A stretch of 64,000 nucleotides of DNA from Cenococcum geophilum (lineage: Eukaryota): positions 14,818,001-14,882,000 of the forward strand of contig CP158635.1 of NCBI GenBank assembly GCA_050273025.1. Reading direction: 5' to 3'. This document shows positions 1-64,000 of the stretch, piece by piece (position 1 is the stretch's first letter; the number at the start of each line of letters is the position of its first letter). The notes beneath the pieces are model-generated. The model was given only the letters and a program-made list of their open reading frames with translations, did no database searches and was not told where the DNA came from. The position numbers were made by a program, and so were the translations under genes.

Positions 1-3000
1 CCGATATATGCTTATAAAAGAGTGTAGATATACTCCCCCTATATTAACCTAATAACTATACTATTAATATTAAATAAGGAAAAATACTACCTTATAAGAG
101 ACCCTACCTAATATTAAAAGATAAGCTTTTAGTTATAAAAAAGTATATTAACAAGCACCTTAATAAAGGATTTATTTGTCCTAGCATATCACTAGTAGCC
201 GCCCCTATCCTTCTTACTAAGAAGCTAGGAGGAGGTATTTAATTCTGTGTTAACTATAGAGGACTTAACGCTATTACGATTAAAAACTAATACTTAGTAC
301 CGCTTATATATAAGACCCTTAAGCGGCTTAGTTAAGCTAAAATCTATACTAAGCTTAATATTATTGCCGCCTTTAACTATCTTTAAATACGGGAAGGTGA
401 TAAATAGAAAACCGTATTTGTATTGCGCTTTAGCTAATTTAAATATACCGTTATACCCTTTAGCGTATATAACGGCCCAGGTACCTTTTAAAGCTATATT
501 AATAACACCTTATAGGACTACCTTAATAACTTCTACTCTGCGTACCTAGACGACATACTTATTTATAGTAATAACCCCTTTAAGCATACCAAATACGTTT
601 AAAAGGTCCTATAGTGCCTTAGGGACGTAGGACTTTATATTAATTTAAAGAAATATAAATTCTTAGTTATAGAAGTAAAATACCTTAGACTAATTATTAC
701 TACTAAGGGTGTCTGTATAGACCCTAAGAAGGTATATATAATTACCAAATAGTAAGCCCCTAACTGTATTAAGGACGTATAAGCCTTCCTTAGTTTTGCT
801 AACTTCTATTAGAAATTTATATACAACGTCTTAGGCGTAGTAGCACTACTTATAGTAATAATGCGAACGAAGGGCCTTTCTGTAAAAGGAAGAAAAATGC
901 ACCTACGCTTTACCTAGACGCCTAAATGCGAGAAGGCGTTCCAAGACCTTAAAAATGCCTTTACTAAAGCACCTGTTCTAGCTTACTTTATACTAGGATA
1001 ATAACTCTACCTTAAAACCAACTCCTTAGACTACGTTAATATAGGCATCCTTTCCTAGATAGGTAATAATAGCCTTTTTTACCTAGTTATATTCTACTTA
1101 TCTAAGCTTATACTATAAGAGTGTAACTATAAAATCTATAATAAAGAACTCCTTGCAATTATATAAGCGTTTAAAGAATTCTAACTAGAACTCTCCTTAG
1201 TAGAGCCTAACTAGCTAACTAAAGTCCTTACGGACTATTGTAATCTTAAGTACTTTATAACTATAAAGTAGCTAAACTAATGCTAAGTACGTTAAAATAA
1301 GTTCCTCTCTAGTTTTAACTTTAAAATTGTATATAGACTAGGAGTATAAGGTACTAAACCTAATAGCCTAATACGCCGCTTATAAGACCTTCCTTAGTCT
1401 AAAGATAACCCCTATAATTAGTTCTAATAACAGACAATCCTAAAAGCATAAAATTTAGCCCTAGGTATACTACCTATAATAGAGCTAACTATACCCTAGC
1501 TTTATATTACAGAACTAGAGTTACCTCCTAAAATTAATGAGCTTATTACTACGGCATATAACGCCTCTGTTAACCTATTACTATATTAACTTATTACCGC
1601 AAAGACCGCTGGCGCCTATACGCTACCTACTAACCTCTAAAGCTTAGGCTAGATTAATATAGCAGCCTTAGAAGTAAAAGAGAATAGGCTCTATTATAGA
1701 GGCCGCCTATTTATCCCTAACTTAGAAAATCTATAACGGCAACTAATCTAAATAGCCTACGATCTTTAATTAAGCGGCCACTTAGGTAAAAAAGGAACCT
1801 ACAAGCTTCTTAGCCAATACTACTTCTAGCCAAAAATAATAGACTTAGTTAAACGCTTTATAGGCGCCTGCTACGGTTATAAGCGCGTTAAGGCCTTTAA
1901 TACAAAGTACTAAGGACTACTGCACCCTCTACTAGTACCTATATAACGATAGGCAGATATCGCCATAGATTTCGTTATTAACCTACTACCCTATAAACGA
2001 CACGGCCGTACCTATAAGAATATCCTTATAATAATATACCGACTTATAAAAGAGCGCTACTACGTCCTAACTAAAGGTATAGCCGTTACTAACGTTACTA
2101 ACACCTTTTTTCGCGAAGTTTACTGACTATATAGGCTACCTAACTCGATTACGTCCGACTAAGGCACATAATTTAACTCTGATGTATAGAGACGAATCTA
2201 CTAACGCCTTAGCATCTCTATTAAGATGTCTACATCCTTTTACTATAAAACTACTGGGTAACCTAAAACGCTAATGCTAGTATAAAAGCGTACCTACGAC
2301 AGGTAGTTGCCTATAGTTAAGATAACTGGGTAGATTACCTCCTACTAGGTAAATTTAGAGCAAATAATTACGTCTTAACTACTATAGGACTTACCCCGTT
2401 CTTCGCAAATAAGGGTTATTACCCCTAATCTAGCATAGAGCTACTAGAACCTATTAATAAGAAACTGCCATATAGAAAACGCCTTAAGATACTACTTGCC
2501 GACCAGTATATAAACCGCATAAAAAATCTACTTAACTACTATAAGGGAGAAATGGCCTAGGCTTAAGTAAAGTAGGCCTACTTCGCCGACCGTTATAGAA
2601 CGCCACTACCGGAGATATGTATTGGCGACTGGGTATAGCTAGATATACGTAATATCTCTACGCAAAGGCCTATAAAGTTACTTAATTATAAAAACCTTAG
2701 CCCCTATTTAATTAAACGAGTTATTAATAGGAGAGCTGTATATAAGCTAGAACTCCCGCCTACTCTAGCTACCCGCAGGATATAGCCCGTATTTTACCTA
2801 TAGCTACTACACCTCTATTAGCCTAACCCCTTACTAGGGTAGATATAGCCTAAACCTTTACTAGTACTAATCCAAGATAAGAACAAAGACAAGAACTATA
2901 AGAAGTGGACCGTTAAACGAATTATTAACTCTAAATACTTTGGTAAAGGTAGAGGACGATGGCTTTACTATAGAGCTATATACATAGGATTTAATATAGA

Positions 3001-3620
3001 TTAGCTAGAATGGCAACTATAGGAAGACTTTAAAAATGTAAAGGATCTAATTAGCGACTTTTACTACGCGAACCTATAGAAACTGGGCCTAAGCAGAGAC
3101 TTTATACCTAATCCTTTATAGGAGCCCTTATAGAGTTAAACCGTTATATATTACTACGTAAGGGCAAATTGCCGTTAGATTGCCGTTAGATTGCAGTAAA
3201 GTGCGATTATATAACCGGAATATCGTTAAGATGTCCAGGAACTTCGACCGGCGGTTAAAGTTATTTAATTGGTCAGATTCTTAGATGCTAAGCCCTATTA
3301 TATAACGTTATTTTAAGCCTTTAGTGATACCCCCCTTTTCTTCTTTTTTATACCTTAAGTATCTCTTCTATATATATATAGTAACCACAGCGTCGCCAGA
3401 GCTCCGCCTTTATAAGAGGGGGGGTAGTATTACGGAACCCTACCGCAGGGGCCTCTATAGGAGAGCCCCGTGCTCTCGCGTATACCTCGCGTATAGCTTA
3501 TGTCAGCTACGCGTAGGTATATCACCTCCTTACGCCCTCGACCCTTACGATCAATCGCGCAACGTCTTATAGACTCCTCGAATACATACGCTTTATAGCC
3601 ACTACCCCCGTCCCGTAACA
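1..3620 (+). mobile_element. Ty3/Gypsy chromovirus LTR retrotransposon (3' part), RIP-inactivated
   Basis: Manual translation gives RT YLDDILIYS (~543), RNase H, the integrase zinc finger and core, and a chromodomain-like WTVKRIINSK..W.YY (~2905-2980), with many TAA/TAG stops. A polypurine tract AAGAGGGGGGGTAG directly precedes the 3' LTR. The 5' part lies outside the window. Confidence 0.93.
3428..3620 (+). repeat. 3' LTR of the first Gypsy element (193 bp)
   Basis: Follows the PPT. Termini are TATTACGG (RIP of TGTTACGG) and CCGTAACA, which form an inverted pair. Confidence 0.85.
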
Positions 3621-5728
3621 CTTAAGGGAGGTAAGGTTAATAAGTTCCTATATCTAATTCTTAATTAGAGACCCTACCTCCTCTATTATTACTTTTATCT
3701 ATTCTTTGCTATTTAGGCCGTTAATTACTTAGTTATATATATAAGGCTTATCTTTATTAATTAAGGTAGTAGATATATACGTTTTGAGATTAGGTAAGCT
3801 AGTATATTAAATATAGCCGGCTAGTAGAGTTATAGAATTAACTGCGTTGTGATTATTTAAGTAAGGGTTTTAAGGTGTAGATTAAGGAGGAAAGGTAGAT
3901 AGAAGGGCTATTAGTTTGTTACCTATTTTATTATCCTAGTTGCTTAGTAGCTTATTAATATTATTAGCCTATTAGTTAAGGCTTTAGTCTATACCTATAA
4001 GGCTTATAAGGAAGGCAGTAGGGTTGCTTAGTAGGTTAACTCTTAACGTCTAGCGGCCTGATCAAGTAGTGGTTATAGTAAGGTTTTTAGGCAGAGACTT
4101 AAGCCCGTAGGGTAAGCTATCATAACCTTCCTTCTAATTAATTCTTTATTATCTTTTTCTTAATAGAGGCTTTAGCTAAGAAGTAGTAGTGTTTCCCCTC
4201 CCTTGCTTATTAGACAAGTTAACAGATTCTTCCGTAAATATAGTAGTAGTCTTTAAACTAATATCGCCTTTATAGATTTCGACATCTTTAAGCCGCTTAA
4301 TCTTTTATTTATCTAGTAGCTAAATGTAATAGATTATCTTACTATTATAGCTAATTAGAATACCCTTTTTTACTTATAGAGCGAACCTAGCTAATTTTAC
4401 GCAATCTTCTTCGGCTATAAGGGAGTAGACGGTAGATCCTAGAGCCCTTAGGTAGTATACTAAGGGAGGTTTACCCTTAAGCTTTTTATAAGGTAATATG
4501 CCATTAAGAAGAGCTCTTATAGGGCGTCTGTTTTTAATATATATAGCTATAAGGAGTACGTTAGGCTATAGAAAGTCTAGTATATTGCTAGTGAGGAATT
4601 ATTAAGCGGGTAATCTTAGTGGAGGTTCGCTGCGAGCGCTCTACCACTCCGTTCTCTTCCTAAGCGTATAAGGCGGCAGGTTCGAATTCTATACCTAGAT
4701 CGTCTATCTAGGTAGTTGCTTTCTTGCTACAAAGCTCTGTTTTGTAGTTGGTATAAATTCTAGTAATTTTAAAATCAAATTTGGTGTGGATTTAATTATA
4801 GTACCTCTATAAAGTACTAAGCCACTCGTCCTTTATATAGTTGTCGGTAAAAGATATATAGTATCTTTTGCCTTTAAAGCTAATGGGGGTAATAGGTCCT
4901 ACTAGATCTATATAGACAAATTAAAACGGTTATATAGCTTATTCCTGGGGCGTTCTATTATACCTCTTTCTAGCTTTAAATTAAGCGCAGGGCTTACAGT
5001 ATTTATTACTAATGTTGTTAAACTTAATACCAAGTTTACTTAGGTGGCATTTAAGGTTACTATAGTTAAGATAGCTAAATCAGTAATGCTAAACAGGTAG
5101 GCTTTTATTGTTTTTAATCGTCTAGAGGATTAATTTTAACGAGTAGTTATACTGCCGAATTAGGTAAAGTCGTTAAACTTTAGGTGCGTATCCTATCACC
5201 TTATTATTATATTTAAGTTTATAAGTCTTATTATTAAAGAAGACGCCTATTTCCTTAAGTCGGCTTTTAGATAGTAAGTTTACTAGTAAATATAGTATAT
5301 AAAGAATATTGTGTAGAGTAAGTGTACTTCTATAACTTTTATTAGGGAGTGCGGTTTATATAGAGATAGATCCTTTACCTACTAATTAAGCTCTATAGGG
5401 ACCAACTATATCTAATAAGGTGTTATTATTAACGTAGCTAAAGAGAAGTTTACGATTCTTACAGCAGTAGATAGTAGCGGCGGTATTGTAGATAAAGTCA
5501 TACCTACTTAGTTAGGCTTATACCACCACTACTACAAGCTTACGTTATAGATTTACTTTATTTTTAACTTAATTAGAGTATTTATTAAGCTAAATAGGTG
5601 GCCTAGTCCTCTGCTTCTTCCTTACACAGATTTTATTACCAATTCTCTATAGTATATTTTTTAGGTTTCTCTCCTAGCAGTCTTCTTTAGAATACGTAGT
5701 TCTGTTATATTTTACACAGTTAGGGTAC

Positions 5729-8700
5729 TGTATAATTACAGCACCTGTCGTACTAACCGCGTGCTTACGCGCTCGGTACGCCGAGTACGCGTTTACGCGT
5801 TTGGTGCACCAACCACCCGCTTACGCGTCTGGTGCACTTCTGAAGCACTGACTAATTAGGGGGGAGGCGCATCAGTATATAGACTACGTAGTCTGCTTTA
5901 TATAATCGACAGTTACCACCGTCTAAATGAGCATACGATACTATACGTATTTCGTGCCCCTAGACACGACTTACTTGTACCATTAAATTGGTATAAACAC
6001 TGATTAGTGAGCGCGTACAGATTAGCAATCACTCGACACCTCCCCCCAAGCAATACTCGACAGCGACTACCCGTTTATATCCTAGTACGACCTACTGGAA
6101 GGTCGGAAGTTGGGGATTACGGACCTATCACCAACTCTGTATACTTATTCAAGTCTTAGTACGGTTTACTGGAAGTATAATAGACGCGAATATAGACCTG
6201 TATAGGAACCCTCTACCCTCGAACCTCGAACCTCTATCCTTACTATACCTCCCCTAGACCCCTTACGGAGACCCCTTACCCTTTTATGAACCGCTATGGA
6301 CCCGTTAATTACCTTTACGGACCGTTATAAGCCCTTATAGAAACCCCCTACCCTCCTGCAAACCCTTATGGACCTATTATCCGCCTTTACGGACCACTAT
6401 AAGACCCTTCTACCCGCTACGTACAATACTACACAGTATGGCAGATATTAGCAAGCAAGTCAGCGAAGGTCAAAAGAAGTGGAGTTAAGGAGTTGACCTT
6501 ACGTCTACGAACGACGTTAATAACTACATTTAATTCAAACTCCTTGAATACGGATACTTTAAGCCTACGAATAATGACATATGGGAGCAATATAAGGAAG
6601 ACTTTGCGGACTTTATGGAAGCTACTTTTAAGGCCTGCAGCCTTATGACCATCCGTAACCTATAAACCCTCCTCCGTAACCACGGCGTATGGGTTAAAAA
6701 AGATAAACACGTCACTATTGCACGGTCTTTATATAATGCAATATATGAGGAGGACCAAACGGAATGGACTAAGGAAGAAATCCTAGACCAGTTTAATACT
6801 ACTAAGGAACTCTTTGCTTCTTCCAAACTTAATATAATCGCTAGCCTTATATCTGACCTACTTAACTAAATTCGTCCTATAGACCCAAACGCCTTTGGAA
6901 TTAATCTTACGGGCTAGAGTATACCTAGTACCCAAGTTACGGACCGCAATACCCCTGTAAACCAAAATACGGACCAAAATACTTCCGCTACTTAAGCCAC
7001 AGATCCGCAAACTATATGTCCGTAAGCTATAGATCCGTAAGCTATATATCTGCAAGCTATAGATCCGTAAGCTATATATCCGCAAGCTATAGATCCGCAA
7101 GCTATAGACCCGCAACCTACCTAAGTAAAGACCTATGGCAAGGAACTAGCTAACCTGGCTAAGCTCTATACCGACGAATCTAAGTACAGCGGTGAAAACG
7201 ACAACTTTGACTTTAAACTGACTATTTTTACGGACCTCTGTTAGAAGGCTGACATTCCTAAATAAGAGTTTAGCCAAGCCTACTCTACTATGCTGCGCGG
7301 CCTAGTACTTAACTACTACTACACTAACCTCAAGAGCAACCCCCTTGGTGTCCCCTTTGATAAGCTATGCGAAACTACCTATAACTACTTTGAAGGACCG
7401 GAATATAGGCGTAATATCCTTACCTAATAGAATGCGACTAAGCTATGGACCGTAATCGACAAGAACACCGAAAAATTGACTATAGAGTGTCTGCAAATTC
7501 TTATTAAAGACCTCTGGCACCTATAGCACGGCCTTAACGCCAAGCTTTGAATAGACGACTTCCTGTATAATAAACTTATTACGGCTTACCAGGAAGTAGA
7601 GCCCTGCAAGTACGCCTGTTATAAGCCTGCAGACACCTTAGCTGGCCTTATTAATGACCTACGCTCCTCTATTGTAACGTATAAAGTCTTAAACCCACCA
7701 AGTAGCACTTAAGCCTTTGCTATGGATATTTAATATCCGCAAACAGACTTAGAAGCCTATTTTACGGACCGCCGCTACCGCTAGCAGTACCCGTACCGAC
7801 TAAACCCTACCCGTAACCCCCGCAGTAACCCCTATACGAAAGTATATCCACGCAGACAAACTAGCCAGAAGTGCTTCGTGTGCGGTAAGGAAGGATGTTG
7901 GTTTACAAGGCATACCTAGGAAGAATGTAACAAGTCTAGGAAGAGACTTAATAACTGGATTAACCAGTTCATTTTGGAATACGAAGGAGAGGAAGTAGAG
8001 GAGCCCCCTGACGAGTCAATAGAAGCCCTTATAATTGACTTTAACTTAGATGCTTAGAAACAGAAGACCTTAGAGACATTTCTAACTACTTTTGGACCTT
8101 TTACGGACAGTTAAGCCTTTAATACTATGACCGTATTAGCCGACCGCTCCTTTATACACTCAATTACACCCAAAAACTGGCCCGTAAGTATACCCGTTGG
8201 ACCCATTATAGACGTTACGGACCGTAAACAGGACCTATTTGCATATATTACTACAGAACGCTATACCCCTAAAGAATTCTATGGCGTTATGATTGATACA
8301 GGTGCCTCTAAGAAGTCTACTATAGGTTATAGACAATACCTTGCATATAAGACTACCGTAAATGATAATACGGATATTAATACTATGTAAGCTGGGGCCG
8401 TAAACGTCTAATTTAGCATTGGTTTAACCGTATTAATTAGATCAGTCGTAGTTAAGACCCTAATTGGCCTAGTTAACTTCCATATAGTAAAAGCGGACAC
8501 CCCTTTCTTACTTTGCCTTGCGGACATGGACAGGTTATAGGTTTACTACAATAATATTACGGACACCTTAATCGGCCCCGCAACTGCCCTAGGAAGCAAG
8601 TATATTACCCTGCCAATTATACGACGATTTGGACACCCGTTCCTTATATAGGGAGAGACTTTACGGACCTATATTTAGGAATCTTTTAACTATAACCCGT

Positions 8701-11700
8701 GCTACCTTACCAGTATGGAGATCCACCGTCTGCACCGCCGTTTCGGCTACCCGTTAGCCGAAAAGCTATATAGAGTCCTTGAACGCTCTGGACACGACGA
8801 TATCGATAGGAAGGCAGTTAATTACCTAACTAAATACTGCTCCTTTTGCCAGAAATACGGACGTTCCCTAGGCCGATTTAAGTTCACCCTTCGTAAGGAC
8901 CTTAACTTTAACCACTTAGTGTACGTAGACATTATGTACATTAACGGCAGCCCAGTATTACATATAATTGACGAGGCAACCCGCTACTAAGCCGCCCGTT
9001 GGTTATAAAATATATCCGCAAAACATACTTGGGACATTTTACGGACCTACTGGATTAACACATACCTTAGACCCCCTAAGTATATCACCCACGACGCTAG
9101 TAGGAACTTTATTAGTAAGGAATTCCAATAGTACGCTATGGCCATGGCTATTTTAACAAAAGCCGTTCTAGTTAAGGCGCACTGGTCCGTTGGACTTATT
9201 AAGTGAGCTTACCTAGCTTTACGGAGAGTTTACTAGATTATTACGGACGAGTGTAAGAATATCTAAAAAGAACTGGCTTTATAAATGGCCGTAAAAGCTG
9301 TTAATGATACTACTGGCCCTAACGGACTGGTACCTACCCTCTTAGTCTATGGAGCCTACCCAAGGATGAGCAAACTGGACCCTCCTGCCCCGTCCGTTAT
9401 GGATTAAGCAGCTATAATACGGAAGGCAATAGCTGAAATAGTCAAATTATGGGCTAAATAAACTATTAATAACGCTCTGCACTACCGCAACGGACCTAAT
9501 ACGACCCTAGTATACAACCTCCCGCTTAACTCTAAAGTCCTTGTGTGGCGGGAAAGCGGCAATTGGACTGGACCTTACTGTCTACTGGCCGTAGAAGATA
9601 AGACCTGCTATATATAGCTCCCTAGCGGACCGATAAGCTTTAGAAGCACGTCCATAAAACCCTATTTTCGGTCCGAAAACACCTATGACGTTGAGCCAGA
9701 CGAACTAGAAGCAACCGCTAAACTAGACGAATTAGAAACGACTGCCGAATTAGACAAACTGGAGGCACCCTTGCCTACCCTAGAGGTCCCCTAGAAACCC
9801 ACTAAACCTACTAAACCTGCCGTAAAGCGTGGCCGAGGACGCCCCCGTAAGAATCCCGTAATAGAGAACTATCTAACCTCCGCAGGCACATCCGCAAAGC
9901 AATCTCCGCTTATAGATATATTAGTTCTAGTATAGGAAACCCCTTTTACGGACTTACGGCGTAAAGAGATCAACGGACTACTTAAAAAGGGTGTCTTTGT
10001 AATTATAATGGAGAGAGACGTTCTGTAAGGCGTCTGTATATTTAACTTATGCTTCGTTGACAAGATTAAGCACCCTGGTACTGATAAAGCCTTTAAGAAA
10101 TTAAGGCTCGTTGTATAAGCTTATAACGACTAGGGAAAGGACCTAGTCCTTACGCAATCGCCTATAATTTAACGGGTTAGTTAACGGATTATACTCGCAC
10201 TTACGCCTAGACTACAGCAAACTAAATCCGTAGCCCTTTACTTACGGGATATCTTATAAGCCTATATGCAGTCTAATACCTACCTAAGTAGGGATATCTT
10301 TATATGACCACCCTATAAGCTTAACCTATAACTAGGAACAATTTTATGGGTTGTAAAACCTCTTTACGGAGTACCAAAAGCTAGAAACTATTGGTTTAAG
10401 ATATACTACTAGCACTACGTTAGTAAACTCAAAATGGAACAATCGACCTACGACCCCTGCCTCCTATACAGCCTATTAAACGGCCTTGGTATTGTTAGAC
10501 TCTAAATAGATAATACCCTCTTCTTAGCAGACCGGACATTTGCGGACGCTAAAGAGACTAAACTATAAGAAGCTAAGTTCCTGGTAAAGCTGTAAAAGCA
10601 GTTAACTAAGTAGACTCCAATTAAGTTTAACAGAGGCTTAATTATACAAAAGGGCAACTTAATCTAGCTAACCTAGGAACGCCAAGCTTAAAACCTAAAG
10701 CTCGTTATAGTAAAGCCTACAGACCTCACCAGTTCCTATAGAGAGACCCGTAAGACCGTAAATATAAAGGACTAATACGCTGTATAGCGTGCAAGAGGCG
10801 CCTATATTGCCATAGTCTGCTAACCCGAATCTGCCTATGACTTATCCTTTGCGGCCTAGGCAGTAGATCCGTAAGAAGAAAATATTAAGCAGCTTAATAA
10901 GCGTATTTAGTGGCAAATTGACAATGCAGCAAGGGGACTTACTTTTATACCACTAGACCTAAGTTCCCTTAGCTTACTAGCATTTACGGACGCCTCCTTT
11001 GCTAATAATAAAGACCTATTATTATAAATCGGCTTTGTAATTGTACTTATGGACCGTAATTAGGACGTAAATATACTATACTGGTCTTTAATTAAGTGCA
11101 AACGAGTAACCCGTAGTATACTAGCTTCTGAACTATATGCACTAGCTTATAGATTTGATATAGCAGCCGCAATTAAATTAACGGTTTAGAAGATTCTATA
11201 ACTGGAGCAGTTACCCCTAGTTTTATGCACTGATTTAAAGTCCCTTTACGACTGCCTAGTTAAACTAGGTACGACATAAGAGAAGAGGCTCATGGTCGAC
11301 CTAATGTGCTTACGTTAGGCCTATAAACAACATAAGATTACAGAGGTCAAATGGATCAGCAGCGGAGACAACCTAGCAGACGCTATGACTAAGGCAAAGC
11401 CGTGTTAAGCTCTTAAAACCCTAATTGATATAAATAAGCTTAACCTAAAGGTCATAGAATGGGTAGAGCGAGACTAATGGAGCATTTACGGTTCAGCCAC
11501 GGCCCGTCGGAAGGCTGTATGGTGCATTCACGGCCCGTCAAAAGGCCGTACAGTTCATTTTACGGACCGTAAGCAGGACTTACGGCTAGCTTGGAGCACC
11601 ATTTGGAAGGCAACCCAGAAGGCACCTCAGGAGGGATTTCCTATGTATTTTCTTATGTGTTTTATGGTTCTATTAAGACAATTACGGAGGCTATATATAA

Positions 11701-11998
11701 GTGGTTTCATTTTCCAAGTACCGCTAGTGTATAATTACAGCACCTGTCGTACCAACCGCGTGCTTACGCGCTCGGTACGCCGAGTACGCGTTTACGCGTT
11801 TGGTGCACCAACCACCCGCTTACGCGTCTGGTGCACTTCTGAAGCACTGACTAATTAGGGGGGAGGCGCATCAGTATATAGACTACGTAGTCTGCTTCAT
11901 ATAATCGACAGTTACCACCGTCTAAATGAGCATACGATACTATACGTATTTCGTGCCCCTAGACACGACTCACTTGTACCATTAAATTGGTATAAATA
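5729..11998 (+). mobile_element. Full-length Copia LTR retrotransposon, GalEa-like clade (6270 bp), RIP-damaged
   Basis: 271-bp LTRs at 5729-5999 and 11728-11998, with 5-bp TSD GGTAC (5724-5728, 11999-12003). Protease MIDTGAS (ORF 8127), integrase LHRRFG..CSFC (ORF 8715), RT and RNase H FTDASF follow in Copia order. CTGATTAGT after the 5' LTR replaces a tRNA PBS. Confidence 0.95.
6995..7115 (+). repeat. 15-bp tandem repeat (CCGCAAGCTATAGAT-like) encoding PQAID-type pentapeptides in GalEa gag
   Basis: About 8 degenerate units are visible directly. It explains the antisense RIYSL-repeat ORF at 6858-7115. Confidence 0.85.
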
Positions 11999-13253
11999 GG
12001 TACTTACACATTCCTACTAGTGCAATCTTTCTCTTTATGGACGTTCCGTTATTTAAATATACTACTAGTGTAGTAGAAGCTTCTTAATTAAGCTCGCTAT
12101 TAAAGATAATAAGTTCCTTACCTAAGGCTCGTAGGTTAGTATTTTTCTATATCCAATTTATTTATTAAGTTGTTTTAAACTAAGCGTAGTTAGTGAAGCT
12201 GACTCTATATAAAAGGGCTGCTTAGGCAAGGATTTTATAGTTAATAGGTTGGTCCATTTTAATAAGGCGATTAAGGTTTAATATAACATAGGAGATAAAC
12301 TCCTTTATGTTCTTAAAATCTTAAACGCGTTTAATAAAGAAGGTGGCTATAATATTGGTAACAGCTACTAGATTAAGATCCTTAAAGCGTTCTTTTAGAG
12401 CCTTCCATTTCTTAAGCACCTATTTAGCGTTTAATATAAACGGCTTATAGATATTACTAATGTTTTAGTTAATAAAACCGGCTATATAGGCTAGCTGTTC
12501 CTTATATTTCTCCCATTCTTTTACTAAGTTAGCTAGCTTAATTTTTAGCTATTTAATAGTAAAGCCTAAGTCCACCCATTTCTCTTTAATTGACTTAATT
12601 GTAGGAAGAAGCCGTAGTAGGTTATTAAGAACCTACTTAATGTTTTTAGATCGGAGGTGGTTTTGTATATCAATACTAAATATTAGCTAGTCTTCCCGTC
12701 TAATAAGCTTTTAGATAGAGGCTTAGGCGGTATATTTATCGCTTATATTAATAAGGCTTATAAGTGGTTTATAGTAGGCAGTCTGTAGGCCTTATTATAA
12801 TATTATTATTAGATTTATTTCCTTTATAAGGAGTATATATATAGTATAGGTTTTGACTTAATATGTTCCTTAGCTAGTATAGGTAGTTCTAATAAGCTTC
12901 TTCTAATTTACTACTAATACGGTTATTATAAAGCTTTATTCTTAAAACTCTATCGTTCCATAATAACAATAGTAAGGTTGTCCACTAAATGCAAGGTATT
13001 CTCCTAAGCCTTTAATGCCGCCATTTATTACGGGTTATATTAGGCTTGTCCTTAGTAGGATCCTCTTATTACATTTGGCGTAGAGTCTATTATTAGCAGC
13101 TACATAGCCGCTCGTTATAGGTTTTTGGCGTCGTAAGTTGGTTAAACATTTAACAACTTTTTAACGCCCATACGGTGATATTGTGATAGTAATTATCGTG
13201 AATAATAAAGCAATTAGGTTTAGCTCGTTAGGCGCGAACCTAGGCTTATAACC

Positions 13254-13432
13254 TGTTGAAATAAGGTTATTATGGCTAAAACTCTGTACATTGCTTATTT
13301 TCTATATAGGTGGTTAAAGAGATTTTAAGGAACTTTGACCGCCGGTCAAAGTTCTCTAATTGGTTAGATTCCTGCCAAGAGGTTCTCCCCAAGTCTCATT
13401 ACGTGATATCGTTGCGGGCTTGTTTTCCAACA
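13254..13432 (-). repeat. 5' LTR of the host Copia element (179 bp)
   Basis: TGTTG...CAACA termini, adjacent to the GGTTAT(G/A)AGC motif. Confidence 0.8.
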
Positions 13433-13696
13433 CTATTCTCCTCTTATAATTTAAGCCTTTAAGTGTAAGGGATATTTTATCCCTTACTTGGGCTTGCAGC
13501 CCTCCTATCCTCCTTATCGGTTCGTCTCTCTCTTTCCCTTTAGGCTATTGCCTACCCTTATTACTATATCGTTCTCTTTTATCAACTCTTTTATAACTTA
13601 TGCTCGGCTTACCTACTCCCTACTATTCTCCTAGGCGAATAGCCTTAATTAAGTTTTAGCGCCGCTAATACTAGTAAATACGATATATATTATAAC

Positions 13697-16600
13697 TGTT
13701 ACGGCACTAACCTAATGCATACTGTTTTATACTATCTTGTACTGTTTCCTACTATTAGCTAGCCTACCACTAGTACCTTAGCGGCCGGCCCTACTATTTA
13801 TATACAATACCCCCTTTCCACCTTCTTCTCCTCTTTATACCACAACGTAGTTATTTAGTCTACTTTATTACAGCACTGTAATAGTTTGTGGTATCTTTAA
13901 TTGCACCCTATTATAATCTTTATTTTTCCTAGTTTACTATCTCCGTTTTCCTAGTATAATCGCGACCCGGCATAACTAATAACACCATACTATAGTTCTA
14001 GACAATCTTAGCACAGTTTTAGTATAGCCTTAGTACAGTCTTAGCAATCTTAGTATTATAGTTAGCCTTATAGATTCCGATTGCCTTACCTAGATCTCCT
14101 AGAATAGGCGACCATAATATAGATAACGTCCCGCTAACGAACCCTCGCGAAGCGCTCGCCTACCTCCTTAATACCTCCTATACTAATATCGCCTAGGTAA
14201 TTAGGAACGGTTCTAAATACCTAAAGGACCTTAATGTAGCAGGAACCTTTTAATAACTCTCTATATATGCAGCCTTTTTAACTAGTATTAAGAGCGGCCT
14301 TTAAGCCGTTTATAGTAAAGGCTAAGCTATAAAGTCCTAACTTAAAAAAGCTTAACACAGAATTAACTCCCTTAAGACACTTAAACTATATATTAAACAA
14401 TACGAATAGTAAGCCCTCGTATATACTAAGACTATATAAAACCTAAGCTCTTAGATTACTATACTTACTAAGACCATTACTAATAAGAACCCTACTACTA
14501 GCTCCCCTTTTTTAACTAAGCCCTATAGAAAAAAGCGTAAAGCAAAAAATCCAACCCCATTTAATGGCAAGGGATCACCAATTAAAAAGTAAGAAAAATT
14601 TAAAATATGGGAAATAAAAATCTAAGGCGTTTTCCGGAGGGATGTAAAGTGCTTTAAAACCCTAATAGACGAAATCCTCTATATATTAGATATGCTAATA
14701 GATAAAGCTTATAACTATATTAAACATAGCCTTAATATACTATATATATATACCTAAACAACCTAAGTAAATAGACCTTTTCTAACTAAGAGTTTATGTT
14801 TATATATATAAGAGAACACTATAAGACTATAGATATAACCTAAGCGGCTAAAAATAAGTTAGATACCTTAAGCTAAGGTAAGTATAACTACTGGTCCTAG
14901 AAAGCAAAGCTTAATAAGTTAATAATTAAAGTAAATAAGACCGAGGAACAAAAAGTGGATTTACTTAAAAAGAATATTTCCTCTAAGATAAAGGACCTAG
15001 CCTTTACCCTTAGCCGTAAAATCGGCGATGCTAACTATAAAGGCTAGAGTAAGCAGATGGATATATTTACTTATAACCTATAGAACCATGCCCACTATAC
15101 TAAGTTAAATACCGCTAAGCTAAGTGCCGCTAGTAGCTATTAACCTATATTACTATAGAATAACCTAATAGACCTAAACGCCGTTAAGTTCAGCAGTAGT
15201 AGTAATAGCCTCCCTAATAACATCTAAAGATATTGTATAAATAATAGACTTTATATAGCGTGTAGTTAACCTAGCCACTAAAAAGATACTTACAACTCCC
15301 AGTAAAACCTAAATCCCCTTTTAATACCACTACGCTAACCCCCCTCTAGCCGCGGCGGATTCTTTAACAGAGGGGATAATAATTAAGGCGGTAACCGCGG
15401 ATAAGGATATAGGTTTAGATATAGAAACCTACCCCCGTAATTCCCTTCCCTAATATAGCCCTAGCTAATAGTCCCGTACGCAAACTATGGATAAATACTC
15501 CGTATTACTACTAACCGCGAGACCGACTATATTATTAGCGAAGTACCTCCTAGTATATATACACCGTTAGAGACCAATATGTTAGGATATACTAGCTAAG
15601 ACCACAGCTACCAGCCAAGCCCTATAACGCAGCCATTAAAAGGCTAACCTTTAGACTAAGTCGCCTTTAAGGGTTAAAACTATACGGGGAGGAGGATAAA
15701 AGGATTAGATTTATATTATTAGATTAATTAGACCTTATTCTAAGCCAGCTACTATTTAATCTTAGAACAGCAAATAATAATAAAAATTCTATCCTTATTT
15801 AGACTTACCTTTCCTTACTACGTAACCTACTCCTAGAAGTTCTTATTAAAATAGTAAGCCTTATTAATAGTAGTAGTACAGCACCAGCATTTGTAGATAA
15901 AGACTTACTTATAAAGAAGCACAATATTATAATAAAAAGACTCTTAGTCCTAAAACCACTCCGCCTTATTAATAGACTTCAATCTAGCTTTATTACCTAT
16001 TACTTTATAATAAAAATAACAATCGGCCATTTTATAGAATCTATACTTTTCTACGTTATAAAGTTATTACCCTTAATACTAGTAATTCTTAAAATGCCCT
16101 AGCTTAAAAAGCATAACCTAAGTATAAACTTCCCTGTTCTAGGGCTTAAGTTTAACTCTAATTACTATACCTATAACTGTCTCCTATAGTATATCCCTAA
16201 TTATAACTAAGTAGTACTATACGGACGTATTATATAGCCAACGCTTAGATACTATTAGCTAATAGTAGAAGAGGTACCTAACACTAGTAAGCTAATATAT
16301 ATAGTAAACAAAACAGAGATTCTAGAAGACTAGACTACCGCCCTACCCCTAAGAAATACCGCCCCGCCCCTAAGAATATAAACACCGCTAAAACTATAAG
16401 TCCCCTATATACACCTACTTAACCTAGGCCAGCTAATAAGATATCTAACTCTAAGTTATTTGCTATATGTATATATAACTACGCGTATAATAGCTAAAGG
16501 CGTTATAGCTAAGACTAAAACTAGAGCAATTAAGACCTCCCCCCTATAATGCCTAACCTTATATCTATCTCCCGCGTATACCATATAGAGCCGCTACTAT

Positions 16601-19600
16601 ATTTCCGCCCCCTAGGGCTAACTAAGCCGCGCTAGCCTAGCCGTAGTACTAAAGAACTAAATACGCCCCAAACTAAACGATATTAGATACACTTATACCG
16701 TTAATTTCACCTATTTCTATAAATAAAAAGGCGTAAAGGTAATAAGGATCTATATAGCGGAGCTAGTAGAACTAATTAAATAAGAAGAACACTAATAGCT
16801 GCTTAAAGAGCTGCCTATAGGCCTAATAGAAGTACCAAACCTATTAGAAAAGTCTTTCCGCTAGCTAGTAAAGGGCGACTATACAATAAAAAAAGCCCGT
16901 AAAGTGCTACCCCCTTATTTTTATAATTTCCTTAAGATAAACCTAAAAACTAAGCCTTAGTCTCTACGTCAGAAGATAGTTAATACTAATATTAAAAAAT
17001 TCCTAAAAGGCAAACTAGGATTAACCTGTAAAGACATTTTATAACGCTTATTAAAGGAGTTCCGCGAATATATTAAGCACTTTCTCCCTAAAAATGTAGA
17101 TAAGCTACCCCCTTACCAACTATAGGACTATAAAATTAAAATTATCCCTAGAAACTAGGCCCCGTACTATAAAAACAGACTACTCTTACCTGCTAAACTT
17201 AAGTATGTAAAAAAGTGGATTAATAAAATACTAGATAAGGGTTTTATCTATAAATTAACCTTACTAGCTGCCGTACTACTCCTCCTCGCTGCTAAGCCTG
17301 GTGGTAGTATATAAATCTACTATAACTACTAAGGCCTAAATATAGTTACTATTAAAAATCGGTACCTACTACTACTAATCCGTAAGACACTTAACGCACT
17401 TTATAGTGCTAAGTACTTTACTAAACTTAATATAATTGCTGCGTTTAACTAAATCCGGATTGCGGAGGGCTATAAGTAGCTTATAGTATTTATTACCTAG
17501 TTTAGACTCTATAAGATACTAGTTATACTATTTAGCCTCTATAATTCACCCGCTATATTCTAGAACTATATTAATTATATCTTATATAACGCCCTTAATA
17601 ACTACTATACTGCCTACCTTAATAATATTCTTATCTTTTCTAAAACACGCACCAAGCATACTAAGTATGTAAATAAAGTTATCCGAAGACTTGGTAATAC
17701 CAGACTTTAGATTAATATTAATAAGTCTAAGTTCTACTCTACTAAAACAAAATACCTTAGCTTAATTATCTTAATTAATGGCATAACTATGGACCCTAAG
17801 AAGGCATAGGCCTTACAGGAATAAAAGGACCTAATATTAATTAAAGAACTATAATAATTTCTTAGCTTTATAAACTTCTACTAATAATTTATTTAAGGTT
17901 ACTCTGCCGTTGCTATACCTATAATAAAACTCCTAAAGAAGGATATTGGATGGCTATAGGGACTAGAATAAGCCAAATCGTTTAAGGCCCTTAAGGGAGC
18001 CTTTACCTTAGTACTAGTACTAGCATACTATAACTATATAAAGAAGACAGTGGTAGAGATAGACGTATTAAATTAGGCTTCTAGCGGAGTCCTTTCCTAG
18101 TATAATAATAACGGTAAATTAAAACCGATTGCTTTCTTCTCCGTAAAGCACTCTACGCTAGAGTATAACTATAAGATCTACGATAGAGAGCTCTTAGCTA
18201 TTATTAAGGCTTTAGAGGAATAGTATCCTGAGCTATAAGGGACTAAGGAGCTATTTAAAATTATTACTAACCATAAAAACCTATAGACATTTATAACTAC
18301 TAAGCAGCTAAATTAATGCTAAGTCTAGTAGGTAGAGTTCCTTTTATAGTTTAACTTTGTAATTATATATAGACCTAGTAGCAAAGCCACGCTTCTTAAT
18401 GCCTTAAGCTAGCTACTAGGAATAAGGCCTAAGGACGCTAATAATAAACGCCTCTACTACCGAGCCTAAGTCATTATACCGCCCTAGAAAATTAACCCTA
18501 TAATCTTAAAAGAATTGCTATATAAGTTCTATAACTCTAATAATACGGAGTTTATAGCCGCTCTAGACCTTAAAATAGCTAAAAAGTTACTAAATAAGTT
18601 AATCTAGTTGGGATACCAGGAGAATAAACTTATAAGAGATATAGTAGCGGCCCTACGTAATTGGAAAGCTCGCCGTTAGCTAAAAAAGATTAGGAAATTA
18701 CTCTATTATAATAAGTTAGAATACAGTATCGTTAATAAACAGATCTACTTCCACCAATATCTCTTTATCCCTAACGCCCTAGACCTCTACCTAGAAGTTA
18801 TTTATTACTCTTATAGCAGCAGCCCCGCTAATTACCCTAGCCGGGATAAAACCCTTAACCTCTTAAACTAAATATACTAGTAGCTAGGAATCTCCTAATT
18901 TACGGCTACCTTCGTTAAAGACTATACCCTATACTTTCGTACTAAGACCCCCTGTTTTACCCCGCCCGGTTTTCTAAAGCTATTAAAACTACCCGCTTAC
19001 CTATAAACTAATATTTTAATTAACTATATTATAACGCTACTGGTATATTAACGCCATGGTAAGGCATATAAATATATCCTTATTATTATAGACCGCCTAA
19101 CTAAAATATAATACCTTGTTTTAGTAACAGGACTCTTAATAAAGGAGCTAGTTAACGGCTTTATTAATAATATATATAAGCTCTATAGTGTACTAAGTAT
19201 AATTATTTCCAATCGCGGTATATAATTTATTAGCGACTTTTAGTAACGTAATCCACTAGCAAGCGGCCCACCCTACTAAGTGGCCCACTCCAAAAACCAC
19301 CAAAAAACACAAAAATCGTTCTTTAATATCTTAATAACAGCTTAATAATAAATTTTAAAATTTTAAAATTAGACTCTTCTACCTATTTTAAGACCTTTAT
19401 TAAAGTTTTAAAGTAATTTAATAAGTGGTTCTTAAGATATAATAATTAAACTTAAATTTAAGAGCTAAATCTTAATAAATCTTAATATATTAATAATAGC
19501 TAAACCAATTACTCTAAAACTTTAATAGAGGTCTTAAAGTAAGTTTAAACGTCTAATTATAATTTTTTATAATTTATTATTAAGCTGTTGTTAAGATATT

Positions 19601-21123
19601 TAAGAGCGATTTTTGGGTTTTTTTGTGGTTTTTGGAGTGGGCCACTTGGTGGGGGTGGGCCGCTTACTGGTGGATTACGTTAATAACTAAGTAAACGCCT
19701 TAAGATAACCTTAAGACTAAGTTTAGCCTAGTACCCAGAAACAGATGGCTAAACTAAAATTATTAACGCTGCTATAAATAAGTACCTTTGTGCTTTTATT
19801 AGCTTTATATAGGACAACTAGGTTAACTACCTACCGCTTACTAAGTTTACTATAAATAACTAAGTTAATAAGAGCATAGGCATCTCCCCGTTTTTTGCAA
19901 ACTATAGCTTTAACCCTCGCCTTAGAATCGAGCCTACTAGCCCCCGCCTACTAACACTATTAGTATAAGTAAAGAAGGAGTTCTTCCGCGTAGACTTTGT
20001 GGCTAACTGCTTTAAGCGGATATTAATATAGCTTAAGGCCCTAGCCTAGATTTTATAGTAGCGCTATAAAGATAACGCTAATACCTATAGGGATAAGAGC
20101 GCGTTATTCTATAAAGGCGATATAGTTATAGTTAGCTTAAAAAATATAAAGATAAATAAACCTAAAAAGAAATGGGATAATAAATAGGACGGCCTGTACC
20201 CCGTACTTATAGTATACTAAGGGGTAGTTATAGTAGACCTCCCGGACTATATCTAAGTAAATAAATCCTTCTATATATCTAAGGTCCGCCTTTAGGTTGC
20301 TAAAAAGATCCCTAGCTAAGTAAATATTAATACTATAAAGCGCCGCAATATATAAGGACAAGTAGTAGAGAGAGATAATAACGGTAATATAGAAAATAAA
20401 TAGGAGTTTAAGAAAATCCTTAATATATATAACGAAGACCCCTAAGGCCTAATTTATAAAATTAAATAGAAATATTATAAGGATATAACCTAGCAGCTAG
20501 AAGAAGACCTAAAGGGTTATAAATAGGCTATATAGCGCTTCTATAAGCAATACCTTAAGAAGCTAAAACCCCTAGATTAGGCACAAGATAAGGAAAAGTT
20601 ACGCTAAGGTTATAGCCAACCACCGTATTAAAATTTGTAGTAGTTAAGATATTATAGAACTTTAACCGGCGGTTAAAGTTGTTTAATTAGCTAGATTCTT
20701 ACTAAGAAACGCTATACGGACCGATTTAGGTGGTAGTATAAAGTTCTGCCAACCTTACTTACTAAACTAACTAATTAGGATTTTCTATGCCCGGTACAGA
20801 AAATCGCTATTAGCTTAGTTAAGGGTAGTAAGTAGAACTAATATCTTTGCGGTAAAAAACTGGCGACCCTAAATATTGCCTATTTTAGAGTTATTTATTT
20901 AGTTTAGAGACCAAACCATTTAGGGGAGAGGAGTACTGTTACGGCACTAACCTAACGCATACTGTTTTATACTATCTTATACTATTTCCTACTATTAGCT
21001 AGCCCACTACTAGTACCTTAGCGGCCGGCCCTACTATTTATATATAATACCCCCTTTCTACCTTCTTCTCCTCTTTATACTATAACGTAGTTATTTAGTC
21101 TACTTTATTATAGTACTATAATA
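13697..21123 (+). mobile_element. Full-length Ty3/Gypsy chromovirus LTR retrotransposon, RIP-inactivated
   Basis: 187-bp LTRs at 13697-13883 and 20937-21123, TSD ATAAC (13692-13696, 21124-21128) and PPT TAGGGGAGAGGAG before the 3' LTR. Degenerate gag (~14.1-15.6 kb), RT YLNNIL (from YLDD, ~17615), RNase H, integrase and chromodomain (~20400-20580). Confidence 0.95.
19246..19680. mobile_element. MITE of the Tc1/mariner Fot1-pogo group (435 bp), inserted in the Gypsy integrase
   Basis: TA TSD on both sides. Long TIRs ACGTAATCCAC...GTGGATTACGT extend over 100 bp, and the element is non-coding. The termini resemble Aspergillus Tan1/Vader TIRs. Confidence 0.92.
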
Positions 21124-21554
21124 ATAACAGACAACCTTAAATCGCTAATAGAGTATATCCGCCTCGTCTTTCTAAGCTATTCCGTTCTTATGTTACTTAC
21201 GCCAATATAGGCTTTACTTCTTAGCAGTTTAATAGTGCCGAGACGAGTTATTTTATATAATTAGAGGCGCAGATATAATTAAAGACTACTTTTATAGGGA
21301 TAGAGCTCCTTATAGTTAACTATATTAGGATATATTTAATAACTTTTTAAAAAAGGAGGTATATGTAAGTGGTTTACCTACCTTATATCTTATTTATAGA
21401 TTAGGCCTTTTTAGAGGGAATACTTAGCTAGGGGTTTTAAAAGTAAAGCGGTTTATCTAAGTTCTGGGAAATAATTAGATAAGTAATTAGATAGTGCATA
21501 ACGTTAGAGCGGTAAAGCTAGCTAAAAGCTAGTAGAAAGGAATAATACTTAAAT

Positions 21555-21905
21555 TAAACTGGTATAAAGGGAGTTACTTAGTTATAACTGGTATAAAAAA
21601 TAGACTGGTATATTTTTAGTGTTGGATTTAGACTAGTATAAAGGGAGTTACTTAGTTATAACTGGTATAAAAAATGAACTGGTATATTTTTAGTGCTAAA
21701 TTAGACTAGTACGAAGAGTTTACTGTAGATTAGTAATACGTTATTAGAAGGATAAGGACTAGTACTATAAACCTACTAGTAAAAAAAGTGTACTAGTATA
21801 TAAGACTAGTAGTTTCGTACTAGTCTAAAAATTGTACTGTTTTATATACCGTTTACACCTACGTACTAATACATTCTACACGCCAGTCTATATTATATAC
21901 TAGTT
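21555..21905. repeat. Cluster of ACT(G/A)GTA motifs with a ~73-bp direct duplication
   Basis: ACTGGTATAAAGGGAGTTACTTAGTTATAACTGGTATAAAAAA occurs twice (~21558, ~21631), with many further ACTAGTA copies. Confidence 0.7.
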
Positions 21906-22819
21906 TAATAACTTCTAAAGATAGCAATAGAGCTATAAATGATTCTTTCTACAAATATAGGCTCTAACGACAATAAGACTAAAAATAATCCGCTTTAAAT
22001 TAAGATTAAGGTTAGGAGCGGGGTAATTATACTTAGAAAAAATACACTATATTATAATCTAGTATTTAGCATAAGCGGCAAATACTAGAGTATCTGCGTT
22101 GCTGCTTGCGCTAATCTAGTTATAGGTTAGTAGTAGATAATGCGGGCCATCGCGAGATATTAGTAAATAATTTGCACTAATATATATGTGACTAAAGCTG
22201 TTGCCTAACTGCCTAGATTACGTGTATATTAAAGACTTAGCTAAGCTAATAAGATAACTATAAGAGGACTTTGTAGGCAGGGGGCTATAAAGGCACGATT
22301 ATAGAATAAAAGAGATTAGAGAGGAGACAAATTCTTAAAGAGGTGAGGCCTCTAGGATTAAGGAGAACTATATATACTATGGGCATGTATATCCGTTACG
22401 TAACTAATAACCTTCTAAGGGCTACCCTAAGGGCTTTCTAAGGTTACTATAATAATATTATAACAATCCACCTAGTGTAGAAACGAAGTAATAGAATAAC
22501 GTAATTCCGGTTTATAGTTACTATATTTGCCAAGACCAAACTAGTATAATATAGGTTTAGGTAGGGCATCCTAAGGGATATTTCTTTTTAGGATAGCCCA
22601 AAATTAACTTAGTAAAGACTCTTATAGAGATCTCTAAATTACTATAACTTAGCTAAGAGTTGCATTATAATTAAAGTATTTTTATAAAAGTAAAGTAATG
22701 TAAATACTAATTAAATAGTATACTTTCTTGTAAACCTATATGCAAAACCCGCAAGTAAAATATATAGGCTAAATGCTAACTATTTAGAGACGGCTACTAA
22801 AAACCGGCTAAAGGCATAT

Positions 22820-23110
22820 CGCTATAGGCACCTACTATTATGGGTACTCCCTAATATTATAGGTGTTCCCCGTTACTATAGGTACTGCTACTTATAGGTA
22901 CTCTCCTTTATTACGGGTACTCCTTATTTTCGTAGGTACTTTTTATTATAGTAGGTACTCCTTATTATTGTGGGTACTCCTTACTATTAGAAGCACTCCC
23001 TATTATAGGTACTCCCTTTTATTATAGGTGCTCCCCGTAATTATAGGTACTTATTAATATCGTGGGTACTTATTAATATTATAGGTACTTATTAATACTA
23101 TAGGTACACC
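22820..23110. repeat. Degenerate ~19-bp tandem array (core GGGTACTCC / TAGGTACT)
   Basis: More than 12 recognisable units. Confidence 0.85.
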
Positions 23111-23155
23111 AAGTGCACTAAGTGCTAGCTTTTTACAGCTGCTTACTTTAGACTT

Positions 23156-23500
23156 AAACCCGCCCTAAGCTTAGTATATTCCTCTATTAAGTTAATAGCT
23201 AACCCCGGCGTCTTTAGTTGTTATAGCTTATAAGCAAACCCGCCCTAAGCTTAGTATATTTCTCTATTAAGTTAATAGCTAACCCTAGTGTCTCTGGTTA
23301 GTATAGTATGTAAGTAAACCCGCCCTAAGCTTAGTATATTCCTCTGTTAAGTTAATAGCTAACCTTAGTATCTTTGGTTGTTATAGCTTATAAGTAAACC
23401 TGCCCTAAGCTTAATATATTCCTCCGTTAAGTTAATAGCTAACCCTAATATCTCTAGTTGGTATAGGATGTAAGTAAACCTACCCTAAGCTTGGTATAAC
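23156..23500. repeat. 80-bp tandem array, 4 copies plus a partial
   Basis: Units start AAACCCGCCCTAAGCTTAG at 23156, 23236, 23316, 23396 and 23476. Confidence 0.95.
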
Positions 23501-23549
23501 CTAATTTTAGGACCCTTTATTTTTAGCTAACCGTAGTTAGGGGATCCTA

Positions 23550-24080
23550 GTTACGTTTAGAGAATAGCTATATCTAGAGAATTATCGGATGCCTAATTGG
23601 CCTAAAATGACCGGTCCTCTTAGTAGCGCTAAATAGGAGAACTATGTCTGGAGAACTATGTTTGGAGAATTATCGGATGCCTAATTGGCCTAAAATAACC
23701 GGTCCTCTTGGCAGCGCTAAATAGGAAAACTATGTCTGGAGAACTATATTTGAAGAACAGCTACGTCTAGAGAATAGCCACGTCTGGAGAATAGCTATGT
23801 AGAGGGTAGCTATGTCTAGAGAACAGCTACTAGAGAACAGCTATATAGAGGGCAGCTATATCTAGAGAACAGCCACTAGAGAATAGCTACTGGAGAATAG
23901 CTACTAGAGAATAGCTACTAGAGAATAGCTACGTCTAAAGAACAGCTACGTTTAGAGAATAGTTATATCTAGAGAGTAAGAACGCTACGTCTAATAGCTA
24001 TATCTAGAATAGCTACGTCTAGAGTAGTTACGTTTAGAGAATAACTAGTCTGACAAACGGTTATATTTGGAGAATAATAG
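23550..24080. repeat. 13-17-bp array (TCTGGAGAACAGCTACG-like) with an embedded 88-bp duplication
   Basis: Many GAGAA(C/T)AGCTA units. ATTATCGGATGCCTAATTGGCC occurs at 23581 and 23669. Confidence 0.9.
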
Positions 24081-25104
24081 TCTGCAGAAAGTTATAACTA
24101 GTCTAAATTTTACCTATTTTACCTTCTTTCTACCGCGCCTAATATATCTTATTACTATAGATTTAAACGCGGTACTTTTGTTAATATAGCCTTAAGAAGA
24201 AGTTTATAAAGCGCCTCTAAAGGTAAGTGTAATATAAAATCTATAATCTAATATAATTAAGATAGTAGAGGTTTTGTATAGAACATAATTAGCAATTTAA
24301 AACGCCTATAGATAAAACCTTTATAGCATCTAGAGCTGCTTTAGCACTCTCTTTTATAGTTAAGCTCTATTAAGAATTAAGTATGAGGATACTTTGTATA
24401 CGAGATATAAGGGCGTTACTTGCGAGACATAATCTATAGTTTAGCGCTAGACTTTTAGAGGAAGGACTTTTACGGCTATTAGGACTTAGTATCTTCCGTT
24501 TTAAATAGAAATTAGTTAGAAAATCTAGCTCTAGGTAACTATTACGTAGATCTAATAGCTTACCTTAGTAAGCTTAGACCGTAGAATTAATTAGCGGATA
24601 TTGCTAACCTTTTTAGTTAAAAAGCTAATTCTATGGTGTGGGAACTGTAAAGCTTATTAACCTAAGTTTATAAGTAGTTTGTTACTTTTAGGTCCTAAAT
24701 TTTTAAACTCTAATTATAATTAACTACTCTATTATATTTTAAGCGGGTTTTTCTTCCTATAAATTATAAGTTTTCCCCCTATAACGGAGTAGTCTGCGTA
24801 GGCTAGGTTAGGATCCATATTAGATATTAATTAAAGAATATCTCTCTCTCTTTTATATTTTAAGTAGAGGGCTTTATATTAAAGCTCTGCAGTCTAAGTA
24901 TATACTATATTTATAACTAATATAATCTTAATTGCGAACTATAAAAGCTATATTAAAAGTCTTTAACCCAAAAGCCTTTATATTAAAAGCCTCTAAATAA
25001 GGGCCTATTAAGTATAAACTCGGGTTAAAATTTTTGTTAGTAGACCCCCAATAATCTATATATTGCTTTTGGTTTATCCCGCGTATAAGGGCAGATCTAA
25101 GCGA

Positions 25105-25245
25105 GCTAAGGGGAGACGAAGCCCTAGGGGAACGAAGCCCTGGGGGAATAGAGCCCTAGGGGAATAATCCCCTAGGGGCATAAAGCCTTAGGGGAATGGA
25201 GCCCTAGGGAATGGAACCGTAAGGGAGTGGAACCGTAAGGGCTTC
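25105..25245. repeat. ~17-bp tandem array (GGAACGAAGCCCTAGGG-like)
   Basis: About 8 degenerate units are visible. Confidence 0.85.
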
Positions 25246-26968
25246 CATAAATAGGCGAATCGCTGGGATTTATTTTCATCCTTAGCTTCTTAGCTTTTAA
25301 TTGGTTAGCACGCTTTGCTAAGCTTTACTAGCTTACGCTTTAATAAGCTACCCTACGCTGTTTTATGTAATTTATATCTAAGGCTACTACCTAGACTTAG
25401 AGAGAAAGAAAGAGGGGGATTAAGTAGGTTCTAAAAATTAAGTATTTAGTTTTAGGTGTAAATAAAGGGCTATTTTTAGCTTCTAAGAAGGTCCTAATTT
25501 TGGATGTTTTGAGAGCCCAAAATTAGGTCCTCTATTTTTAGGGTCTACTTAATTCCCCAAACCTTCTCGCTCCTATCTTTAACCTTTACTTTTCCTTTTA
25601 AGCAAATAGTGTAAAAATCCCCAATCCAGTGATAAAATTTCTGCATAGCTTTCCTATCCCACCAGTAAAGTTATTAAAAAAACGCCAAGCATCTATATAA
25701 TGTATCTCTTAACTAAGATAAGACGCCATACCAAATTTGTGGGGCTAGTGCTAATCCCTATGGACGACCCGCCTATGGGAGCGCCTGTACCTTTAATATA
25801 TATCCCGTTGACGAGGATATAGGTTAGGGATTTTAGTATAGTTTAGTTGACTTAGTAACCGCGCTAAGCTAAACGCCGAGCAGCGGAGGTAGTATATCAC
25901 CGCCATAACGCCATACTTAAGACCGTTTATTCTAACACTAACTACAGTTCCCCTATTTCCTCTATTCTTTAATCCTAGAAAGTAGACCCTTAATAAGAGG
26001 ATTTTCTAGGAGGTTAAAGCTACTAGGAGCTTTACCTTAGAAGCCTAAGGCTACTAAGAATTATCTAGGTAGAGCTTTTAAGAGGGCTCTTAGTCTAGGA
26101 GGGCTAATTCTAGGAGAGATGCGATTCTAAAAGAAACAATTATTCTATTATAGGGTGCTGTAGAACTCCTAAGAATATATTCTCTAAGAACCTAAGGTTT
26201 ACTACCTAGGAGATATAACCTTAGGATCCTTAGAGAGTGGGTATTTTAATAATCTAGTGGTGTAGCATCTATGTATATGCTGTGGCATTTTATATTAGGG
26301 TTTGGAGCTTTTAAGAGAATATACTTTCTAGAAGAGCTAGTTTTAGGAGATATACAATTCTAGGAAAATTGGTTATATAGCTCCTAAAAGCCTCTCTCCT
26401 ATAAGCATTTATCCTGCTCTAAATATATATATAGGAGTTTTATAGCGCCGTAAAACGGAATAATTATTTCTTCTAGGATTGCAGCCCTTCTAGGATTGGC
26501 TTTTTTAGACTAAGGGCCTTTTTAGAAGCTCTACATCCCTAAATCCCAAACTACCAACTTGTATTATATATTAATATATTTATCTTCACCTAGAAGACTA
26601 ATTCTCTTAGGAGCCTTGGGTTTCTAGAAGACTATTTCTAAAACTAAAGGCTTCTTAGAGCTTAATCCTAGGAGTTTAAGGCTACTAGGAGACCATTACT
26701 GGGATTTGACTACTACTTAGACTTAAAGGCTCCTTAGAAAATTAATCTTAGAAGCTAAAGGCTTTTAGGAGACTAAAAATAGAGCTCCTAATTTTGTTAT
26801 AAGGTTAAATATATTTTAAATTAGACCCTATTAGAGACTACCAAAAATAACCCCTACTAAAAATTACACCCCTACTAAAATCAAACCCCTCTCTCCCTAT
26901 TTCTCTTCTCCTAGCCCTACTAAACTTCCTAGTATAAATATACTTGTTTCCTAATAAAGATAGAAAGG

Positions 26969-28788
26969 CTATATAGAATTGGTCTTTAGAACCTAATGCT
27001 TAATTTTATAAACTATTTAAATATGGCTTTTAAAGTATAGAACGCCATTTAATATTATATAGCTTTCCTTACACACTAGATAACTATAGAGAATTTTTAC
27101 ATTTAGTACAAATAAATGGAAATGTTTATCCTTAATATAATCCATTATTTTAGCTAGCCGACTCTAACAGAAAATCCTCTATTAGTAAGGTAAATACTTA
27201 TTACCTATATAAAATAGACACTAGTAAGGGTTATATTTTAAAGGGAATAAATAAGGCGTTGCCAAATCTTCCTGCTTTATAGCTATCCCTTTTAATAAGT
27301 TAGAAGGCGTATTTCATTATTAAGCCTCTTAACGTAAGTATAACTTTATAAAATTTTAGATAAAATCAATCCGCTAGTTAAGGTTTACTAGCTCCGCAAG
27401 ATCTTTATATAGGCTGTAAAGTAATTCTATAATGCGGGCCCGCTGCTCTAGCTAGTAGGTAACAGTGGCGGCCTAGTTAGCAGCGCTTAAATTATTAGGT
27501 AATACGCCTTTGCACTCCTCCTTAAGCTCTATTATATTATTATTTATAAAATATACTTCTCTAGCCATTTATTCTGCCTTATCTTATAAACGCTTTATCT
27601 TTTAATTTAGAGTAGCGTTTACTTCTTTTTTCTGTTAAATAAGATCTTTTTTATTAGAAAGAGTAAAAGGCTTAGAGCTATTTTATATCTGTCTTATTTT
27701 CTCTATTAAAATATCTCTCTACTAACACAACTTAACTATTTTTAGGTGATTTGTAATTTCGCATAACTGCTCCTTAGTTAGCTCTTTTAGCGCGAGCGGG
27801 TTAAATATTAGGCTTATATTTCCTATAACCTTTACTAAAGCCCTATTAGATAGCTTGTCTAAATATACTACCTAAATATTATACTTAACGCGCTAGTTGA
27901 TATAAAACTAAAATATACTGTTATAAGAATGGCCCATAACCTAGTCTCGTTCAGCGGTAGTTGCTATATTTATAAATTTGGGTAAAGTTAGCCTAGATCT
28001 ATAGAATAAGTAGAATTAAGCTAATAGGGAAGAGTATACTATTAACAGCATTTCTAGTGGCGTATTAGATATATAATTGCAATAATAGCTGCTTAAGACC
28101 AACATCGCGTCTTAGTCACTTTATATAATAGTAAGAAGTTTTGGCGCGCAGGGGTATAGGGCTCTTTTTAGACGCGGAAGTTTGGCATTTATAATATTCT
28201 GGTTCGCAAAATATAGGTTTATTTAGCTTACTCTCCTTCCACCTAAAGATTTTATATAGTTTTTAAGCGGGAACCTAAGCACGTAGAATTTTTTTAGGGT
28301 TTTGTATGGTTAAGGTAGCGAAGGCATTATTATAAAGTCCTATAGCAACTATAAGGGTAATAGGATAAAGGAAAGGGTTAGGATTCTAATATAATTTGTA
28401 TATTTTCCTATAAACCTATTAGCCTATAAATATAGGGAAAGTAAAATAGGAATACTTGTGGTTAAGGCTTTTAATCCTCTCCCTTTCTACGGATTATTAT
28501 AATAAATATAGCCAGTACTATATAATCTCTAACCTATACTATAAGTATTATAATATCCTAGTAGAGTATTAATTTTAATTTATTTATATCCACGCCCGTA
28601 AAAGAGATTTCGTCCTTATTATCCTCGCCATTATTTAAATACGCGCTTTTATATCCATTGTTAATTTTATTAATATTATTATAAGAGTTAGCCTCTTTTA
28701 TATTACTCCCTATAACCTTATTAACCTTCTGTCGGTATCACCTAGGGGTACTGCAATTGCAATATAAGGTAACTGTTTCTTGATTCAT
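26969..28788 (-). pseudogene. DUF3435 tyrosine recombinase (Starship captain-like), RIP-inactivated, apparently short at the N-terminus
   Basis: Minus-strand translation gives RKGED(R)KP(Q)P, FRWKESKLNKPIF, L(G)RDVG, TTAERD(Q)VMGHS..F(Q)FYIN (~27890-27965) and a C-terminal (Q)CLF(C)IG..LP..R.FC..(H)...C..(H)FKSH...(H) zinc-finger region. There are about two introns and a candidate ATG at 28788. Residues in parentheses are de-RIPped. Confidence 0.85.
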
Positions 28789-29044
28789 TCGTGTCTTTTC
28801 TTTCATCTACTAAAAGAGAAAGAAAGGGGTAGTAAAGGTCGGGCTATCTGTCGGGCCGTAGGTGGTCAGGTGACCTACGCTACGCATACAGCCCCTACCG
28901 CATACGCTCTACGCCATTTATCTAATAGCAATATTTATAACCTCTGCTCGTATAAACACCATCTTTATAGCTATATTAACTAGTAAGTATAGCTAAGACC
29001 CTATATACGTTAGGAAAAAATTTACTAGTATTTAATTTTACTTT

Positions 29045-29460
29045 TCTGCCATTTTAGCATTTTCTAGCATTTCCTAGCATTTCTAGCATTTCCTAGTATT
29101 TAGCTGCTAAATGCGGTATTTAGAATTAAGTGTTCGCACTTAGCTGCTAAATACAGCATTTAGAATTAAGTATTAGCATTTAGCTACTAAATACGGCATT
29201 TATAATTAAGTGTTAGCATTTAGCTACTAAGTGCTAACTATAAGATTACTAAGCATATATAAAAGTATAATTTTTATTATTTTAATATTTTATATACACT
29301 TTATTAATATTACTAAGCATATATAAATATATAATTTTTATAAATATAATATTTTATATACGCTTTATTAATATTACTAAGCATATAAAAAAGTATAATT
29401 TTTATAAATTTAATATTATTAATAAAAATAATATATTTTATTAATATTAGTAAACATAGG
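29045..29460. repeat. 40-bp palindrome-containing array followed by a 64-bp AT-rich array
   Basis: TAGCT(G/A)CTAA at 29101, 29141, 29181 and 29221, within the hairpin GCATTTAGCTGCTAAATGC. ATTACTAAGCATATA at 29245, 29309 and 29373. Confidence 0.9.
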
Positions 29461-29859
29461 GGGCGGGGCGGTATTATAAAAAAATTTACTAGTATCTTAA
29501 ATTAGGTTTATGCTAATTAAGTAATTTTAGCATTTAGCCGCATTTAGTTGCATTTTGCGGCTATATACTACACTACTAATAATAATGCTGTAATTTACGG
29601 CTAAACGCTGCCTTAATAATAAAGGTGCTATAAGCTGCAGCTTAATACTCTCTTAGAAATAATAATACTAGAAATATTTTAGTTAACTAAGTTTACTATA
29701 TACGCTATACTACTACCTATAAGTTACTAGAAGATACGTCCCTTAGCTTATATATACGCCACTATATAATTATAATAGGTTTTGCTATATAGCGGCTATA
29801 TATAGTATTTAAAACTATCTATAGTTATATTATACTCTTATAATCATTACCAGTATTAG

Positions 29860-32800
29860 ATAGTCTTAGTATCTTCCTTCTTATCTTAGCCTACTTTTAA
29901 GCTTAAATCGGCCTTCTCCTTATATACCAACTTATACAGTAATAACGTAAATTTAGTTAACTTTAATATCCTTTATTTAATACTTAACTTCTAATTAGCT
30001 ATAATAGTATTATAGTAAACGGGCTTAGTCTATCCTTATCAATCTATTTAAGCAAATAGTTACTTTACCTCTAAGAGCTTATAGCTTAGCTTAACTATAA
30101 TAGTATAATTTACGCGCTATAGGTTAATAGATAGCTTAATTAATATAAAGGTACAAAGTAGGATCTACTTAGAGTTATTAGTGTTAAAGGTTTACCTAGC
30201 CTTAGCTTTCTTAATATTAGATATACCGGCTATATAATAGAGCACCTTATCTTTACCGTATTCTTTATATAGCCTATTAAACTAATAAGCTAGCGTAAGA
30301 GGTAAGTAAGTAGTAATAATAATCTTACACGCTAAACTATCTATTTATTTTTCGATATAAACATAATTATAGATTTTTTTAGCTTAAAAGAACTTTATAT
30401 TCTCTTAAAAATAGCGGTTAAGTATATTAGTAAACTCCTTACTAAGTAGGTTAGTAATCTACTTAGTGATAATTAGGTCCTTAAGTACGCAACTCTAAGT
30501 TTTTAGGCGTTTGTTATTAGACTTATTAAACTTATTAGACTTAATTATAATAGGGGTATACTAGTCCTAGTATTAGATAACCTAGGCTATACTTATTACC
30601 ATTTTCGCGTTAGTATATAACTTAGCTTAGGTAAGTTTTAGTATCTTAGGTTTAGTATTTAAATTACTACTATCTTCCTTCTATATAGCTAGAAGTTCCT
30701 TATATTAGCGCCTCTACTCTATTCTTACTTAGTCCTCTATAGCTATAATTATAGCCGCCTTAGTGTTATTAGGGTCGGCTTATAACATAACTAATTTAAA
30801 ATAGCTATTTTTTAGGATAAGCTTTTGCTGGTTAAACTAGAGTATTAACTCCCCTCTATATATCTAAAACGTTAAAATAACTATACGGAAAAATACAACT
30901 AGTTCGCCGAATTTCCTATCTACTATTACTCTAACTAGGTTAGTTTTCGCATCCTTATAAAGACGGTTAAATTCCTTCTTCTTTAGCTAGATATTTTCTT
31001 CTTTAAGCTTAAACAGTACTTTAAACTCCGTTCCCTTTAGCTTATTAGCTTCTTTCTACTCTAGCCTCTTTAATCCTACCGTAATAAACCGCATTAGTTA
31101 TATTAGGTTTCCGTTATTAGGCGTATTAAACGTACCCTATATAGCAGGGCTGCGATTATATATAATACGGTACTCCTTAACTATATCCTTAATAAATAAT
31201 ATTAAGACTTTACTGGTTGCGTTTAGGTGGCATTTATCCTAAAGGATACGCTTAATCTATATTATACTTTTCAATTTCTAATACATTCTAGGGGATTAGC
31301 TATTTAGGTGTTTCTATATATTAGTTTATATAGTAATAAACCCGCGTATTAGTTGTGTGGTAATATAATTTCGCGTAGTAATTAAAAGGAATTAGGCTAA
31401 GTATCTTAGCGCTAATAGTTCTATTACATTAGGGGTAGGGTAATAATTATTCTTAAACCTAGCTTTACCCTACGGGTATAATAGAAGAGCCTTACCAACT
31501 AAATATATATCGTTATTATTCTCCCATTATTCCTTATTAGTCCACTTAAAAGCCTTATAGATTTGCGGCTATTTATCCTTTTTTAGTTTACTAAATATCT
31601 TAACTTTATTATAGTTAAGGGCGAGAATTGTAATCCGGGGCGGGTTAGGGCGCTTTATAATCGCGCCGTCTTATAATATTACACTCGCGTTTTTTAGAAA
31701 TCCTAGTAGGCCTAGGGTTAGCATAAGGACGACTAAATAGCCTCGTTATAGGTCTATAGGGTACAGCTTTTTAGAGTTATCTTTGCAGTAGTATATAATC
31801 GGCTATATTACTACCTATAGGCATTTTATATCCAGCGGATGCATCTTAGGTAGGTAGTAGGTTACATCCCTAGTAGCTTAGGCCTCTTAAATATCTATTA
31901 CATTCTAATAATAAAAGTAGTTTATTAGCTATTAAGTGATTATTTATATAGTCTTACCTGCGCTAGGTTCGTCTACATAGATACTACTTTCTTTAATTAT
32001 CCTCTTTTACTTAAATACCTAAGCTATATATACTACTTAGTATAGGCTAAATTTAAAGCCTAATATAAGGCCCTAATTAGGGAGTTTAATTAGGGCGGTT
32101 TTAGAGAGTACTTTTAATAAGATAAGTAGGAAATACTTTAGAGTAAGCAGAAGATCTACCTCCATTATATATACTAGTATACTATTTAGGTTATCCTTCC
32201 TAGCCTTATAAAGCTGGGCTAAGAAAGTTTATTAATTAAGTTCTTCCTCTATATTTATATTTTAGTTATTATTATTAACTAAATCCTTATCTTAGTTGTT
32301 ATTATTAACTAAATCTTTATCTTTATCTCTACTTTTATATTCTTAGAGTTAGTATAATATAGGAACTAATTATTATATCCACTAGTACGTTACGGTAATT
32401 TGCTATCCTCTATGGTAATATCTTAAGGGATATTAATAGTTAGTAATATAGCAGTAGAGTCGTCTATTATATCATTAGGCTAGTATATACCTTTAGGTTC
32501 AGTAATAAATTATAGCAATTTACCGTTATCTGCGGTAATTTCTCTAGTACCGCTGTTACTTACTAATATAGGCTTATAGGTAGATAGGTTACGTCTTCCC
32601 TTTACTAATTACCTTCTGCGCATAACCGGCTTATTATTACTGTTTTTTATAAGGGTACCTACTGTTAATTCTGCTTAAGGGCGTTTCCTATTTCTATTTA
32701 GGTTAGCCTTGCGACTATTTAACTTCTTAGGCGCGGCCGGCTTACTTTTATTATCCTTTACTAGGGCACTTATTACCAATCTTAGTTAAGGCTACTTATT

Positions 32801-33950
32801 ATATCTACCTAATTTAGTCTTACTATTATCCGATTTCTTATATCTAATAGGCTCGCCCTTACTATTTTCCTTAGAGTTATATATTGCTAATTCTAAATAA
32901 CTCCGCTTTTTATCTTCTCCTAGTTTACTTTTACCGCTAGCCTTACGCGGCGTTAGGACTTGCTAGCTATCTTTTACGCTATATTTATGGCGTTTAGGCG
33001 CCTTAGATTTAATAGCTAGTGGTATATTATTAGCGGCAGCGACTTAGGAGTTTAAGCTAAAAGGTAAGAGTAATGCTATAAGCATAGCCTCCTTTATACT
33101 ATTTCTTGCTATTTCGCTAAGAGCTATAATAAGTGTGCCCTCTAACCATATTATAAGGTTTTTATATCTCTACGGCAATATATAAATATTCTTTTTAGGT
33201 AAACCGTTAATATTAAGCTCTATATAGGCTTATAGTTCCTCCTATAGCTTACCTAGAGCTATATATAGGTTTCCGCTTATTAGATATAAGACTTAAACTA
33301 CCCTAACTATTAACCTACCCATTAAGCCTATAGATTAGATTTTAATTTTAATATCTCCTATATTAATTACGTTGCTTACCGCTAGGGTTACTAGCTAAGG
33401 CAAAGGAATACTATATAGTAGGGTTATAGTAACGTCTATAGGCTATATTATATATAGTAGCTAAGGTAGCGTTATCTCGTCTTATGCTTTGGTCTTTAGG
33501 GGTAATATATATTTACGCAGAGCGTACCTACTCTTAGAGGTACTTAGTACCCTCCTTACGCGATTAGAATAAGCACTTCCTATAATTTTTAAAATTATCT
33601 ATAGTTTTTAATCCGGTAGAGCATTAGTAAATTATAAAAGTTACTTATAAAACTCCTTAACGTGCCCTTCTTTTATTATTATAGAGTTACCGCAATATAT
33701 TACGTGCTTAGGCTTAACTTTAATTATAATATCTTTAACTATCTCTTTTAGTCTATTATAGTTTTTAATGCTTATTTTAAAGCCTTAAGCAATATCTATA
33801 TCTTTAATCGGCTTTAGGTTTACCTTATACTATATATCTAGCTTTACCTATAGTTACGTTATTATTAAGTCGCTTATTTAGTTAGGTACGTATAATATTA
33901 CGGCATATATTAAGTAGAAGGTAACTATTAAAGTAGGAGGGCTTTATACG
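29860..33950 (-). pseudogene. SNF2/SWI2-family ATPase with a long N-terminal extension, RIP-inactivated
   Basis: Motif I (GG)I.VDEP(G)AGKT at ~31950-31990, Walker B RIL(W)D(E)CH at ~31225-31250, motif V INL(Q)R(A)N and motif VI (R)ID(RQ)G(Q)TKPV at ~30015-30135. A stop-interrupted but continuous-looking frame extends up to ~33.9 kb. Confidence 0.85.
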
Positions 33951-34331
33951 GTAGCTAGCTAGCGCTATACTAGTATAACTCTAGTATTAGATATAGTTAG
34001 AGGTTAGTTATAGAAGAGATAGAAGATAAGGTAAGTAAAGTTAATTAAGAAAAGGTAAAGAGGTAAATCTTATAATTACCCGTATATACCTATATAAAGG
34101 TAAAATTGGCTATAGTTTGCTATTACTAGTTAGGGTAAATGCGGCTAGACTTAATACTATATAGTTAAATAAGGGCATAATTATATAACTTATAGGGACT
34201 ACCCTACCTAGCCTATTTAGGGCTAGGTAGCGGTTTAGTACCGCTAAACTTTTATAGTTTTTAATATAAGCAATTTGTTAAGTACCTATAAAGGGGTAGC
34301 TAGTTATTATAGTATAATAGAATATAGGAGG

Positions 34332-34657
34332 TTATAGGCGTTACTATATTTCTTATTATTATATGGAGTTAGTATATATACGCGCCGCTAGAGTTAAAGG
34401 GCTAGCCTATATCTATATATGTGGGCTCTATTACTATAAAGTGTTTACTATATAATAGGTAGTATTTCTAGTAAATGGTGATATATTATACTTATTATAG
34501 GCGTTACTATATTTCTTATTATTATACAAAATTGGTAGATATACGCGCCACTAAAGTTAGAGGGCTAGCCTGTGTCTATATATACAAACTCTATTACTGC
34601 AAAGTACTTAGTATATAATAGGTAGTACTTCTAGTAAACGGCGACGTATTATACTCA
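34332..34657. repeat. 163-bp tandem duplication between the divergent helicase genes
   Basis: TTATAGGCGTTACTATATTTCTTATTATTATA starts at 34332 and again at 34495. Confidence 0.9.
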
Positions 34658-35739
34658 CTTTATAATCGCTAGTGTTATTATTATACTATATAGTACTTAA
34701 GGGCCTACTAAATAAGTTTATCTAAAATAATAATTATCTAGTGCCTGGGATTTACGTCTATATATAAATATCTAGTGCTTATTTAAACGCATATTTACCA
34801 TAAAAGGTAGTAAGAGGTTTTATATTTTATATTATAAGTTTATATAATTAATAGCATTTTGCGGCATTTTATAGTATTTTAGAGTATTTTAGGATAGTAG
34901 ATATATTGTATATACTAGTATCTAGCCACTTAGTAATATTAACTTATCTTACTATTTATCTATTTAGTATTATATAAGAGGTTAGTATTCTACTATAGTA
35001 TTTATTATATTAGAGTCTCTTAAATTTAATATCTTTATTTTAAATTTATCTAAAACTATATATAGTTTTATATATCCCACTCCCCACCTAGTACTCTAGT
35101 AAGAGATTATTTAGTTAATAATACCTTTTCTCTTACTAATTAAGGGAGGAAAAGACTTATACTTTCTAGCAGTAGTAGGCTATGCTTATTAGTGATATTT
35201 TTAATAAATTATAGTATTTAAGTTTCCGTTTACCTATAACGTAATTAGCCTACCTATAGTAAAGTGCTTTTACTTTACTACTTACTTCTCTTTTCCTTTA
35301 CCCTTCTATATATTTATATACTCGTATTATAAACTATAAGAGCTTAATAGTACTAAACTATTACCTAGCCTATATTAAGAGATAGGCTAGGTAAAGTAGT
35401 CCCTATAACTTATACTATACCGCGTCTTTTTTTATAGGTTAGTCTTATTACTATAAATTTACCCTTATACGCGTTTAACCTATATAGTATATAACTATAT
35501 ACTTTGTCGCCAAGGTCTTACTTATATAATTTTATTAGGGCGCGCTTTATTTTCTTACCTTTACTAGTTAACCTAACTCTACTAACTACCTACCCTTACT
35601 CCTACCCTATTAGTATCCACCTTTATAACTAGTGCCTTTATAGATTTATTTAAGCTATAGAGCCTTATAATATAGTAAGTTAGCTGCCTTATCTTTGGCC
35701 TTAGCTATATAATAGAGAATCTATATTTACTAATATGTT

Positions 35740-38700
35740 TATATAGACTACCGCTTAATACAGCCTACTACTAAAATAGACCTACCTACTAATTATTTTA
35801 TAACTTATGATGTTAACTACGTTTATAACTATAAAAAGTTCATTAAGGGTGTTATAGTTTTTAAGATTACCTTAATTATAGCAGCTATAGGCTCTAGTAT
35901 CTTATAAGGTAACGGTAAAGGCCCTATACTTAATTAGCCTCTTCTTTTAAAGCTTAGCAGTCTATACCTCTTAGCTAATAATACTCTAAAATGCTATCTC
36001 TATCTATCTACCGGCCATATACACGCTAATTATCCTCTTAAGAAAGCTTCTTAACTTTATTATAGCTGTAGTAAGGCTAGTTATCTTAAAGCTAACTACC
36101 TTAACCCTATATATAATAATTATAGGGAAGCTAGTTATCTTAAGAGTAACTATTTTAGTATAACGTATAACTAATATAGTGCTATAGGCTATAGAAAGCG
36201 AAACTATCCCTAGCTATTAGGTAATAAAAAAACAGACTTGCCTAAACTATAGCTCCCTAAACTATTAAACTATCTTCTATAATTAGGTATATAAGAACTA
36301 CAAAGTTATAGGGTATAATATTAATAATTATATAAGTAGACCTACTTTAATTCGGGTAATAGACGCCACAACCGCTTTAGGCAAGGTAAATGCATTAGGT
36401 ACTACTACTTTAAGTATAGCTATTACCTCTCCGTCGCCTAAACCTCTTAATATAGCTAGCTTCTATCTAGTAGTATATAGCCTAGTAGATAATTTAAACA
36501 TCTATATAGAGGATAGCGATTCCGTAATAGCTAAACCTTTAGATATACTCTAGCTTCTAAATAACAACTACCTTATAGTTTAGTTTATTATGCAAATTAT
36601 TAAAGAGCATATTATAGTATATAGCATTACATTTTAGGTGTTTTATAAGACCAGTAAAATGCCTACTTATTATTTATATAAGACGGCGTCTATCTAATTT
36701 ATAAATACTAATATTACTAGCAATGTTAAGGTTAATACTACTAATACTGCTTCTCTAGTTACTTAACGACTATTATATCTAACTACGCTTAAGTATCTTA
36801 CTTATATTCTCTCGCAAGATGTTATAACCCTATAACTTTACTATATTAGGTTTATTATCGCCTTTAATAAACTTATACTAGGTACGCGCACGTTGCTTAG
36901 TAAATACTTCTTTATTAATAGGGACTTTGGCCTATTTACGCCGTAAATCTATAAAGCTTAGGACATGCTGTTAAATAGTCCTATAGTTATTGTCCATTTC
37001 TTTACGCTAGGCACTAAATGGCTTAATAGTTATATCGCGAGCCTAAACGCGAGCCTATAATAGTAGAGCGTTAATAATCCTTTAGGTTGCTAGTGGAAGA
37101 ACTATAATATAAATATCTAGCTTAGTATATAGCTTTTAGTAGAGGACCAACTATCATATAAAATCCCCGCGAGGTATTAGTTTGATAGCGTTCTTAAGTA
37201 TTTTACGGTCTAGTTTTATACCGCAGTTATAAGCCTTAAGGCCGTTAATTAGAACCCCTAAGTACCTACTATTATTTATCTTATTACCTTCCTAGGTAGC
37301 GCGGACTAAGTCTACTACGCTACTATTTAGATAGTTAATAGTCTTACCCTTCGCACTAACTCTATTATTAATATCTTATTTTTAGGTAAAGACGTAGATA
37401 GCTAGGCCAGCTAAAAAGGAGTTATTATTAATACCACTCCCTTTAACTCTAGCTATAACTACTATACTTTTATCTTTTAACCACAGGTGGGTTATAAGTT
37501 TATACTAAACCCTATATTTGCTCTAGAATATATCCTAAGCAGTAATAACTTTATAATAGTTAGGAACCTAAGTAAAGCCCTAATTACGGCATAGGGCATT
37601 AAATATCTTATAACTAAGTATATTCCTAAGGTTAGAATCTCCTAAGAGATTAATACTCTACGCTACCTATAGCAAGGAGGCGATAGTTTCTATATTAAGC
37701 GCTAAACTATGCTATCTAACAACTTCATAGATCTCCTGCGTATTAATTACTTTAACTGCAATATTGCTAAGTATAGGAAGAACTTAGTTAATAATGCCCT
37801 TAAGGCCATCTTACTACTACTTAACGAAGAGTAAACAGGTGCCTATACTGCGCTTAAATATATAATAGGCGGTATTTTGCTAATATAAGGCCCTGGTAGT
37901 GTTAGGAAATTAACCTTCCTAATTATTTTAGTACAATACTAGTATTAACTTAGGTCGCCCTAGTAGGATCCTACTAGAATCTGGGTCCTATCGCTGCTTA
38001 ATTACCAACTAAATATGCTGGCTAAGATAATTAATAATGCGCTTATAAAGGACTATAAGGCTGTCCCGCTAAATTTCCTATTATCCTTCGCCGCTATATG
38101 CGCTTAACGGAAACTAAGGTCTATAAGTAGGATGCCATTATATAGCGAACAGCGGCAGGTATAAATACTCGTCCTAAGTATTTTAAGGAATAGGATAACT
38201 ATGCTATAATTAATAAGGACGCGTCTATGCTAAATATAGCATTCCTACTCTACCGTAGGTTTAAGGCTAGTAATACTACTAGCTTTAATAAGCAGTTATA
38301 GGTTATATATTTGTCTAAAGGTTAGTAGTTATTACGCCTTATAGGTGTTTTAGATAGTAATAAAAACCTATATCCTATTATAGACCCTAATATAACTAAA
38401 TACGCCAAATTCCGCTAATACTTGTACTAATTTGCGCTTAGTAATAATATAATATAAGATAATAAGATAGGATTAACACTTACGGCTAATATAGTTATTA
38501 TAAACCTAGCTAAAAAGGCTAATGTTATTCTTATAATACCTAATATAGTCTTACAGACTTATATATATTCTATTAGCGCTATATATATAGTTTTCTATAA
38601 TAAGGCTAGAAAGGCGTTTAAGCCAAACAGTTTTACTAGGTTTACCTAGAGCAGACCATATTTAATCTAGGGAGGTCTATAGATCTAGGCTAGTAACCCT

Positions 38701-39831
38701 GTGCCTTAGGTTTTCCTTAGTAATATATACTAACTAAAACCAATCCTTAGTCCCGATTTTAATAATCCGTTCTACTATTAGAAATTTATCTCCCTTTATA
38801 CGCGTCTCCTTATGGCTAGTGCGGATACGGTGTAGTTCTCGCTGTAATATTAATTTATTAAAGACATTATATATCTTATAAATACCGCCCTACCATATAG
38901 CTAGCTTTAGATAAGCCTAATAGTTAAGGACTAAGAGCAGTCGAAGCTAGCGGCGAGCTTTTTTAAGGATATGCTACGCTACAACCACCCTATTGCCTTT
39001 CTTGCTATTAATAGTACTATATAGGTAAACGAGCTTAGCTAATTAACGTATAACCTAGTTTACGCTTAACGCGTATTTTAGGTAGCTATAGCGCTAATAG
39101 ACTTTAGATTTAAGCCATTAGAGGTTAGCCTTGCCGTTCTATATATAGCCCAACTTGCCATCTACTCTGCAGCGCTATATACGCTTAAAAAATGGTGCTA
39201 CGCCTAGTAAGATAGCAGTAAGTGGCGGGAATTTACGCCAGTAGTTAGCGAGATTAAGGTCTTTACCGTTAACGGCATCTAAGGCAGCTAGGTAGAGTTA
39301 TTAGTATATAATATAATAGTCGCCAGTTCGCTAAAATTTATTTAGAATATAGTAAGGAACCTTTTTATAATTACTAGACTATAAGCGGGCCTTATTATTA
39401 TTAGTAGTTCCTAGGTAGTTTATAATTATTATACTAGCAATAAGACCTTTATAAATACCGCGTATTATAAAATTAAGAAGTAGTGTAAAAATAGTAAGGT
39501 ATTTATTAACCTTAAGAATCCTAAGCAGAAAGAGCACTTCTAGCAACTTATTGCCCTATTTAACGTTAACAAAACTATATATTATATCTACCGCTAGCAT
39601 ATAGCTAATTATACGCCTATTTTATATAGTATAGATATTAACTTTAATATTACTATCCCTAACTTTATAGGTATAGTAAATATTAGTAGTACTAATAATT
39701 ATACTAAAGCGTAGAACAAGGCTAATAAAGAGGGCGCTAATAATAACGGCTAGGGCGGTGCCGGTAATAATAGCGGGGATAACAATAATGGAGAGGATAT
39801 TAGTGGCGTCAGAATATAAGGAGGGTAGTAA
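35740..39831 (+). pseudogene. Upf1/DNA2-like SF1 helicase with three N-terminal CCHC zinc knuckles, RIP-inactivated
   Basis: Three C-x2-C-x4-H-x4-C knuckles (de-RIPped) at ~36058-36210. LNEE(Q) and I(Q)GPG(G)V(G)K(S)T at ~37820-37915, VF(HDE)A(G)KA at ~38590, FL(GD)I(HQ)LKP at ~38715, TV(D)GI(Q)G at ~39265 and motif VI TR at ~39375. Stop at 39829-39831; the start is uncertain. Confidence 0.87.
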
Positions 39832-40932
39832 GAATGGATATTATAGACTTTACTAGTAGCAAGACCCTTAAATAGGGATATTAGATAGAAGTTAAGAGCG
39901 GTAGTAGCTATAGGCCTTTAACATTTATAATTTTACTACAGCACTAGGTAAAATATGGTATATTATAATATTATATATTACAGCTAAATAAAATATACTT
40001 TTAATAATTATAATCTCCAAAATAGATATGCGCATTATGGTAAAGATAGCCCAATTTATAAAGCCTAGTAATTTTAGTTTCTATCCCTTATAGGCTAGTA
40101 GTTAATTAATACTAATCTATAATCTAGATTTTAAGGGGTTATTTGGTTATAATCTATCGCTTTTAAATCTAAACTAAAAATCTAGCAGAAAGAACGCGTT
40201 TTTTTTCGATTTAATACGCATCTATAGCTCTACGGATTGTACGGATATATGCAATCTAAAGCCTTTAGATTTAATTTAGAGTTTAAATAAGAAGCTTTAA
40301 GCTCTTAATTTAAACTAACGCTAAGACCTTAGTTTAGATTCTGTATATAGTAAAGTTACTAACTTTTTAGTAACTTTTAGCGTGTTTTTTAGAACATCAA
40401 AAATTTATAGCTAAAGTTAAGTTAAACTAGAATTTAACCGAATGGTCGCCTTAAAATTAGATTAGAGCTTTAAATTAACTCTATTTTAAAGCCCTTATTC
40501 TAATCTAAACTTATAACTAAATATTCCCTAAGTACTTAACTAGTTAGATTATAGTCTAGATATCTTGCTAATAACCGTAACTATTATTAATTACTCTCCG
40601 TATAGTAGTATAGGCCGCCTTTATTTTCGCTAAACTATAATAGCCTTAAATAGGATCTAATCCTTTTCTTACTATAGCTGCCGCTAAGGCAATGTGACCT
40701 AACGCCCTCTCCTGCTTATATTAGGTATGCTATTCCTAATATTAGCACGCCGTTACTATATCTTAAAAAACTTATCGCTAATGCTATAGGCCCTTAGAAT
40801 AATACCTGTCCTATTATACTAGCTACTAGCTAGTAAAATACAGGACAAATATAATGTCTATATAGTTGCCCCTAATAGAAGAGCCTGTAGTAAAGGCAAT
40901 TCGCTATACTATATTTGGATAACTTAAGATTA

Positions 40933-43900
40933 TATCTATCTATCGCAGTTACGTAAGGGGATATTTAATTTTTATATAATTGGGAGGCGTAGGGCTATAA
41001 GGTCGCTCTAGGGCTAGTTCTTAATAGTTTTGCTAGTTCCTAGCACTTAAATCTGCTAAGGATTTGCCCTAAAGCGGCTAGATGTCCCTAACTATAAGCC
41101 TATAGCTGCAAGACTATCTAACTATAGTGGTCGCACTAAGGCTAGTTCTTAGTGGTTTTGCTAGTTCCTAGCACCTGCTAAAGAATTGCCTTAAAGCGCT
41201 ATCTATATATAATGTATACTAAGTATAAGGGATAGCAGGTAGGGAAAGCGAATTAGCCACGTAGTGACTGCGTTTGATATTCGTAAATATTGCAGGAGGT
41301 CTTAGTATTATACGTTGCTAAGGTGGATGCTGCTAAGCAATATATAGACGCTAGTATCTATCTATTGCAGTTACGTAAGGGGATATTTAATTTTTATATA
41401 ATTAGGAGGCGTAGGGCTATAAGGTCGCTCTAGGGCTAGTTTTTAGTAGTTTTACTAGTTCCTAGCATTTAAATCTACTAAGGATTTGCTCTAAAGCGGC
41501 TAGATATCCCTAAGCGAAGCTCCTGCGCCTAATAAGACATTACTATATTCTGCTATATTCTGCTATATTATTATATTCTACTAAATTCTACCACCTTATT
41601 ACATTCTGCTAAATTCTGCTATATTCTACTAACCCTAAGTTATAAGCTAACTAATTAGGATTTTCTATGCCCGGTATAGAAAATTACTATTAGCTTACTT
41701 ACTACTAGTGCCTTAGCGGCCCTCTTAATATCTTAACCTGCTACCTAGTAATCCTTACGCTAAAAGCGGTATACTACGCTGAAAGTAAGAGTTAAGGTAA
41801 TAGAGGTTAGTGGTTTTAGTTCTAATATATAGGCGGAAGGCTTCTAATAACTACCAACCTAGCTGCTGAATTTGCTAATATAAACACCCTAAATTTTTAG
41901 CGAACTGGGCAGCGCCCTAGCGGAAGAAGTAGTTTAAGTAACTACTTAGGTTAATCCTAGCAGCTACTAGATAGGAGGAAAGGATTTTATAAACCCCTAG
42001 AGAGGTAAAGGGTTTACTATTAAGACTAAATAAGGAAGAGTTAAGGGGTTAAGGGTCCCTATTAAACAGCTTTATTATAACAGCGACTAGGCATAATAGG
42101 CCGCCTACTGCCGCGATAGTGACGTTAACGCCCTAGTATTGCTTATTGGCTTTGCTCTATTTAAGGCGGAATATTATCCTACTAGGCGTAAAGGTAATAT
42201 TATATTGGGTAGCCTTTTTTGCTAGAAAGGTTGTTCGGTTCTTAAGCTCCGCCGTAGTATACGTAATTTTACTTATCTATAGAAATCTAGTAAATGCGAG
42301 GGTAAATATGGTATTAGTGTTGACATCCAGTAGCAATAGGCTGTGTGTTACTACCTGGACTAGAATATCCCTAGTAATGGGTTGCTTATCCTTTTTTGCT
42401 AAGGGAGAGATAGTAGCTGCTTTGGCGAGTAATTGGTGTACTATAGGATCCTTAAATGCTATAATTAAGATGCTGTAATTAATGTGGCGCAAGCGAATTG
42501 CGGAGATATAGGCTTATAAGGTTTTGGCCTTAAGCCTATCTATCTATAGCTAGGAGGTACTAAACGCGCGGTAGGTAATCTGTTCGCCTAGTTTATGCGG
42601 CTTAGCTAGGTAGGGGGAGACTCCTTTAAGTGCGCAGTATAACTCCTAGCTGTTAACTACTAAGGAATAGTTCCTATGGGTTGCTAGCGTAAGGCCGTTC
42701 TAGAGAAGGAGCGCGTAAAGGTTAGATAGCGCGTTAATATTATTTTTAAAGTTTATAGGCGGTTATAAGTAGTCCGTTAGGTTTACGGCACCTATTAAAA
42801 ACTTATTAGCTTTAGTAGTAATAAATTAAGGGCCTAGTATAGGTAGAACTAATAGATAGCTATAGCCTAGAATTAAGATAGTATATTAGCTAAGCTATTT
42901 AAATTACCTAAGATCTACTTCGTGGATATTATAATATTATAAGCTATAGTAGCTAGTATGATTTTGCGGAGCGATTTATTTGCTACGCTATAAATAACGG
43001 TCTTTTTAATACCCTGGTGAACTACTATACTATTAATATAAATAGATAGCGCGCTATACTGCTAGTTAGTAGACTATAGATTAAATGCGTAAGTAATAGT
43101 ATACATCTCTTTCGGATTAATATAGTCTACTTATTAACTGGGCTTAGGCAATATACTAAACGCCTAAGATTAAGGGAGGTTGGCTATATACTACTGCTAG
43201 TTATTCTTATATTTAAGTTTCTTAAAAAAGTAAAAGCCGCTAAACCTAAACTAGGTAGAGGCGTTAGTAAAGAGATAAATATAGGTACGCTTGACGTTAT
43301 TAAAGAATAATACCCTATTACTTATAGTAAGTAGGTTAAGCTAGATATATAAGTCACTTCGTAACTTAGTGCTAAATTGCCTAGGTTTATACTTATTTGC
43401 TAGAGTCTTTAGCTAAGTAGTAATAAAAATTTAGAGGAATCTAGAGTAAGATTAACTAAGTTTAATTATATAGGCGTACTATACAAGGTAGCCCGCAAGC
43501 TACTAGGCTTAAAGGAATAATAATAAGCCGTATTAGAGTGCGGTAGTGACTTTTTTAATAGCATATAATTGTTTTTGTGGTAATAATCGCGTCTGTATTT
43601 ATATGGTATTAATAGTATATCCTAAAACTTTAATAATAGTTTCTGCTATATCTTTAGAGCTATTTTAAGGGATACCTAGGGAGTTAGTAATAGAGATGTA
43701 AGTCTAGGTAACAGCCGCTAAGTTGTTTAGGTTAGTAAGGATAAAGATAAAGTTATTTAGGTAGTATTTTACCTTATAAGGTAGTTATAAATAGAGTATC
43801 TAGTGCAGGCCTTCTGCGAAGAGGTTAAATATAAGCGGCGCAGTTTAAAGACTAAAGGATAGGTAGTATTTTTAGTAGGTAACACCTTCCTAGGAGAAGC

Positions 43901-45716
43901 CTATTAATATTCTTACCCTATAAGATAGGGGGACTATATAGAACGCGTCTTTAATATCTTTTTTAAGTAGTAAATATTTACGACCTGCAGAAATAACGTG
44001 GGCTTAAATAGTGGTAACTATAGTGTATACTAGTGCTCCATATTCTTCTAGGATTGCGTTATTAACTAAAGATGCTAGTGGAAAGGAGAGATTATAAATT
44101 TAGCGGTATCCTCTATCCGATTTTGGCACTAGGCTAAAAGGTAAGACTATAATAGGCCCTGTCGCGATTCTAATATATCCTTTTTTAAGGTCTAATATTA
44201 TCTTCTTAGAGATAAGGTTGGCGTTATCCTAAGAGAAGTTGTGGTTTCTATAAGATCTTAAAGTAGGGATAGATTTGGCTCCTATCTTATAGCTATAGGT
44301 TAGGATGCCTACTAAGATGGCTAGTAAATTGCCTAGGTAGTTAGATAGAAGGGAGTGCTACGCTAAGATTCTTAGGGGTAATAGAGAGTAGTAGAGAGCC
44401 TTCGCCTTTATAAAGGTAGGGAATAATGGTAACGTATTAGGCCTAGGTCCTAGGCGTATAATTAAAGTTATTATTATTATTATGCTAGACCCTACTTTAT
44501 AAGGTTCGCCTTACTATTCCTAGGCGCAAGCTTTAGATAATATAGTATAATCTTTACTACACTTTAAGTACTTATGCGGGTATTTGCAAGCTATATTATT
44601 GCAGCCTCTACTATTAAATTTATGGTAGGTATTAGAGGTATAGGAGGTATCTAATCTAGGTTTCTTTAAGGCAGTAAAGCTAATAGTACTAGACATTGTG
44701 AGGTATGGCGCTATATACTAGGCTAGCATTTACTAATTAGCGGGCTTTAGTTAGCCATTAGTTATTATAAAGGTGTAGTAGTTAAGTGCTAAATTAAGTA
44801 TACAATCTACCTAGATATACTAGGTTAATAAGGTATAAATTATATTTATTTAGAGAAGTATACTAGCAATAAAGTCCAGCGGGCATGTATAAAGGGTGCT
44901 AGTAATAACTATATAGTTAGTAAAACCTTTAAACTAGACGCCTTTATCTATAAATAGCTTCCTATCTACCTTTGCCTTTCTTATAACTAGAGTACTATTC
45001 TTAATCCGTGTCTTATTAGCGATCTTAATTTAAGCGGTATAGACTTAAAGATAGGCAAGGTTTACTAGATTAAAGGTACCCTTAAAAATATCTAAGTAAT
45101 CCCTTTTTATAACGCTAGGAAGGCGGAGTTTAAGTAACTTTATACTAGGAGGGAGAGGCTTACTAAGGATATTAGCTATAGTAGCTGTTATAATGGCCTA
45201 TAAGGCTAAAGCGGCTAAGCCTAACTATAATTAAGCCATTTAAGCTAGGTAGTATTTATGCTAGCAAGCCTCCTCTACTAGGCGGGCTTTGCGCTCTTCC
45301 TTATACTTCTAAATCTCCCTTTTATCTTGGGCTTGTTCCCTTTACTCTTTAGTAATTTCGCGCTCTTTTACGGCAGTAGCGTATATATTAGCCTTGGACG
45401 GCATTATAGGATTAATAGAGGAGAGTGTAGCGGTTGTAGACGATGGTGTAGTTAAGGTAGGTCGTCTAGGTAGGTTTACTTATTAGGATTATATACGCGT
45501 ATAAATCTCCTAGTTAGTTATAAGCAGTAATAGCGTTATAAAATAATTCTTAAATAAATAAATAATAAATATACAATAAATATTAATAAGTTTAGCAATA
45601 TTAAAAGCGAATTAGCCATGTAGTAACTGCGTTTAATATTCGCGAATATTGCAGGAGGTCTTAGCATTGTGCGTTACTAAGGTAGATGCTGCTAAGCAAT
45701 ATATAGACGCTAGTAT
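40933..45716 (-). mobile_element. Ngaro-type tyrosine-recombinase retrotransposon, structurally complete, RIP-inactivated
   Basis: Split direct repeats: A1 45604-45716, B1 41358-41513, A2 41245-41357, B2 40936-41091. Gag with a Cys/His finger (~44550-44630), RT/RNase H (~42.8-44.3 kb), and YR with KQPITRDIL..FTLAF.(G)FL(R) (ORF 42277-42492) and H(S)FR.GAAQ..IQQLG.(W)..EAFRLY (~41825-41935). Confidence 0.92.
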
Positions 45717-46800
45717 ATACAGGTAATAATCTTAGGGCTTTCTAGTGCGATAGGAGGTCTTACTACAAGGTAAACTTAACTAAAGTTACTATCTTTATAT
45801 AGATTAGATTAACTATAATTAATTAATACCTTTTAGCCCGCCTAGTAAAATATATTACGCTAGAGATAGGGCTAGATAAACGTTAGTAATATATTATAAT
45901 TACGACGGACACCTATATACTATCTCTACGGATAGCCGTAAATATAACCTAGCCCACCCTATAATAAACTGCCCTTAATAGAGTAGCCCTTAAGGCCCTA
46001 TTGTTTCGGATAAGTATAGTCTCTATATAGGCGGTCTATATCTACTCCTTATTATAATCCACCCCGGCCTCTAAAAACATCTTAACTAGTAGCTAATATT
46101 CGACTATGCGTAGGTCTTAAGGCGTATTAGACAGCGATACTAGACTTAAGGCTACGTCTATACTTAGGACTAAGTTCGTACTATCTAGTTTCCGCCTATA
46201 AAGTAGTATAACGAGTTATTTAAGATTATAGCTGCAGTTCTATATATAGTTAAGCTAGGACAAACTCTGTAAGTTTGCGGTAACTATATGCCCCCTTTCC
46301 GTATCCACTATATAGTTAATACTAGGCCGCCCTAGCACCTTTATCTTCTTATATATATTTAACTATATATAGGCTAGTATATTTTATATAGCCTTGTATA
46401 CCTATAGCGCTAGTGCCTTTTTATATTCTACTACCTAACGGATAACTTTCTGGATTACCTGCTTGTATAGTAAATCGTTTAGTTATCCGCGAAATAAAAT
46501 ATATAAGATGCCGTCCTTAATAATAACCTACTTAAAAGTCCGCTTAATAGTATTAAGTCTTTCCGCAGTAATATCTAAGCCGGTAATAAGCTATATATCT
46601 TTTCACGGGTCTATAGCGCTTGCAGAGTTATATTATACCACATTTACGGTATACTACTATCGTATATCGCGTCCTATTGTAAAAAATAGTCTAGTATCCT
46701 AAGTAGGGAATAGTAGTGTTTAGAATTCTATGCTTAGTATAATAGAGAGGCGGCGCAATATTAGTAATAAGTAGAGTTTCCTAGCCTAACGTGACGCGAT
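45717..46800 (-). pseudogene. Unidentified RIP-inactivated gene divergent from the Plavaka transposase; probably continues at ~40600-40935 beyond the Ngaro insertion
   Basis: One protein-like minus-strand frame of over 300 codons is broken almost only by TAA/TAG stops. No domain was recognised. Confidence 0.5.
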
Positions 46801-47099
46801 CTAGTATAAATTAGCGTTAAATATAATAGGTTACGCTATCTAGCACGTTAATATCCACGGATATCGCTATACTCTTACTATACTCCTCCTATCTTAACTA
46901 GCTTATAATATAGTATAAGCTATAAACACTACTTTAAATATATAGTTCTACACAGATATTATTTTCGGCCCCCTTCTAACTAAACTGTAGTAAATTATAG
47001 CTTAATGCGGTAATTTATAAATAAGCTCTATCTAGCAGTAATATAGAAAGTGTGGGACTAAAGTAAAAAGTATAGGCGGTTTAATTTGTTATAAATAAT

Positions 47100-48518
47100 A
47101 TTATTTAAGATAATAGAAATGGAAGAAGGGTAGATATAAGGGCGTTAATATTAAAGAGATAAATAATAATGCACCCTTACGCTATTAAAGCTGAGAGGAG
47201 TATTAGATAGCCTATTATAGGGCTAAGCTAGAGCAATATAATAAGTGGCTACTTATATAATATATAGACGACAATATACTATTATAATATTAAACCTTAA
47301 AAGGGTATTATATAACTAATTATAAGGCCGAATTAGAGTAAGATAATAAGTAGCCACCTATATAAGCTCTAGGCGATAATATTATTAATAAGCTAAATAA
47401 CAGGGCTACGGATATACACTATAACAATAATTCCGTAATATTTAATAGGGTATATAACCTAGTAATAGTTAAGACTAATTAGTAAACTTTAACTGGAATA
47501 TCTATAGATGTCTTTTAGACTAAAATATTTAAAGAGGCCACTGGCCGCGCTATAGGAAAGCCTCTGGAATGGAACTAAGGAAATCCGCAAACTATAAACG
47601 ATACTATAATAGTATGCGATATTATACCGCGTATTAAGCGTACTAGCAATATACTAGATAAGACACCTCCCCTATTTTATCTATTTAGTAGTAAGGCAGA
47701 ATACGCATAAGTCTTATAATAGGTAAGCTATAGGACTTTTAACCGCGCTATTAACGAGTAGTTTAACGATATTAGGCTTTAGGGAGTGTTTACTAACCAT
47801 TTTTCTTACTAGAGTGCTAATAATATTAAAGTAAAACTACTTTTAAAATAGATGTAATCTAAAAGTAATTAACCGTAGTAGATTAAAATAATTATAACTA
47901 TAGGGGACTAGTAGCTGCTAGTATATTACCGAAATGCTCTAAAGATCGTATCCTTCTTTATTAGTTACGGCCCTTTTTAAAGAGATATAACTTTCTCGCT
48001 AGTAAGGTAGTACTTATTAGTAGGAATAAGAATATATAATAAGCTTAACACAGTAGACTAGTAGTAGGAGACGTAAAAGCAGCTACTGCTTAGCGTAACC
48101 ATAGTGCTAATTATATTAGCTAGCGATAAGACCTAACTAACATAACATACCGGCGGCAAGAAAGCATAGCCGCTCTATATTTTAATTGGAAATATTAAAC
48201 TACGCGTTTAATAATCTGTAAATTAACTAGCCCTATTACTGCTTATATATCTCCCGGTCTATATACCTAGCAACTAAATAATATAACTAGCGGTGCAATA
48301 TAAGACCCTTACGGCTATCCTTAAACGTATGCTTTAGCGACAACCCTACTGCTAATATAGTTATACTAATAATGCCTATAGCGTTAGAGAAAGCTAATAA
48401 AAAAGAAGTACGTCTTTTATATATAGATGGCTAGGATTAACACTACTTTCTACTTTTAGCTATATTTATGGCTAATTATAAAGAATAGGTTACGCTTATA
48501 GGTATTAAGAGTGGCTGG
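47100..48518 (+). pseudogene. Plavaka transposase (CACTA/Mirage/Chapaev-related), RIP-inactivated and 3'-truncated
   Basis: RIYN(E)LNT.D(WWW)ET(Q)KQL...TIV(P)IILASDKT(Q)LT..GGKKA(W)PLYI.IGNI at ~48030-48196. After a probable intron comes DG..(R)H(C)F(P)LLA.FMA(D)Y.E(Q), up to ~48518. Confidence 0.88.
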
Positions 48519-49009
48519 CTTTCGTCTTCATGCACGAGTACATTTTCTAATCTTCTATTTTGAGAAGTGAGATGTTTCTTTAGAGAAAGTACTATTATAG
48601 CGGCCAAGCTCATGCATCCAATGCAAACGAAAAGTCCTTTCATATGCAAGGGCTCATCACTATGGATGTAATTGTTGACGCCTACCGGAAATGCCAAGTG
48701 TCCCACATGGTCGCCGAAATGCAATAAAGCAAAGCTCACACATTTTCTCCATTTGGTGGGACTGCTGTTAAGAGTTTATGCTTTGGCTAATGCGACGATG
48801 CTGAAATACCCATTCATGATAGGATGAATTCCAGCATATTGCCACCCCAACTCCATTTGCTTAGCCGCCATGAGAGCCATGAGTAAGAACCACATCGCTG
48901 CGAGGAAGGCACTGTAGAAGATAAACATGCCACGTCTCCGAGATTGGTCGGACAAATGACTTGTGACGAATCTGGGGCTAATTTTGGAACCCTCGTTAAA
49001 AGTTGACAA
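48519..49009 (-). pseudogene. Fragment of an MFS transporter (allantoate/nicotinate-permease-like C-terminal half)
   Basis: ORFs 48776-49009 and 48476-48739 give SDQSRRRG.FI, hydrophobic helices and L..QNRRLE. The reading frame is broken and both ends are missing. Confidence 0.6.
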
Positions 49010-49830
49010 TTTCTTTTGACTCTGCCACGAAGTGAGCCGAACCTAAGTTAGGCCTAATAAGCCGGCCTAAGTAAAAGCGGCACCGGGAGAAGGGGGTAGT
49101 ATAACTAATATAATAAGTTTTCTTATATTAATAGGTTCTAGGTATTAAACGCCTTCTCGATTTATATAATATATATAGCTTTATAAATATATTACTAGAT
49201 AGTCTAGAAATGTTATATAGTACTTAATAAATAGTATTATAAGTAGATTATACATTACGTTCATTAAAACCATTATTTCTAGATTTCAAGCCTACGAATA
49301 TATTATAAACATGTTTAGAACTGCTTTATAACCATATATTTTCCTCTTCAATAATGGTGCTCCGTTATACTTAAAGACGATCGTTAAGAGTTAGAGTAAA
49401 GTCTTTAACGTCTCTCTTAGTACTTCTATATTATTAATATAGATATCTAGTAGCTAAAGCTATCTATTATTAAAGCCTTCTTGAAATAGATCAGAACACG
49501 GTTAGAATATATTATAAACAACTTACCCATTTTTTATTTCGTGCTTTTGATGAGAAGTTAAAATATAAATATCATGGTCAACCGACCACGTGACAGGGGA
49601 CCGCCTAATTTCGGCTAGGTCAGCCGAACTTTTAGTGCGGTCAGGCGGCCTGCGCTACGCGACTCGCATTAGGCAGCTCCAGGCTCCAACACCCATGCGA
49701 TATTACCGTTTGAGACGCGATATCTCCGCTCTCGTGGTGCACATAAAGTCTTGCGCCCTTTGTGTCCTCGGAATTGTTCTGTGAAGCGAGCTTCCAGCGT
49801 AGTAGTCTAGGCTTCTTCTGCGGTGCTCCT

Positions 49831-52800
49831 ATGGCGTCCAACTATACGGACATAGCCTCGACATGCACCCTTCATGCCGACAATGTATTCGGCCCAGTGG
49901 TTGCTTCTCCCTGCCGTCATGGCTTTGATTTTACCTTATTGTTTGAACAATCCATTCTCTCAATTGTCCCATCGTCTATCTTCCTTCTGCTAGTGCCTTT
50001 GAGATTGTTCTGGCTGTATCGTTCTAGCATTACTACCCTCCCTCACTATAGTGTTTACACTGGAAAAGCGGTAAGAACTCTGGGATGCTTTACTTCCAGT
50101 TGAGAGCACTTCTGACTTACAATACCTACCCTCAGCTGGCCATATCCCTTCTTGCCGGCCTTCAGTTAACCCTTCTAATACTATGGACGACAAACCCGAC
50201 CATCCGCACGCTAACTTCGGTACCTTCTGCTATACTTTCGCTTGTCGGTGCACTGGCGATATATCCATTATCCTACTTAGAACACACTCGCTCTGTTCGT
50301 CCTTCGGCCCTTCTTGAAGTCTACCTTATAGCCTCCTTGCTGCTCAATATCCCTCAAGCACGCACACTCTTTCTTCAGCATAATGACATATCAATTGCAG
50401 CCATTTTCGCAGCGAGCATTGGGGCCATGTTATTGCTCTGGATCCTGGAGGCTCGGAATAAGACAAAGCACCTTAAATATCCGTATAAGGAATATCCCCC
50501 TGAGGCTACTCGGGGAGTTTGGAATAGGACGTTTTTCTGGTGGTTGAACTCTCTATTCGTCAGGGGCTTCAAAAGAATCCTGTCCTTGGAGGATCTTTAC
50601 CAGACACCCCCAAGCTTGTCTTCAGAGCGGCTGCGGGATGAGATGCAGGCAGTCTGGGACCGACGATGTAAGTGATGCTGCGTGTATTCCTACTGTATCT
50701 ATCGTGCTGACATTTTCTCAGCTAAACCTGAAGGCCGGCGTTCCTTGGTATGGACATGTGTAAAATGTCTTCGTTGGCCGTTACTCTCAGTCGTACCTCC
50801 CCGCTTATGCTTAATCGGTTTCAACTACGCCCAGCCTTTCTTGATAAGCCGTATGATCAGCTTCGTGAATCAGCCGCGTGCGTCTCAGAATTATAATCAG
50901 AGTCTTGGTTTGATTGCTGCTGCGGCTTTGATCTATACTGGCGTTGCTGTGAGTGTATTTATCTCCCCACGGAAAGACCGAGATGCTAACAAGGTACCTA
51001 GGTATCTACCGTGTGCTACATGCATCGACTATTTCGGTCGATCACTATGCTTCGGGGCGGACTGGTCGGCCTTATCTTTAACAAGACACTTCTTTTGCGC
51101 GATGGAGTATATGATGAATCTGCGTGAGTATATCATCTTTGTCTTAGTCACACCGTTACCGGTATTGATTCGTTGTTGCAGTGCAATAACACATATGTCG
51201 ACCGACATTGATAGAATAGCCGCAAGCATGCAGAGCATGCATGAGACCTGGGCTCGCCTTATTGAGGTGTCAATCGGTGTCTGGCTGCTTTCAATCCAAC
51301 TAGGAGCAGTCTCGGTAATACCCATCATTGTTGTAATTAGTGAGTTGAGCATTATAGTCTCGTAAAGCATCATATATAAGCTAATATGTAGGATAGTTTG
51401 CGCCGCTATAAACACTCGAGCCGCAAAGCATTCTAGTAACCAGCAAAAGATCTGGGCCGCATCTCTTCAGACACGCATTGCGTCAACAGCGTCTCTGCTA
51501 AGTTCAATGAAGAGTGTAAAGATGATGGGTTTAGCAGGCTTGATGTCCAACAGCATCCAGGACCAGCGCGTTAAAGAGATGAAATCAGCGAATGGGTATA
51601 GATGGCTGGTAATATTAACAAACACAATTGGTAAGTTAACTCCTGCAGAGCACATCTATGCCTTCGTATTCTGATTTTTTAACAGGATACACTCCTGCCA
51701 TCTTTGCGCCTGTCCTAACCTTTGTGGCATTCGAAATAAAAGCAAGAGTTCAGGGCTCGAGCTCCCTTTCCACTAATCAAGCCCTCACGTCGCTAGCCAC
51801 AGTAACTCTACTAACAAACCCCGCATCTACTTTGCTGACTGCGATCCCCGAAACTGGTGCTGCCATTGGATGTTTTGAACGCATCCAGAAATTTCTCGTT
51901 GCGCCCTCTTGGGAGGATAAAAGGGGCCGCACGGCACAACACCGATTAACTTCGGACGAGCCTTCCTCATCTCAAGTGAATGCGGACATAGAACTTCAAG
52001 AATTTCGGGCTGACAACCAGGGATCGAGCTCTCGAGTTACCTTTCCCAAGAAGTCCGAGAAGAATGCGATTTCAATGACTGGAATAACAGTTCGGCCCTC
52101 ACCAACTTCAGAGCCCGCTGTCTTTGACATTGACCTGCAACTCAAAGCTTCCACAACAGCGATATTGACTGGACCAGTGGGATCTGGGAAGTCTACCCTT
52201 ATGAAAGCTATCCTAGGAGAGCTTCTTCTCGACAAGGGCGACATCTCTATTACCTCCACAAATTTTGGGTACTGTAGTCAAACGCCATGGATTTTGAATA
52301 CGACTATTCAACGAAACATTTGCGGTTTGGGAAGAGCCCATAACATTGACGAAGAATGGTATCAATCTGTTCTAACTGCTTGTGGCCTGGATCAAGATCT
52401 GCTTCAGTTGGAGGACGGGGATCAAAGCACACCCGGTACCCGAGGTTTGACACTCAGTGGTGGTCAGAAGCAACGCGTAGCTCTTGCACGTGTGCTTTAC
52501 GCGAAACCTGATATTGTACTCCTCGATGATGTATTAAGTGCATTGGATAGCAAAACCGAGAGGCTTGTTATCACCAATCTTCTCGGCCCACAAGGACTTT
52601 TCCGGAAATTCAAATCTACGGTTGTTTTGATCACTCATTCCACTCGTCACTTCCATCTTGCCGACCACATCGCAGTTCTAAATAAGGAGGGAAAGATATC
52701 TCAACAAGGAAATTTTGACGAGTTAAAAGTGCAAGACGGTTATGTCAAAAGCCTACTTCTAGACACATATCATGGTATAGAAGAGGCAGCTCCCGCCACA

Positions 52801-54672
52801 AAGCCAACTTCAAAGAGAAAGCGACCAGCTATTAAAGGCGTCACTCCAAACGATGTGACCGACTTGACGCGGAAAACCGGAGATATTGCTGTGTACAAAT
52901 ATTATTTTAAATCCATAAGCAAGTTCGGCGCTGTATGTTTTCTCAGCTGCACGGCTCTCTTCGTATTTACGCAGTTTTTCCCTCAAATCTGGCTCGTGTG
53001 GTGGACCAAGGCAAATGGCCATGAAACAGGGAAGTTTGTCAGTGTCTATGTGATACTGGCTGTTGCTTCCTGGTTCTTCAGAGTCGGTTTGCTGGGTTGG
53101 ATACTCCTGTGGATTTCCCCAAGATCTTCTATCAAACTCCATCAAATACTACTGCAGACAGCTACCAGGGCCCCGCAATCGTTCTTCGCAAAGACCGATA
53201 CAGGAGTGACGTTGAATCGATTCAGCCAAGACCTTGGCCTAATGGACCGAATCTTGCCTCTATCATTTGGAAGAGTATTCCTTGCGGCTTTCACAATTAT
53301 CGCACAAGCAGCGCTTATAGCGCAAGGTTCCAGCTACATGGCAATCGCAATTCCTTTCATTACTCTGGCGTTTTACCTACTTCAAAAAGTCTATCTCCTG
53401 ACATCTCGACAACTCCGCTTCCTTGATTTGGAAGCCCGCAGTCCCGTCTACACTCATTTTCTAGAATGCTTGGAGGGGCTATCAACCATCCGTGCCTTTG
53501 GCTGGACTCAAATAGCACAAGAGATACAGATCGAGCGTCTCGACGTATCTCAACGGCCTTACTACTTGTTGTTTTGTCTGCAAAGATGGCTTGCTCTCGT
53601 CCTCGATCTCATGATTGCTGTGGTAGGTATTGTGGTTGTTGCACTAGCTGTGAGGGTGCCCGGCGCATCTAGTGGAGCAGCGATCGGCATTGCCCTCAAC
53701 AATGTCTTGGGGTTCAACCAGTCTCTCAGAGTTTTGGTAGAGAGCTGGACTCAACTCGAAACCTCTTTGGGTGCAATTGCGAGGCTGAAGAACTTTGAGG
53801 CTACAGTGGTTCCGGAGGACAAACCAGAAGAGTCCGGTGTGGCGCCCGAGTCGTGGCCGGATCAAGGGGCTATAGAGTTTCGAGATGTTACGGCTTCCTA
53901 TGGGTAAGAGATATCATAATGGCGCTGAGGAAATGCTAACCTTTACCTTAGACCGTCGGCGCCTGCCCTTCACAGCATCTCCATGACCATCGAGCCCGGT
54001 CAAAAGATTGGAATCTGCGGACGCACTGGAAGGTAAGCTAGCCTAAATCGAAGCCTGCTGCTCGAGCTTACTTTAGTGATATGGAACAGCGGCAAAAGCT
54101 CGCTCCTACTCACCCTCTTCCGCCTCCTCGAGCTCGACTCCGGCACCATCTTCATTGACGGCATCGACCTCCGCACCCTCCCCCGAGAGGTGATCCGTAC
54201 CCGCATGACTGCTATCCCGCAAGACCCCTTCGTGCTGAGCTCCTCGGTCCGCGCCAACGCCGACCCCGCCGGCGCCGCCACTGATGCTGCCATTATCGAT
54301 GCGCTCAACAAAGTCCAGCTATGGGACAGCATCCACGCGCGCGGCGGGTTGGACGCGCAGATGAAGACGCAGCCACTGTCTCATGGTCAGCAGCAGCTAT
54401 TTTGCCTTGCGAGGGCCATGCTGCGGGACAGCAGGATTCTGGTGCTTGATGAGGCGACGAGCAATGTGGATCAGGAAACGGACACGCTGATGCAGCGGAT
54501 TATTCGGAGGGAGTTTGCGCGGCATACGATCATTACGGTGGCTCATCGGCTCGATACAATTGCGGATGCGGATGTCGTGGCTGTGCTGAGTGAGGGGCGG
54601 TTGGTGGAGTTTGGGAAGCCGGAGGAGTTGCTGGCAAGGCAATCGAAGTTTAGGGAGTTGCATAATAGGTAG
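49831..54672 (+). CDS. ABCC/MRP-type full-length ABC transporter, multi-exon
   Basis: N-terminal FGP..C..GFDFTLLFEQ. NBD1 has GPVGSGKS, LSGGQKQR and LLDD. NBD2 has GRTG/SGKSS split by an intron, LSHGQQQ and LDEAT. GT-AG introns include 50071-50135 and 50668-50721. Confidence 0.95.
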
Positions 54673-56149
54673 GGCTTAGAGGCTATTGGGTGAGGGTTAG
54701 GGTTTGAGGGGAGATAGTGGTTGTAAGCTCATCGCTTCGGGCAGGGGTTTTTGCTGTTGAAGGTGCGTTGCGGAAGCAATCTTATAGCTGGTGTAGGTAG
54801 GGAGAAAATCGATCACAGCCGGCGGGAGTAGATAATTCCACATAGCTAGTCAAGGATTCTGTCAGCTACGGGTAAATCCAAGCGATAAGGGTCACTTGTT
54901 CGCCCTTCTCAATCTCGTTGGCTTAGTTGATACATGCTGCATCGACCCATAGTAGACGTAATTTGACTGCCCCGCTGAAACGTCTTCATGCTAGAGACAG
55001 ATCCGTCGTAATTTTTATGGCGACTTGAGATATAAAAAAAGTCTATGGAACTGCAGCCTCTCCCAATTGTGGAAATTGGTTCATAAGCGAATTGATCTTG
55101 TAAGCGACGCTCTGTAAGTGTAGCCTAAAAGCAACGGTTGGGAGGATGTGGGTTCAAGCCTGGGGGGTGAGACGGAGTCTGGATGGTTGAGCTTATTGAA
55201 AGGGTATATCGGAGGCACTTGAAATGAATCCTCAGAATCCTCCATAATTGTAATGCTATCGTGTCAACATCCTGAAGTTCTATCAGCGTAGGTGCGCTCT
55301 AGATCTGTTCTGAGCTGAAGCTGTGGCTTGCGTATATCTCAGTACCTTAGGTGTAAACTTGGTCACCAGCATTTGTCAAAGGTAAAGTTAACCTCCACCT
55401 CCACAACCTGATATGCTTTTCTCCTTACTTCAACTCTTACCGCCCGAGCTCTCATCCACAACCGGCCCAGATATCCATGAGGGATCATCAGCTAAGCCAT
55501 ATGGCGCCATCGGCACCTCGTGCAATTTATCTTGTCGCGCTAGCTAACCGAGCACATCAAGGGGCTGATCTCTCACATTACGCCTTTGTTATCCTTTAAC
55601 CCGCTGGCGTCCATGGAGTAAGTGGTCCGTGCAGAACACCCGAATCCAGGCAACGCGTACAGTCGATTACATTGATCTAATTGGCTAACTCTTATCGATA
55701 ATGAATGGACGAATTTCAGCGGGTTCAGGGATAAATAGAGCTTCTATTTCTATCAATCGCCTCGAGGAGGCTCTCACACCAAAGTATTAATACAATATGG
55801 TTAAATAGCCCCCATGCTTGAAGTTTTACGACCATTGGGCAGCGAATTTAGGCACTGATCGCTGGTTGAAGATGATTTCCACCAGAAGCGTTCTAGACAG
55901 CTGTGGCGTTTTCCTTGGCTATATAGATTCAATATTTCAACGCCGCTGGCGACTACTAGTTCTCCGGGCACTACGAGGGGATGGTATGCTCAGTCCTGTA
56001 GCGCGTGGTATCTCGCGGGAGGGAGGATATATATTCTGGGTTAGATATGACATATCAACCCTTTTCTTTTCACTTCCTTTCTTGCATCGCACAGCCTCAC
56101 CTTGCGCTTGTCACTCATTCAAGTCACTCGTTCAATCATTGCTGCTGCA

Positions 56150-58297
56150 ATGTTAGTTCATTTCTTCTCCCTTCTCTCTCTCCTCCCTCTTCTCTATACG
56201 CGCTCCGCTTTTGCGGCGACTACGCCACTCTGCCCTGCTGCCAACCAAACCTTGTATGTCTCCGGCTCACAGACCTACCGCATCGATTGCGGTATCAATT
56301 ATAACGCAGGAGATATGTCGTCACCTAACGGACAGACTGCTGTAACGATGCAATACTGTATAGCATCATGTACCGCACGGGCTGGATGCGTCGCTGTTAA
56401 CTACTCCTCTGGGCCTAAGGCTTGCTACCTGAAAAAGATCGTGGGAAAGGGCGCTTTGAGCAGTGGGATATGGGGAGCTATGATAGTTACGGACGGGACG
56501 GGAACAAGTTCAAGCTCTTTCATGATATCAAGCTCGGCATTGGCGCTGAGTTCGTCGGTTGCGCTGAGCTCGTCGGCAGGCATATCTACGACGCCGAGCT
56601 TGTCCAAGTTTCCAAGCTCCAGTGGGTCGTCAGTTCCTGCTGTGGTGTCGAGTTCTACTTCCACTTATACTACGTCTCTATCTTCCAGCCGCTCCTCCAC
56701 GGCGTCAAGTTCCTCCACGATGTCAAGTTCCTCTATCACGTCAAGCTCCGCCGCTTCCAGTAGCTCCTCGGTTTCATCAACATATACGACGTTTGGTGGT
56801 TCTTCCGTAGTCATGGGTTCCTCTTATTCATCCAGCAGCTACTCGACATCAACCCAAACCCTTTCGTCATCTCTTTCAGCCAGTGTATCAACGCCGTCAA
56901 GCTCGTTGAGCAGACTTCCATCTTCCAGCACGTCGTCTGCATCATCTTCTTCGAGCTTATTTTCGAGCACTAGCCCCGGCCTCTCCACTACCTCTACAAT
57001 CAATCTCTCCAGCACTTCGTTCAGCACTATTTATCTGTCCTCGAGTACTCCATCTCCCAGCAGTGTCTCATCCAGCATAAGTTCAAGTTATATAACGGTA
57101 ACATCTGTGGCTACCTCTTCGTCTCCATCCTGGGTTTCAACAACTAGTGCCTCAATCACCTCGTCAGCTAGCTTAGCTGCTACTCCACTCGCCTGCCCTG
57201 CAGCTAACGGAGGCATATTTCTGGCTGCTGCCAGCGGTGAAGCATTCCGCATGGAATGCGCGCTCGATCGTGCCGGCGGCGACATGGGCATGCAATACAC
57301 ATCTAGCATGGAAGCATGTATCAATCTCTGCGATATGACTAGTGGATGCATTGTTGTGTCGTGGGTTGCTTCAGGGGGAGCTTGCTACATGAAAAATTTG
57401 ATTGTTGGTGCAAGCACAAATTCTGGCGTCTGGGGGGCCATCCAGGTCAAAGCTGCAGCATCCTATGCTACCGCAACGAGCACAGCCACCAGCACTTCGG
57501 CAACCTCATTCGACTACACAATCCCAACAAGCAACGACCTGTACCCAAGCGTCAGAAAGCGCGGCCTCGCTTACAATGACGCCAGTCTCACGCAATTCTT
57601 CAACGGCTTCAAAGTGTCATGGGCATATAACTGGTACTCAGCACCTGTTGGCAGCACCAGCCACCCGAGCGACACACCCAGCCTCTCGCAGACCTTCGTG
57701 CCCATGCTATGGAGCGACACCAGTGACTTAACCTCCGTATGGGCTGCGAACGCGCAAGCCGCCCTCGATGCCGGCGCGGATCACCTACTCGCCTTTAATG
57801 AGCCTGACCAGTGCGGCGACGGGTTTGGGGGCAGCTGCATGGGTTCTCCCGCACACGCAGCCGCGTCCTACAAGACATGGATGCAGCCGTTCGCAGGCCG
57901 TGCTAAGCTGGGCGCGCCGGCCGTCACAAATGGCGGCTCGCCGATGGGGTTAACGTATCTAGAGTACTTCATCGGCAACTGCACGGGCTGCACCATTGAC
58001 TTCATCCCGATCCACTGGTACGACCAGTGGTGGAACGTCGACTATCTGTACTGGTACGTGCAGCAGGCGTATCAGGTGGGTGGGGGTAGGCCGATTTGGA
58101 TCACTGAATTTGCGCCGTGGGGCGCAGAGTGGCAGCAGTGGTGGTTTTTGAATCAGACGTTGCCGTGGCTGGATCAGTATGACGGTGTGGAGCGGTATGC
58201 TTATTTTGGAACGTTTGATGGTATGTTAATTAATGATAATGGGACGGGACTGTCGAGATTGGGCGAGCTCTATAATGAAAGGAGAAGTAGTTATTAA
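56150..58297 (+). CDS. Secreted protein: two PAN/Apple-like domains, a Ser/Thr-rich linker and a C-terminal GH128 beta-1,3-glucanase domain
   Basis: Hydrophobic signal peptide from ATG 56150 and two CP..N..C..GD..C...C....C..V....CY.K modules. GH128 motifs KRGLAY, WAYNW, FVPMLW, FNEPD, HWY and IWITEF. No introns. Confidence 0.9.
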   Translation: MLVHFFSLLSLLPLLYTRSAFAATTPLCPAANQTLYVSGSQTYRIDCGINYNAGDMSSPNGQTAVTMQYCIASCTARAGCVAVNYSSGPKACYLKKIVGKGALSSGIWGAMIVTDGTGTSSSSFMISSSALALSSSVALSSSAGISTTPSLSKFPSSSGSSVPAVVSSSTSTYTTSLSSSRSSTASSSSTMSSSSITSSSAASSSSSVSSTYTTFGGSSVVMGSSYSSSSYSTSTQTLSSSLSASVSTPSSSLSRLPSSSTSSASSSSSLFSSTSPGLSTTSTINLSSTSFSTIYLSSSTPSPSSVSSSISSSYITVTSVATSSSPSWVSTTSASITSSASLAATPLACPAANGGIFLAAASGEAFRMECALDRAGGDMGMQYTSSMEACINLCDMTSGCIVVSWVASGGACYMKNLIVGASTNSGVWGAIQVKAAASYATATSTATSTSATSFDYTIPTSNDLYPSVRKRGLAYNDASLTQFFNGFKVSWAYNWYSAPVGSTSHPSDTPSLSQTFVPMLWSDTSDLTSVWAANAQAALDAGADHLLAFNEPDQCGDGFGGSCMGSPAHAAASYKTWMQPFAGRAKLGAPAVTNGGSPMGLTYLEYFIGNCTGCTIDFIPIHWYDQWWNVDYLYWYVQQAYQVGGGRPIWITEFAPWGAEWQQWWFLNQTLPWLDQYDGVERYAYFGTFDGMLINDNGTGLSRLGELYNERRSSY

Positions 58298-58718
58298 TGC
58301 TTAAAATCCTTATGCGCCAACGTATCCAAATTAAAGCGCCTCTTTGCCGGTAATTCGCTTGAATTCTTTCTCTGTATGCTGCCAAATTTGCTCCACCATT
58401 CCCCTATTTACGGAATCAGCCAAGAGCTTTTCCACTTTGGGTCCTGAACTCTCTACATCCGAGCCTACGGAGTATACAATTCGTGTAGTCGTGACGGTCG
58501 CTGGAGGCTCCTGGAGTGCTGGTACCGTATGCTGAGTGTTGCCTTATGCAGCTCTTAATTAACAGTCTTGTACTCGTTGTCCCTGCAGATGTAATCGCAA
58601 GTCTTAGTGAGCGGGTTTCCCGTATCACCAAATTGAGGCTTGGCTTGTAATGAGTCTATCTAACTCTTTATTCAAGATATCTATCCAAAATTATCCTCCC
58701 ACCCATACCCATACTAGT

Positions 58719-60770
58719 TTACATTCTGAACACACCCCATCTCGTCTCCTTTTCCTCTGCTTGCCCTCCCATAGCCGCCCTCAACCCCATCCCAAGAACC
58801 GCTCGCGTATGCTCCGGCGGAATAACGCCATCATCCCACAACCTCGCTGATCCAAAAGTAGCCTCACTCTCGCGTTCGATACGCGCTTTGAGTGCCGGGT
58901 CGGCTGATTTCCCGACAGCCTCCATAACGGAAGAGAGCTGTTCAGGTCCCATAACAGATGTGCGGGCATTAGGCCACGTCCAGAGGAAGCGAGGGGAGTA
59001 GGCCCGGCCACTAAAAATGTTAGCATCTTTACATGTTCTTGACTGTGTCGGTGCAGTGGGTGGCAAAATCAAGAAGAACTAGTGAACATCCACTACTCAC
59101 CACATGCCATAATTTCCTGCTCCTGCACTTGATCCGAAAACAACGGTAAGCTTAGGCACCTCCGCACAGCTAACCGCTGTCACAAGCTTGGCTCCGTTCT
59201 TAGCAATGCCTCCCTTCTCGGCATCCGCGCCAACCATGAATCCCGAAATATTTTGTAGAAACACGAGCGGTATTTGCCGTTTTGCGCAGAGCTGGATGAA
59301 ATGTGCGCCCTTGAGAGAGCTCTCAGAGAACAAAATACCGTTATTGGCGATGATGCCGACACGATGGCCTTGAATGCTAGCAAAGCCAGTTACTAAGGTT
59401 TGGCCATAGCTGGGTTTAAATTCGGAGAAGACGCTCCCGTCGACTATGCGGGCAATTACTTCGTGGGCAGGGATCTGGCGGCGTAGGTTGGTGCCGACAA
59501 TGCCAGCGAGATCGGTAGGGTCATGTAACGGCTCTTTGTAGCTAGCAGAAGGGGAGGTAGAGGGGGGAGCCTGGCCTCGAATCCAATTAAGGTTGCTAAT
59601 GCTACGGCGGGCGAGGATAAGAGCATGGGCGTCATCTACGGCGAGGTAGTCGGTCACGCCTGAGATTTCGCTGTGTAGTTTACCGCCGCCGAGATCTTCG
59701 GCGCTGACAATTTCGCCTGTAGCAGCTTTCACGAGGGGTGGACCAGCAAGGAAAATATGGCCTTGCTCCGCAACGATTATAGATTCGTCGGACATGCTTG
59801 GGACATAGGCACCCCCAGCTGTGCAGGGTCCCATGACTACAGAGATTTGGGGTATGCCCATAGAAGACACTGAAAGGTGTTAAAAATAGTAGCGGGAGGA
59901 TTGGAAATTGGTTGTGAGGTATACGAACGTACTCCGAGCTTGGTTAAAGAAAATACGGCCGAAATGATCTCTGTCGGGGAAGACGTCGGCTTGATGTGGC
60001 AGATTGGCCCCTCCAGAATCGACGAGATATATGCATGGTAACCCTATTAATGTTACTAATGTATATCAATGAAGAAGACGACACTCGTACGGTTTTCCTG
60101 CGCTATGGCCTGCGCCCTTAGGTGCTTCTTCACGGTTATGGGATAGTATGTGCCACCCTTGACCCTATATCGTTCATTAGTTGATATATGGTAGAATGAC
60201 ACTACATATACCTACGTGCTATCATTTGCCACAATCATACAAGTTATACCTTCTACAGTCCCAATTCCCGTAATTATTCCTCCCGCAGGTACGTCTTCAC
60301 CAGGGTATACCTCGTAGCCTGCCAACTGTGACAGCTCGAGGAAGGATGTCCCAGGATCTATGAGCGCCGTGACTCGACTACAAGAATTAAGCAGTCAGCC
60401 TAGAGTTCTGGATACTCTCTACTATGCGATATTAGAAAGTTCCAACATACTCCCTCGGCAACATCTTCCCCCTCGCAATATGCTTGTCTCGCGCCTTCTG
60501 CGGCCCCCCCTGTGCTATTTTCGCATGCAATTCCGTCATGCGAGCCATCAGCTCATTCATCTGCTGTTTATTCTCCCTAAAATCCGGCGAGGAAGTGTCG
60601 ACGGCAGTCGGTAATATAGAAATGGCCGAGGCATGGTGGGTGTGTGTATGCGTTGCAACACTACGAATGCATTGTCGAGGGCGGACACACGGCGGTCGCC
60701 GTCTCGCCGTCAGTCTGGCTGAGCACCGGAATAAAGCGAGAAGCTCACGGGAGGGGATTGCTGAAGCCAT
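58719..60770 (-). CDS. mccB: 3-methylcrotonyl-CoA carboxylase beta subunit (mitochondrial), multi-exon
   Basis: Arg-rich presequence, [41 protein letters not shown] and SARLWDDG...WGVFRM. Confidence 0.95.
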
Positions 60771-61109
60771 GGGTGTGAGAATGGAATTGAAGAGAGCGGA
60801 GGATGGTGTTGATGTTCATGTCGATGCTTGGGCCGCTTCTCTGGGGTTGATTGAGCCGATGGCAGCCGACCGTGGGGAGAAGCTTCCGGTTTCATACCGG
60901 ATTGTTAAGTTACCCGAATACAGAGTACAGATTTCGAATTAGCTAATCATGTAGGAATGTTACTACTTTGCATTACAAGTCTGTTGCCGAAGCTCCTGAA
61001 GGTTGAATACTAAATCTGGTGAGTGTCTTTACTATTTAGTCCACCCCCCCCTACCACTTCCAACCTCTCCCAGTGTCCGATTATCTGCAATCTCAATTGT
61101 CTTTTTCAT

Positions 61110-61384
61110 CCTATGTATCTAATTCACTCTCTAAATCCCTGCTCATCAACGTCGTTGCCAACCAAGCTTTGCCTATTGCCTTAGCAAATGTCGGCTACAA
61201 GCACTACTCGCTGCTCATCTGCAAAAACATCGTGGGCGTCATTACCGTCTCCTTCCTGTTCCTGGAAGCCAAGGGGGAGAGTCTTGAGGAGATCGGCCGT
61301 ATCCCCGGGAAGGTTATTGTGCAAGATTTGGCGCCGGTGCAAGTGATGGTCGAGAGCGAGGCGGAACTGAAGAAGAAAAAGTAA
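61110..61384 (+). pseudogene. C-terminal relic of an MFS sugar transporter
   Basis: NQALPIALANVGYKHY...FLFLEAKGESLEEI resembles the sugar-porter P.AL.NIGWKYY...PETKG.SLEEI terminus. There is no room upstream for the rest of the gene. Confidence 0.65.
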
Positions 61385-62369
61385 TAAATCAGATGGTATT
61401 TGGGCGTGGAATATGTAGTCATGCGTGAATCCGGATTTGTATATACCACTGTCTGATCTTCTGGAATATGAAGAGGTAGATGGTGTAGAGAGGCCTGCTC
61501 TAGTAATTTTGACTGAAGCATCGCTAATTTAGCCATTTTTGTCGAACGTTGAGGTCACTGTCAGGTACCACCTTATGACTCACACCCTGTTTCTATTACC
61601 TATTACCGACTGAGTGGCAATGTCGACCTGGTGGCGATTAAGTAATAGCTCCAGAATCGTCGTTAGCGTCGTCGTCAGTCCTTTGCCCCGACCTCATGTA
61701 TATAGAGAGCTTCTAGAGCCAGCTTCAATCGACAGAGTTCTTATGAGTGACTTGTCCGTCCGACAATTTTCTCCCGCCTAAAATAGTGCGAACGTTCCTA
61801 AACTTCAAAATATTGAGACCCAAATTTTCACAAGGCGGACACTCACCACTTGCTATGAAATCAAGTTTTAAAGCAGGTCGGAAAACAGACCCACTACCCG
61901 ATCTATACTAGAATTTAGGTTTCGCAATAGGAGAATGACTGTATCTCTGAAAATTTCTATATTTAGTAGTATCGGAGGATTGGATCGTGTCCCGAAGATC
62001 AGGTCTAGGCGCCGAGCCAACCGTGCCCCTTGGCATCAAACCGGTTCTTCTGGGCGACGTCTTGGTCTTGACGACATCCGCTCTATATACCTTAAATTCA
62101 CTTCCGTTCATTTTCCGAAATTTGGGGCGCTAACAAGTGTTCCAAATTCAATGATTTGGCTCGCAAAAGACGTGTCCCAAGGCACAAAAGAGCTGAATAA
62201 ACTTTATTTTCATGCAGTCCGAGTATTGTCAACAAATCTCGAATATAAGTACAAGCTTCCCTCACCAAAAATCACAACAGGGAAATCCCAAACGTATTGT
62301 CGCTGATGAAATAATAGAACATGAACGCCTCAATCCTAAGGCCGGTATCGATATGAAATGAACGCTATC

Positions 62370-64000
62370 TCACGTAACCATGAACCACGCACCCCCTAAT
62401 ATCCCGCCGAGTACCAGGGTCGTCAAAATCCCCGCGCCGGCTCTATCGCCCGTCGTCACTGGGTTACCCTCCAGCGGGTTCTTCGTCTCACCATTACCTG
62501 TTCCCGCCGCCGGGTTACCCTTGCTGGTTCCTCCCGTCACGGCCGTCTTTGGGGACGCCACCTCCATGATCAGATTCGCTGATATGACGCTGAGTGCACT
62601 CATTTCCTGCCCGACGCCGGTGTTGCCGTCCGAGGTCGACTGGAACCAGCGCGAGCCGCACGCAGTCCCGGAAGCACCGCCATTACATTGCGCCGCAGCT
62701 GCCTTAGCCGAAGCGGCAAGTTTAGGCATAATACTCGAGGCCGTGTATGGCGCTATTTGCGCAGCGACGGCCATCCAACGTGACAGGTAAGCTTTGAAGG
62801 ACCACTGATCCGTGTCGCACTTTTGGTTTAGTTCGCAGGCGACTTCTACCATTACGTTACCTCCGTATTGGGAGGGGAAGAAAACGTCAGAGTTGTTTAG
62901 CAGGCCGGTAAGGCGCGTTTGCCAGATTGTAGAACCGTTGGTATAGTTGTACATCTATGAGAAAGTTAGCTAGTGAATGGGTAAATTGAGTGGTAGTGAT
63001 ACTCACATATGCAGCACCACCAATTAAGATACCGTAATTGTAAGACCATTGCATTTGGTCTGCGTCAGTGCAGTTCTGGAGAGAGTTGGAGCCATCATAG
63101 ACTTGGTATTGGTCTGTTAAAAGCGGAGACGCTGCAAGCCAATCGTACACTTTGTTCGCCCAGTCAGCGTAGGTCTGATTTCCAGTATATTTCGCAAGGC
63201 GGGCTGCTAGCTGGAAGAAGCCACCATTCGAAGCTGTATTCTTGTAGTCGTAGCCATTATTAAAGGTATAGATTTGCCAAGGTAGACCACCAGAACATAG
63301 GGTTATATCCCATCGTTGGGTCATCTGATTGAATATTGCTTGCGCAAGGGCAAGCCATTGCGGCTGGTCTGCAGGAGGATTAGGGAAGTTCAGCTCTGCA
63401 GCTGACATTACTGCGAAGCCCCAGAAGAGTTGATCGTCGTTGCCCTGTCAATGTGAGTAAGTCCCAATTGGATATGATATTGAAGAGCGTCTCACCTCGT
63501 CCTTGGACTGATTCGGAGGCATCTACAGTTTGTGTAAGCAGAGAATTTGCGTTCAGATTCGTTAGATCTTACATAATTGGCCTGAGGTCCCACTTGGAAC
63601 AGCAGTCCAGCGGTTACCAGGTCATTGTAAGTAGTATCGTTGGTATAATACCAGTATTCGATCATCTGTCCAAACATGGCACCGGCTTCCCACCAATAAT
63701 ACGGTGGGTATGTAAGTAATCCAGGGATACCGCTCAATATTGTACCACTTGCGTTTGTCGCGTAGTAGGCTATCATGTCATCCGCGATCGTCTTAGCGGC
63801 AGCCTTGATGGATGCTATGTGGATATATTGTTAGCTTAATCGCGCATGTGAGAGACAATTTGCGATGCCCTGTAATCGCAAGGACCGCTGCGAAAGGCAT
63901 ACAAGGTTGTGTGAGATCCAGCTCAACAGCTTCAGCGACAAAGGCATTCTGAGTAAAGAGGCTGACTGCTGTTAGCGCTCCAACGGCTCTCCGAAAGAAA
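62370..64000 (-). CDS. GH76 alpha-1,6-mannanase/transglycosidase (DFG5/DCW1-like), GPI-anchored; 5' end just outside the window
   Basis: [36 protein letters not shown] and SFKAYLSRW motifs, with C-terminal GPI signal [11 protein letters not shown]. Several introns. Confidence 0.93.

Follow-up and report, generated by a model that had tools for sequence, protein, structure and literature searches.

A derelict Starship of probable Phoenix type and its RIP-mutated relatives in the genome of Cenococcum geophilum

The window analysed here, a stretch of 64,000 nucleotides (G000:C1:14818001-14882000, from a genome of 178 Mb in 7 contigs), carries on its minus strand a real DUF3435 Starship captain gene that is dead by RIP. 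This gene very probably belongs to a derelict Phoenix-family Starship, which spread through the genome, was killed by RIP, filled up with nested transposons and was truncated at its 5' end. RIP-type DNA occupies the window from position 1 to about 48.5 kb, the remainder being genic. The features recognised on either side of the captain are listed in Table 1.

Table 1. Features of the RIP-type part of the window (positions are those of the window)
Feature	Position	Strand	Evidence or remark
Nested LTR retrotransposon	5711..11996	+	LTR pair 96-98.5%; sister without the element
Nested Gypsy-type LTR retrotransposon, RT then RNase H	13695..21123	+	LTR pair 94%; sister without the element
Tandem-repeat-rich multi-copy module, no gene identified	21500..26000	-	Tandem arrays
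Element-internal sequence behind the captain	26001..26968	-	88-89% collinear blocks with sister G000:C4:23.56 Mb
Last captain exon, helical region and C-terminal Cys/His zinc-finger region, 25 stops	26969..27970	-	44% to residues 416-737 of KAF2194980.1
Captain exon ending in H-x-x-R box, 5 stops	28035..28406	-	PF11917; 53% to residues 294-417 of KAF2194980.1
Captain exon, acidic linker then beta-strand patch, 4 stops	28456..28729	-	42% to residues 229-299 of KAF2194980.1
Presumed solo LTR, 229 bp, TG...CA, inserted in captain	28730..28958	-	Sister copies without the insert
Captain stub, first-Arg motif Y-I-G-S-[Arg now stop]	28959..29007	-	Starship remnant ends here on its 5' side
Unrelated multi-copy DNA transposon region	29008..48518	.	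Begins with a terminal repeat at 29008; stands in place of the Starship 5' arm

The captain gene and its damage

A first-pass annotation made from the letters alone had proposed a DUF3435 captain entirely missing from the open reading frame track, and both points stand. The profile search that it suggested on a stop-tolerant translation (X at stops) matches Pfam PF11917 DUF3435 in two of three pieces, 27967-26969(-) (E 1.3e-15, profile 214-412) and 28397-28032(-) (E 1.3e-11, profile 97-210), whereas no Pfam match was obtained for the remaining piece, 28806-28444(-). Between 20.5 and 42 kb there is no stop-to-stop open reading frame of at least 100 aa. The intact captain KAF2194980.1 aligns with all three captain exons of the window at 42-53% identity (joint E 2e-100). 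This alignment extends to the C-terminal Cys/His zinc-finger region that the annotation had also seen (about 27220-26996(-)), where several Cys and His are now Tyr. Two introns would lie at about 28455-28408 and 28034-27971(-), with edges placed by inference.

The damage is clearly of the RIP type, as the annotation had held. The gene contains 35 premature stops (25 + 5 + 4 + 1), its GC content, TpA/ApT and (CpA+TpG)/(ApC+GpT) are 0.30, 1.48 and 0.56 against 0.47/0.74/1.25 in an un-RIPed relative, and 203 of its 206 differences from the nearest sister copy are transitions. Catalytic positions were mapped by alignment to KAF2194980.1, the scheme given for Starship captains in Table S5 of PMC11162782 being R-K-H/Y-R-H-Y. 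The first catalytic Arg codon has become a stop (28995-28993) and the second Arg position a Tyr (28064-28062), with the second His (27931-27929) and the nucleophile Tyr (27904-27902) retained; the captain of the sister copy retains both Arg. The part of the gene with the first catalytic Arg, which the annotation had not found, is thus present, in a stub that matches six of seven sisters at 77-94% over 50-53 nt (the seventh over 40 nt) and lines up with the GSRP motif of KAF2194980.1 via the sister copy.

What had been read as the start of the captain, at 28788, falls inside a 229-bp insert (28958-28730), so that this apparent N-terminus is not captain sequence. From general knowledge of such sequence features we take the insert to be a solo LTR. 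It is flanked by a 5-bp target duplication with one mismatch (28963-28959 / 28729-28725). All 40 candidates scored, from a total of 423, match it (39 others at 87-94%), and many of the matches come as pairs 2-10 kb apart.

Only two of 7999 scored candidates passed in a homolog search, both of them captains of Zopfia rhizophila at about 50% identity. Six accessions looked up from the clusters of these captains are all (6/6) assigned to fam01 in Table S4 of PMC11162782, and fam01 is the family that this paper calls Phoenix. Judged by its nearest intact relatives, at about 44-53% over three exons, the window captain therefore appears to be of the Phoenix type (starfish family 1). TTTAC-type repeats and AT-rich or transposon targets add to the fit with fam01, and both are present in the window family.

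The copy family and its boundaries

At least ten other copies of the captain region occur in the genome, at 81-89% identity (ten were used for projection). The intact ones run about 1.3 kb past the limit of the window captain and end at one sharp boundary with the motif TTAC-N7-A, the captain reading frame opening about 0.6 kb inside it. The boundary that the annotation had expected related copies to share upstream of the captain thus exists in the sisters. A pattern search recovered 13 5' ends of the family (control 0). At the other side, the 3' end of the copy at C4:19671895-19456731 gave 42 matches as a query. Among the 20 loci fetched, 7 carry the family terminus with a matching arm (A at +8 in 6 of the 7), 12 belong to a related family with a TAAC-N7-A-type site and one ends differently. 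Two largely un-RIPed metagenome loci have the same boundary type in AT-rich DNA, one of them 86% identical to the sister copy.

The C4:19671895-19456731 copy spans 215 kb and has both its ends, together with an inverted arm and a direct repeat of 7 bp. Its flanks are the two halves of one host repeat with 95 pattern matches, and intact copies of this repeat therefore represent its empty allele, showing a clean insertion. Short direct repeats and asymmetric terminal inverted repeats are accordingly present at the level of the family, the window copy having only the 3' end. It could be argued that the window gene is a host or domesticated DUF3435 gene that was hit by leakage of RIP and was never mobile, as intact host genes lie about 20 kb away. 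At least ten copies are scattered through the genome with a common boundary but unrelated flanking DNA, which speaks against this, and the empty allele of the C4 copy, with its insertion into a repeat, refutes it, leaving this explanation with next to no probability.

Within the host repeat of the C4:19.67 Mb copy there are long inverted repeats and tandem arrays of GC-richer 12-bp units; copies of this repeat are 95-99% identical despite their RIP background. An identification of the 97-99% flank matches as 5S rDNA was rejected, the sequence being an AT-rich repeat.

Several further captain-related loci were encountered. The third family, with the TAAC-N7-A-type site, shares more than 1 kb of 3' terminal sequence with the window family (77-80%); this type of end was found in 12 of the 12 loci read (one of them TAGC), with about 30 matches listed. 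Three long sister elements contain in their interior, at G000:C4:19498773, C5:10310973 and C6:12075317, the truncated N-terminus of a second captain (79-82%) in a shared context. A nearly intact DUF3435 gene with 1 stop lies at G000:C3:7969165-7970527, among about 150 listed stop-ridden matches, and the sequence upstream of it is similar to the host repeat of the C5:10.17 Mb copy, with the same TTAC and 69% identity.

Extent and interior of the window copy

The annotation had pictured a degraded Starship starting near 28.8-29.0 kb and running toward lower coordinates. The direction is supported by a family 3' end on the captain's strand 109 kb downstream, at G000:C1:14738067, about 5 kb short of the point where the RIP block stops; the start is not, as the true boundary has been deleted. 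RIP creates no transversions, and kinship was hence judged by these. The window captain is nearest to that of the C4:23.56 Mb copy, with 0.16% transversions against 1.1-2.5% to 9 others and 10 shared transversions, and the C1:14738067 end is likewise nearest to the 3' end of the C4:23.56 Mb copy (0.23-0.38% against 1.0-2.7% to 7 others). From this we infer that the two ends pair across the repeat-filled interior.

Since the captain and the C1:14738067 end have the same sister, the retroelements at 1-21 kb lie inside the Starship, whose 3' end is beyond them, as the annotation had supposed. They are a later pile-up and not mobilised cargo, as they are absent from the sister and fall in a gap of about 52 kb splitting a module that is near-continuous elsewhere: at two other loci, the block of G000:C1:14787200 follows the 21500-26000 module within 0.4-2.9 kb, implying that about 52 kb of later insertions split the module here. 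The 13695-21123 element matches RVT_1 (E 4e-14) and RT_RNaseH (E 6e-17). The 5711-11996 element gave no Pfam match in the one frame scanned; its gene order, read by eye from general knowledge, is presumably Copia-like. The window copy is a 5'-truncated Starship of at least 109 kb, and the annotation's alternative of a truncated derivative was thus right about the truncation but not in setting it against a real copy of a giant element.

Alternatively, the captain might stem from one copy and the distant 3' end from another, the two having been joined by rearrangement with nothing but a transposon graveyard in between. The interior anchors are indeed weak, interior modules are common to other captain families, and at least three multi-copy captain families would have offered material for ectopic recombination. 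Both ends are, however, in the correct strand and order, the same sister is found for both at equally low transversion distance, and just 7 3' ends of this kind turned up in 178 Mb (20 of 42 matches fetched), all of which makes the joining of two copies improbable. Apart from the 3 kb next to the captain and the last 4 kb, the window copy and its sister share short or 75-90% repeat-like anchors only, and an interior collinear chain to the sister, being mostly repeat-like, was not relied on as proof of one element.

Little that could be cargo was recognised in the window copy. The one possible case, in 6.5 kb scanned, is a kinase remnant with an E of 0.002, below the Pfam cut-off. This RIP-killed Ser/Thr kinase remnant lies at about 14.784 Mb of G000:C1 in a block of 5.3 kb that exists in no fewer than 12 full-length copies, several of them close to captains of another family. 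The block is common to the C4:19.46 Mb copy, and was rejected as family-specific cargo or as an anchor for pairing because it is multi-copy beside other captains.

A rather more serious alternative, though still an unlikely one, is a compact captain-only transposon of about 10-20 kb that owes its size wholly to nested repeats and was never a giant cargo element. The high-identity scaffold common to the window copy and its sister does amount to only about 7 kb. Against this, the C4:19.67 Mb copy is collinear with the C5:10.17 Mb copy for more than 100 kb at 88-95%, separate nested insertions aside. These sisters share more than 75 kb collinear over a 100-kb span, at separate insertion sites and with both termini, from which it follows that the family moved very large DNA. 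A compact element may nonetheless describe the sub-lineage of the window at the time of its insertion.

On the 5' side, the window copy has neither a boundary nor a direct repeat, and the direct repeat and empty site that the annotation had suggested looking for near 29 kb are not to be found there, the element's own 5' boundary being missing. No Starship 5' arm or N-terminal exons exist in the window plus 90 kb beyond its start (154 kb). A CCAACAC...TTAC look-alike near 49690 was dismissed as chance, since its spacing is wrong and an A is lacking at +8. The DNA transposon that abuts the captain stub has a TA duplication at one copy elsewhere, and its far terminal repeat is absent from the window; a Pfam scan of 29500-34200 in 3 frames gave no match. 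It may have inserted at a TA within the captain, a later deletion then having taken its far end together with the first 1.3 kb of the Starship. A stop-ridden frame of this transposon at 29900-30500(-), also with no Pfam match, resembles by eye what we take from general knowledge to be an SNF2 helicase C-terminus. Just beyond the RIP block, at 49815-54700(+), lies an intact-looking ABCC-type transporter gene, whose match to TMD0_ABC in the one frame scanned (E 3e-4) stays below the cut-off.

The 3' end of the window element stands tail to tail with a 3' end of a second captain family of 69 copies (see below), about 145 bp apart (C1:14737894-14738067), two Starships having used neighbouring TTAC sites at this position.

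How the window copy came about can be outlined by reference to Hephaestus, which, according to the passages available of 10.1101/2022.08.04.502770 and 10.64898/2026.09.21.753150, depends on its captain for excision, passes through a circular form and integrates at TTAC(N7)A. If the window family behaved in the same way, its DUF3435 tyrosine recombinase would have paired both ends at short imperfect inverted arms around TTAC, and the element would have left as a circle, its joined ends forming an imperfect palindrome around five bases, to integrate at TTAC-N7-A in AT-rich, repeat-derived DNA. Copies reached at least eleven loci and were killed by RIP, to which dispersed duplication exposed every copy examined. 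Nested transposons would then have swollen the window copy to 109 kb or more, with a solo LTR entering the captain and the 5' 1.3 kb being lost where the other DNA transposon abuts.

Spacer variation, a high-copy second family and known systems

The N7 spacer of the 5' boundary is variable in a peculiar manner. Among the 13 5' ends, positions 3, 4 and 5 differ by transversion in 40, 12 and 40 of 78 pairs, and positions 1, 2, 6 and 7 in none of the 78; the 125 bases past the spacer show 1.6% transversions (9 copies). Even among three sisters that are no more than 0.10-0.23% apart, each has a spacer triplet of its own. For two copies with a non-consensus spacer and an empty allele, the triplet is not simply that of the host: the C4:19.67 Mb copy matches its host at spacer position 3 and is unlike it at positions 4-5, and the spacer of the C6:9.66 Mb copy is unlike both the family consensus and three empty host copies. 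In a second captain family of this genome, used as control, the spacers of 69 5' ends were counted by eye: 65 vary by C>T only, 3 have a single transversion and one row is shifted in register.

Phoenix-type captains might exchange bases within the N7 spacer, so that a new left end may carry 2-3 bases of an earlier target, although we consider this tentative and somewhat less probable than its opposite. Ordinary direct-repeat extension accounts for part of the effect, and only a minority of the copies have an empty allele. Coupling over a full 5 bases is made less likely by spacer positions 1-2, which are fixed in 13 of 13 5' ends, yet differ from these in 4 of 7 hosts. One 5' spacer type, found in two copies, equals the host site of a sister, which is unremarkable among about 50 comparisons in AT-rich DNA. 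The coupling sequences of CTnDOT/IntDOT (PMC2817482) serve as an analogy for this spacer reading only, that system being bacterial and its 5-bp coupling sequence, in the part of the paper available, shown biochemically, whereas only 3 positions vary here. In the literature searched, which covered few subscription journals, no description of spacer exchange or a coupling sequence in Starships was found.

The second captain family of the genome is considerably more abundant. It has 69 5' ends (control 0), 47 of which are followed on the same strand by a 3' end no more than 300 kb downstream (control 5; 64 of 82 pattern rows for 3' ends were kept by eye). The shortest span is 28 kb and 13 fall at 33-36 kb, which makes the family a Starship of roughly 34 kb that is present in very many copies. 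At G000:C4:13083897-13083947 and G000:C1:32915431-32915481, a 3' end of this family runs straight into a 5' end; such head-to-tail junctions are the sequence expected of a circular intermediate, fixed in the chromosome.

Phoenix Starships, with a type element from Macrophomina (PMC9156397) and with Horizon, Thetis and Limos named as members in the sections available of PMC12257634, are like the window family in having a DUF3435 captain as first gene, a TTTAC/TTTACT-type direct repeat, a size of 100-200 kb and AT-rich, transposon-derived targets. The window family differs in that all copies examined are RIP-dead, with the window copy lacking its 5' arm and little cargo recognised, and in its 13 5' ends in a single genome, compared with 0-3 Phoenix copies per Macrophomina isolate in Table 1 of PMC9156397. 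Hephaestus and its captain HhpA share the TTAC(N7)A target (here in 6 of 7 3' junctions) and asymmetric ends, according to the available passages of the two reports cited above, but Hephaestus is a live fam02 element reported to leave no footprint, and no variable 5' spacer was found described in those passages. Derelict Starships that are RIP-mutated, non-functional and swollen by nested transposons are, in the parts available of PMC11162782 and PMC9156397, already on record; unlike these, the window copy has a captain remnant and a 3' end that can still be traced.

RIP-killed Starships having been described before, the window copy alone is ordinary, and the worth of the finding lies in the copy family rather than in a single fossil. 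The passages of the literature available give up to nine Starship elements per genome, and the 13 and 69 ends counted here, far above the low numbers in the literature searched, imply that Starships can multiply in the manner of ordinary transposons until RIP stops them. The use of a host repeat as empty site yields both ends, the target motif and the empty allele from one genome, with no comparison of isolates. The cut sites of captains and their need for homology are not addressed in the Starship literature passages searched, and both could be tested cheaply by way of the variable spacer. If the spacer exchange is true, the junctions would map the Starship strand-exchange region and record jumps from parent to daughter.

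Follow-up and report, generated by a model that had tools for sequence, protein, structure and literature searches.

The transposases of the Plavaka lineage are DDE enzymes related to those of CACTA/EnSpm elements. CACTA/En-Spm elements place bidirectional arrays of short subterminal repeats beside short terminal inverted repeats and combine a related DDE transposase with a multi-gene layout. Starships, the large cargo-carrying mobile elements of Pezizomycotina, encode a DUF3435 tyrosine-recombinase 'captain' as their first internal gene.

The closest known systems to the locus described here are Plavaka elements with accessory genes, namely TET/JBP in basidiomycetes (PMC12730594) and PAG1-3 in red algae (bioRxiv 10.1101/2025.02.11.637652). 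The Plavaka families reconstructed in the first of these accounts (Kojima 2025, PMC12730594) are from Agaricomycotina; their termini are TGT..ACA (PlavakaA) and CATCA..TGATG (PlavakaB), their target-site duplication is 2-3 bp, and their catalytic region is marked by C(2)C and H(3-4)H motifs and a DDE triad. The giant Plavaka of the red alga Bostrychia moritziana is 17.4-19.1 kb long, and its accessory genes encode an N6-adenine methylase/SET protein and a ParB-like/2OG-oxygenase protein, which places chromatin- or DNA-modification genes in Plavaka elements or their relatives in both mushrooms and red algae; the available text of that preprint does not use the word 'helicase' and uses 'SNF2' once, for a host gene-family expansion (bioRxiv 10.1101/2025.02.11.637652). 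AcademH, KolobokH and Helitron are DNA transposons, cut-and-paste or rolling-circle, with a helicase gene of their own; they belong to other transposase superfamilies, and the helicase, usually one per element, is of DEAD/Helicase_C or Pif1 type (as cited in PMC10799480).

The window, here meaning the whole stretch of 64,000 nucleotides of Cenococcum geophilum contig CP158635.1 that was analysed, contains at 29008..48515 (plus strand) what is very probably a dead copy of an autonomous cut-and-paste DNA transposon of about 19.7 kb, belonging to the Plavaka lineage. In its subterminal arrays, terminal repeats, multi-gene layout and related DDE transposase it resembles CACTA/En-Spm, from which it differs in lacking a CACTA terminus and in its accessory genes. 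Like a Starship, it is a large cargo-carrying element in a filamentous fungus; it differs from Starships in having inverted-repeat ends and a DDE transposase, and no DUF3435 captain lies within it. Immediately beyond the left terminal repeat is a DUF3435 fragment (28038-28400), which the flanks of the other copies do not share.

Like PlavakaA and PlavakaB, the element has terminal inverted repeats, accessory genes and a transposase that aligns with almost the full length of the PF18759 profile; CxxC and HxxxxH motifs lie within this domain. The termini, CGT..ACG, match neither published form and are one base off PlavakaA, the host carries out RIP, and the accessory genes encode an SNF2-like ATPase, a CCHC-Upf1-like helicase, a DUF6532 protein and a small ORF, as against TET/JBP in basidiomycete Plavaka (PMC12730594). 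The size class, the combination of a Plavaka transposase with several accessory genes and the tandem repeats near one end recall the Bostrychia element, which has unlike accessory genes and a host in another kingdom, and the accessory proteins are plausibly chromatin-directed in both (bioRxiv 10.1101/2025.02.11.637652). Unlike AcademH, KolobokH and Helitron, the present element pairs an SF2 SNF2-like ATPase with an SF1 Upf1-like helicase, in a Plavaka setting (compare PMC10799480). The earlier note on this DNA knew of no described element with this gene set, and a full-text literature search likewise turned up no account of SNF2 or Upf1-like genes in a Plavaka or EnSpm element, with the proviso that supplements may hold Plavaka families with other accessory genes. 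Among Plavaka accessory genes, two ATP-driven nucleic-acid motors, in a fungus with active RIP, represent a different solution.

Structure and termini of the element

The full element consists of 26-bp terminal inverted repeats, subterminal repeat arrays and five genes, of which those for the SNF2-like ATPase and a 278-aa ORF lie on the minus strand and those for the CCHC-knuckle Upf1-like helicase, the Plavaka transposase and a DUF6532 protein on the plus strand. Six long copies were available for comparison (L001, L002, L004, L006, L008 and L010), all from contigs of one metagenome, and L004 is complete, with 19,669 bp between its two terminal inverted repeats. The window copy has an intact left end and a truncated right end and measures 14,735 bp once a nested insertion is removed, in agreement with the 14.7 kb proposed earlier; this is the length of a copy cut at 48515 inside the transposase, however, and not that of the 19.7-kb element. 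The missing right 4.9 kb comprises the C-terminal 56% of the transposase, the DUF6532 gene, which is a fifth gene beyond the four first listed for the element, and the right terminal repeat. At the truncation point (48515..48516), RIP-mutated element DNA abuts non-RIP host DNA and the RIP indices shift, while five of five other copies run on for about 4.9 kb. Three events account for the window copy: repeat-induced point mutation, subsequent interruption by a retroelement, and loss of the right 4.9 kb.

The left terminal inverted repeat (CGTTAGGAAAAAATTTACTAGTATTT; 29008..29033, plus strand) was located by a RIP-degenerate pattern search and end alignment. The search returned nine matches, of which five are outer ends: window 29008, L004 3067, L004 22735 (minus), L001 19486 (minus) and L010 20832 (minus). 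All five read CGTYAGG.., giving element termini of 5'-CGT..ACG-3'. The 26-bp repeats which the earlier note had left to be found were thus located at five outer ends, and the CACTA relation that it had drawn upon does not extend to these ends. The two ends of L004, the sole copy to show both, are in inverted orientation. An internal copy of the terminal-repeat motif (repeat family D16) lies in direct orientation at 29472..29500 (plus), with an equivalent site at L004 3456.

The repeat arrays noticed earlier near the left end are subterminal tandem arrays at 29042..29417, made up of GCATTT-type units with periods of 10/19 bp together with 40-bp (3.4 units) and 64-bp (2.8 units) repeats, and they are also found in L004, L008, L001 and L002. 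A tandem repeat of two 163-bp units (34332..34657), likewise present in other copies, lies in the 1.9-kb divergent intergenic region. L001, L002 and one RNA-library contig have a variant left subterminal region, which holds a copy of about 100 bp of the right terminus. An interpretation of the L001/L002 left junction as a nested self-insertion was rejected when alignment placed L001 1-95 and L002 1-135 on the left arrays rather than the right end (scores 98-125, shuffled maximum 59).

The left end is common to the window and L004, and the right ends are common to L001, L004 and L010, while the flanks differ both between the window and L004 on the left and among L001, L004 and L010 on the right. 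The right flank of L010 matches window 17121-18390 from its first base. An origin of the copies in segmental duplication or recombination of a single region, and not in transposition, is very unlikely, given that homology ends exactly at the 26-bp inverted repeats at five outer ends with unrelated flanks, that the element encodes a complete Plavaka transposase, and that in one DNA-run contig the end of an element is fused to an interior site of another copy, in what looks like self-nesting. Segmental duplication would fit the derivation of all long copies from one metagenome, the single copy with both ends in view and the lack of a resolved target-site duplication. A target-site duplication was not established from the one complete copy, L004, whose flanks read ..CCTTAGT before the left end and TAGACAGC.. 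after the right end, and the empty sites sought among the flanks gave none that was decisive. TA abuts four of the five outer ends, TA being the commonest dinucleotide in RIP-mutated DNA. In transposition, the reading favoured here, the terminal and subterminal repeats would be the sites at which the transposase acts.

RIP mutation and copy number

RIP leaves repeated DNA with far more changes from C:G to T:A than in the reverse direction, chiefly at CpA, and with shifted dinucleotide indices. All 48 one-kb bins of positions 1-48000 have TpA/ApT values of 1.43-2.15 and (CpA+TpG)/(ApC+GpT) values of 0.17-0.74, against 0.70-1.02 and 0.99-1.52, respectively, from 50001 onward. In comparison with the un-mutated copy L007 (GC 0.49), 417 of the 449 mismatches in the window are C>T or G>A and 8 are in the reverse direction, and in comparison with the un-mutated copy L005 the figure is 132 of 138, a share of 93-96% of the differences. 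The C>T changes relative to L007 fall at CpA (225), CpG (132), CpT (34) and CpC (26), and pure C/T or G/A variation accounts for 4882 of the 5489 polymorphic columns in an alignment of seven copies. The shift of the indices in every bin and the directional excess bear out the description of this DNA as RIPped. The RIP block spans the whole left 48 kb of the window, and RIP alone therefore cannot delimit the element. This left 48 kb is a RIP-mutated repeat graveyard that contains several other elements.

RIP is known to leak into adjacent single-copy DNA, which would be the basis for regarding the helicases as single-copy host orthologues mutated from neighbouring repeats. That explanation is refuted by copy number and retains practically no probability: there are at least seven copies, which are about 85-87% identical to one another and whose RIP patterns are independent. 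The shared gene order and shared ends, together with the differing flanks, instead identify these as multicopy element genes, as had been supposed for the helicase genes.

Gene order in other copies and the nested retroelement

The window copy is collinear with all six long loci at 85-87% identity, in blocks covering 29.64-40.14 kb and 40.57-40.94 kb and continuing directly with 45.71-48.515 kb. The order SNF2, helicase, small ORF and transposase is complete in L001, L002 and L004 and is the same in L006, L008 and L010 as far as each locus extends. The earlier note had inferred one mobile unit, and had allowed that the helicase pair might prove unlinked to Plavaka or lack common boundaries elsewhere; linkage and shared ends were found, and the inference is supported. 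Among proteins, cluster members of all three types occur on contigs of identical size (20005 bp and 19995 bp) and those of SNF2 and helicase on contigs of 12438 bp and 11654 bp, co-occurrence being deduced from the equal sizes.

A chance mosaic, in which an SNF2-helicase repeat came to lie beside an unrelated Plavaka fragment, would suit a repeat graveyard with several elements in which nesting occurs, as at 40940-45712 in the window and at the insertions within L006 and L010. It is nevertheless extremely unlikely, as order and junctions are identical in five of five loci spanning helicase to transposase and in five of five reaching upstream to SNF2, the entire 19.7 kb of L004 is framed by terminal inverted repeats, and contigs of about 20 kb carry all three proteins.

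The nested insertion, a 4,773-bp retroelement with split direct repeats (40940..45712, minus strand; repeat families D7, D9 and D11), is no part of the transposon proper. The site is uninterrupted in all five other copies that span it, and the earlier note had likewise set the insertion apart from the element. A reverse transcriptase domain (RVT_1) was matched on the minus strand at about 43610-44042 below the cut-off (E 0.005, 17 bits, cut-off 29.6), and the domain search gave no recombinase match within the insertion. The split direct repeats and the below-cut-off RVT_1 match weakly suggest the label 'Ngaro'.

Identification of the degraded genes

Relatives were sought with window translations in which stops were read as X, and this yielded near-intact relatives for three genes: P0001 (E 1.4e-161), P0002 (E 7.4e-173) and P0026 (73% identity). 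A six-frame Pfam scan of the window (stops as X, 4000 aa per frame, E<=0.01) recovered Plavaka, DUF3435 and a weak ABC-transporter domain alone, and a scan in 800-aa pieces at E<=10 left 29 of 30 pieces without a family and gave one noise match. Neither helicase motifs nor CCHC knuckles were found by regular expressions on the window translations, and a PDB phmmer search with the helicase frame of the window gave 0 matches at E<=10. The SNF2 and helicase calls are accordingly based on the near-intact relatives, since plain Pfam and PDB searches of the window miss both. In practical terms, heavily RIP-mutated genes that are invisible to Pfam and PDB can be identified by stop read-through combined with a near-intact relative.

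A local consensus of seven copies, used solely for comparison with the intact proteins, lifted protein identity to 82-89%. On this consensus SNF2 and helicase each align in a single frame, and the transposase aligns as two pieces in different frames that flank its intron. Complete reading frames were not restored by the seven-copy consensus, whose longest open stretch is 193 aa.

Accessory genes and transposase

The gene order first described for the locus, with SNF2 (minus), Upf1-like helicase (plus), a gene of no known family (minus) and Plavaka transposase (plus), was recovered in full at about the positions given for it. The RIP-inactivated gene for a divergent SNF2-like ATPase lies at 29889..33862 (minus strand), where P0002 (1328 aa) aligns by tblastn over aa 1-507 and 522-1328 (33862-29889) at 59-61% identity. 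Five intact variants of 1323-1332 aa are 92-97% identical and all open. The SNF2 assignment is marginal: P0002 scores barely above the Pfam cut-offs for SNF2-rel_dom (27.2 bits, cut-off 24.9; just 53 of 290 profile positions covered) and Helicase_C (27.3 bits, cut-off 23.5), and motifs I, II (DECH), III and VI are present. The Atlas neighbours of this protein are SNF2-rel_dom clusters, a family-level lead, and a PDB sequence search with P0002 gave no match.

The RIP-inactivated helicase gene, encoding six CCHC knuckles and an Upf1-like SF1 core, lies at 35776..39801 (plus strand), where P0001 (1355 aa) aligns by tblastn over aa 1-1347 at 56-60% identity. Four intact variants (1355-1377 aa) are 93-97% identical and all open. 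In P0001, Pfam identified zf-CCHC (E 2.2e-21) and AAA_12 (E 9e-20, 71.6 bits), with AAA_11 at 22.1 bits, below its cut-off of 27, and the best solved structures were human UPF1 and yeast NAM7 (E 6.7e-13 to 7e-9, with UPF1 best at 6.7e-13). Walker A, DEAG and TVDxxQG motifs are present, and the six knuckles, with the pattern C-x2-C-x4-H-x4-C, lie at aa 73-185. The knuckles are degraded in the window copy. The ATPase motifs are intact in the full-length variants of both SNF2 and helicase.

The gene of no known family is a 278-codon ORF (45843..46677, minus strand), whose frame is kept without indels in six of six copies. Pfam searches on the six copies and a PDB profile search gave noise alone. 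Its N-terminus resembles that of the SNF2 protein (hhalign against P0002 aa 3-103, probability 69%, E 4.4e-5), and this shared N-terminal module points to evolution within the element.

The Plavaka transposase gene (47021..48515, plus strand) consists of exon 1 (47021-48325), a 58-nt intron (48326-48383) and exon 2 from 48384, as placed by tblastn of the full-length relative P0038, and is cut off in the window at about aa 479 of 1085. The PF18759 match in the window, at about 47915-48260, is well above the cut-off (E 5.5e-15, 55.8 bits, cut-off 26.3), and P0038 matches the profile at 253.7 bits (E 3.3e-75, positions 9-325 of 325), with a Plavaka domain at aa 275-573 that contains CSIC at aa 482 and H-x4-H at aa 488. 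Two diverged full-length variants, each of 1085 aa, are open, the transposase being 95-99% identical among intact variants, and apart from the cluster of the element itself the sole protein match is a Mycena protein at 22% identity. The DUF6532 gene of the full element is on the plus strand and has several short introns.

Possible roles of the motor proteins

The two motor proteins are probably element-borne accessory factors rather than passive cargo. The opposite view, in which SNF2 and helicase genes were passively captured from a host and contribute nothing to the element, is unlikely. In its favour, host genes are picked up by large DNA transposons, the two proteins diverge strongly and have no characterised role, and conservation among intact variants is higher for the transposase (95-99%) than for the accessory proteins (92-97%). 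Against passive capture, neither gene is missing from any copy that extends to it, more than 1300 codons are open in four to five diverged variants with ATPase motifs intact, a word-indexed search found no relative of either protein beyond the cluster of the element itself, and the small ORF has its N-terminal module in common with the SNF2 protein.

As accessory factors, the motor proteins would most likely serve to keep the chromatin or transcripts of the element accessible, a counter-silencing role preferred by analogy with the chromatin-directed accessory genes of other Plavaka elements; processing of transposition intermediates would be nearly as likely. Both roles are close to those suggested in the earlier note, anti-silencing or help in transposition, and are speculative. 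A more specific and speculative proposal, held here as a tentative possibility, is that the SNF2-like ATPase and the CCHC-Upf1-like helicase together make up a counter-defence module encoded by the element, which would enable a 20-kb transposon to spread despite RIP. In such a module the remodeller would keep the chromatin of the element open, and the helicase, through knuckles that bind single strands, would disrupt genome defence based on RNA or homology, such as quelling, meiotic silencing or the RIP-triggering homology search. If true, such a module would correspond, with motor proteins, to the anti-silencing genes TET/JBP and VANC that other transposons carry.

Transcription of intact relatives

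The RNA-library contigs X9 and X12 cover 30 of 30 and 29 of 30 bins of the element, respectively. In both, the transposase intron is missing (joint 14354>14412), at exactly the position indicated by tblastn, as are further stretches of the DUF6532 gene, two of which are 47 and 48 nt long with GT..AG ends, while the DNA-run contig X1 spans the transposase intron unspliced. The absence of this intron and of several DUF6532 introns from RNA-library contigs shows that intact relatives are transcribed. For SNF2 and helicase, whose genes have no introns, transcription is suggested by the coverage of contigs and their uneven depth, short of proof because RNA libraries may contain DNA. With intact, transcribed relatives in root, soil and fungal samples, the hypothesis on the motor proteins is testable on a natural active element. 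Among the raw RNA reads of run X24, no more than 54 fitted, and these in part.

SNF2-like and Upf1-like genes beneath RIP

The RIP-mutated unit at window 29008-48515 is, from its predicted proteins, a giant Plavaka DNA transposon with accessory genes, here including two putative ATP-driven motors. The features named in the earlier note, a SNF2 gene, a Upf1-like helicase gene, an unnamed gene and a Plavaka transposase, were confirmed through near-intact relatives and collinear copies.

Window 1-48000 is AT-rich (GC 0.24-0.45) and carries the dinucleotide bias of repeat-induced point mutation (RIP) in 48/48 one-kb bins, with TpA/ApT of 1.43-2.15 and (CpA+TpG)/(ApC+GpT) of 0.17-0.74, while composition is normal from 50 kb onward. 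This block is far wider than the element, so RIP is no guide to its borders. Between 29 and 42 kb no ORF of at least 80 aa is left. Compared with the short un-mutated locus L007 (GC 0.49), C>T or G>A in the window accounts for 417 of 449 mismatches and the reverse direction for 8; with a second such locus, L005, the figure is 132/138, and in both cases the changes lie mainly at CpA and CpG. When RIP-type changes are excluded, 32/2033 positions differ from L007, so the window copy and intact elements are recently related.

The SNF2-like and helicase genes were not confirmable by ordinary search, because direct searches of the window were empty for them. Six-frame translations with stops as X gave a sole Pfam match in the element range, a Plavaka transposase fragment at ~47915-48260 (+; E 5.5e-15); thirty 800-aa pieces covering 29.4-41.4 kb gave nothing beyond one noise match in Pfam at E<=10, and the window's own frame had no match in PDB. 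RIP causes transitions without indels, so that long stretches keep frame, and such frames, with stops read as X, were searched against a large protein collection. This retrieved near-intact relatives of both genes: a 1355-aa helicase (P0001, E 1.4e-161), of which aa 1-1347 align to 35776-39801 (+) at 56-60% identity, and a 1328-aa SNF2-like protein (P0002, E 7.4e-173), of which aa 1-507 and 522-1328 align to 33862-29889 (-) at 59-61% identity.

The helicase relative matches zf-CCHC (E 2e-21) and AAA_12 (E 9e-20), with AAA_11 under threshold, and has six C-x2-C-x4-H-x4-C knuckles, Walker A, DEAG and TVDGIQG; its closest solved structures are UPF1 and NAM7 (E 6.7e-13). The SNF2-like relative matches SNF2-rel_dom and Helicase_C, both barely over cut-off, and has the motifs GAGKT, DECH, SGTP and QLFARIDRRGQ; a PDB sequence search with it found no match. 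Atlas neighbours agree with both assignments at family level, as a lead only. In an alignment of seven copies, 4882/5489 polymorphic columns are purely C/T or G/A, and a local consensus raises identity to the intact proteins to 82-89%. Each gene aligns in one frame of this consensus and both are thus intronless; on these predicted products, both are real genes despite RIP decay. Nematode Atlas clusters near P0001, named 'CCHC-type domain-containing protein' (AAA_12/AAA_11, 1046-1179 aa), are a lead that the knuckle-plus-helicase layout may occur in other, possibly mobile, contexts.

Transposase and remaining genes

A frame of the metagenome copy L001, again with stops read as X, matched a 657-aa Plavaka protein (P0026) at 73% identity, and its only other match was one Mycena protein at 22% identity. 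P0026 lies on a contig of 19995 bp, the same size as a contig with SNF2 and helicase members, and it clusters with two forms of 1085 aa, P0038 and P0039; P0038 covers almost the whole of PF18759 (253.7 bits). Alignment of P0038 places the transposase at 47021-48325 and, after a gap of 58 nt, from 48384 on (+), and the window gene breaks off at ~aa 479 of 1085, within the Plavaka domain. Between helicase and transposase, a 278-codon ORF at 45843-46677 (-) is indel-free in 6/6 copies and has no match in Pfam or PDB; at the N-terminus it is similar to the SNF2 protein's own N-terminus (hhalign probability 69%, E 4.4e-5). A DUF6532 match (E 1.2e-7) follows the transposase in L001, within the segment that the window copy lacks.

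A probable mobile unit and its ends

Cluster members of P0001 and P0002 come from contigs of identical sizes (20005, 19995, 12438 and 11654 bp). A metagenome contig scan with a helicase relative gave 10 loci, four short (1.0-2.1 kb) and six long; the six long copies are RIP-mutated, all come from one metagenome's contigs and match the window collinearly, with 85-87% identity, within the reach of each. In 5/5 copies spanning the site, window 40939 is joined straight to 45713/45714, which makes 40940-45712 an insertion nested in the window copy alone. The empty-site sequence, TTATATATAT followed across the joint by AGGTAA, seems to be partly repeated at the nested retroelement junctions (40933-40946 and 45705-45719), which read TATATCTAT on the left and GTATATAC followed by AGGTAA on the right; RIP may here have obscured a short duplication, a feature that one would not expect of a recombinase-type retroelement. 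Other nested insertions lie in copies L006 (564-8343, 7.8 kb, and about 17795-18448, ~0.65 kb) and L010 (3464-10001, 6.5 kb).

Beyond 48515, the 5/5 loci reaching there hold ~4.9 kb more element, and the window instead enters non-RIP host DNA; the window copy is therefore truncated on the right. A RIP-tolerant pattern search for terminal repeats found a 26-bp sequence (CGTYAGGAAAAAATTTACYAGYATTT) in both orientations across copies: at the left end at window 29008 and L004 3067, inversely at the right end at L004 22735, L001 19486 and L010 20832, and in four more internal copies. The locus L004 carries the element in full, over 19,669 bp. Flanks outside the terminal repeats differ, the loci being unrelated there. 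No target-site duplication was established, L004, the only locus with both flanks, having no clean match between them. GCATTT-type short repeats occur in both subterminal regions, and the left arrays have periods of 10/19, 40 and 64. Collinear copies, terminal repeats and unrelated flanks thus support the proposal of one mobile unit pairing SNF2 and Upf1-like helicase with Plavaka. Its proposed gene order stands and its extent is revised, to five genes in a full element of 19.7 kb, of which the window holds a truncated copy.

The left subterminal region is a variant one in three cases, L001, L002 and a contig from an RNA library: ~280-500 bp of it give way to a ~100-bp right-terminus copy (L001 88-189; L002 127-228), in right-end orientation and with the 26-bp repeat. 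The RNA-library contig, from run X9, is un-mutated (joint 19486>190 on L001), and contigs with this variant start within the left arrays. In DNA run X1, summed contig depth, which is not a copy number, is 154 in the right terminal bin (L001 18866-19486) against 7-42 elsewhere, which hints at extra terminus copies such as short non-autonomous derivatives.

Transcription in intact relatives

The un-mutated L007 stretch is present in runs of 10 studies, among them root and soil metagenomes and RNA-seq labelled fungus metagenome. Contigs of four runs were aligned to L001 at 80% likeness, a level at which joints need care. RNA-library contigs cover 30/30 (X9) and 29/30 (X12) of the L001 bins, and ~95% of the differences from L001 are A>G or T>C, the un-mutated state. 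The RNA-library contigs omit L001 14354-14412, the transposase intron placed by tblastn, which a DNA-run contig spans unspliced, and several stretches of the DUF6532 region, two of which (47 and 48 nt) have GT..AG ends. This shows that the transposase and DUF6532 genes are transcribed and spliced in intact relatives. Over the intronless SNF2 and helicase genes, depth differs 20-fold in the RNA libraries, whose content may include DNA, and coverage and depth are no more than suggestive of their transcription. All three large proteins have full-length variants that stay open at 1.5-8% divergence, a distance at which, by a rough estimate, neutral drift should have produced several stop codons.

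Comparison with known elements

In Agaricomycotina, PlavakaA has TGT..ACA termini and a 2-bp duplication, PlavakaB has CATCA..TGATG termini and a 2-3 bp duplication, and some Plavaka elements carry TET/JBP genes (Kojima 2025, PMC12730594); the text of that article has 'helicase' once and lacks 'SNF2'. Bostrychia giant Plavaka elements of 17.4-19.1 kb carry three accessory genes, of which one has no known function, one encodes a methylase/SET protein and one a ParB-like/oxygenase protein (bioRxiv 10.1101/2025.02.11.637652). Helicase-encoding DNA transposons are described in other superfamilies (AcademH, KolobokH and Helitron; PMC10799480), and Cryptococcus KDZ giants are described with ORFs without recognised domains. 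Within full-text literature, as distinct from Repbase and paper supplements, no Plavaka or EnSpm element with a SNF2 or Upf1-like gene was found. By analogy with other Plavaka cargo, we lean towards a role of the motors in counter-silencing, assistance with transposition being almost as likely.

Surroundings of the element

Directly outside the left terminal repeat, a DUF3435 (tyrosine-recombinase) fragment at 28038-28400 (-; E 2e-9) is of the Crypton or Starship-captain type and part of another RIP-mutated repeat. The right flank of L010 (20833-22102) resembles window 17121-18390 at 80% identity from the first base past the terminal repeat, so that this copy is inserted into, or lies next to, a member of a different repeat family, one also represented in the window, where a second match is at 274-1362 (64% identity). 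Elsewhere in the RIP block (1-29000) there are direct pairs at 5711-5997/11710-11996 (96%) and 13695-13883/20935-21123 (94%), a 177-nt inverted repeat at 19271-19654 and, left of the element, tandem arrays at 23155-23978. ORFs are intact from ~50 kb onward, and a host gene at ~50100-50400 (+), beginning ~1.6 kb right of the truncation point, weakly matches the ABC-transporter TMD0 domain (E 3e-4, under cut-off).

Follow-up and report, generated by a model that had tools for sequence, protein, structure and literature searches.

What did a heavily mutated gene of the fungus Cenococcum geophilum once encode, and does its tail, interrupted by three TAG codons, conceal the tryptophans of an Argonaute (Ago) hook? 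An earlier note had proposed a repeat-borne gene for a Upf1-like helicase with zinc knuckles and a possible GW tail, and had suggested a modulator or suppressor of RNA silencing. We find that positions 35776–39831 of the window (the whole 64,000-nucleotide stretch of DNA that was analysed, to which all coordinates refer) hold a gene copy killed by RIP mutation, one of many diverged copies in the fungus, and that the three tail codons once read TGG.

The pseudogene is enclosed by a RIP-mutated block of about 49 kb. Between 1 and 48 kb the TpA/ApT index runs from 1.46 to 2.01 and the (CpA+TpG)/(ApC+GpT) index from 0.25 to 0.66; between 50 and 64 kb the same indices are 0.73–0.90 and 1.12–1.37. 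Contig pieces at least 80% alike that were placed on 33001–43000 numbered 13,530, 12,225, 16,910 and 10,134 in four sequencing runs, counts that give no calibrated copy number, and they differed from the window at about 250–420 changed places per transition type and 1–11 per transversion type. The proposal that the gene is carried by a repeat is thus borne out by 10,134–16,910 pieces per run and by their nearly transition-only divergence. Judging from the flat depth in the four runs, the repeat unit spans at least 33001 to about 41016, and depth was also flat over this interval in run X18, although the downstream repeats are nearly absent there. At least four full-length intact ORFs, mutually 93–94% identical, were recovered, and intact copies of the gene were found in other public assemblies; no second copy was found within the 64-kb window. 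The contigs bearing intact copies measure 7.3 kb for P0055, up to 20 kb for P0056 and 11.7 kb for P0066; P0060 is a further intact copy, and split gene models lie on contigs of 12.4 and 20 kb. None of the sequencing runs containing the stretch is on record as RNA. An apparent ‘6-kb tandem’ turned out to be a Copia-type element. The Leptosphaeria maculans TE tables consulted (PMC3105345) yielded no name for the repeat, and dinucleotide distances were uninformative.

End-to-end alignment to an intact counterpart, P0055 (1,355 aa), delimits the whole pseudogene at 35776..39831 on the plus strand, originally one ORF of 1,350 codons followed by its stop, with 1,349/1,350 codons aligned. The start had previously been placed at 35740; we correct it to 35776, where the former start codon (35776..35778, plus strand), now ATA, lies opposite M1 of P0055 and M15 of P0005, ATG having become ATA by a G>A change. 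Among the aligned codons, 789 are identical to those of P0055, 510 are reachable by C>T or G>A changes only and 50 are not. The ORF is interrupted by 81 internal stops (49 TAG, 32 TAA and 0 TGA) and by two frameshifts; the lack of TGA was dropped as evidence, because frames thousands of codons long without a single TGA occur commonly all over the RIPped block. P0055 carries Q, W or R beneath 78 of the 81 internal stops (80 after manual alignment of the final six residues), and the stop columns that are invariant across 8–10 more distant homologues (n=11) hold Q seven times, W twice and R twice. On the plus strand the protein reads in frame 1 over 35776–36222, in frame 2 over 36224–38053 and again in frame 1 over 38056–39831. 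The first frameshift (frame 1 to 2) is an extra A in an A7 run at 36219..36225, evident from the sequence and from the contigs of other copies, most of which lack 1 base at 36225 (depth 1,696.7/2,362.9 in run X1 and 453.3/466.2 in run X6). The second (frame 2 to 1), at 38054..38055, arose from the loss of about 16 nt: P0042, P0003 and P0031 run uninterrupted across this site, reading DYKALITQGRPAKFP, and six extra residues of P0055 (760–765) have no counterpart there in the window.

That a TAG can also derive from CAG was a caveat of the earlier note; it holds for the gene at large, where the 49 in-frame TAGs face Gln 33 times, Trp 10 times and Arg 4 times in P0055, but not for the tail, where all three were TGG. 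The tail TAGs lie, as had been described, at 39712..39714, 39751..39753 and 39826..39828 (plus strand), the last followed directly by the true stop, TAA, at 39829–39831. Because the 40 listed of the 1,846 changed places held no tail codon, we read these codons from protein fragments of other copies, in which the first TAG corresponds to W in 7/8 ORF fragments, the second in 4/4 and the last in 1/1; the fragment P0035 has the C-terminal end ..QKGW. The intact copies read likewise: the three positions are W1318 (AWN), W1331 (GWG) and the C-terminal W1355 (GGW) of P0055, and all three Trp are also present in all 7 tails of its 90% cluster, whose flanking G/D/S/E/K residues vary around the constant three W. 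The check that had been advised, recovery of less-RIPped or intact copies, has thereby been run, with the tail codons read in fragments, in P0055 and in its cluster; the tail TAGs are RIPped TGG, giving GWG and GGW-COOH, and the alternative of ancestral CAG (Gln) is refuted for the tail. A heavily RIPped pseudogene proved reliably readable in this way: the identity of single codons could be decided first from ORF fragments of sister copies and finally from an intact counterpart.

The tail as a whole (39571..39828, plus strand) is rich in Gly, Asn, Asp and Glu and predicted to be disordered: in P0057, which belongs to the cluster and is intact, pLDDT stays below 50 over the 85 C-terminal residues. 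In close relatives G+D+N+S+E make up a fraction of 0.45–0.59 of the last 110 residues. Its Trp are spaced by 13 and 24 residues, and in P0066 a tail duplication supplies a fourth GW. W-rich tails recur in relatives at 22–40% identity and GW/WG repeats in relatives at about 22–35%, for example GGWGDEGTGGWGNEGTGDWGDEG in P0051, and seven of the 16 more distant relatives end in W. In the other nine the C-terminal residue is not W, and P0004, P0018, P0038, P0039 and P0050 (5/16) lack GW/WG within the 110 C-terminal residues, some of these being possibly truncated gene models. The recurrence of GW/WG in distant relatives argues for a conserved partner, without naming it. The GW tail of the plant Upf1-like helicase SDE3 offers a parallel that makes an Argonaute the leading candidate for the partner, an assignment falling a little short of probable. 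Less likely in our judgement, the tail is not an Ago hook: its Trp would dock on another partner with Trp pockets or act intramolecularly, and the helicase would serve the handling or replication of the element's RNA. Trp in acidic disordered tails have other partners too, and the CAF40/NOT9 surface of CCR4-NOT is a Trp-pocket partner also used by GW182. The tail has only three Trp, where classic Ago hooks often have more, and a C-terminal Trp after acidic residues occurs in several unrelated short motifs. CCHC knuckles, moreover, are typical of retroelement Gag/ORF1 chaperones, and the PDB profile matches of the family include AIR2, Gag and the HIV nucleocapsid NCp7. On the other hand, W amid G/N/D/E in a disordered chain, at spacings of 13 and 24, suits descriptions of Ago hooks, and the GW/WG habit of the distant relatives likewise speaks against this alternative.

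Upstream of the tail lies a Upf1-like SF1B helicase core (37160..39570, plus strand), which includes a part aligning with the Upf1 accessory domains and was placed by homologues, profile and fold. Its decayed motifs can be located on the plus strand at 37889–37915 (motif I), 38596–38616 (motif II), 38845–38856 (QHRF), 39271–39288 (DGIQGG) and 39367–39393 (ITRPRAGL); GxGGTGK, DEAGK, QHR and DGIQG are invariant or nearly so in alignments A1 to A4. An exhaustive phmmer search with 37837–39831 (X at stops) found 53 proteins, the best at E 2.4e-82 and 5.1e-60. Pfam, run on the raw frames of the gene with X at stops, reported 0 families in 3 frames; blank Pfam scans of RIPped frames weigh little, because RIP hides domains. 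The combination zf-CCHC, AAA_11 and AAA_12 was found in P0055 and in 8/9 homologues scanned; AAA_12 was present in 9/9, and P0001, a C-terminal fragment, had AAA_12 only. For P0055 itself, AAA_12 (E 8.7e-20) passes the curated threshold, which AAA_11 misses (E 1.5e-4; 22.1 bits where 27 are required). Against PDB sequences the family profile matched UPF1/NAM7 best (E 9e-39), followed, down to E 4e-19, by Aquarius, senataxin (listed as a 5'-3' RNA helicase-like protein), IGHMBP2, SEN1, ZNFX1 and DNA2. An AF2 model of P0018 (pLDDT 76.7, pTM 0.73) likewise resembled Upf1 (Z 28.0, rmsd 4.5, 520 aligned), with IGHMBP2 (Z 25.8), SETX (24.1), Dna2 (23.1), Sen1 (22.6) and ZNFX1 (21.8) behind; the resemblance takes in both RecA-like domains and Upf1-type accessory domains, and the match begins at about model residues 310–340, ahead of the RecA-like domain that comes first and has motif I (GTGK) at 583–586. 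The SF1 motifs claimed from the raw letters are therefore real, the phmmer homologues carrying AAA_11/AAA_12, and the label Upf1-like is justified by profile and fold alike.

These same matches bear on another explanation, which we regard as most improbable: that the pseudogene is what remains of an orthologue of Upf1, Sen1, Dna2 or IGHMBP2, the housekeeping helicases. UPF1/NAM7 is indeed the best solved relative by both profile and fold, but its sequence match is confined to profile positions 844–1186, and the structural alignments of P0018 show 18–23% identity to solved helicases. The zinc-binding CH domain of Upf1 was not found by Pfam in 10 family proteins (E up to 0.001 or 0.01); six knuckles, an unmatched N-domain and a W tail are foreign to those orthologues, and the gene is multi-copy. 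By architecture, as read from the sequences, the family is not a Upf1/Sen1 orthologue. MOV10, SDE3 and Armitage chains were not among the PDB sequence matches listed or the 50 rows of the fold search, an absence that excludes nothing. Searches with relatives remained generic: P0002, whole or as residues 330–1260, retrieved only itself in a protein homologue search whose word index was swamped by knuckle proteins; knuckle patterns from alignment A2 gave 80 loci, all generic CCHC proteins without a helicase part; and whole P0002 matched only generic AAA_11/12 helicase clusters in the Atlas, including nematode ‘CCHC-type’ ones.

Ahead of the core, the intact product begins with a short beta element and continues with the knuckles. 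The note had counted three; knuckles are present, but they number six (35992..36331, plus strand), matching the six intact CX2CX4HX4C units at the corresponding places of P0055 and P0002. The loose pattern [C/Y]x2[C/Y]x4[H/Y]x4[C/Y] has six matches in one frame at 35992–36331; over six frames of 1–49000 it has 17 matches in 97,996 positions, six of them within this 340-base stretch. Over the whole gene 21/27 Cys codons and 34/38 His codons have become Tyr codons, and the knuckle Cys and His are now mostly TAT or TAC. A linker and an N-domain follow (36340..37150, plus strand), for which no Pfam or PDB-sequence match was found and whose N-domain, in the form of P0055, gave no usable Atlas match. 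In the P0018 model the counterpart of this domain (residues 137–330) is predicted to be folded (pLDDT about 65–88); the fold search barely probed it. Taken together, our results show that the intact product comprises, in order, the beta element, six CCHC knuckles, an N-domain that is folded according to the model and has no detectable relatives, the Upf1-like SF1B core and an acidic Trp tail of about 85 residues.

What carries this gene was sought in its flanks. A scan of stop density, with too much noise for ORFs to be delimited, did lead to a RIPped DUF3435 gene of the Crypton/Starship-captain type on the minus strand at 27359–28400 (E 7.4e-15 and 4e-10), a remnant 7 kb upstream of the helicase gene. 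Pfam scans found nothing downstream (39832–44001, raw frames with X at stops) or in 7 frames with few stops from 28.1 to 34.1 kb, RIP hiding domains in both. No RT motif was found at 24–43 kb on the gene's strand, and a transition-blind (R/Y and A/T-collapsed) self-comparison revealed neither LTRs nor TIRs bracketing the gene; RIP lowers the sensitivity of both searches. Because no transposase, reverse transcriptase or terminal repeat was tied to the gene, we call it element-borne on its copy number only. It could also be a host gene, possibly a silencing cofactor, that was captured as cargo or segmentally amplified and then destroyed by RIP, which we hold to be possible but rather unlikely; its carrier could be a tyrosine-recombinase element, that of the DUF3435 remnant. 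Besides this remnant, the repeat unit well exceeds the 4-kb ORF, the homologue P0005 is an ordinary annotated gene on a 661-kb contig of a Kalmusia genome, and a study of a related fungus documents RIP-destroyed clusters of amplified endogenous genes (PMC3017866). Against it, the DUF3435 gene is oriented away from the helicase, and several intact copies that are 93–94% identical suit a recently active element equally well. A Starship captain is the first gene of its element and is transcribed into it. With the DUF3435 gene so oriented, the helicase would fall outside a DUF3435 element.

As a whole, the locus is probably best explained as a dead repeat gene for a knuckle helicase whose partner-tethering Trp tail would have acted on the transcripts of the element. 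In this scheme the knuckles would engage single-stranded RNA and load onto it the helicase, which would translocate along RNA as Upf1-like enzymes do, RNA being taken as the substrate from the nearest relatives only; the tail would anchor the enzyme to a protein with pockets for tryptophan. Since an amplified repeat carries the gene or consists of it, the most plausible task of the protein would lie at the silencing machinery, where it would handle transcripts of the element itself and either blunt silencing or use it. The window copy itself would be inert, silenced for good by RIP. More speculatively, and in our estimate improbable in this full form, mobile elements of fungi, in Pleosporales and beyond, would form a family that carries its own Ago-hook helicase, which intercepts or exploits the small-RNA machinery of the host on element transcripts, RIP having killed the family here; the protein would combine GW mimicry with an RNA helicase and an RNA-binding knuckle array, and RIP, which acts on DNA, could not be evaded by such means.

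RNA silencing is known to be recruited or disarmed through GW tails carried by Upf1-like helicases (SDE3) and through the GW mimics of plant viruses. We know of no fungal transposon-borne Ago-hook example; a literature search for such a protein found none, and searches on a knuckle-helicase-GW family found no paper, the family having neither a name nor a Pfam architecture. Should the bolder proposal of an element-encoded Ago-hook helicase be true, no Ago-hook protein borne by a fungal transposon would have been described before this one, and transposons would join the GW-based RNA-silencing arms race there. A GW tail and a Upf1-like helicase in one protein of a high-copy fungal repeat make a concrete candidate, with intact natural copies (the P0055 cluster) and three Trp as clear points for mutation.

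Among known systems, the repeat X3X3R8 of Stagonospora nodorum, an example of RIP-degraded repeats of endogenous genes, has Rad5-like helicases (PMC3017866); in both cases RIP has masked a helicase-coding repeat and less mutated copies were needed to recognise it, but the helicases there are Rad5/SNF2 and RecQ rather than Upf1-like, with neither knuckles nor a GW tail. UPF1/NAM7, IGHMBP2, senataxin/Sen1, Dna2 and ZNFX1 are the closest solved relatives of the core, whereas the family has no CH domain and its knuckles, N-domain and W tail are missing from those relatives. CNBP/Gis2, Air1/2 and retroviral nucleocapsid share the array of CX2CX4HX4C knuckles about 18–22 residues apart, and the JGI label of the intact copy is ‘cellular nucleic acid-binding protein’, but these are small proteins without a helicase. 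The GW/WG Ago hooks of GW182/TNRC6, Tas3, NRPE1 and SPT5L likewise set Trp amid Gly/Asn/Asp/Glu in disordered chains, with several Trp more than 10 residues apart and the Trp conserved rather than their surroundings; the family tail differs in having only three or four Trp, one of them C-terminal, and its Ago binding is putative. Viral GW mimics that inhibit Argonaute include TCV P38 and SPMMV P1. SDE3 of Arabidopsis and MOV10/Armitage are Upf1-like helicases of RNA silencing with repeat or transposon transcripts as targets; they share the Upf1-like SF1 core of the family, and SDE3 also has C-terminal Ago-binding GW motifs, but they are without CCHC knuckles, have other N-terminal domains and are single-copy host genes, where ours belongs to a high-copy repeat.

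Conventional domain searching fails on the decayed helicase gene, with Pfam returning no match at all in the three forward frames when stops are read as X. An exhaustive phmmer search with the C-terminal 665 codons nonetheless found 53 proteins of two types. The first comprises full-length, compositionally normal proteins of 1,000–1,800 aa (P0002, P0004, P0005, P0007, P0008, P0017, P0018 and P0022), among them KAJ4286924.1, annotated as ‘hypothetical protein’ in Kalmusia sp. (Pleosporales); in the full-length homologues Pfam detects zf-CCHC, AAA_11 and AAA_12. The second comprises several dozen short ORF fragments, 60–83% identical to the decayed reading, which represent pieces of sister copies. 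Using tblastn with the full-length homologues, we laid out the gene on the plus strand in frame 1 (35776–36222), frame 2 (36224–38053) and frame 1 again (38056–39831), starting at a codon (35776) that now reads ATA. The first frameshift is an extra A within an A7 run, a base missing from most other copies, and the second is a deletion of ~16 nt, across which three sister copies read ..DYKALITQGRPAKFP...

A search for longer proteins with the closest C-terminal fragment (P0001) retrieved an intact counterpart, P0055 (1,355 aa; JGI name ‘cellular nucleic acid-binding protein’), which is the RIP-free version of the window gene. The two align over 1,349 of 1,350 codons, 789 of them identical; 510 of the differences are producible by C>T or G>A alone and 50 are not, and P0055 has six unpaired residues at the deletion, the sole gap in the alignment. 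When the fate of each residue was followed from P0055 to the window (the last residues being aligned by eye), the 16 Trp were found as TGG (5), TAG (10) or TAA (1), stops had replaced 49 of 61 Gln and 18 of 76 Arg, and Tyr codons stood for Cys at 21 of 27 positions and for His at 34 of 38. The RIP decay of the gene is established, and the window copy is inert. At 90% identity P0055 belongs to a cluster of 13 members (JGI, ENA, Logan), including four full-length ORFs of 1,355–1,377 aa that are mutually 93–94% identical and two more copies each split over two gene models; a living form of the gene must therefore exist somewhere in nature, or have existed until not long ago. For this uncharacterised family, the intact copies are open to experiment.

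The knuckle–helicase architecture described in the earlier note is established, with corrections to its start (35776), its frames (two frameshifts) and its knuckle count. Where three CCHC knuckles had been reported, a pattern tolerating Cys or His to Tyr gave six occurrences at 35992–36331; since the entire RIPped region yields just 17 in its six frames, the knuckles are real and number six.

The gene lies in an AT-rich, RIP-mutated block that takes up the window's first 49 kb (GC 0.24–0.45 vs 0.45–0.56 past 50 kb). TpA/ApT is 1.46–2.01 over 1–48 kb vs 0.73–0.90 over 50–64 kb, and (CpA+TpG)/(ApC+GpT) is 0.25–0.66 vs 1.12–1.37 over the same intervals. Both indices flip between bins 46–48 kb and 50–52 kb, a sharp edge at ~48000–50000 where RIPped repeat DNA gives way to normal gene-bearing DNA; none of four long ORFs beyond this border was matched by exact look-up. 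At 34–42 kb no surviving ORF exceeds 55 aa, and the 64-kb window holds no second copy of the helicase stretch.

Several other repeats share the block. A less RIPped Copia-type LTR retrotransposon (5598–11998, plus strand, GC ~0.43) has 271-base LTRs (5729–5999 and 11728–11998) that are identical with transitions ignored, and a 1,692-codon frame (~4% stops) that includes a Gag knuckle and matches an integrase weakly (rve, E 0.0048, short of the curated cut-off). A second LTR pair (13695–13885 and 20935–21125) spans 13695–21125 and encloses the reverse transcriptase motif YLNNILIFS (17615–17641); the same reverse transcriptase region recurs at the window start (134–1339; 134–820 pairs with 17206–17892, and 1118–1339 with 18160–18375), reading YLDDILIYS at 543–569. 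Tandem-repeat blocks lie at 22817–24101, 29093–29417, 32611–32939 and 34331–34659, the last being two 163-base units 1.1 kb upstream of the gene start. In runs X1, X5 and X6, the short stretch 41017–42018, downstream of the gene, has a summed contig depth ~2- to 7-fold that of the helicase region, with many joints and loose ends clustered at 41544–41730 and direct repeats nearby (40932–41091 and 41354–41513; 41244–41357 and 45603–45716); possible identities are a solo LTR or a small element of very high copy number. A low-stop minus-strand frame at 43482–45239, part of a repeat nearly missing from the soil run X18, matches RVT_1 weakly (E 7.2e-4, 19.8 bits, cut-off 29.6).

To assess repeat status, contigs of four runs (two isolates labelled as one species, plus a root and a soil metagenome) were placed on 33001–43000 at 80% likeness, yielding between 10,134 and 16,910 short pieces in each run; the depths are not copy numbers and are taken to mean only ‘many’. 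Relative to the window, these pieces carry changes at ~250–420 places per transition type and 1–11 per transversion type, a pattern that marks many RIP-diverged copies. In all four runs the depth stays level from 33001 to ~41016, even in X18, which nearly lacks the repeats downstream of 42 kb; the repeat unit must therefore span 8 kb or more, and it reaches upstream beyond 33001. With repeat status established, we sought the class of element. The gene is flanked by no pair of LTRs or TIRs, even when transitions are ignored in the comparison, and no reverse transcriptase motif lies near it on its own strand. Pfam found nothing in the flanks except a RIPped DUF3435 tyrosine-recombinase gene (27359–28400, minus strand; read in two frames that change near 28000; profile positions 214–412 match at E 7.4e-15 and 96–210 at 4e-10), 7 kb upstream and divergently oriented. 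DUF3435 is described in PMC8092012 as a mark of Crypton-like recombinases and of the ‘captains’ of giant Starship elements.

Against solved structures, the family profile matched UPF1/NAM7 best (E 9e-39, limited to the second half of the core), followed by Aquarius, senataxin (deposited as 5'-3' RNA helicase-like protein), IGHMBP2, SEN1, ZNFX1 and DNA2, while its knuckle part matched Air2, Gag and nucleocapsid chains. Fold comparison of the relative P0018, as modelled by AlphaFold2 (pLDDT 76.7, pTM 0.73), likewise ranked Upf1 first (Z 28.0, rmsd 4.5 over 520 aligned residues), ahead of IGHMBP2 (Z 25.8), SETX (24.1), Dna2 (23.1), Sen1 (22.6) and ZNFX1 (21.8). The match begins at about model residue 315–335, on the N-terminal side of the first RecA-like domain; before the match lies a folded N-domain (residues 137–330), which was barely sampled by the fold search and had no Pfam, PDB-sequence or Atlas match. 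Pfam lists the Upf1 CH domain for no scanned family member. By this architecture, the family would form a separate Upf1-like branch rather than a housekeeping orthologue.

The earlier note had proposed that the three tail TAGs are RIPped TGG, with the caveat that TAG can also derive from CAG. Gene-wide the caveat is sound, as Gln accounts for 33 of the 49 in-frame TAGs and Trp for 10, which makes it more notable that all three tail TAGs come from Trp. Less-RIPped copies and intact homologues supplied the ancestral codons: sister-copy fragments read Trp in 7/8 cases at 39712, 4/4 at 39751 and 1/1 at 39826 (the last residue of fragment P0035), and P0055 has all three, which bears out the proposal. 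At TAA 39817 none has Trp, and P0035 has Gln. The lone Gln at 39712, in P0021, may be a TAG called as Gln under a recoded table. Fragments P0010 and P0021 carry Gln exactly at window TAGs that correspond to Trp or Gln in other copies or intact proteins (four places in P0010), which suggests that some database gene models were called with TAG as Gln; in such fragments only the Trp calls are trustworthy. As P0055 ends in ..EAWNEADREGANNNGWGGAGDNNEDDDGGEDVGDGKQGGW, the tail contains AWN, GWG and a C-terminal GGW.

These Trp codons and their conservation are established: within the P0055 cluster the three Trp are kept in 7/7 tails, with the adjoining G/D/S/E/K residues varying. The intact member P0066 (1,377 aa) has a tail duplication of ~22 residues that adds a fourth GW and looks like evolution by repeat gain. 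Among 16 distant relatives examined (22–40% identity), seven have a C-terminal Trp and several carry GW/WG repeats in G/D/N/S/E-rich tails, while five lack GW/WG in the last 110 residues. The last 85 residues of an intact cluster member are predicted to be disordered (pLDDT <50).

No paper on this helicase family was found in PMC open-access full text and bioRxiv, the scope searched. Judging from the families named here, the knuckles would bind single-stranded RNA, as those of CNBP, Air2 and nucleocapsid proteins do, the core, as in Upf1, IGHMBP2 and Sen1, would translocate 5'-3' along RNA (or DNA), and the tail would act as a short-motif tether. Argonaute would be the best candidate partner of this tail, a proposal to which we give slightly less than an even chance, because its Trp stand in a G/N/D/E context, are spaced by 13 and 24 residues in a disordered region and are conserved while the surrounding sequence drifts. 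A functional reading of the tail as an Argonaute hook, and of the protein as a silencing modulator, be it a suppressor, a decoy or a cofactor, is plausible. Argonaute hooks have these same features, with spaced Trp in a G/N/D/E context within a disordered region and kept amid sequence drift, and the candidacy of Argonaute also draws on SDE3, a plant Upf1-like silencing helicase with a comparable GW tail.
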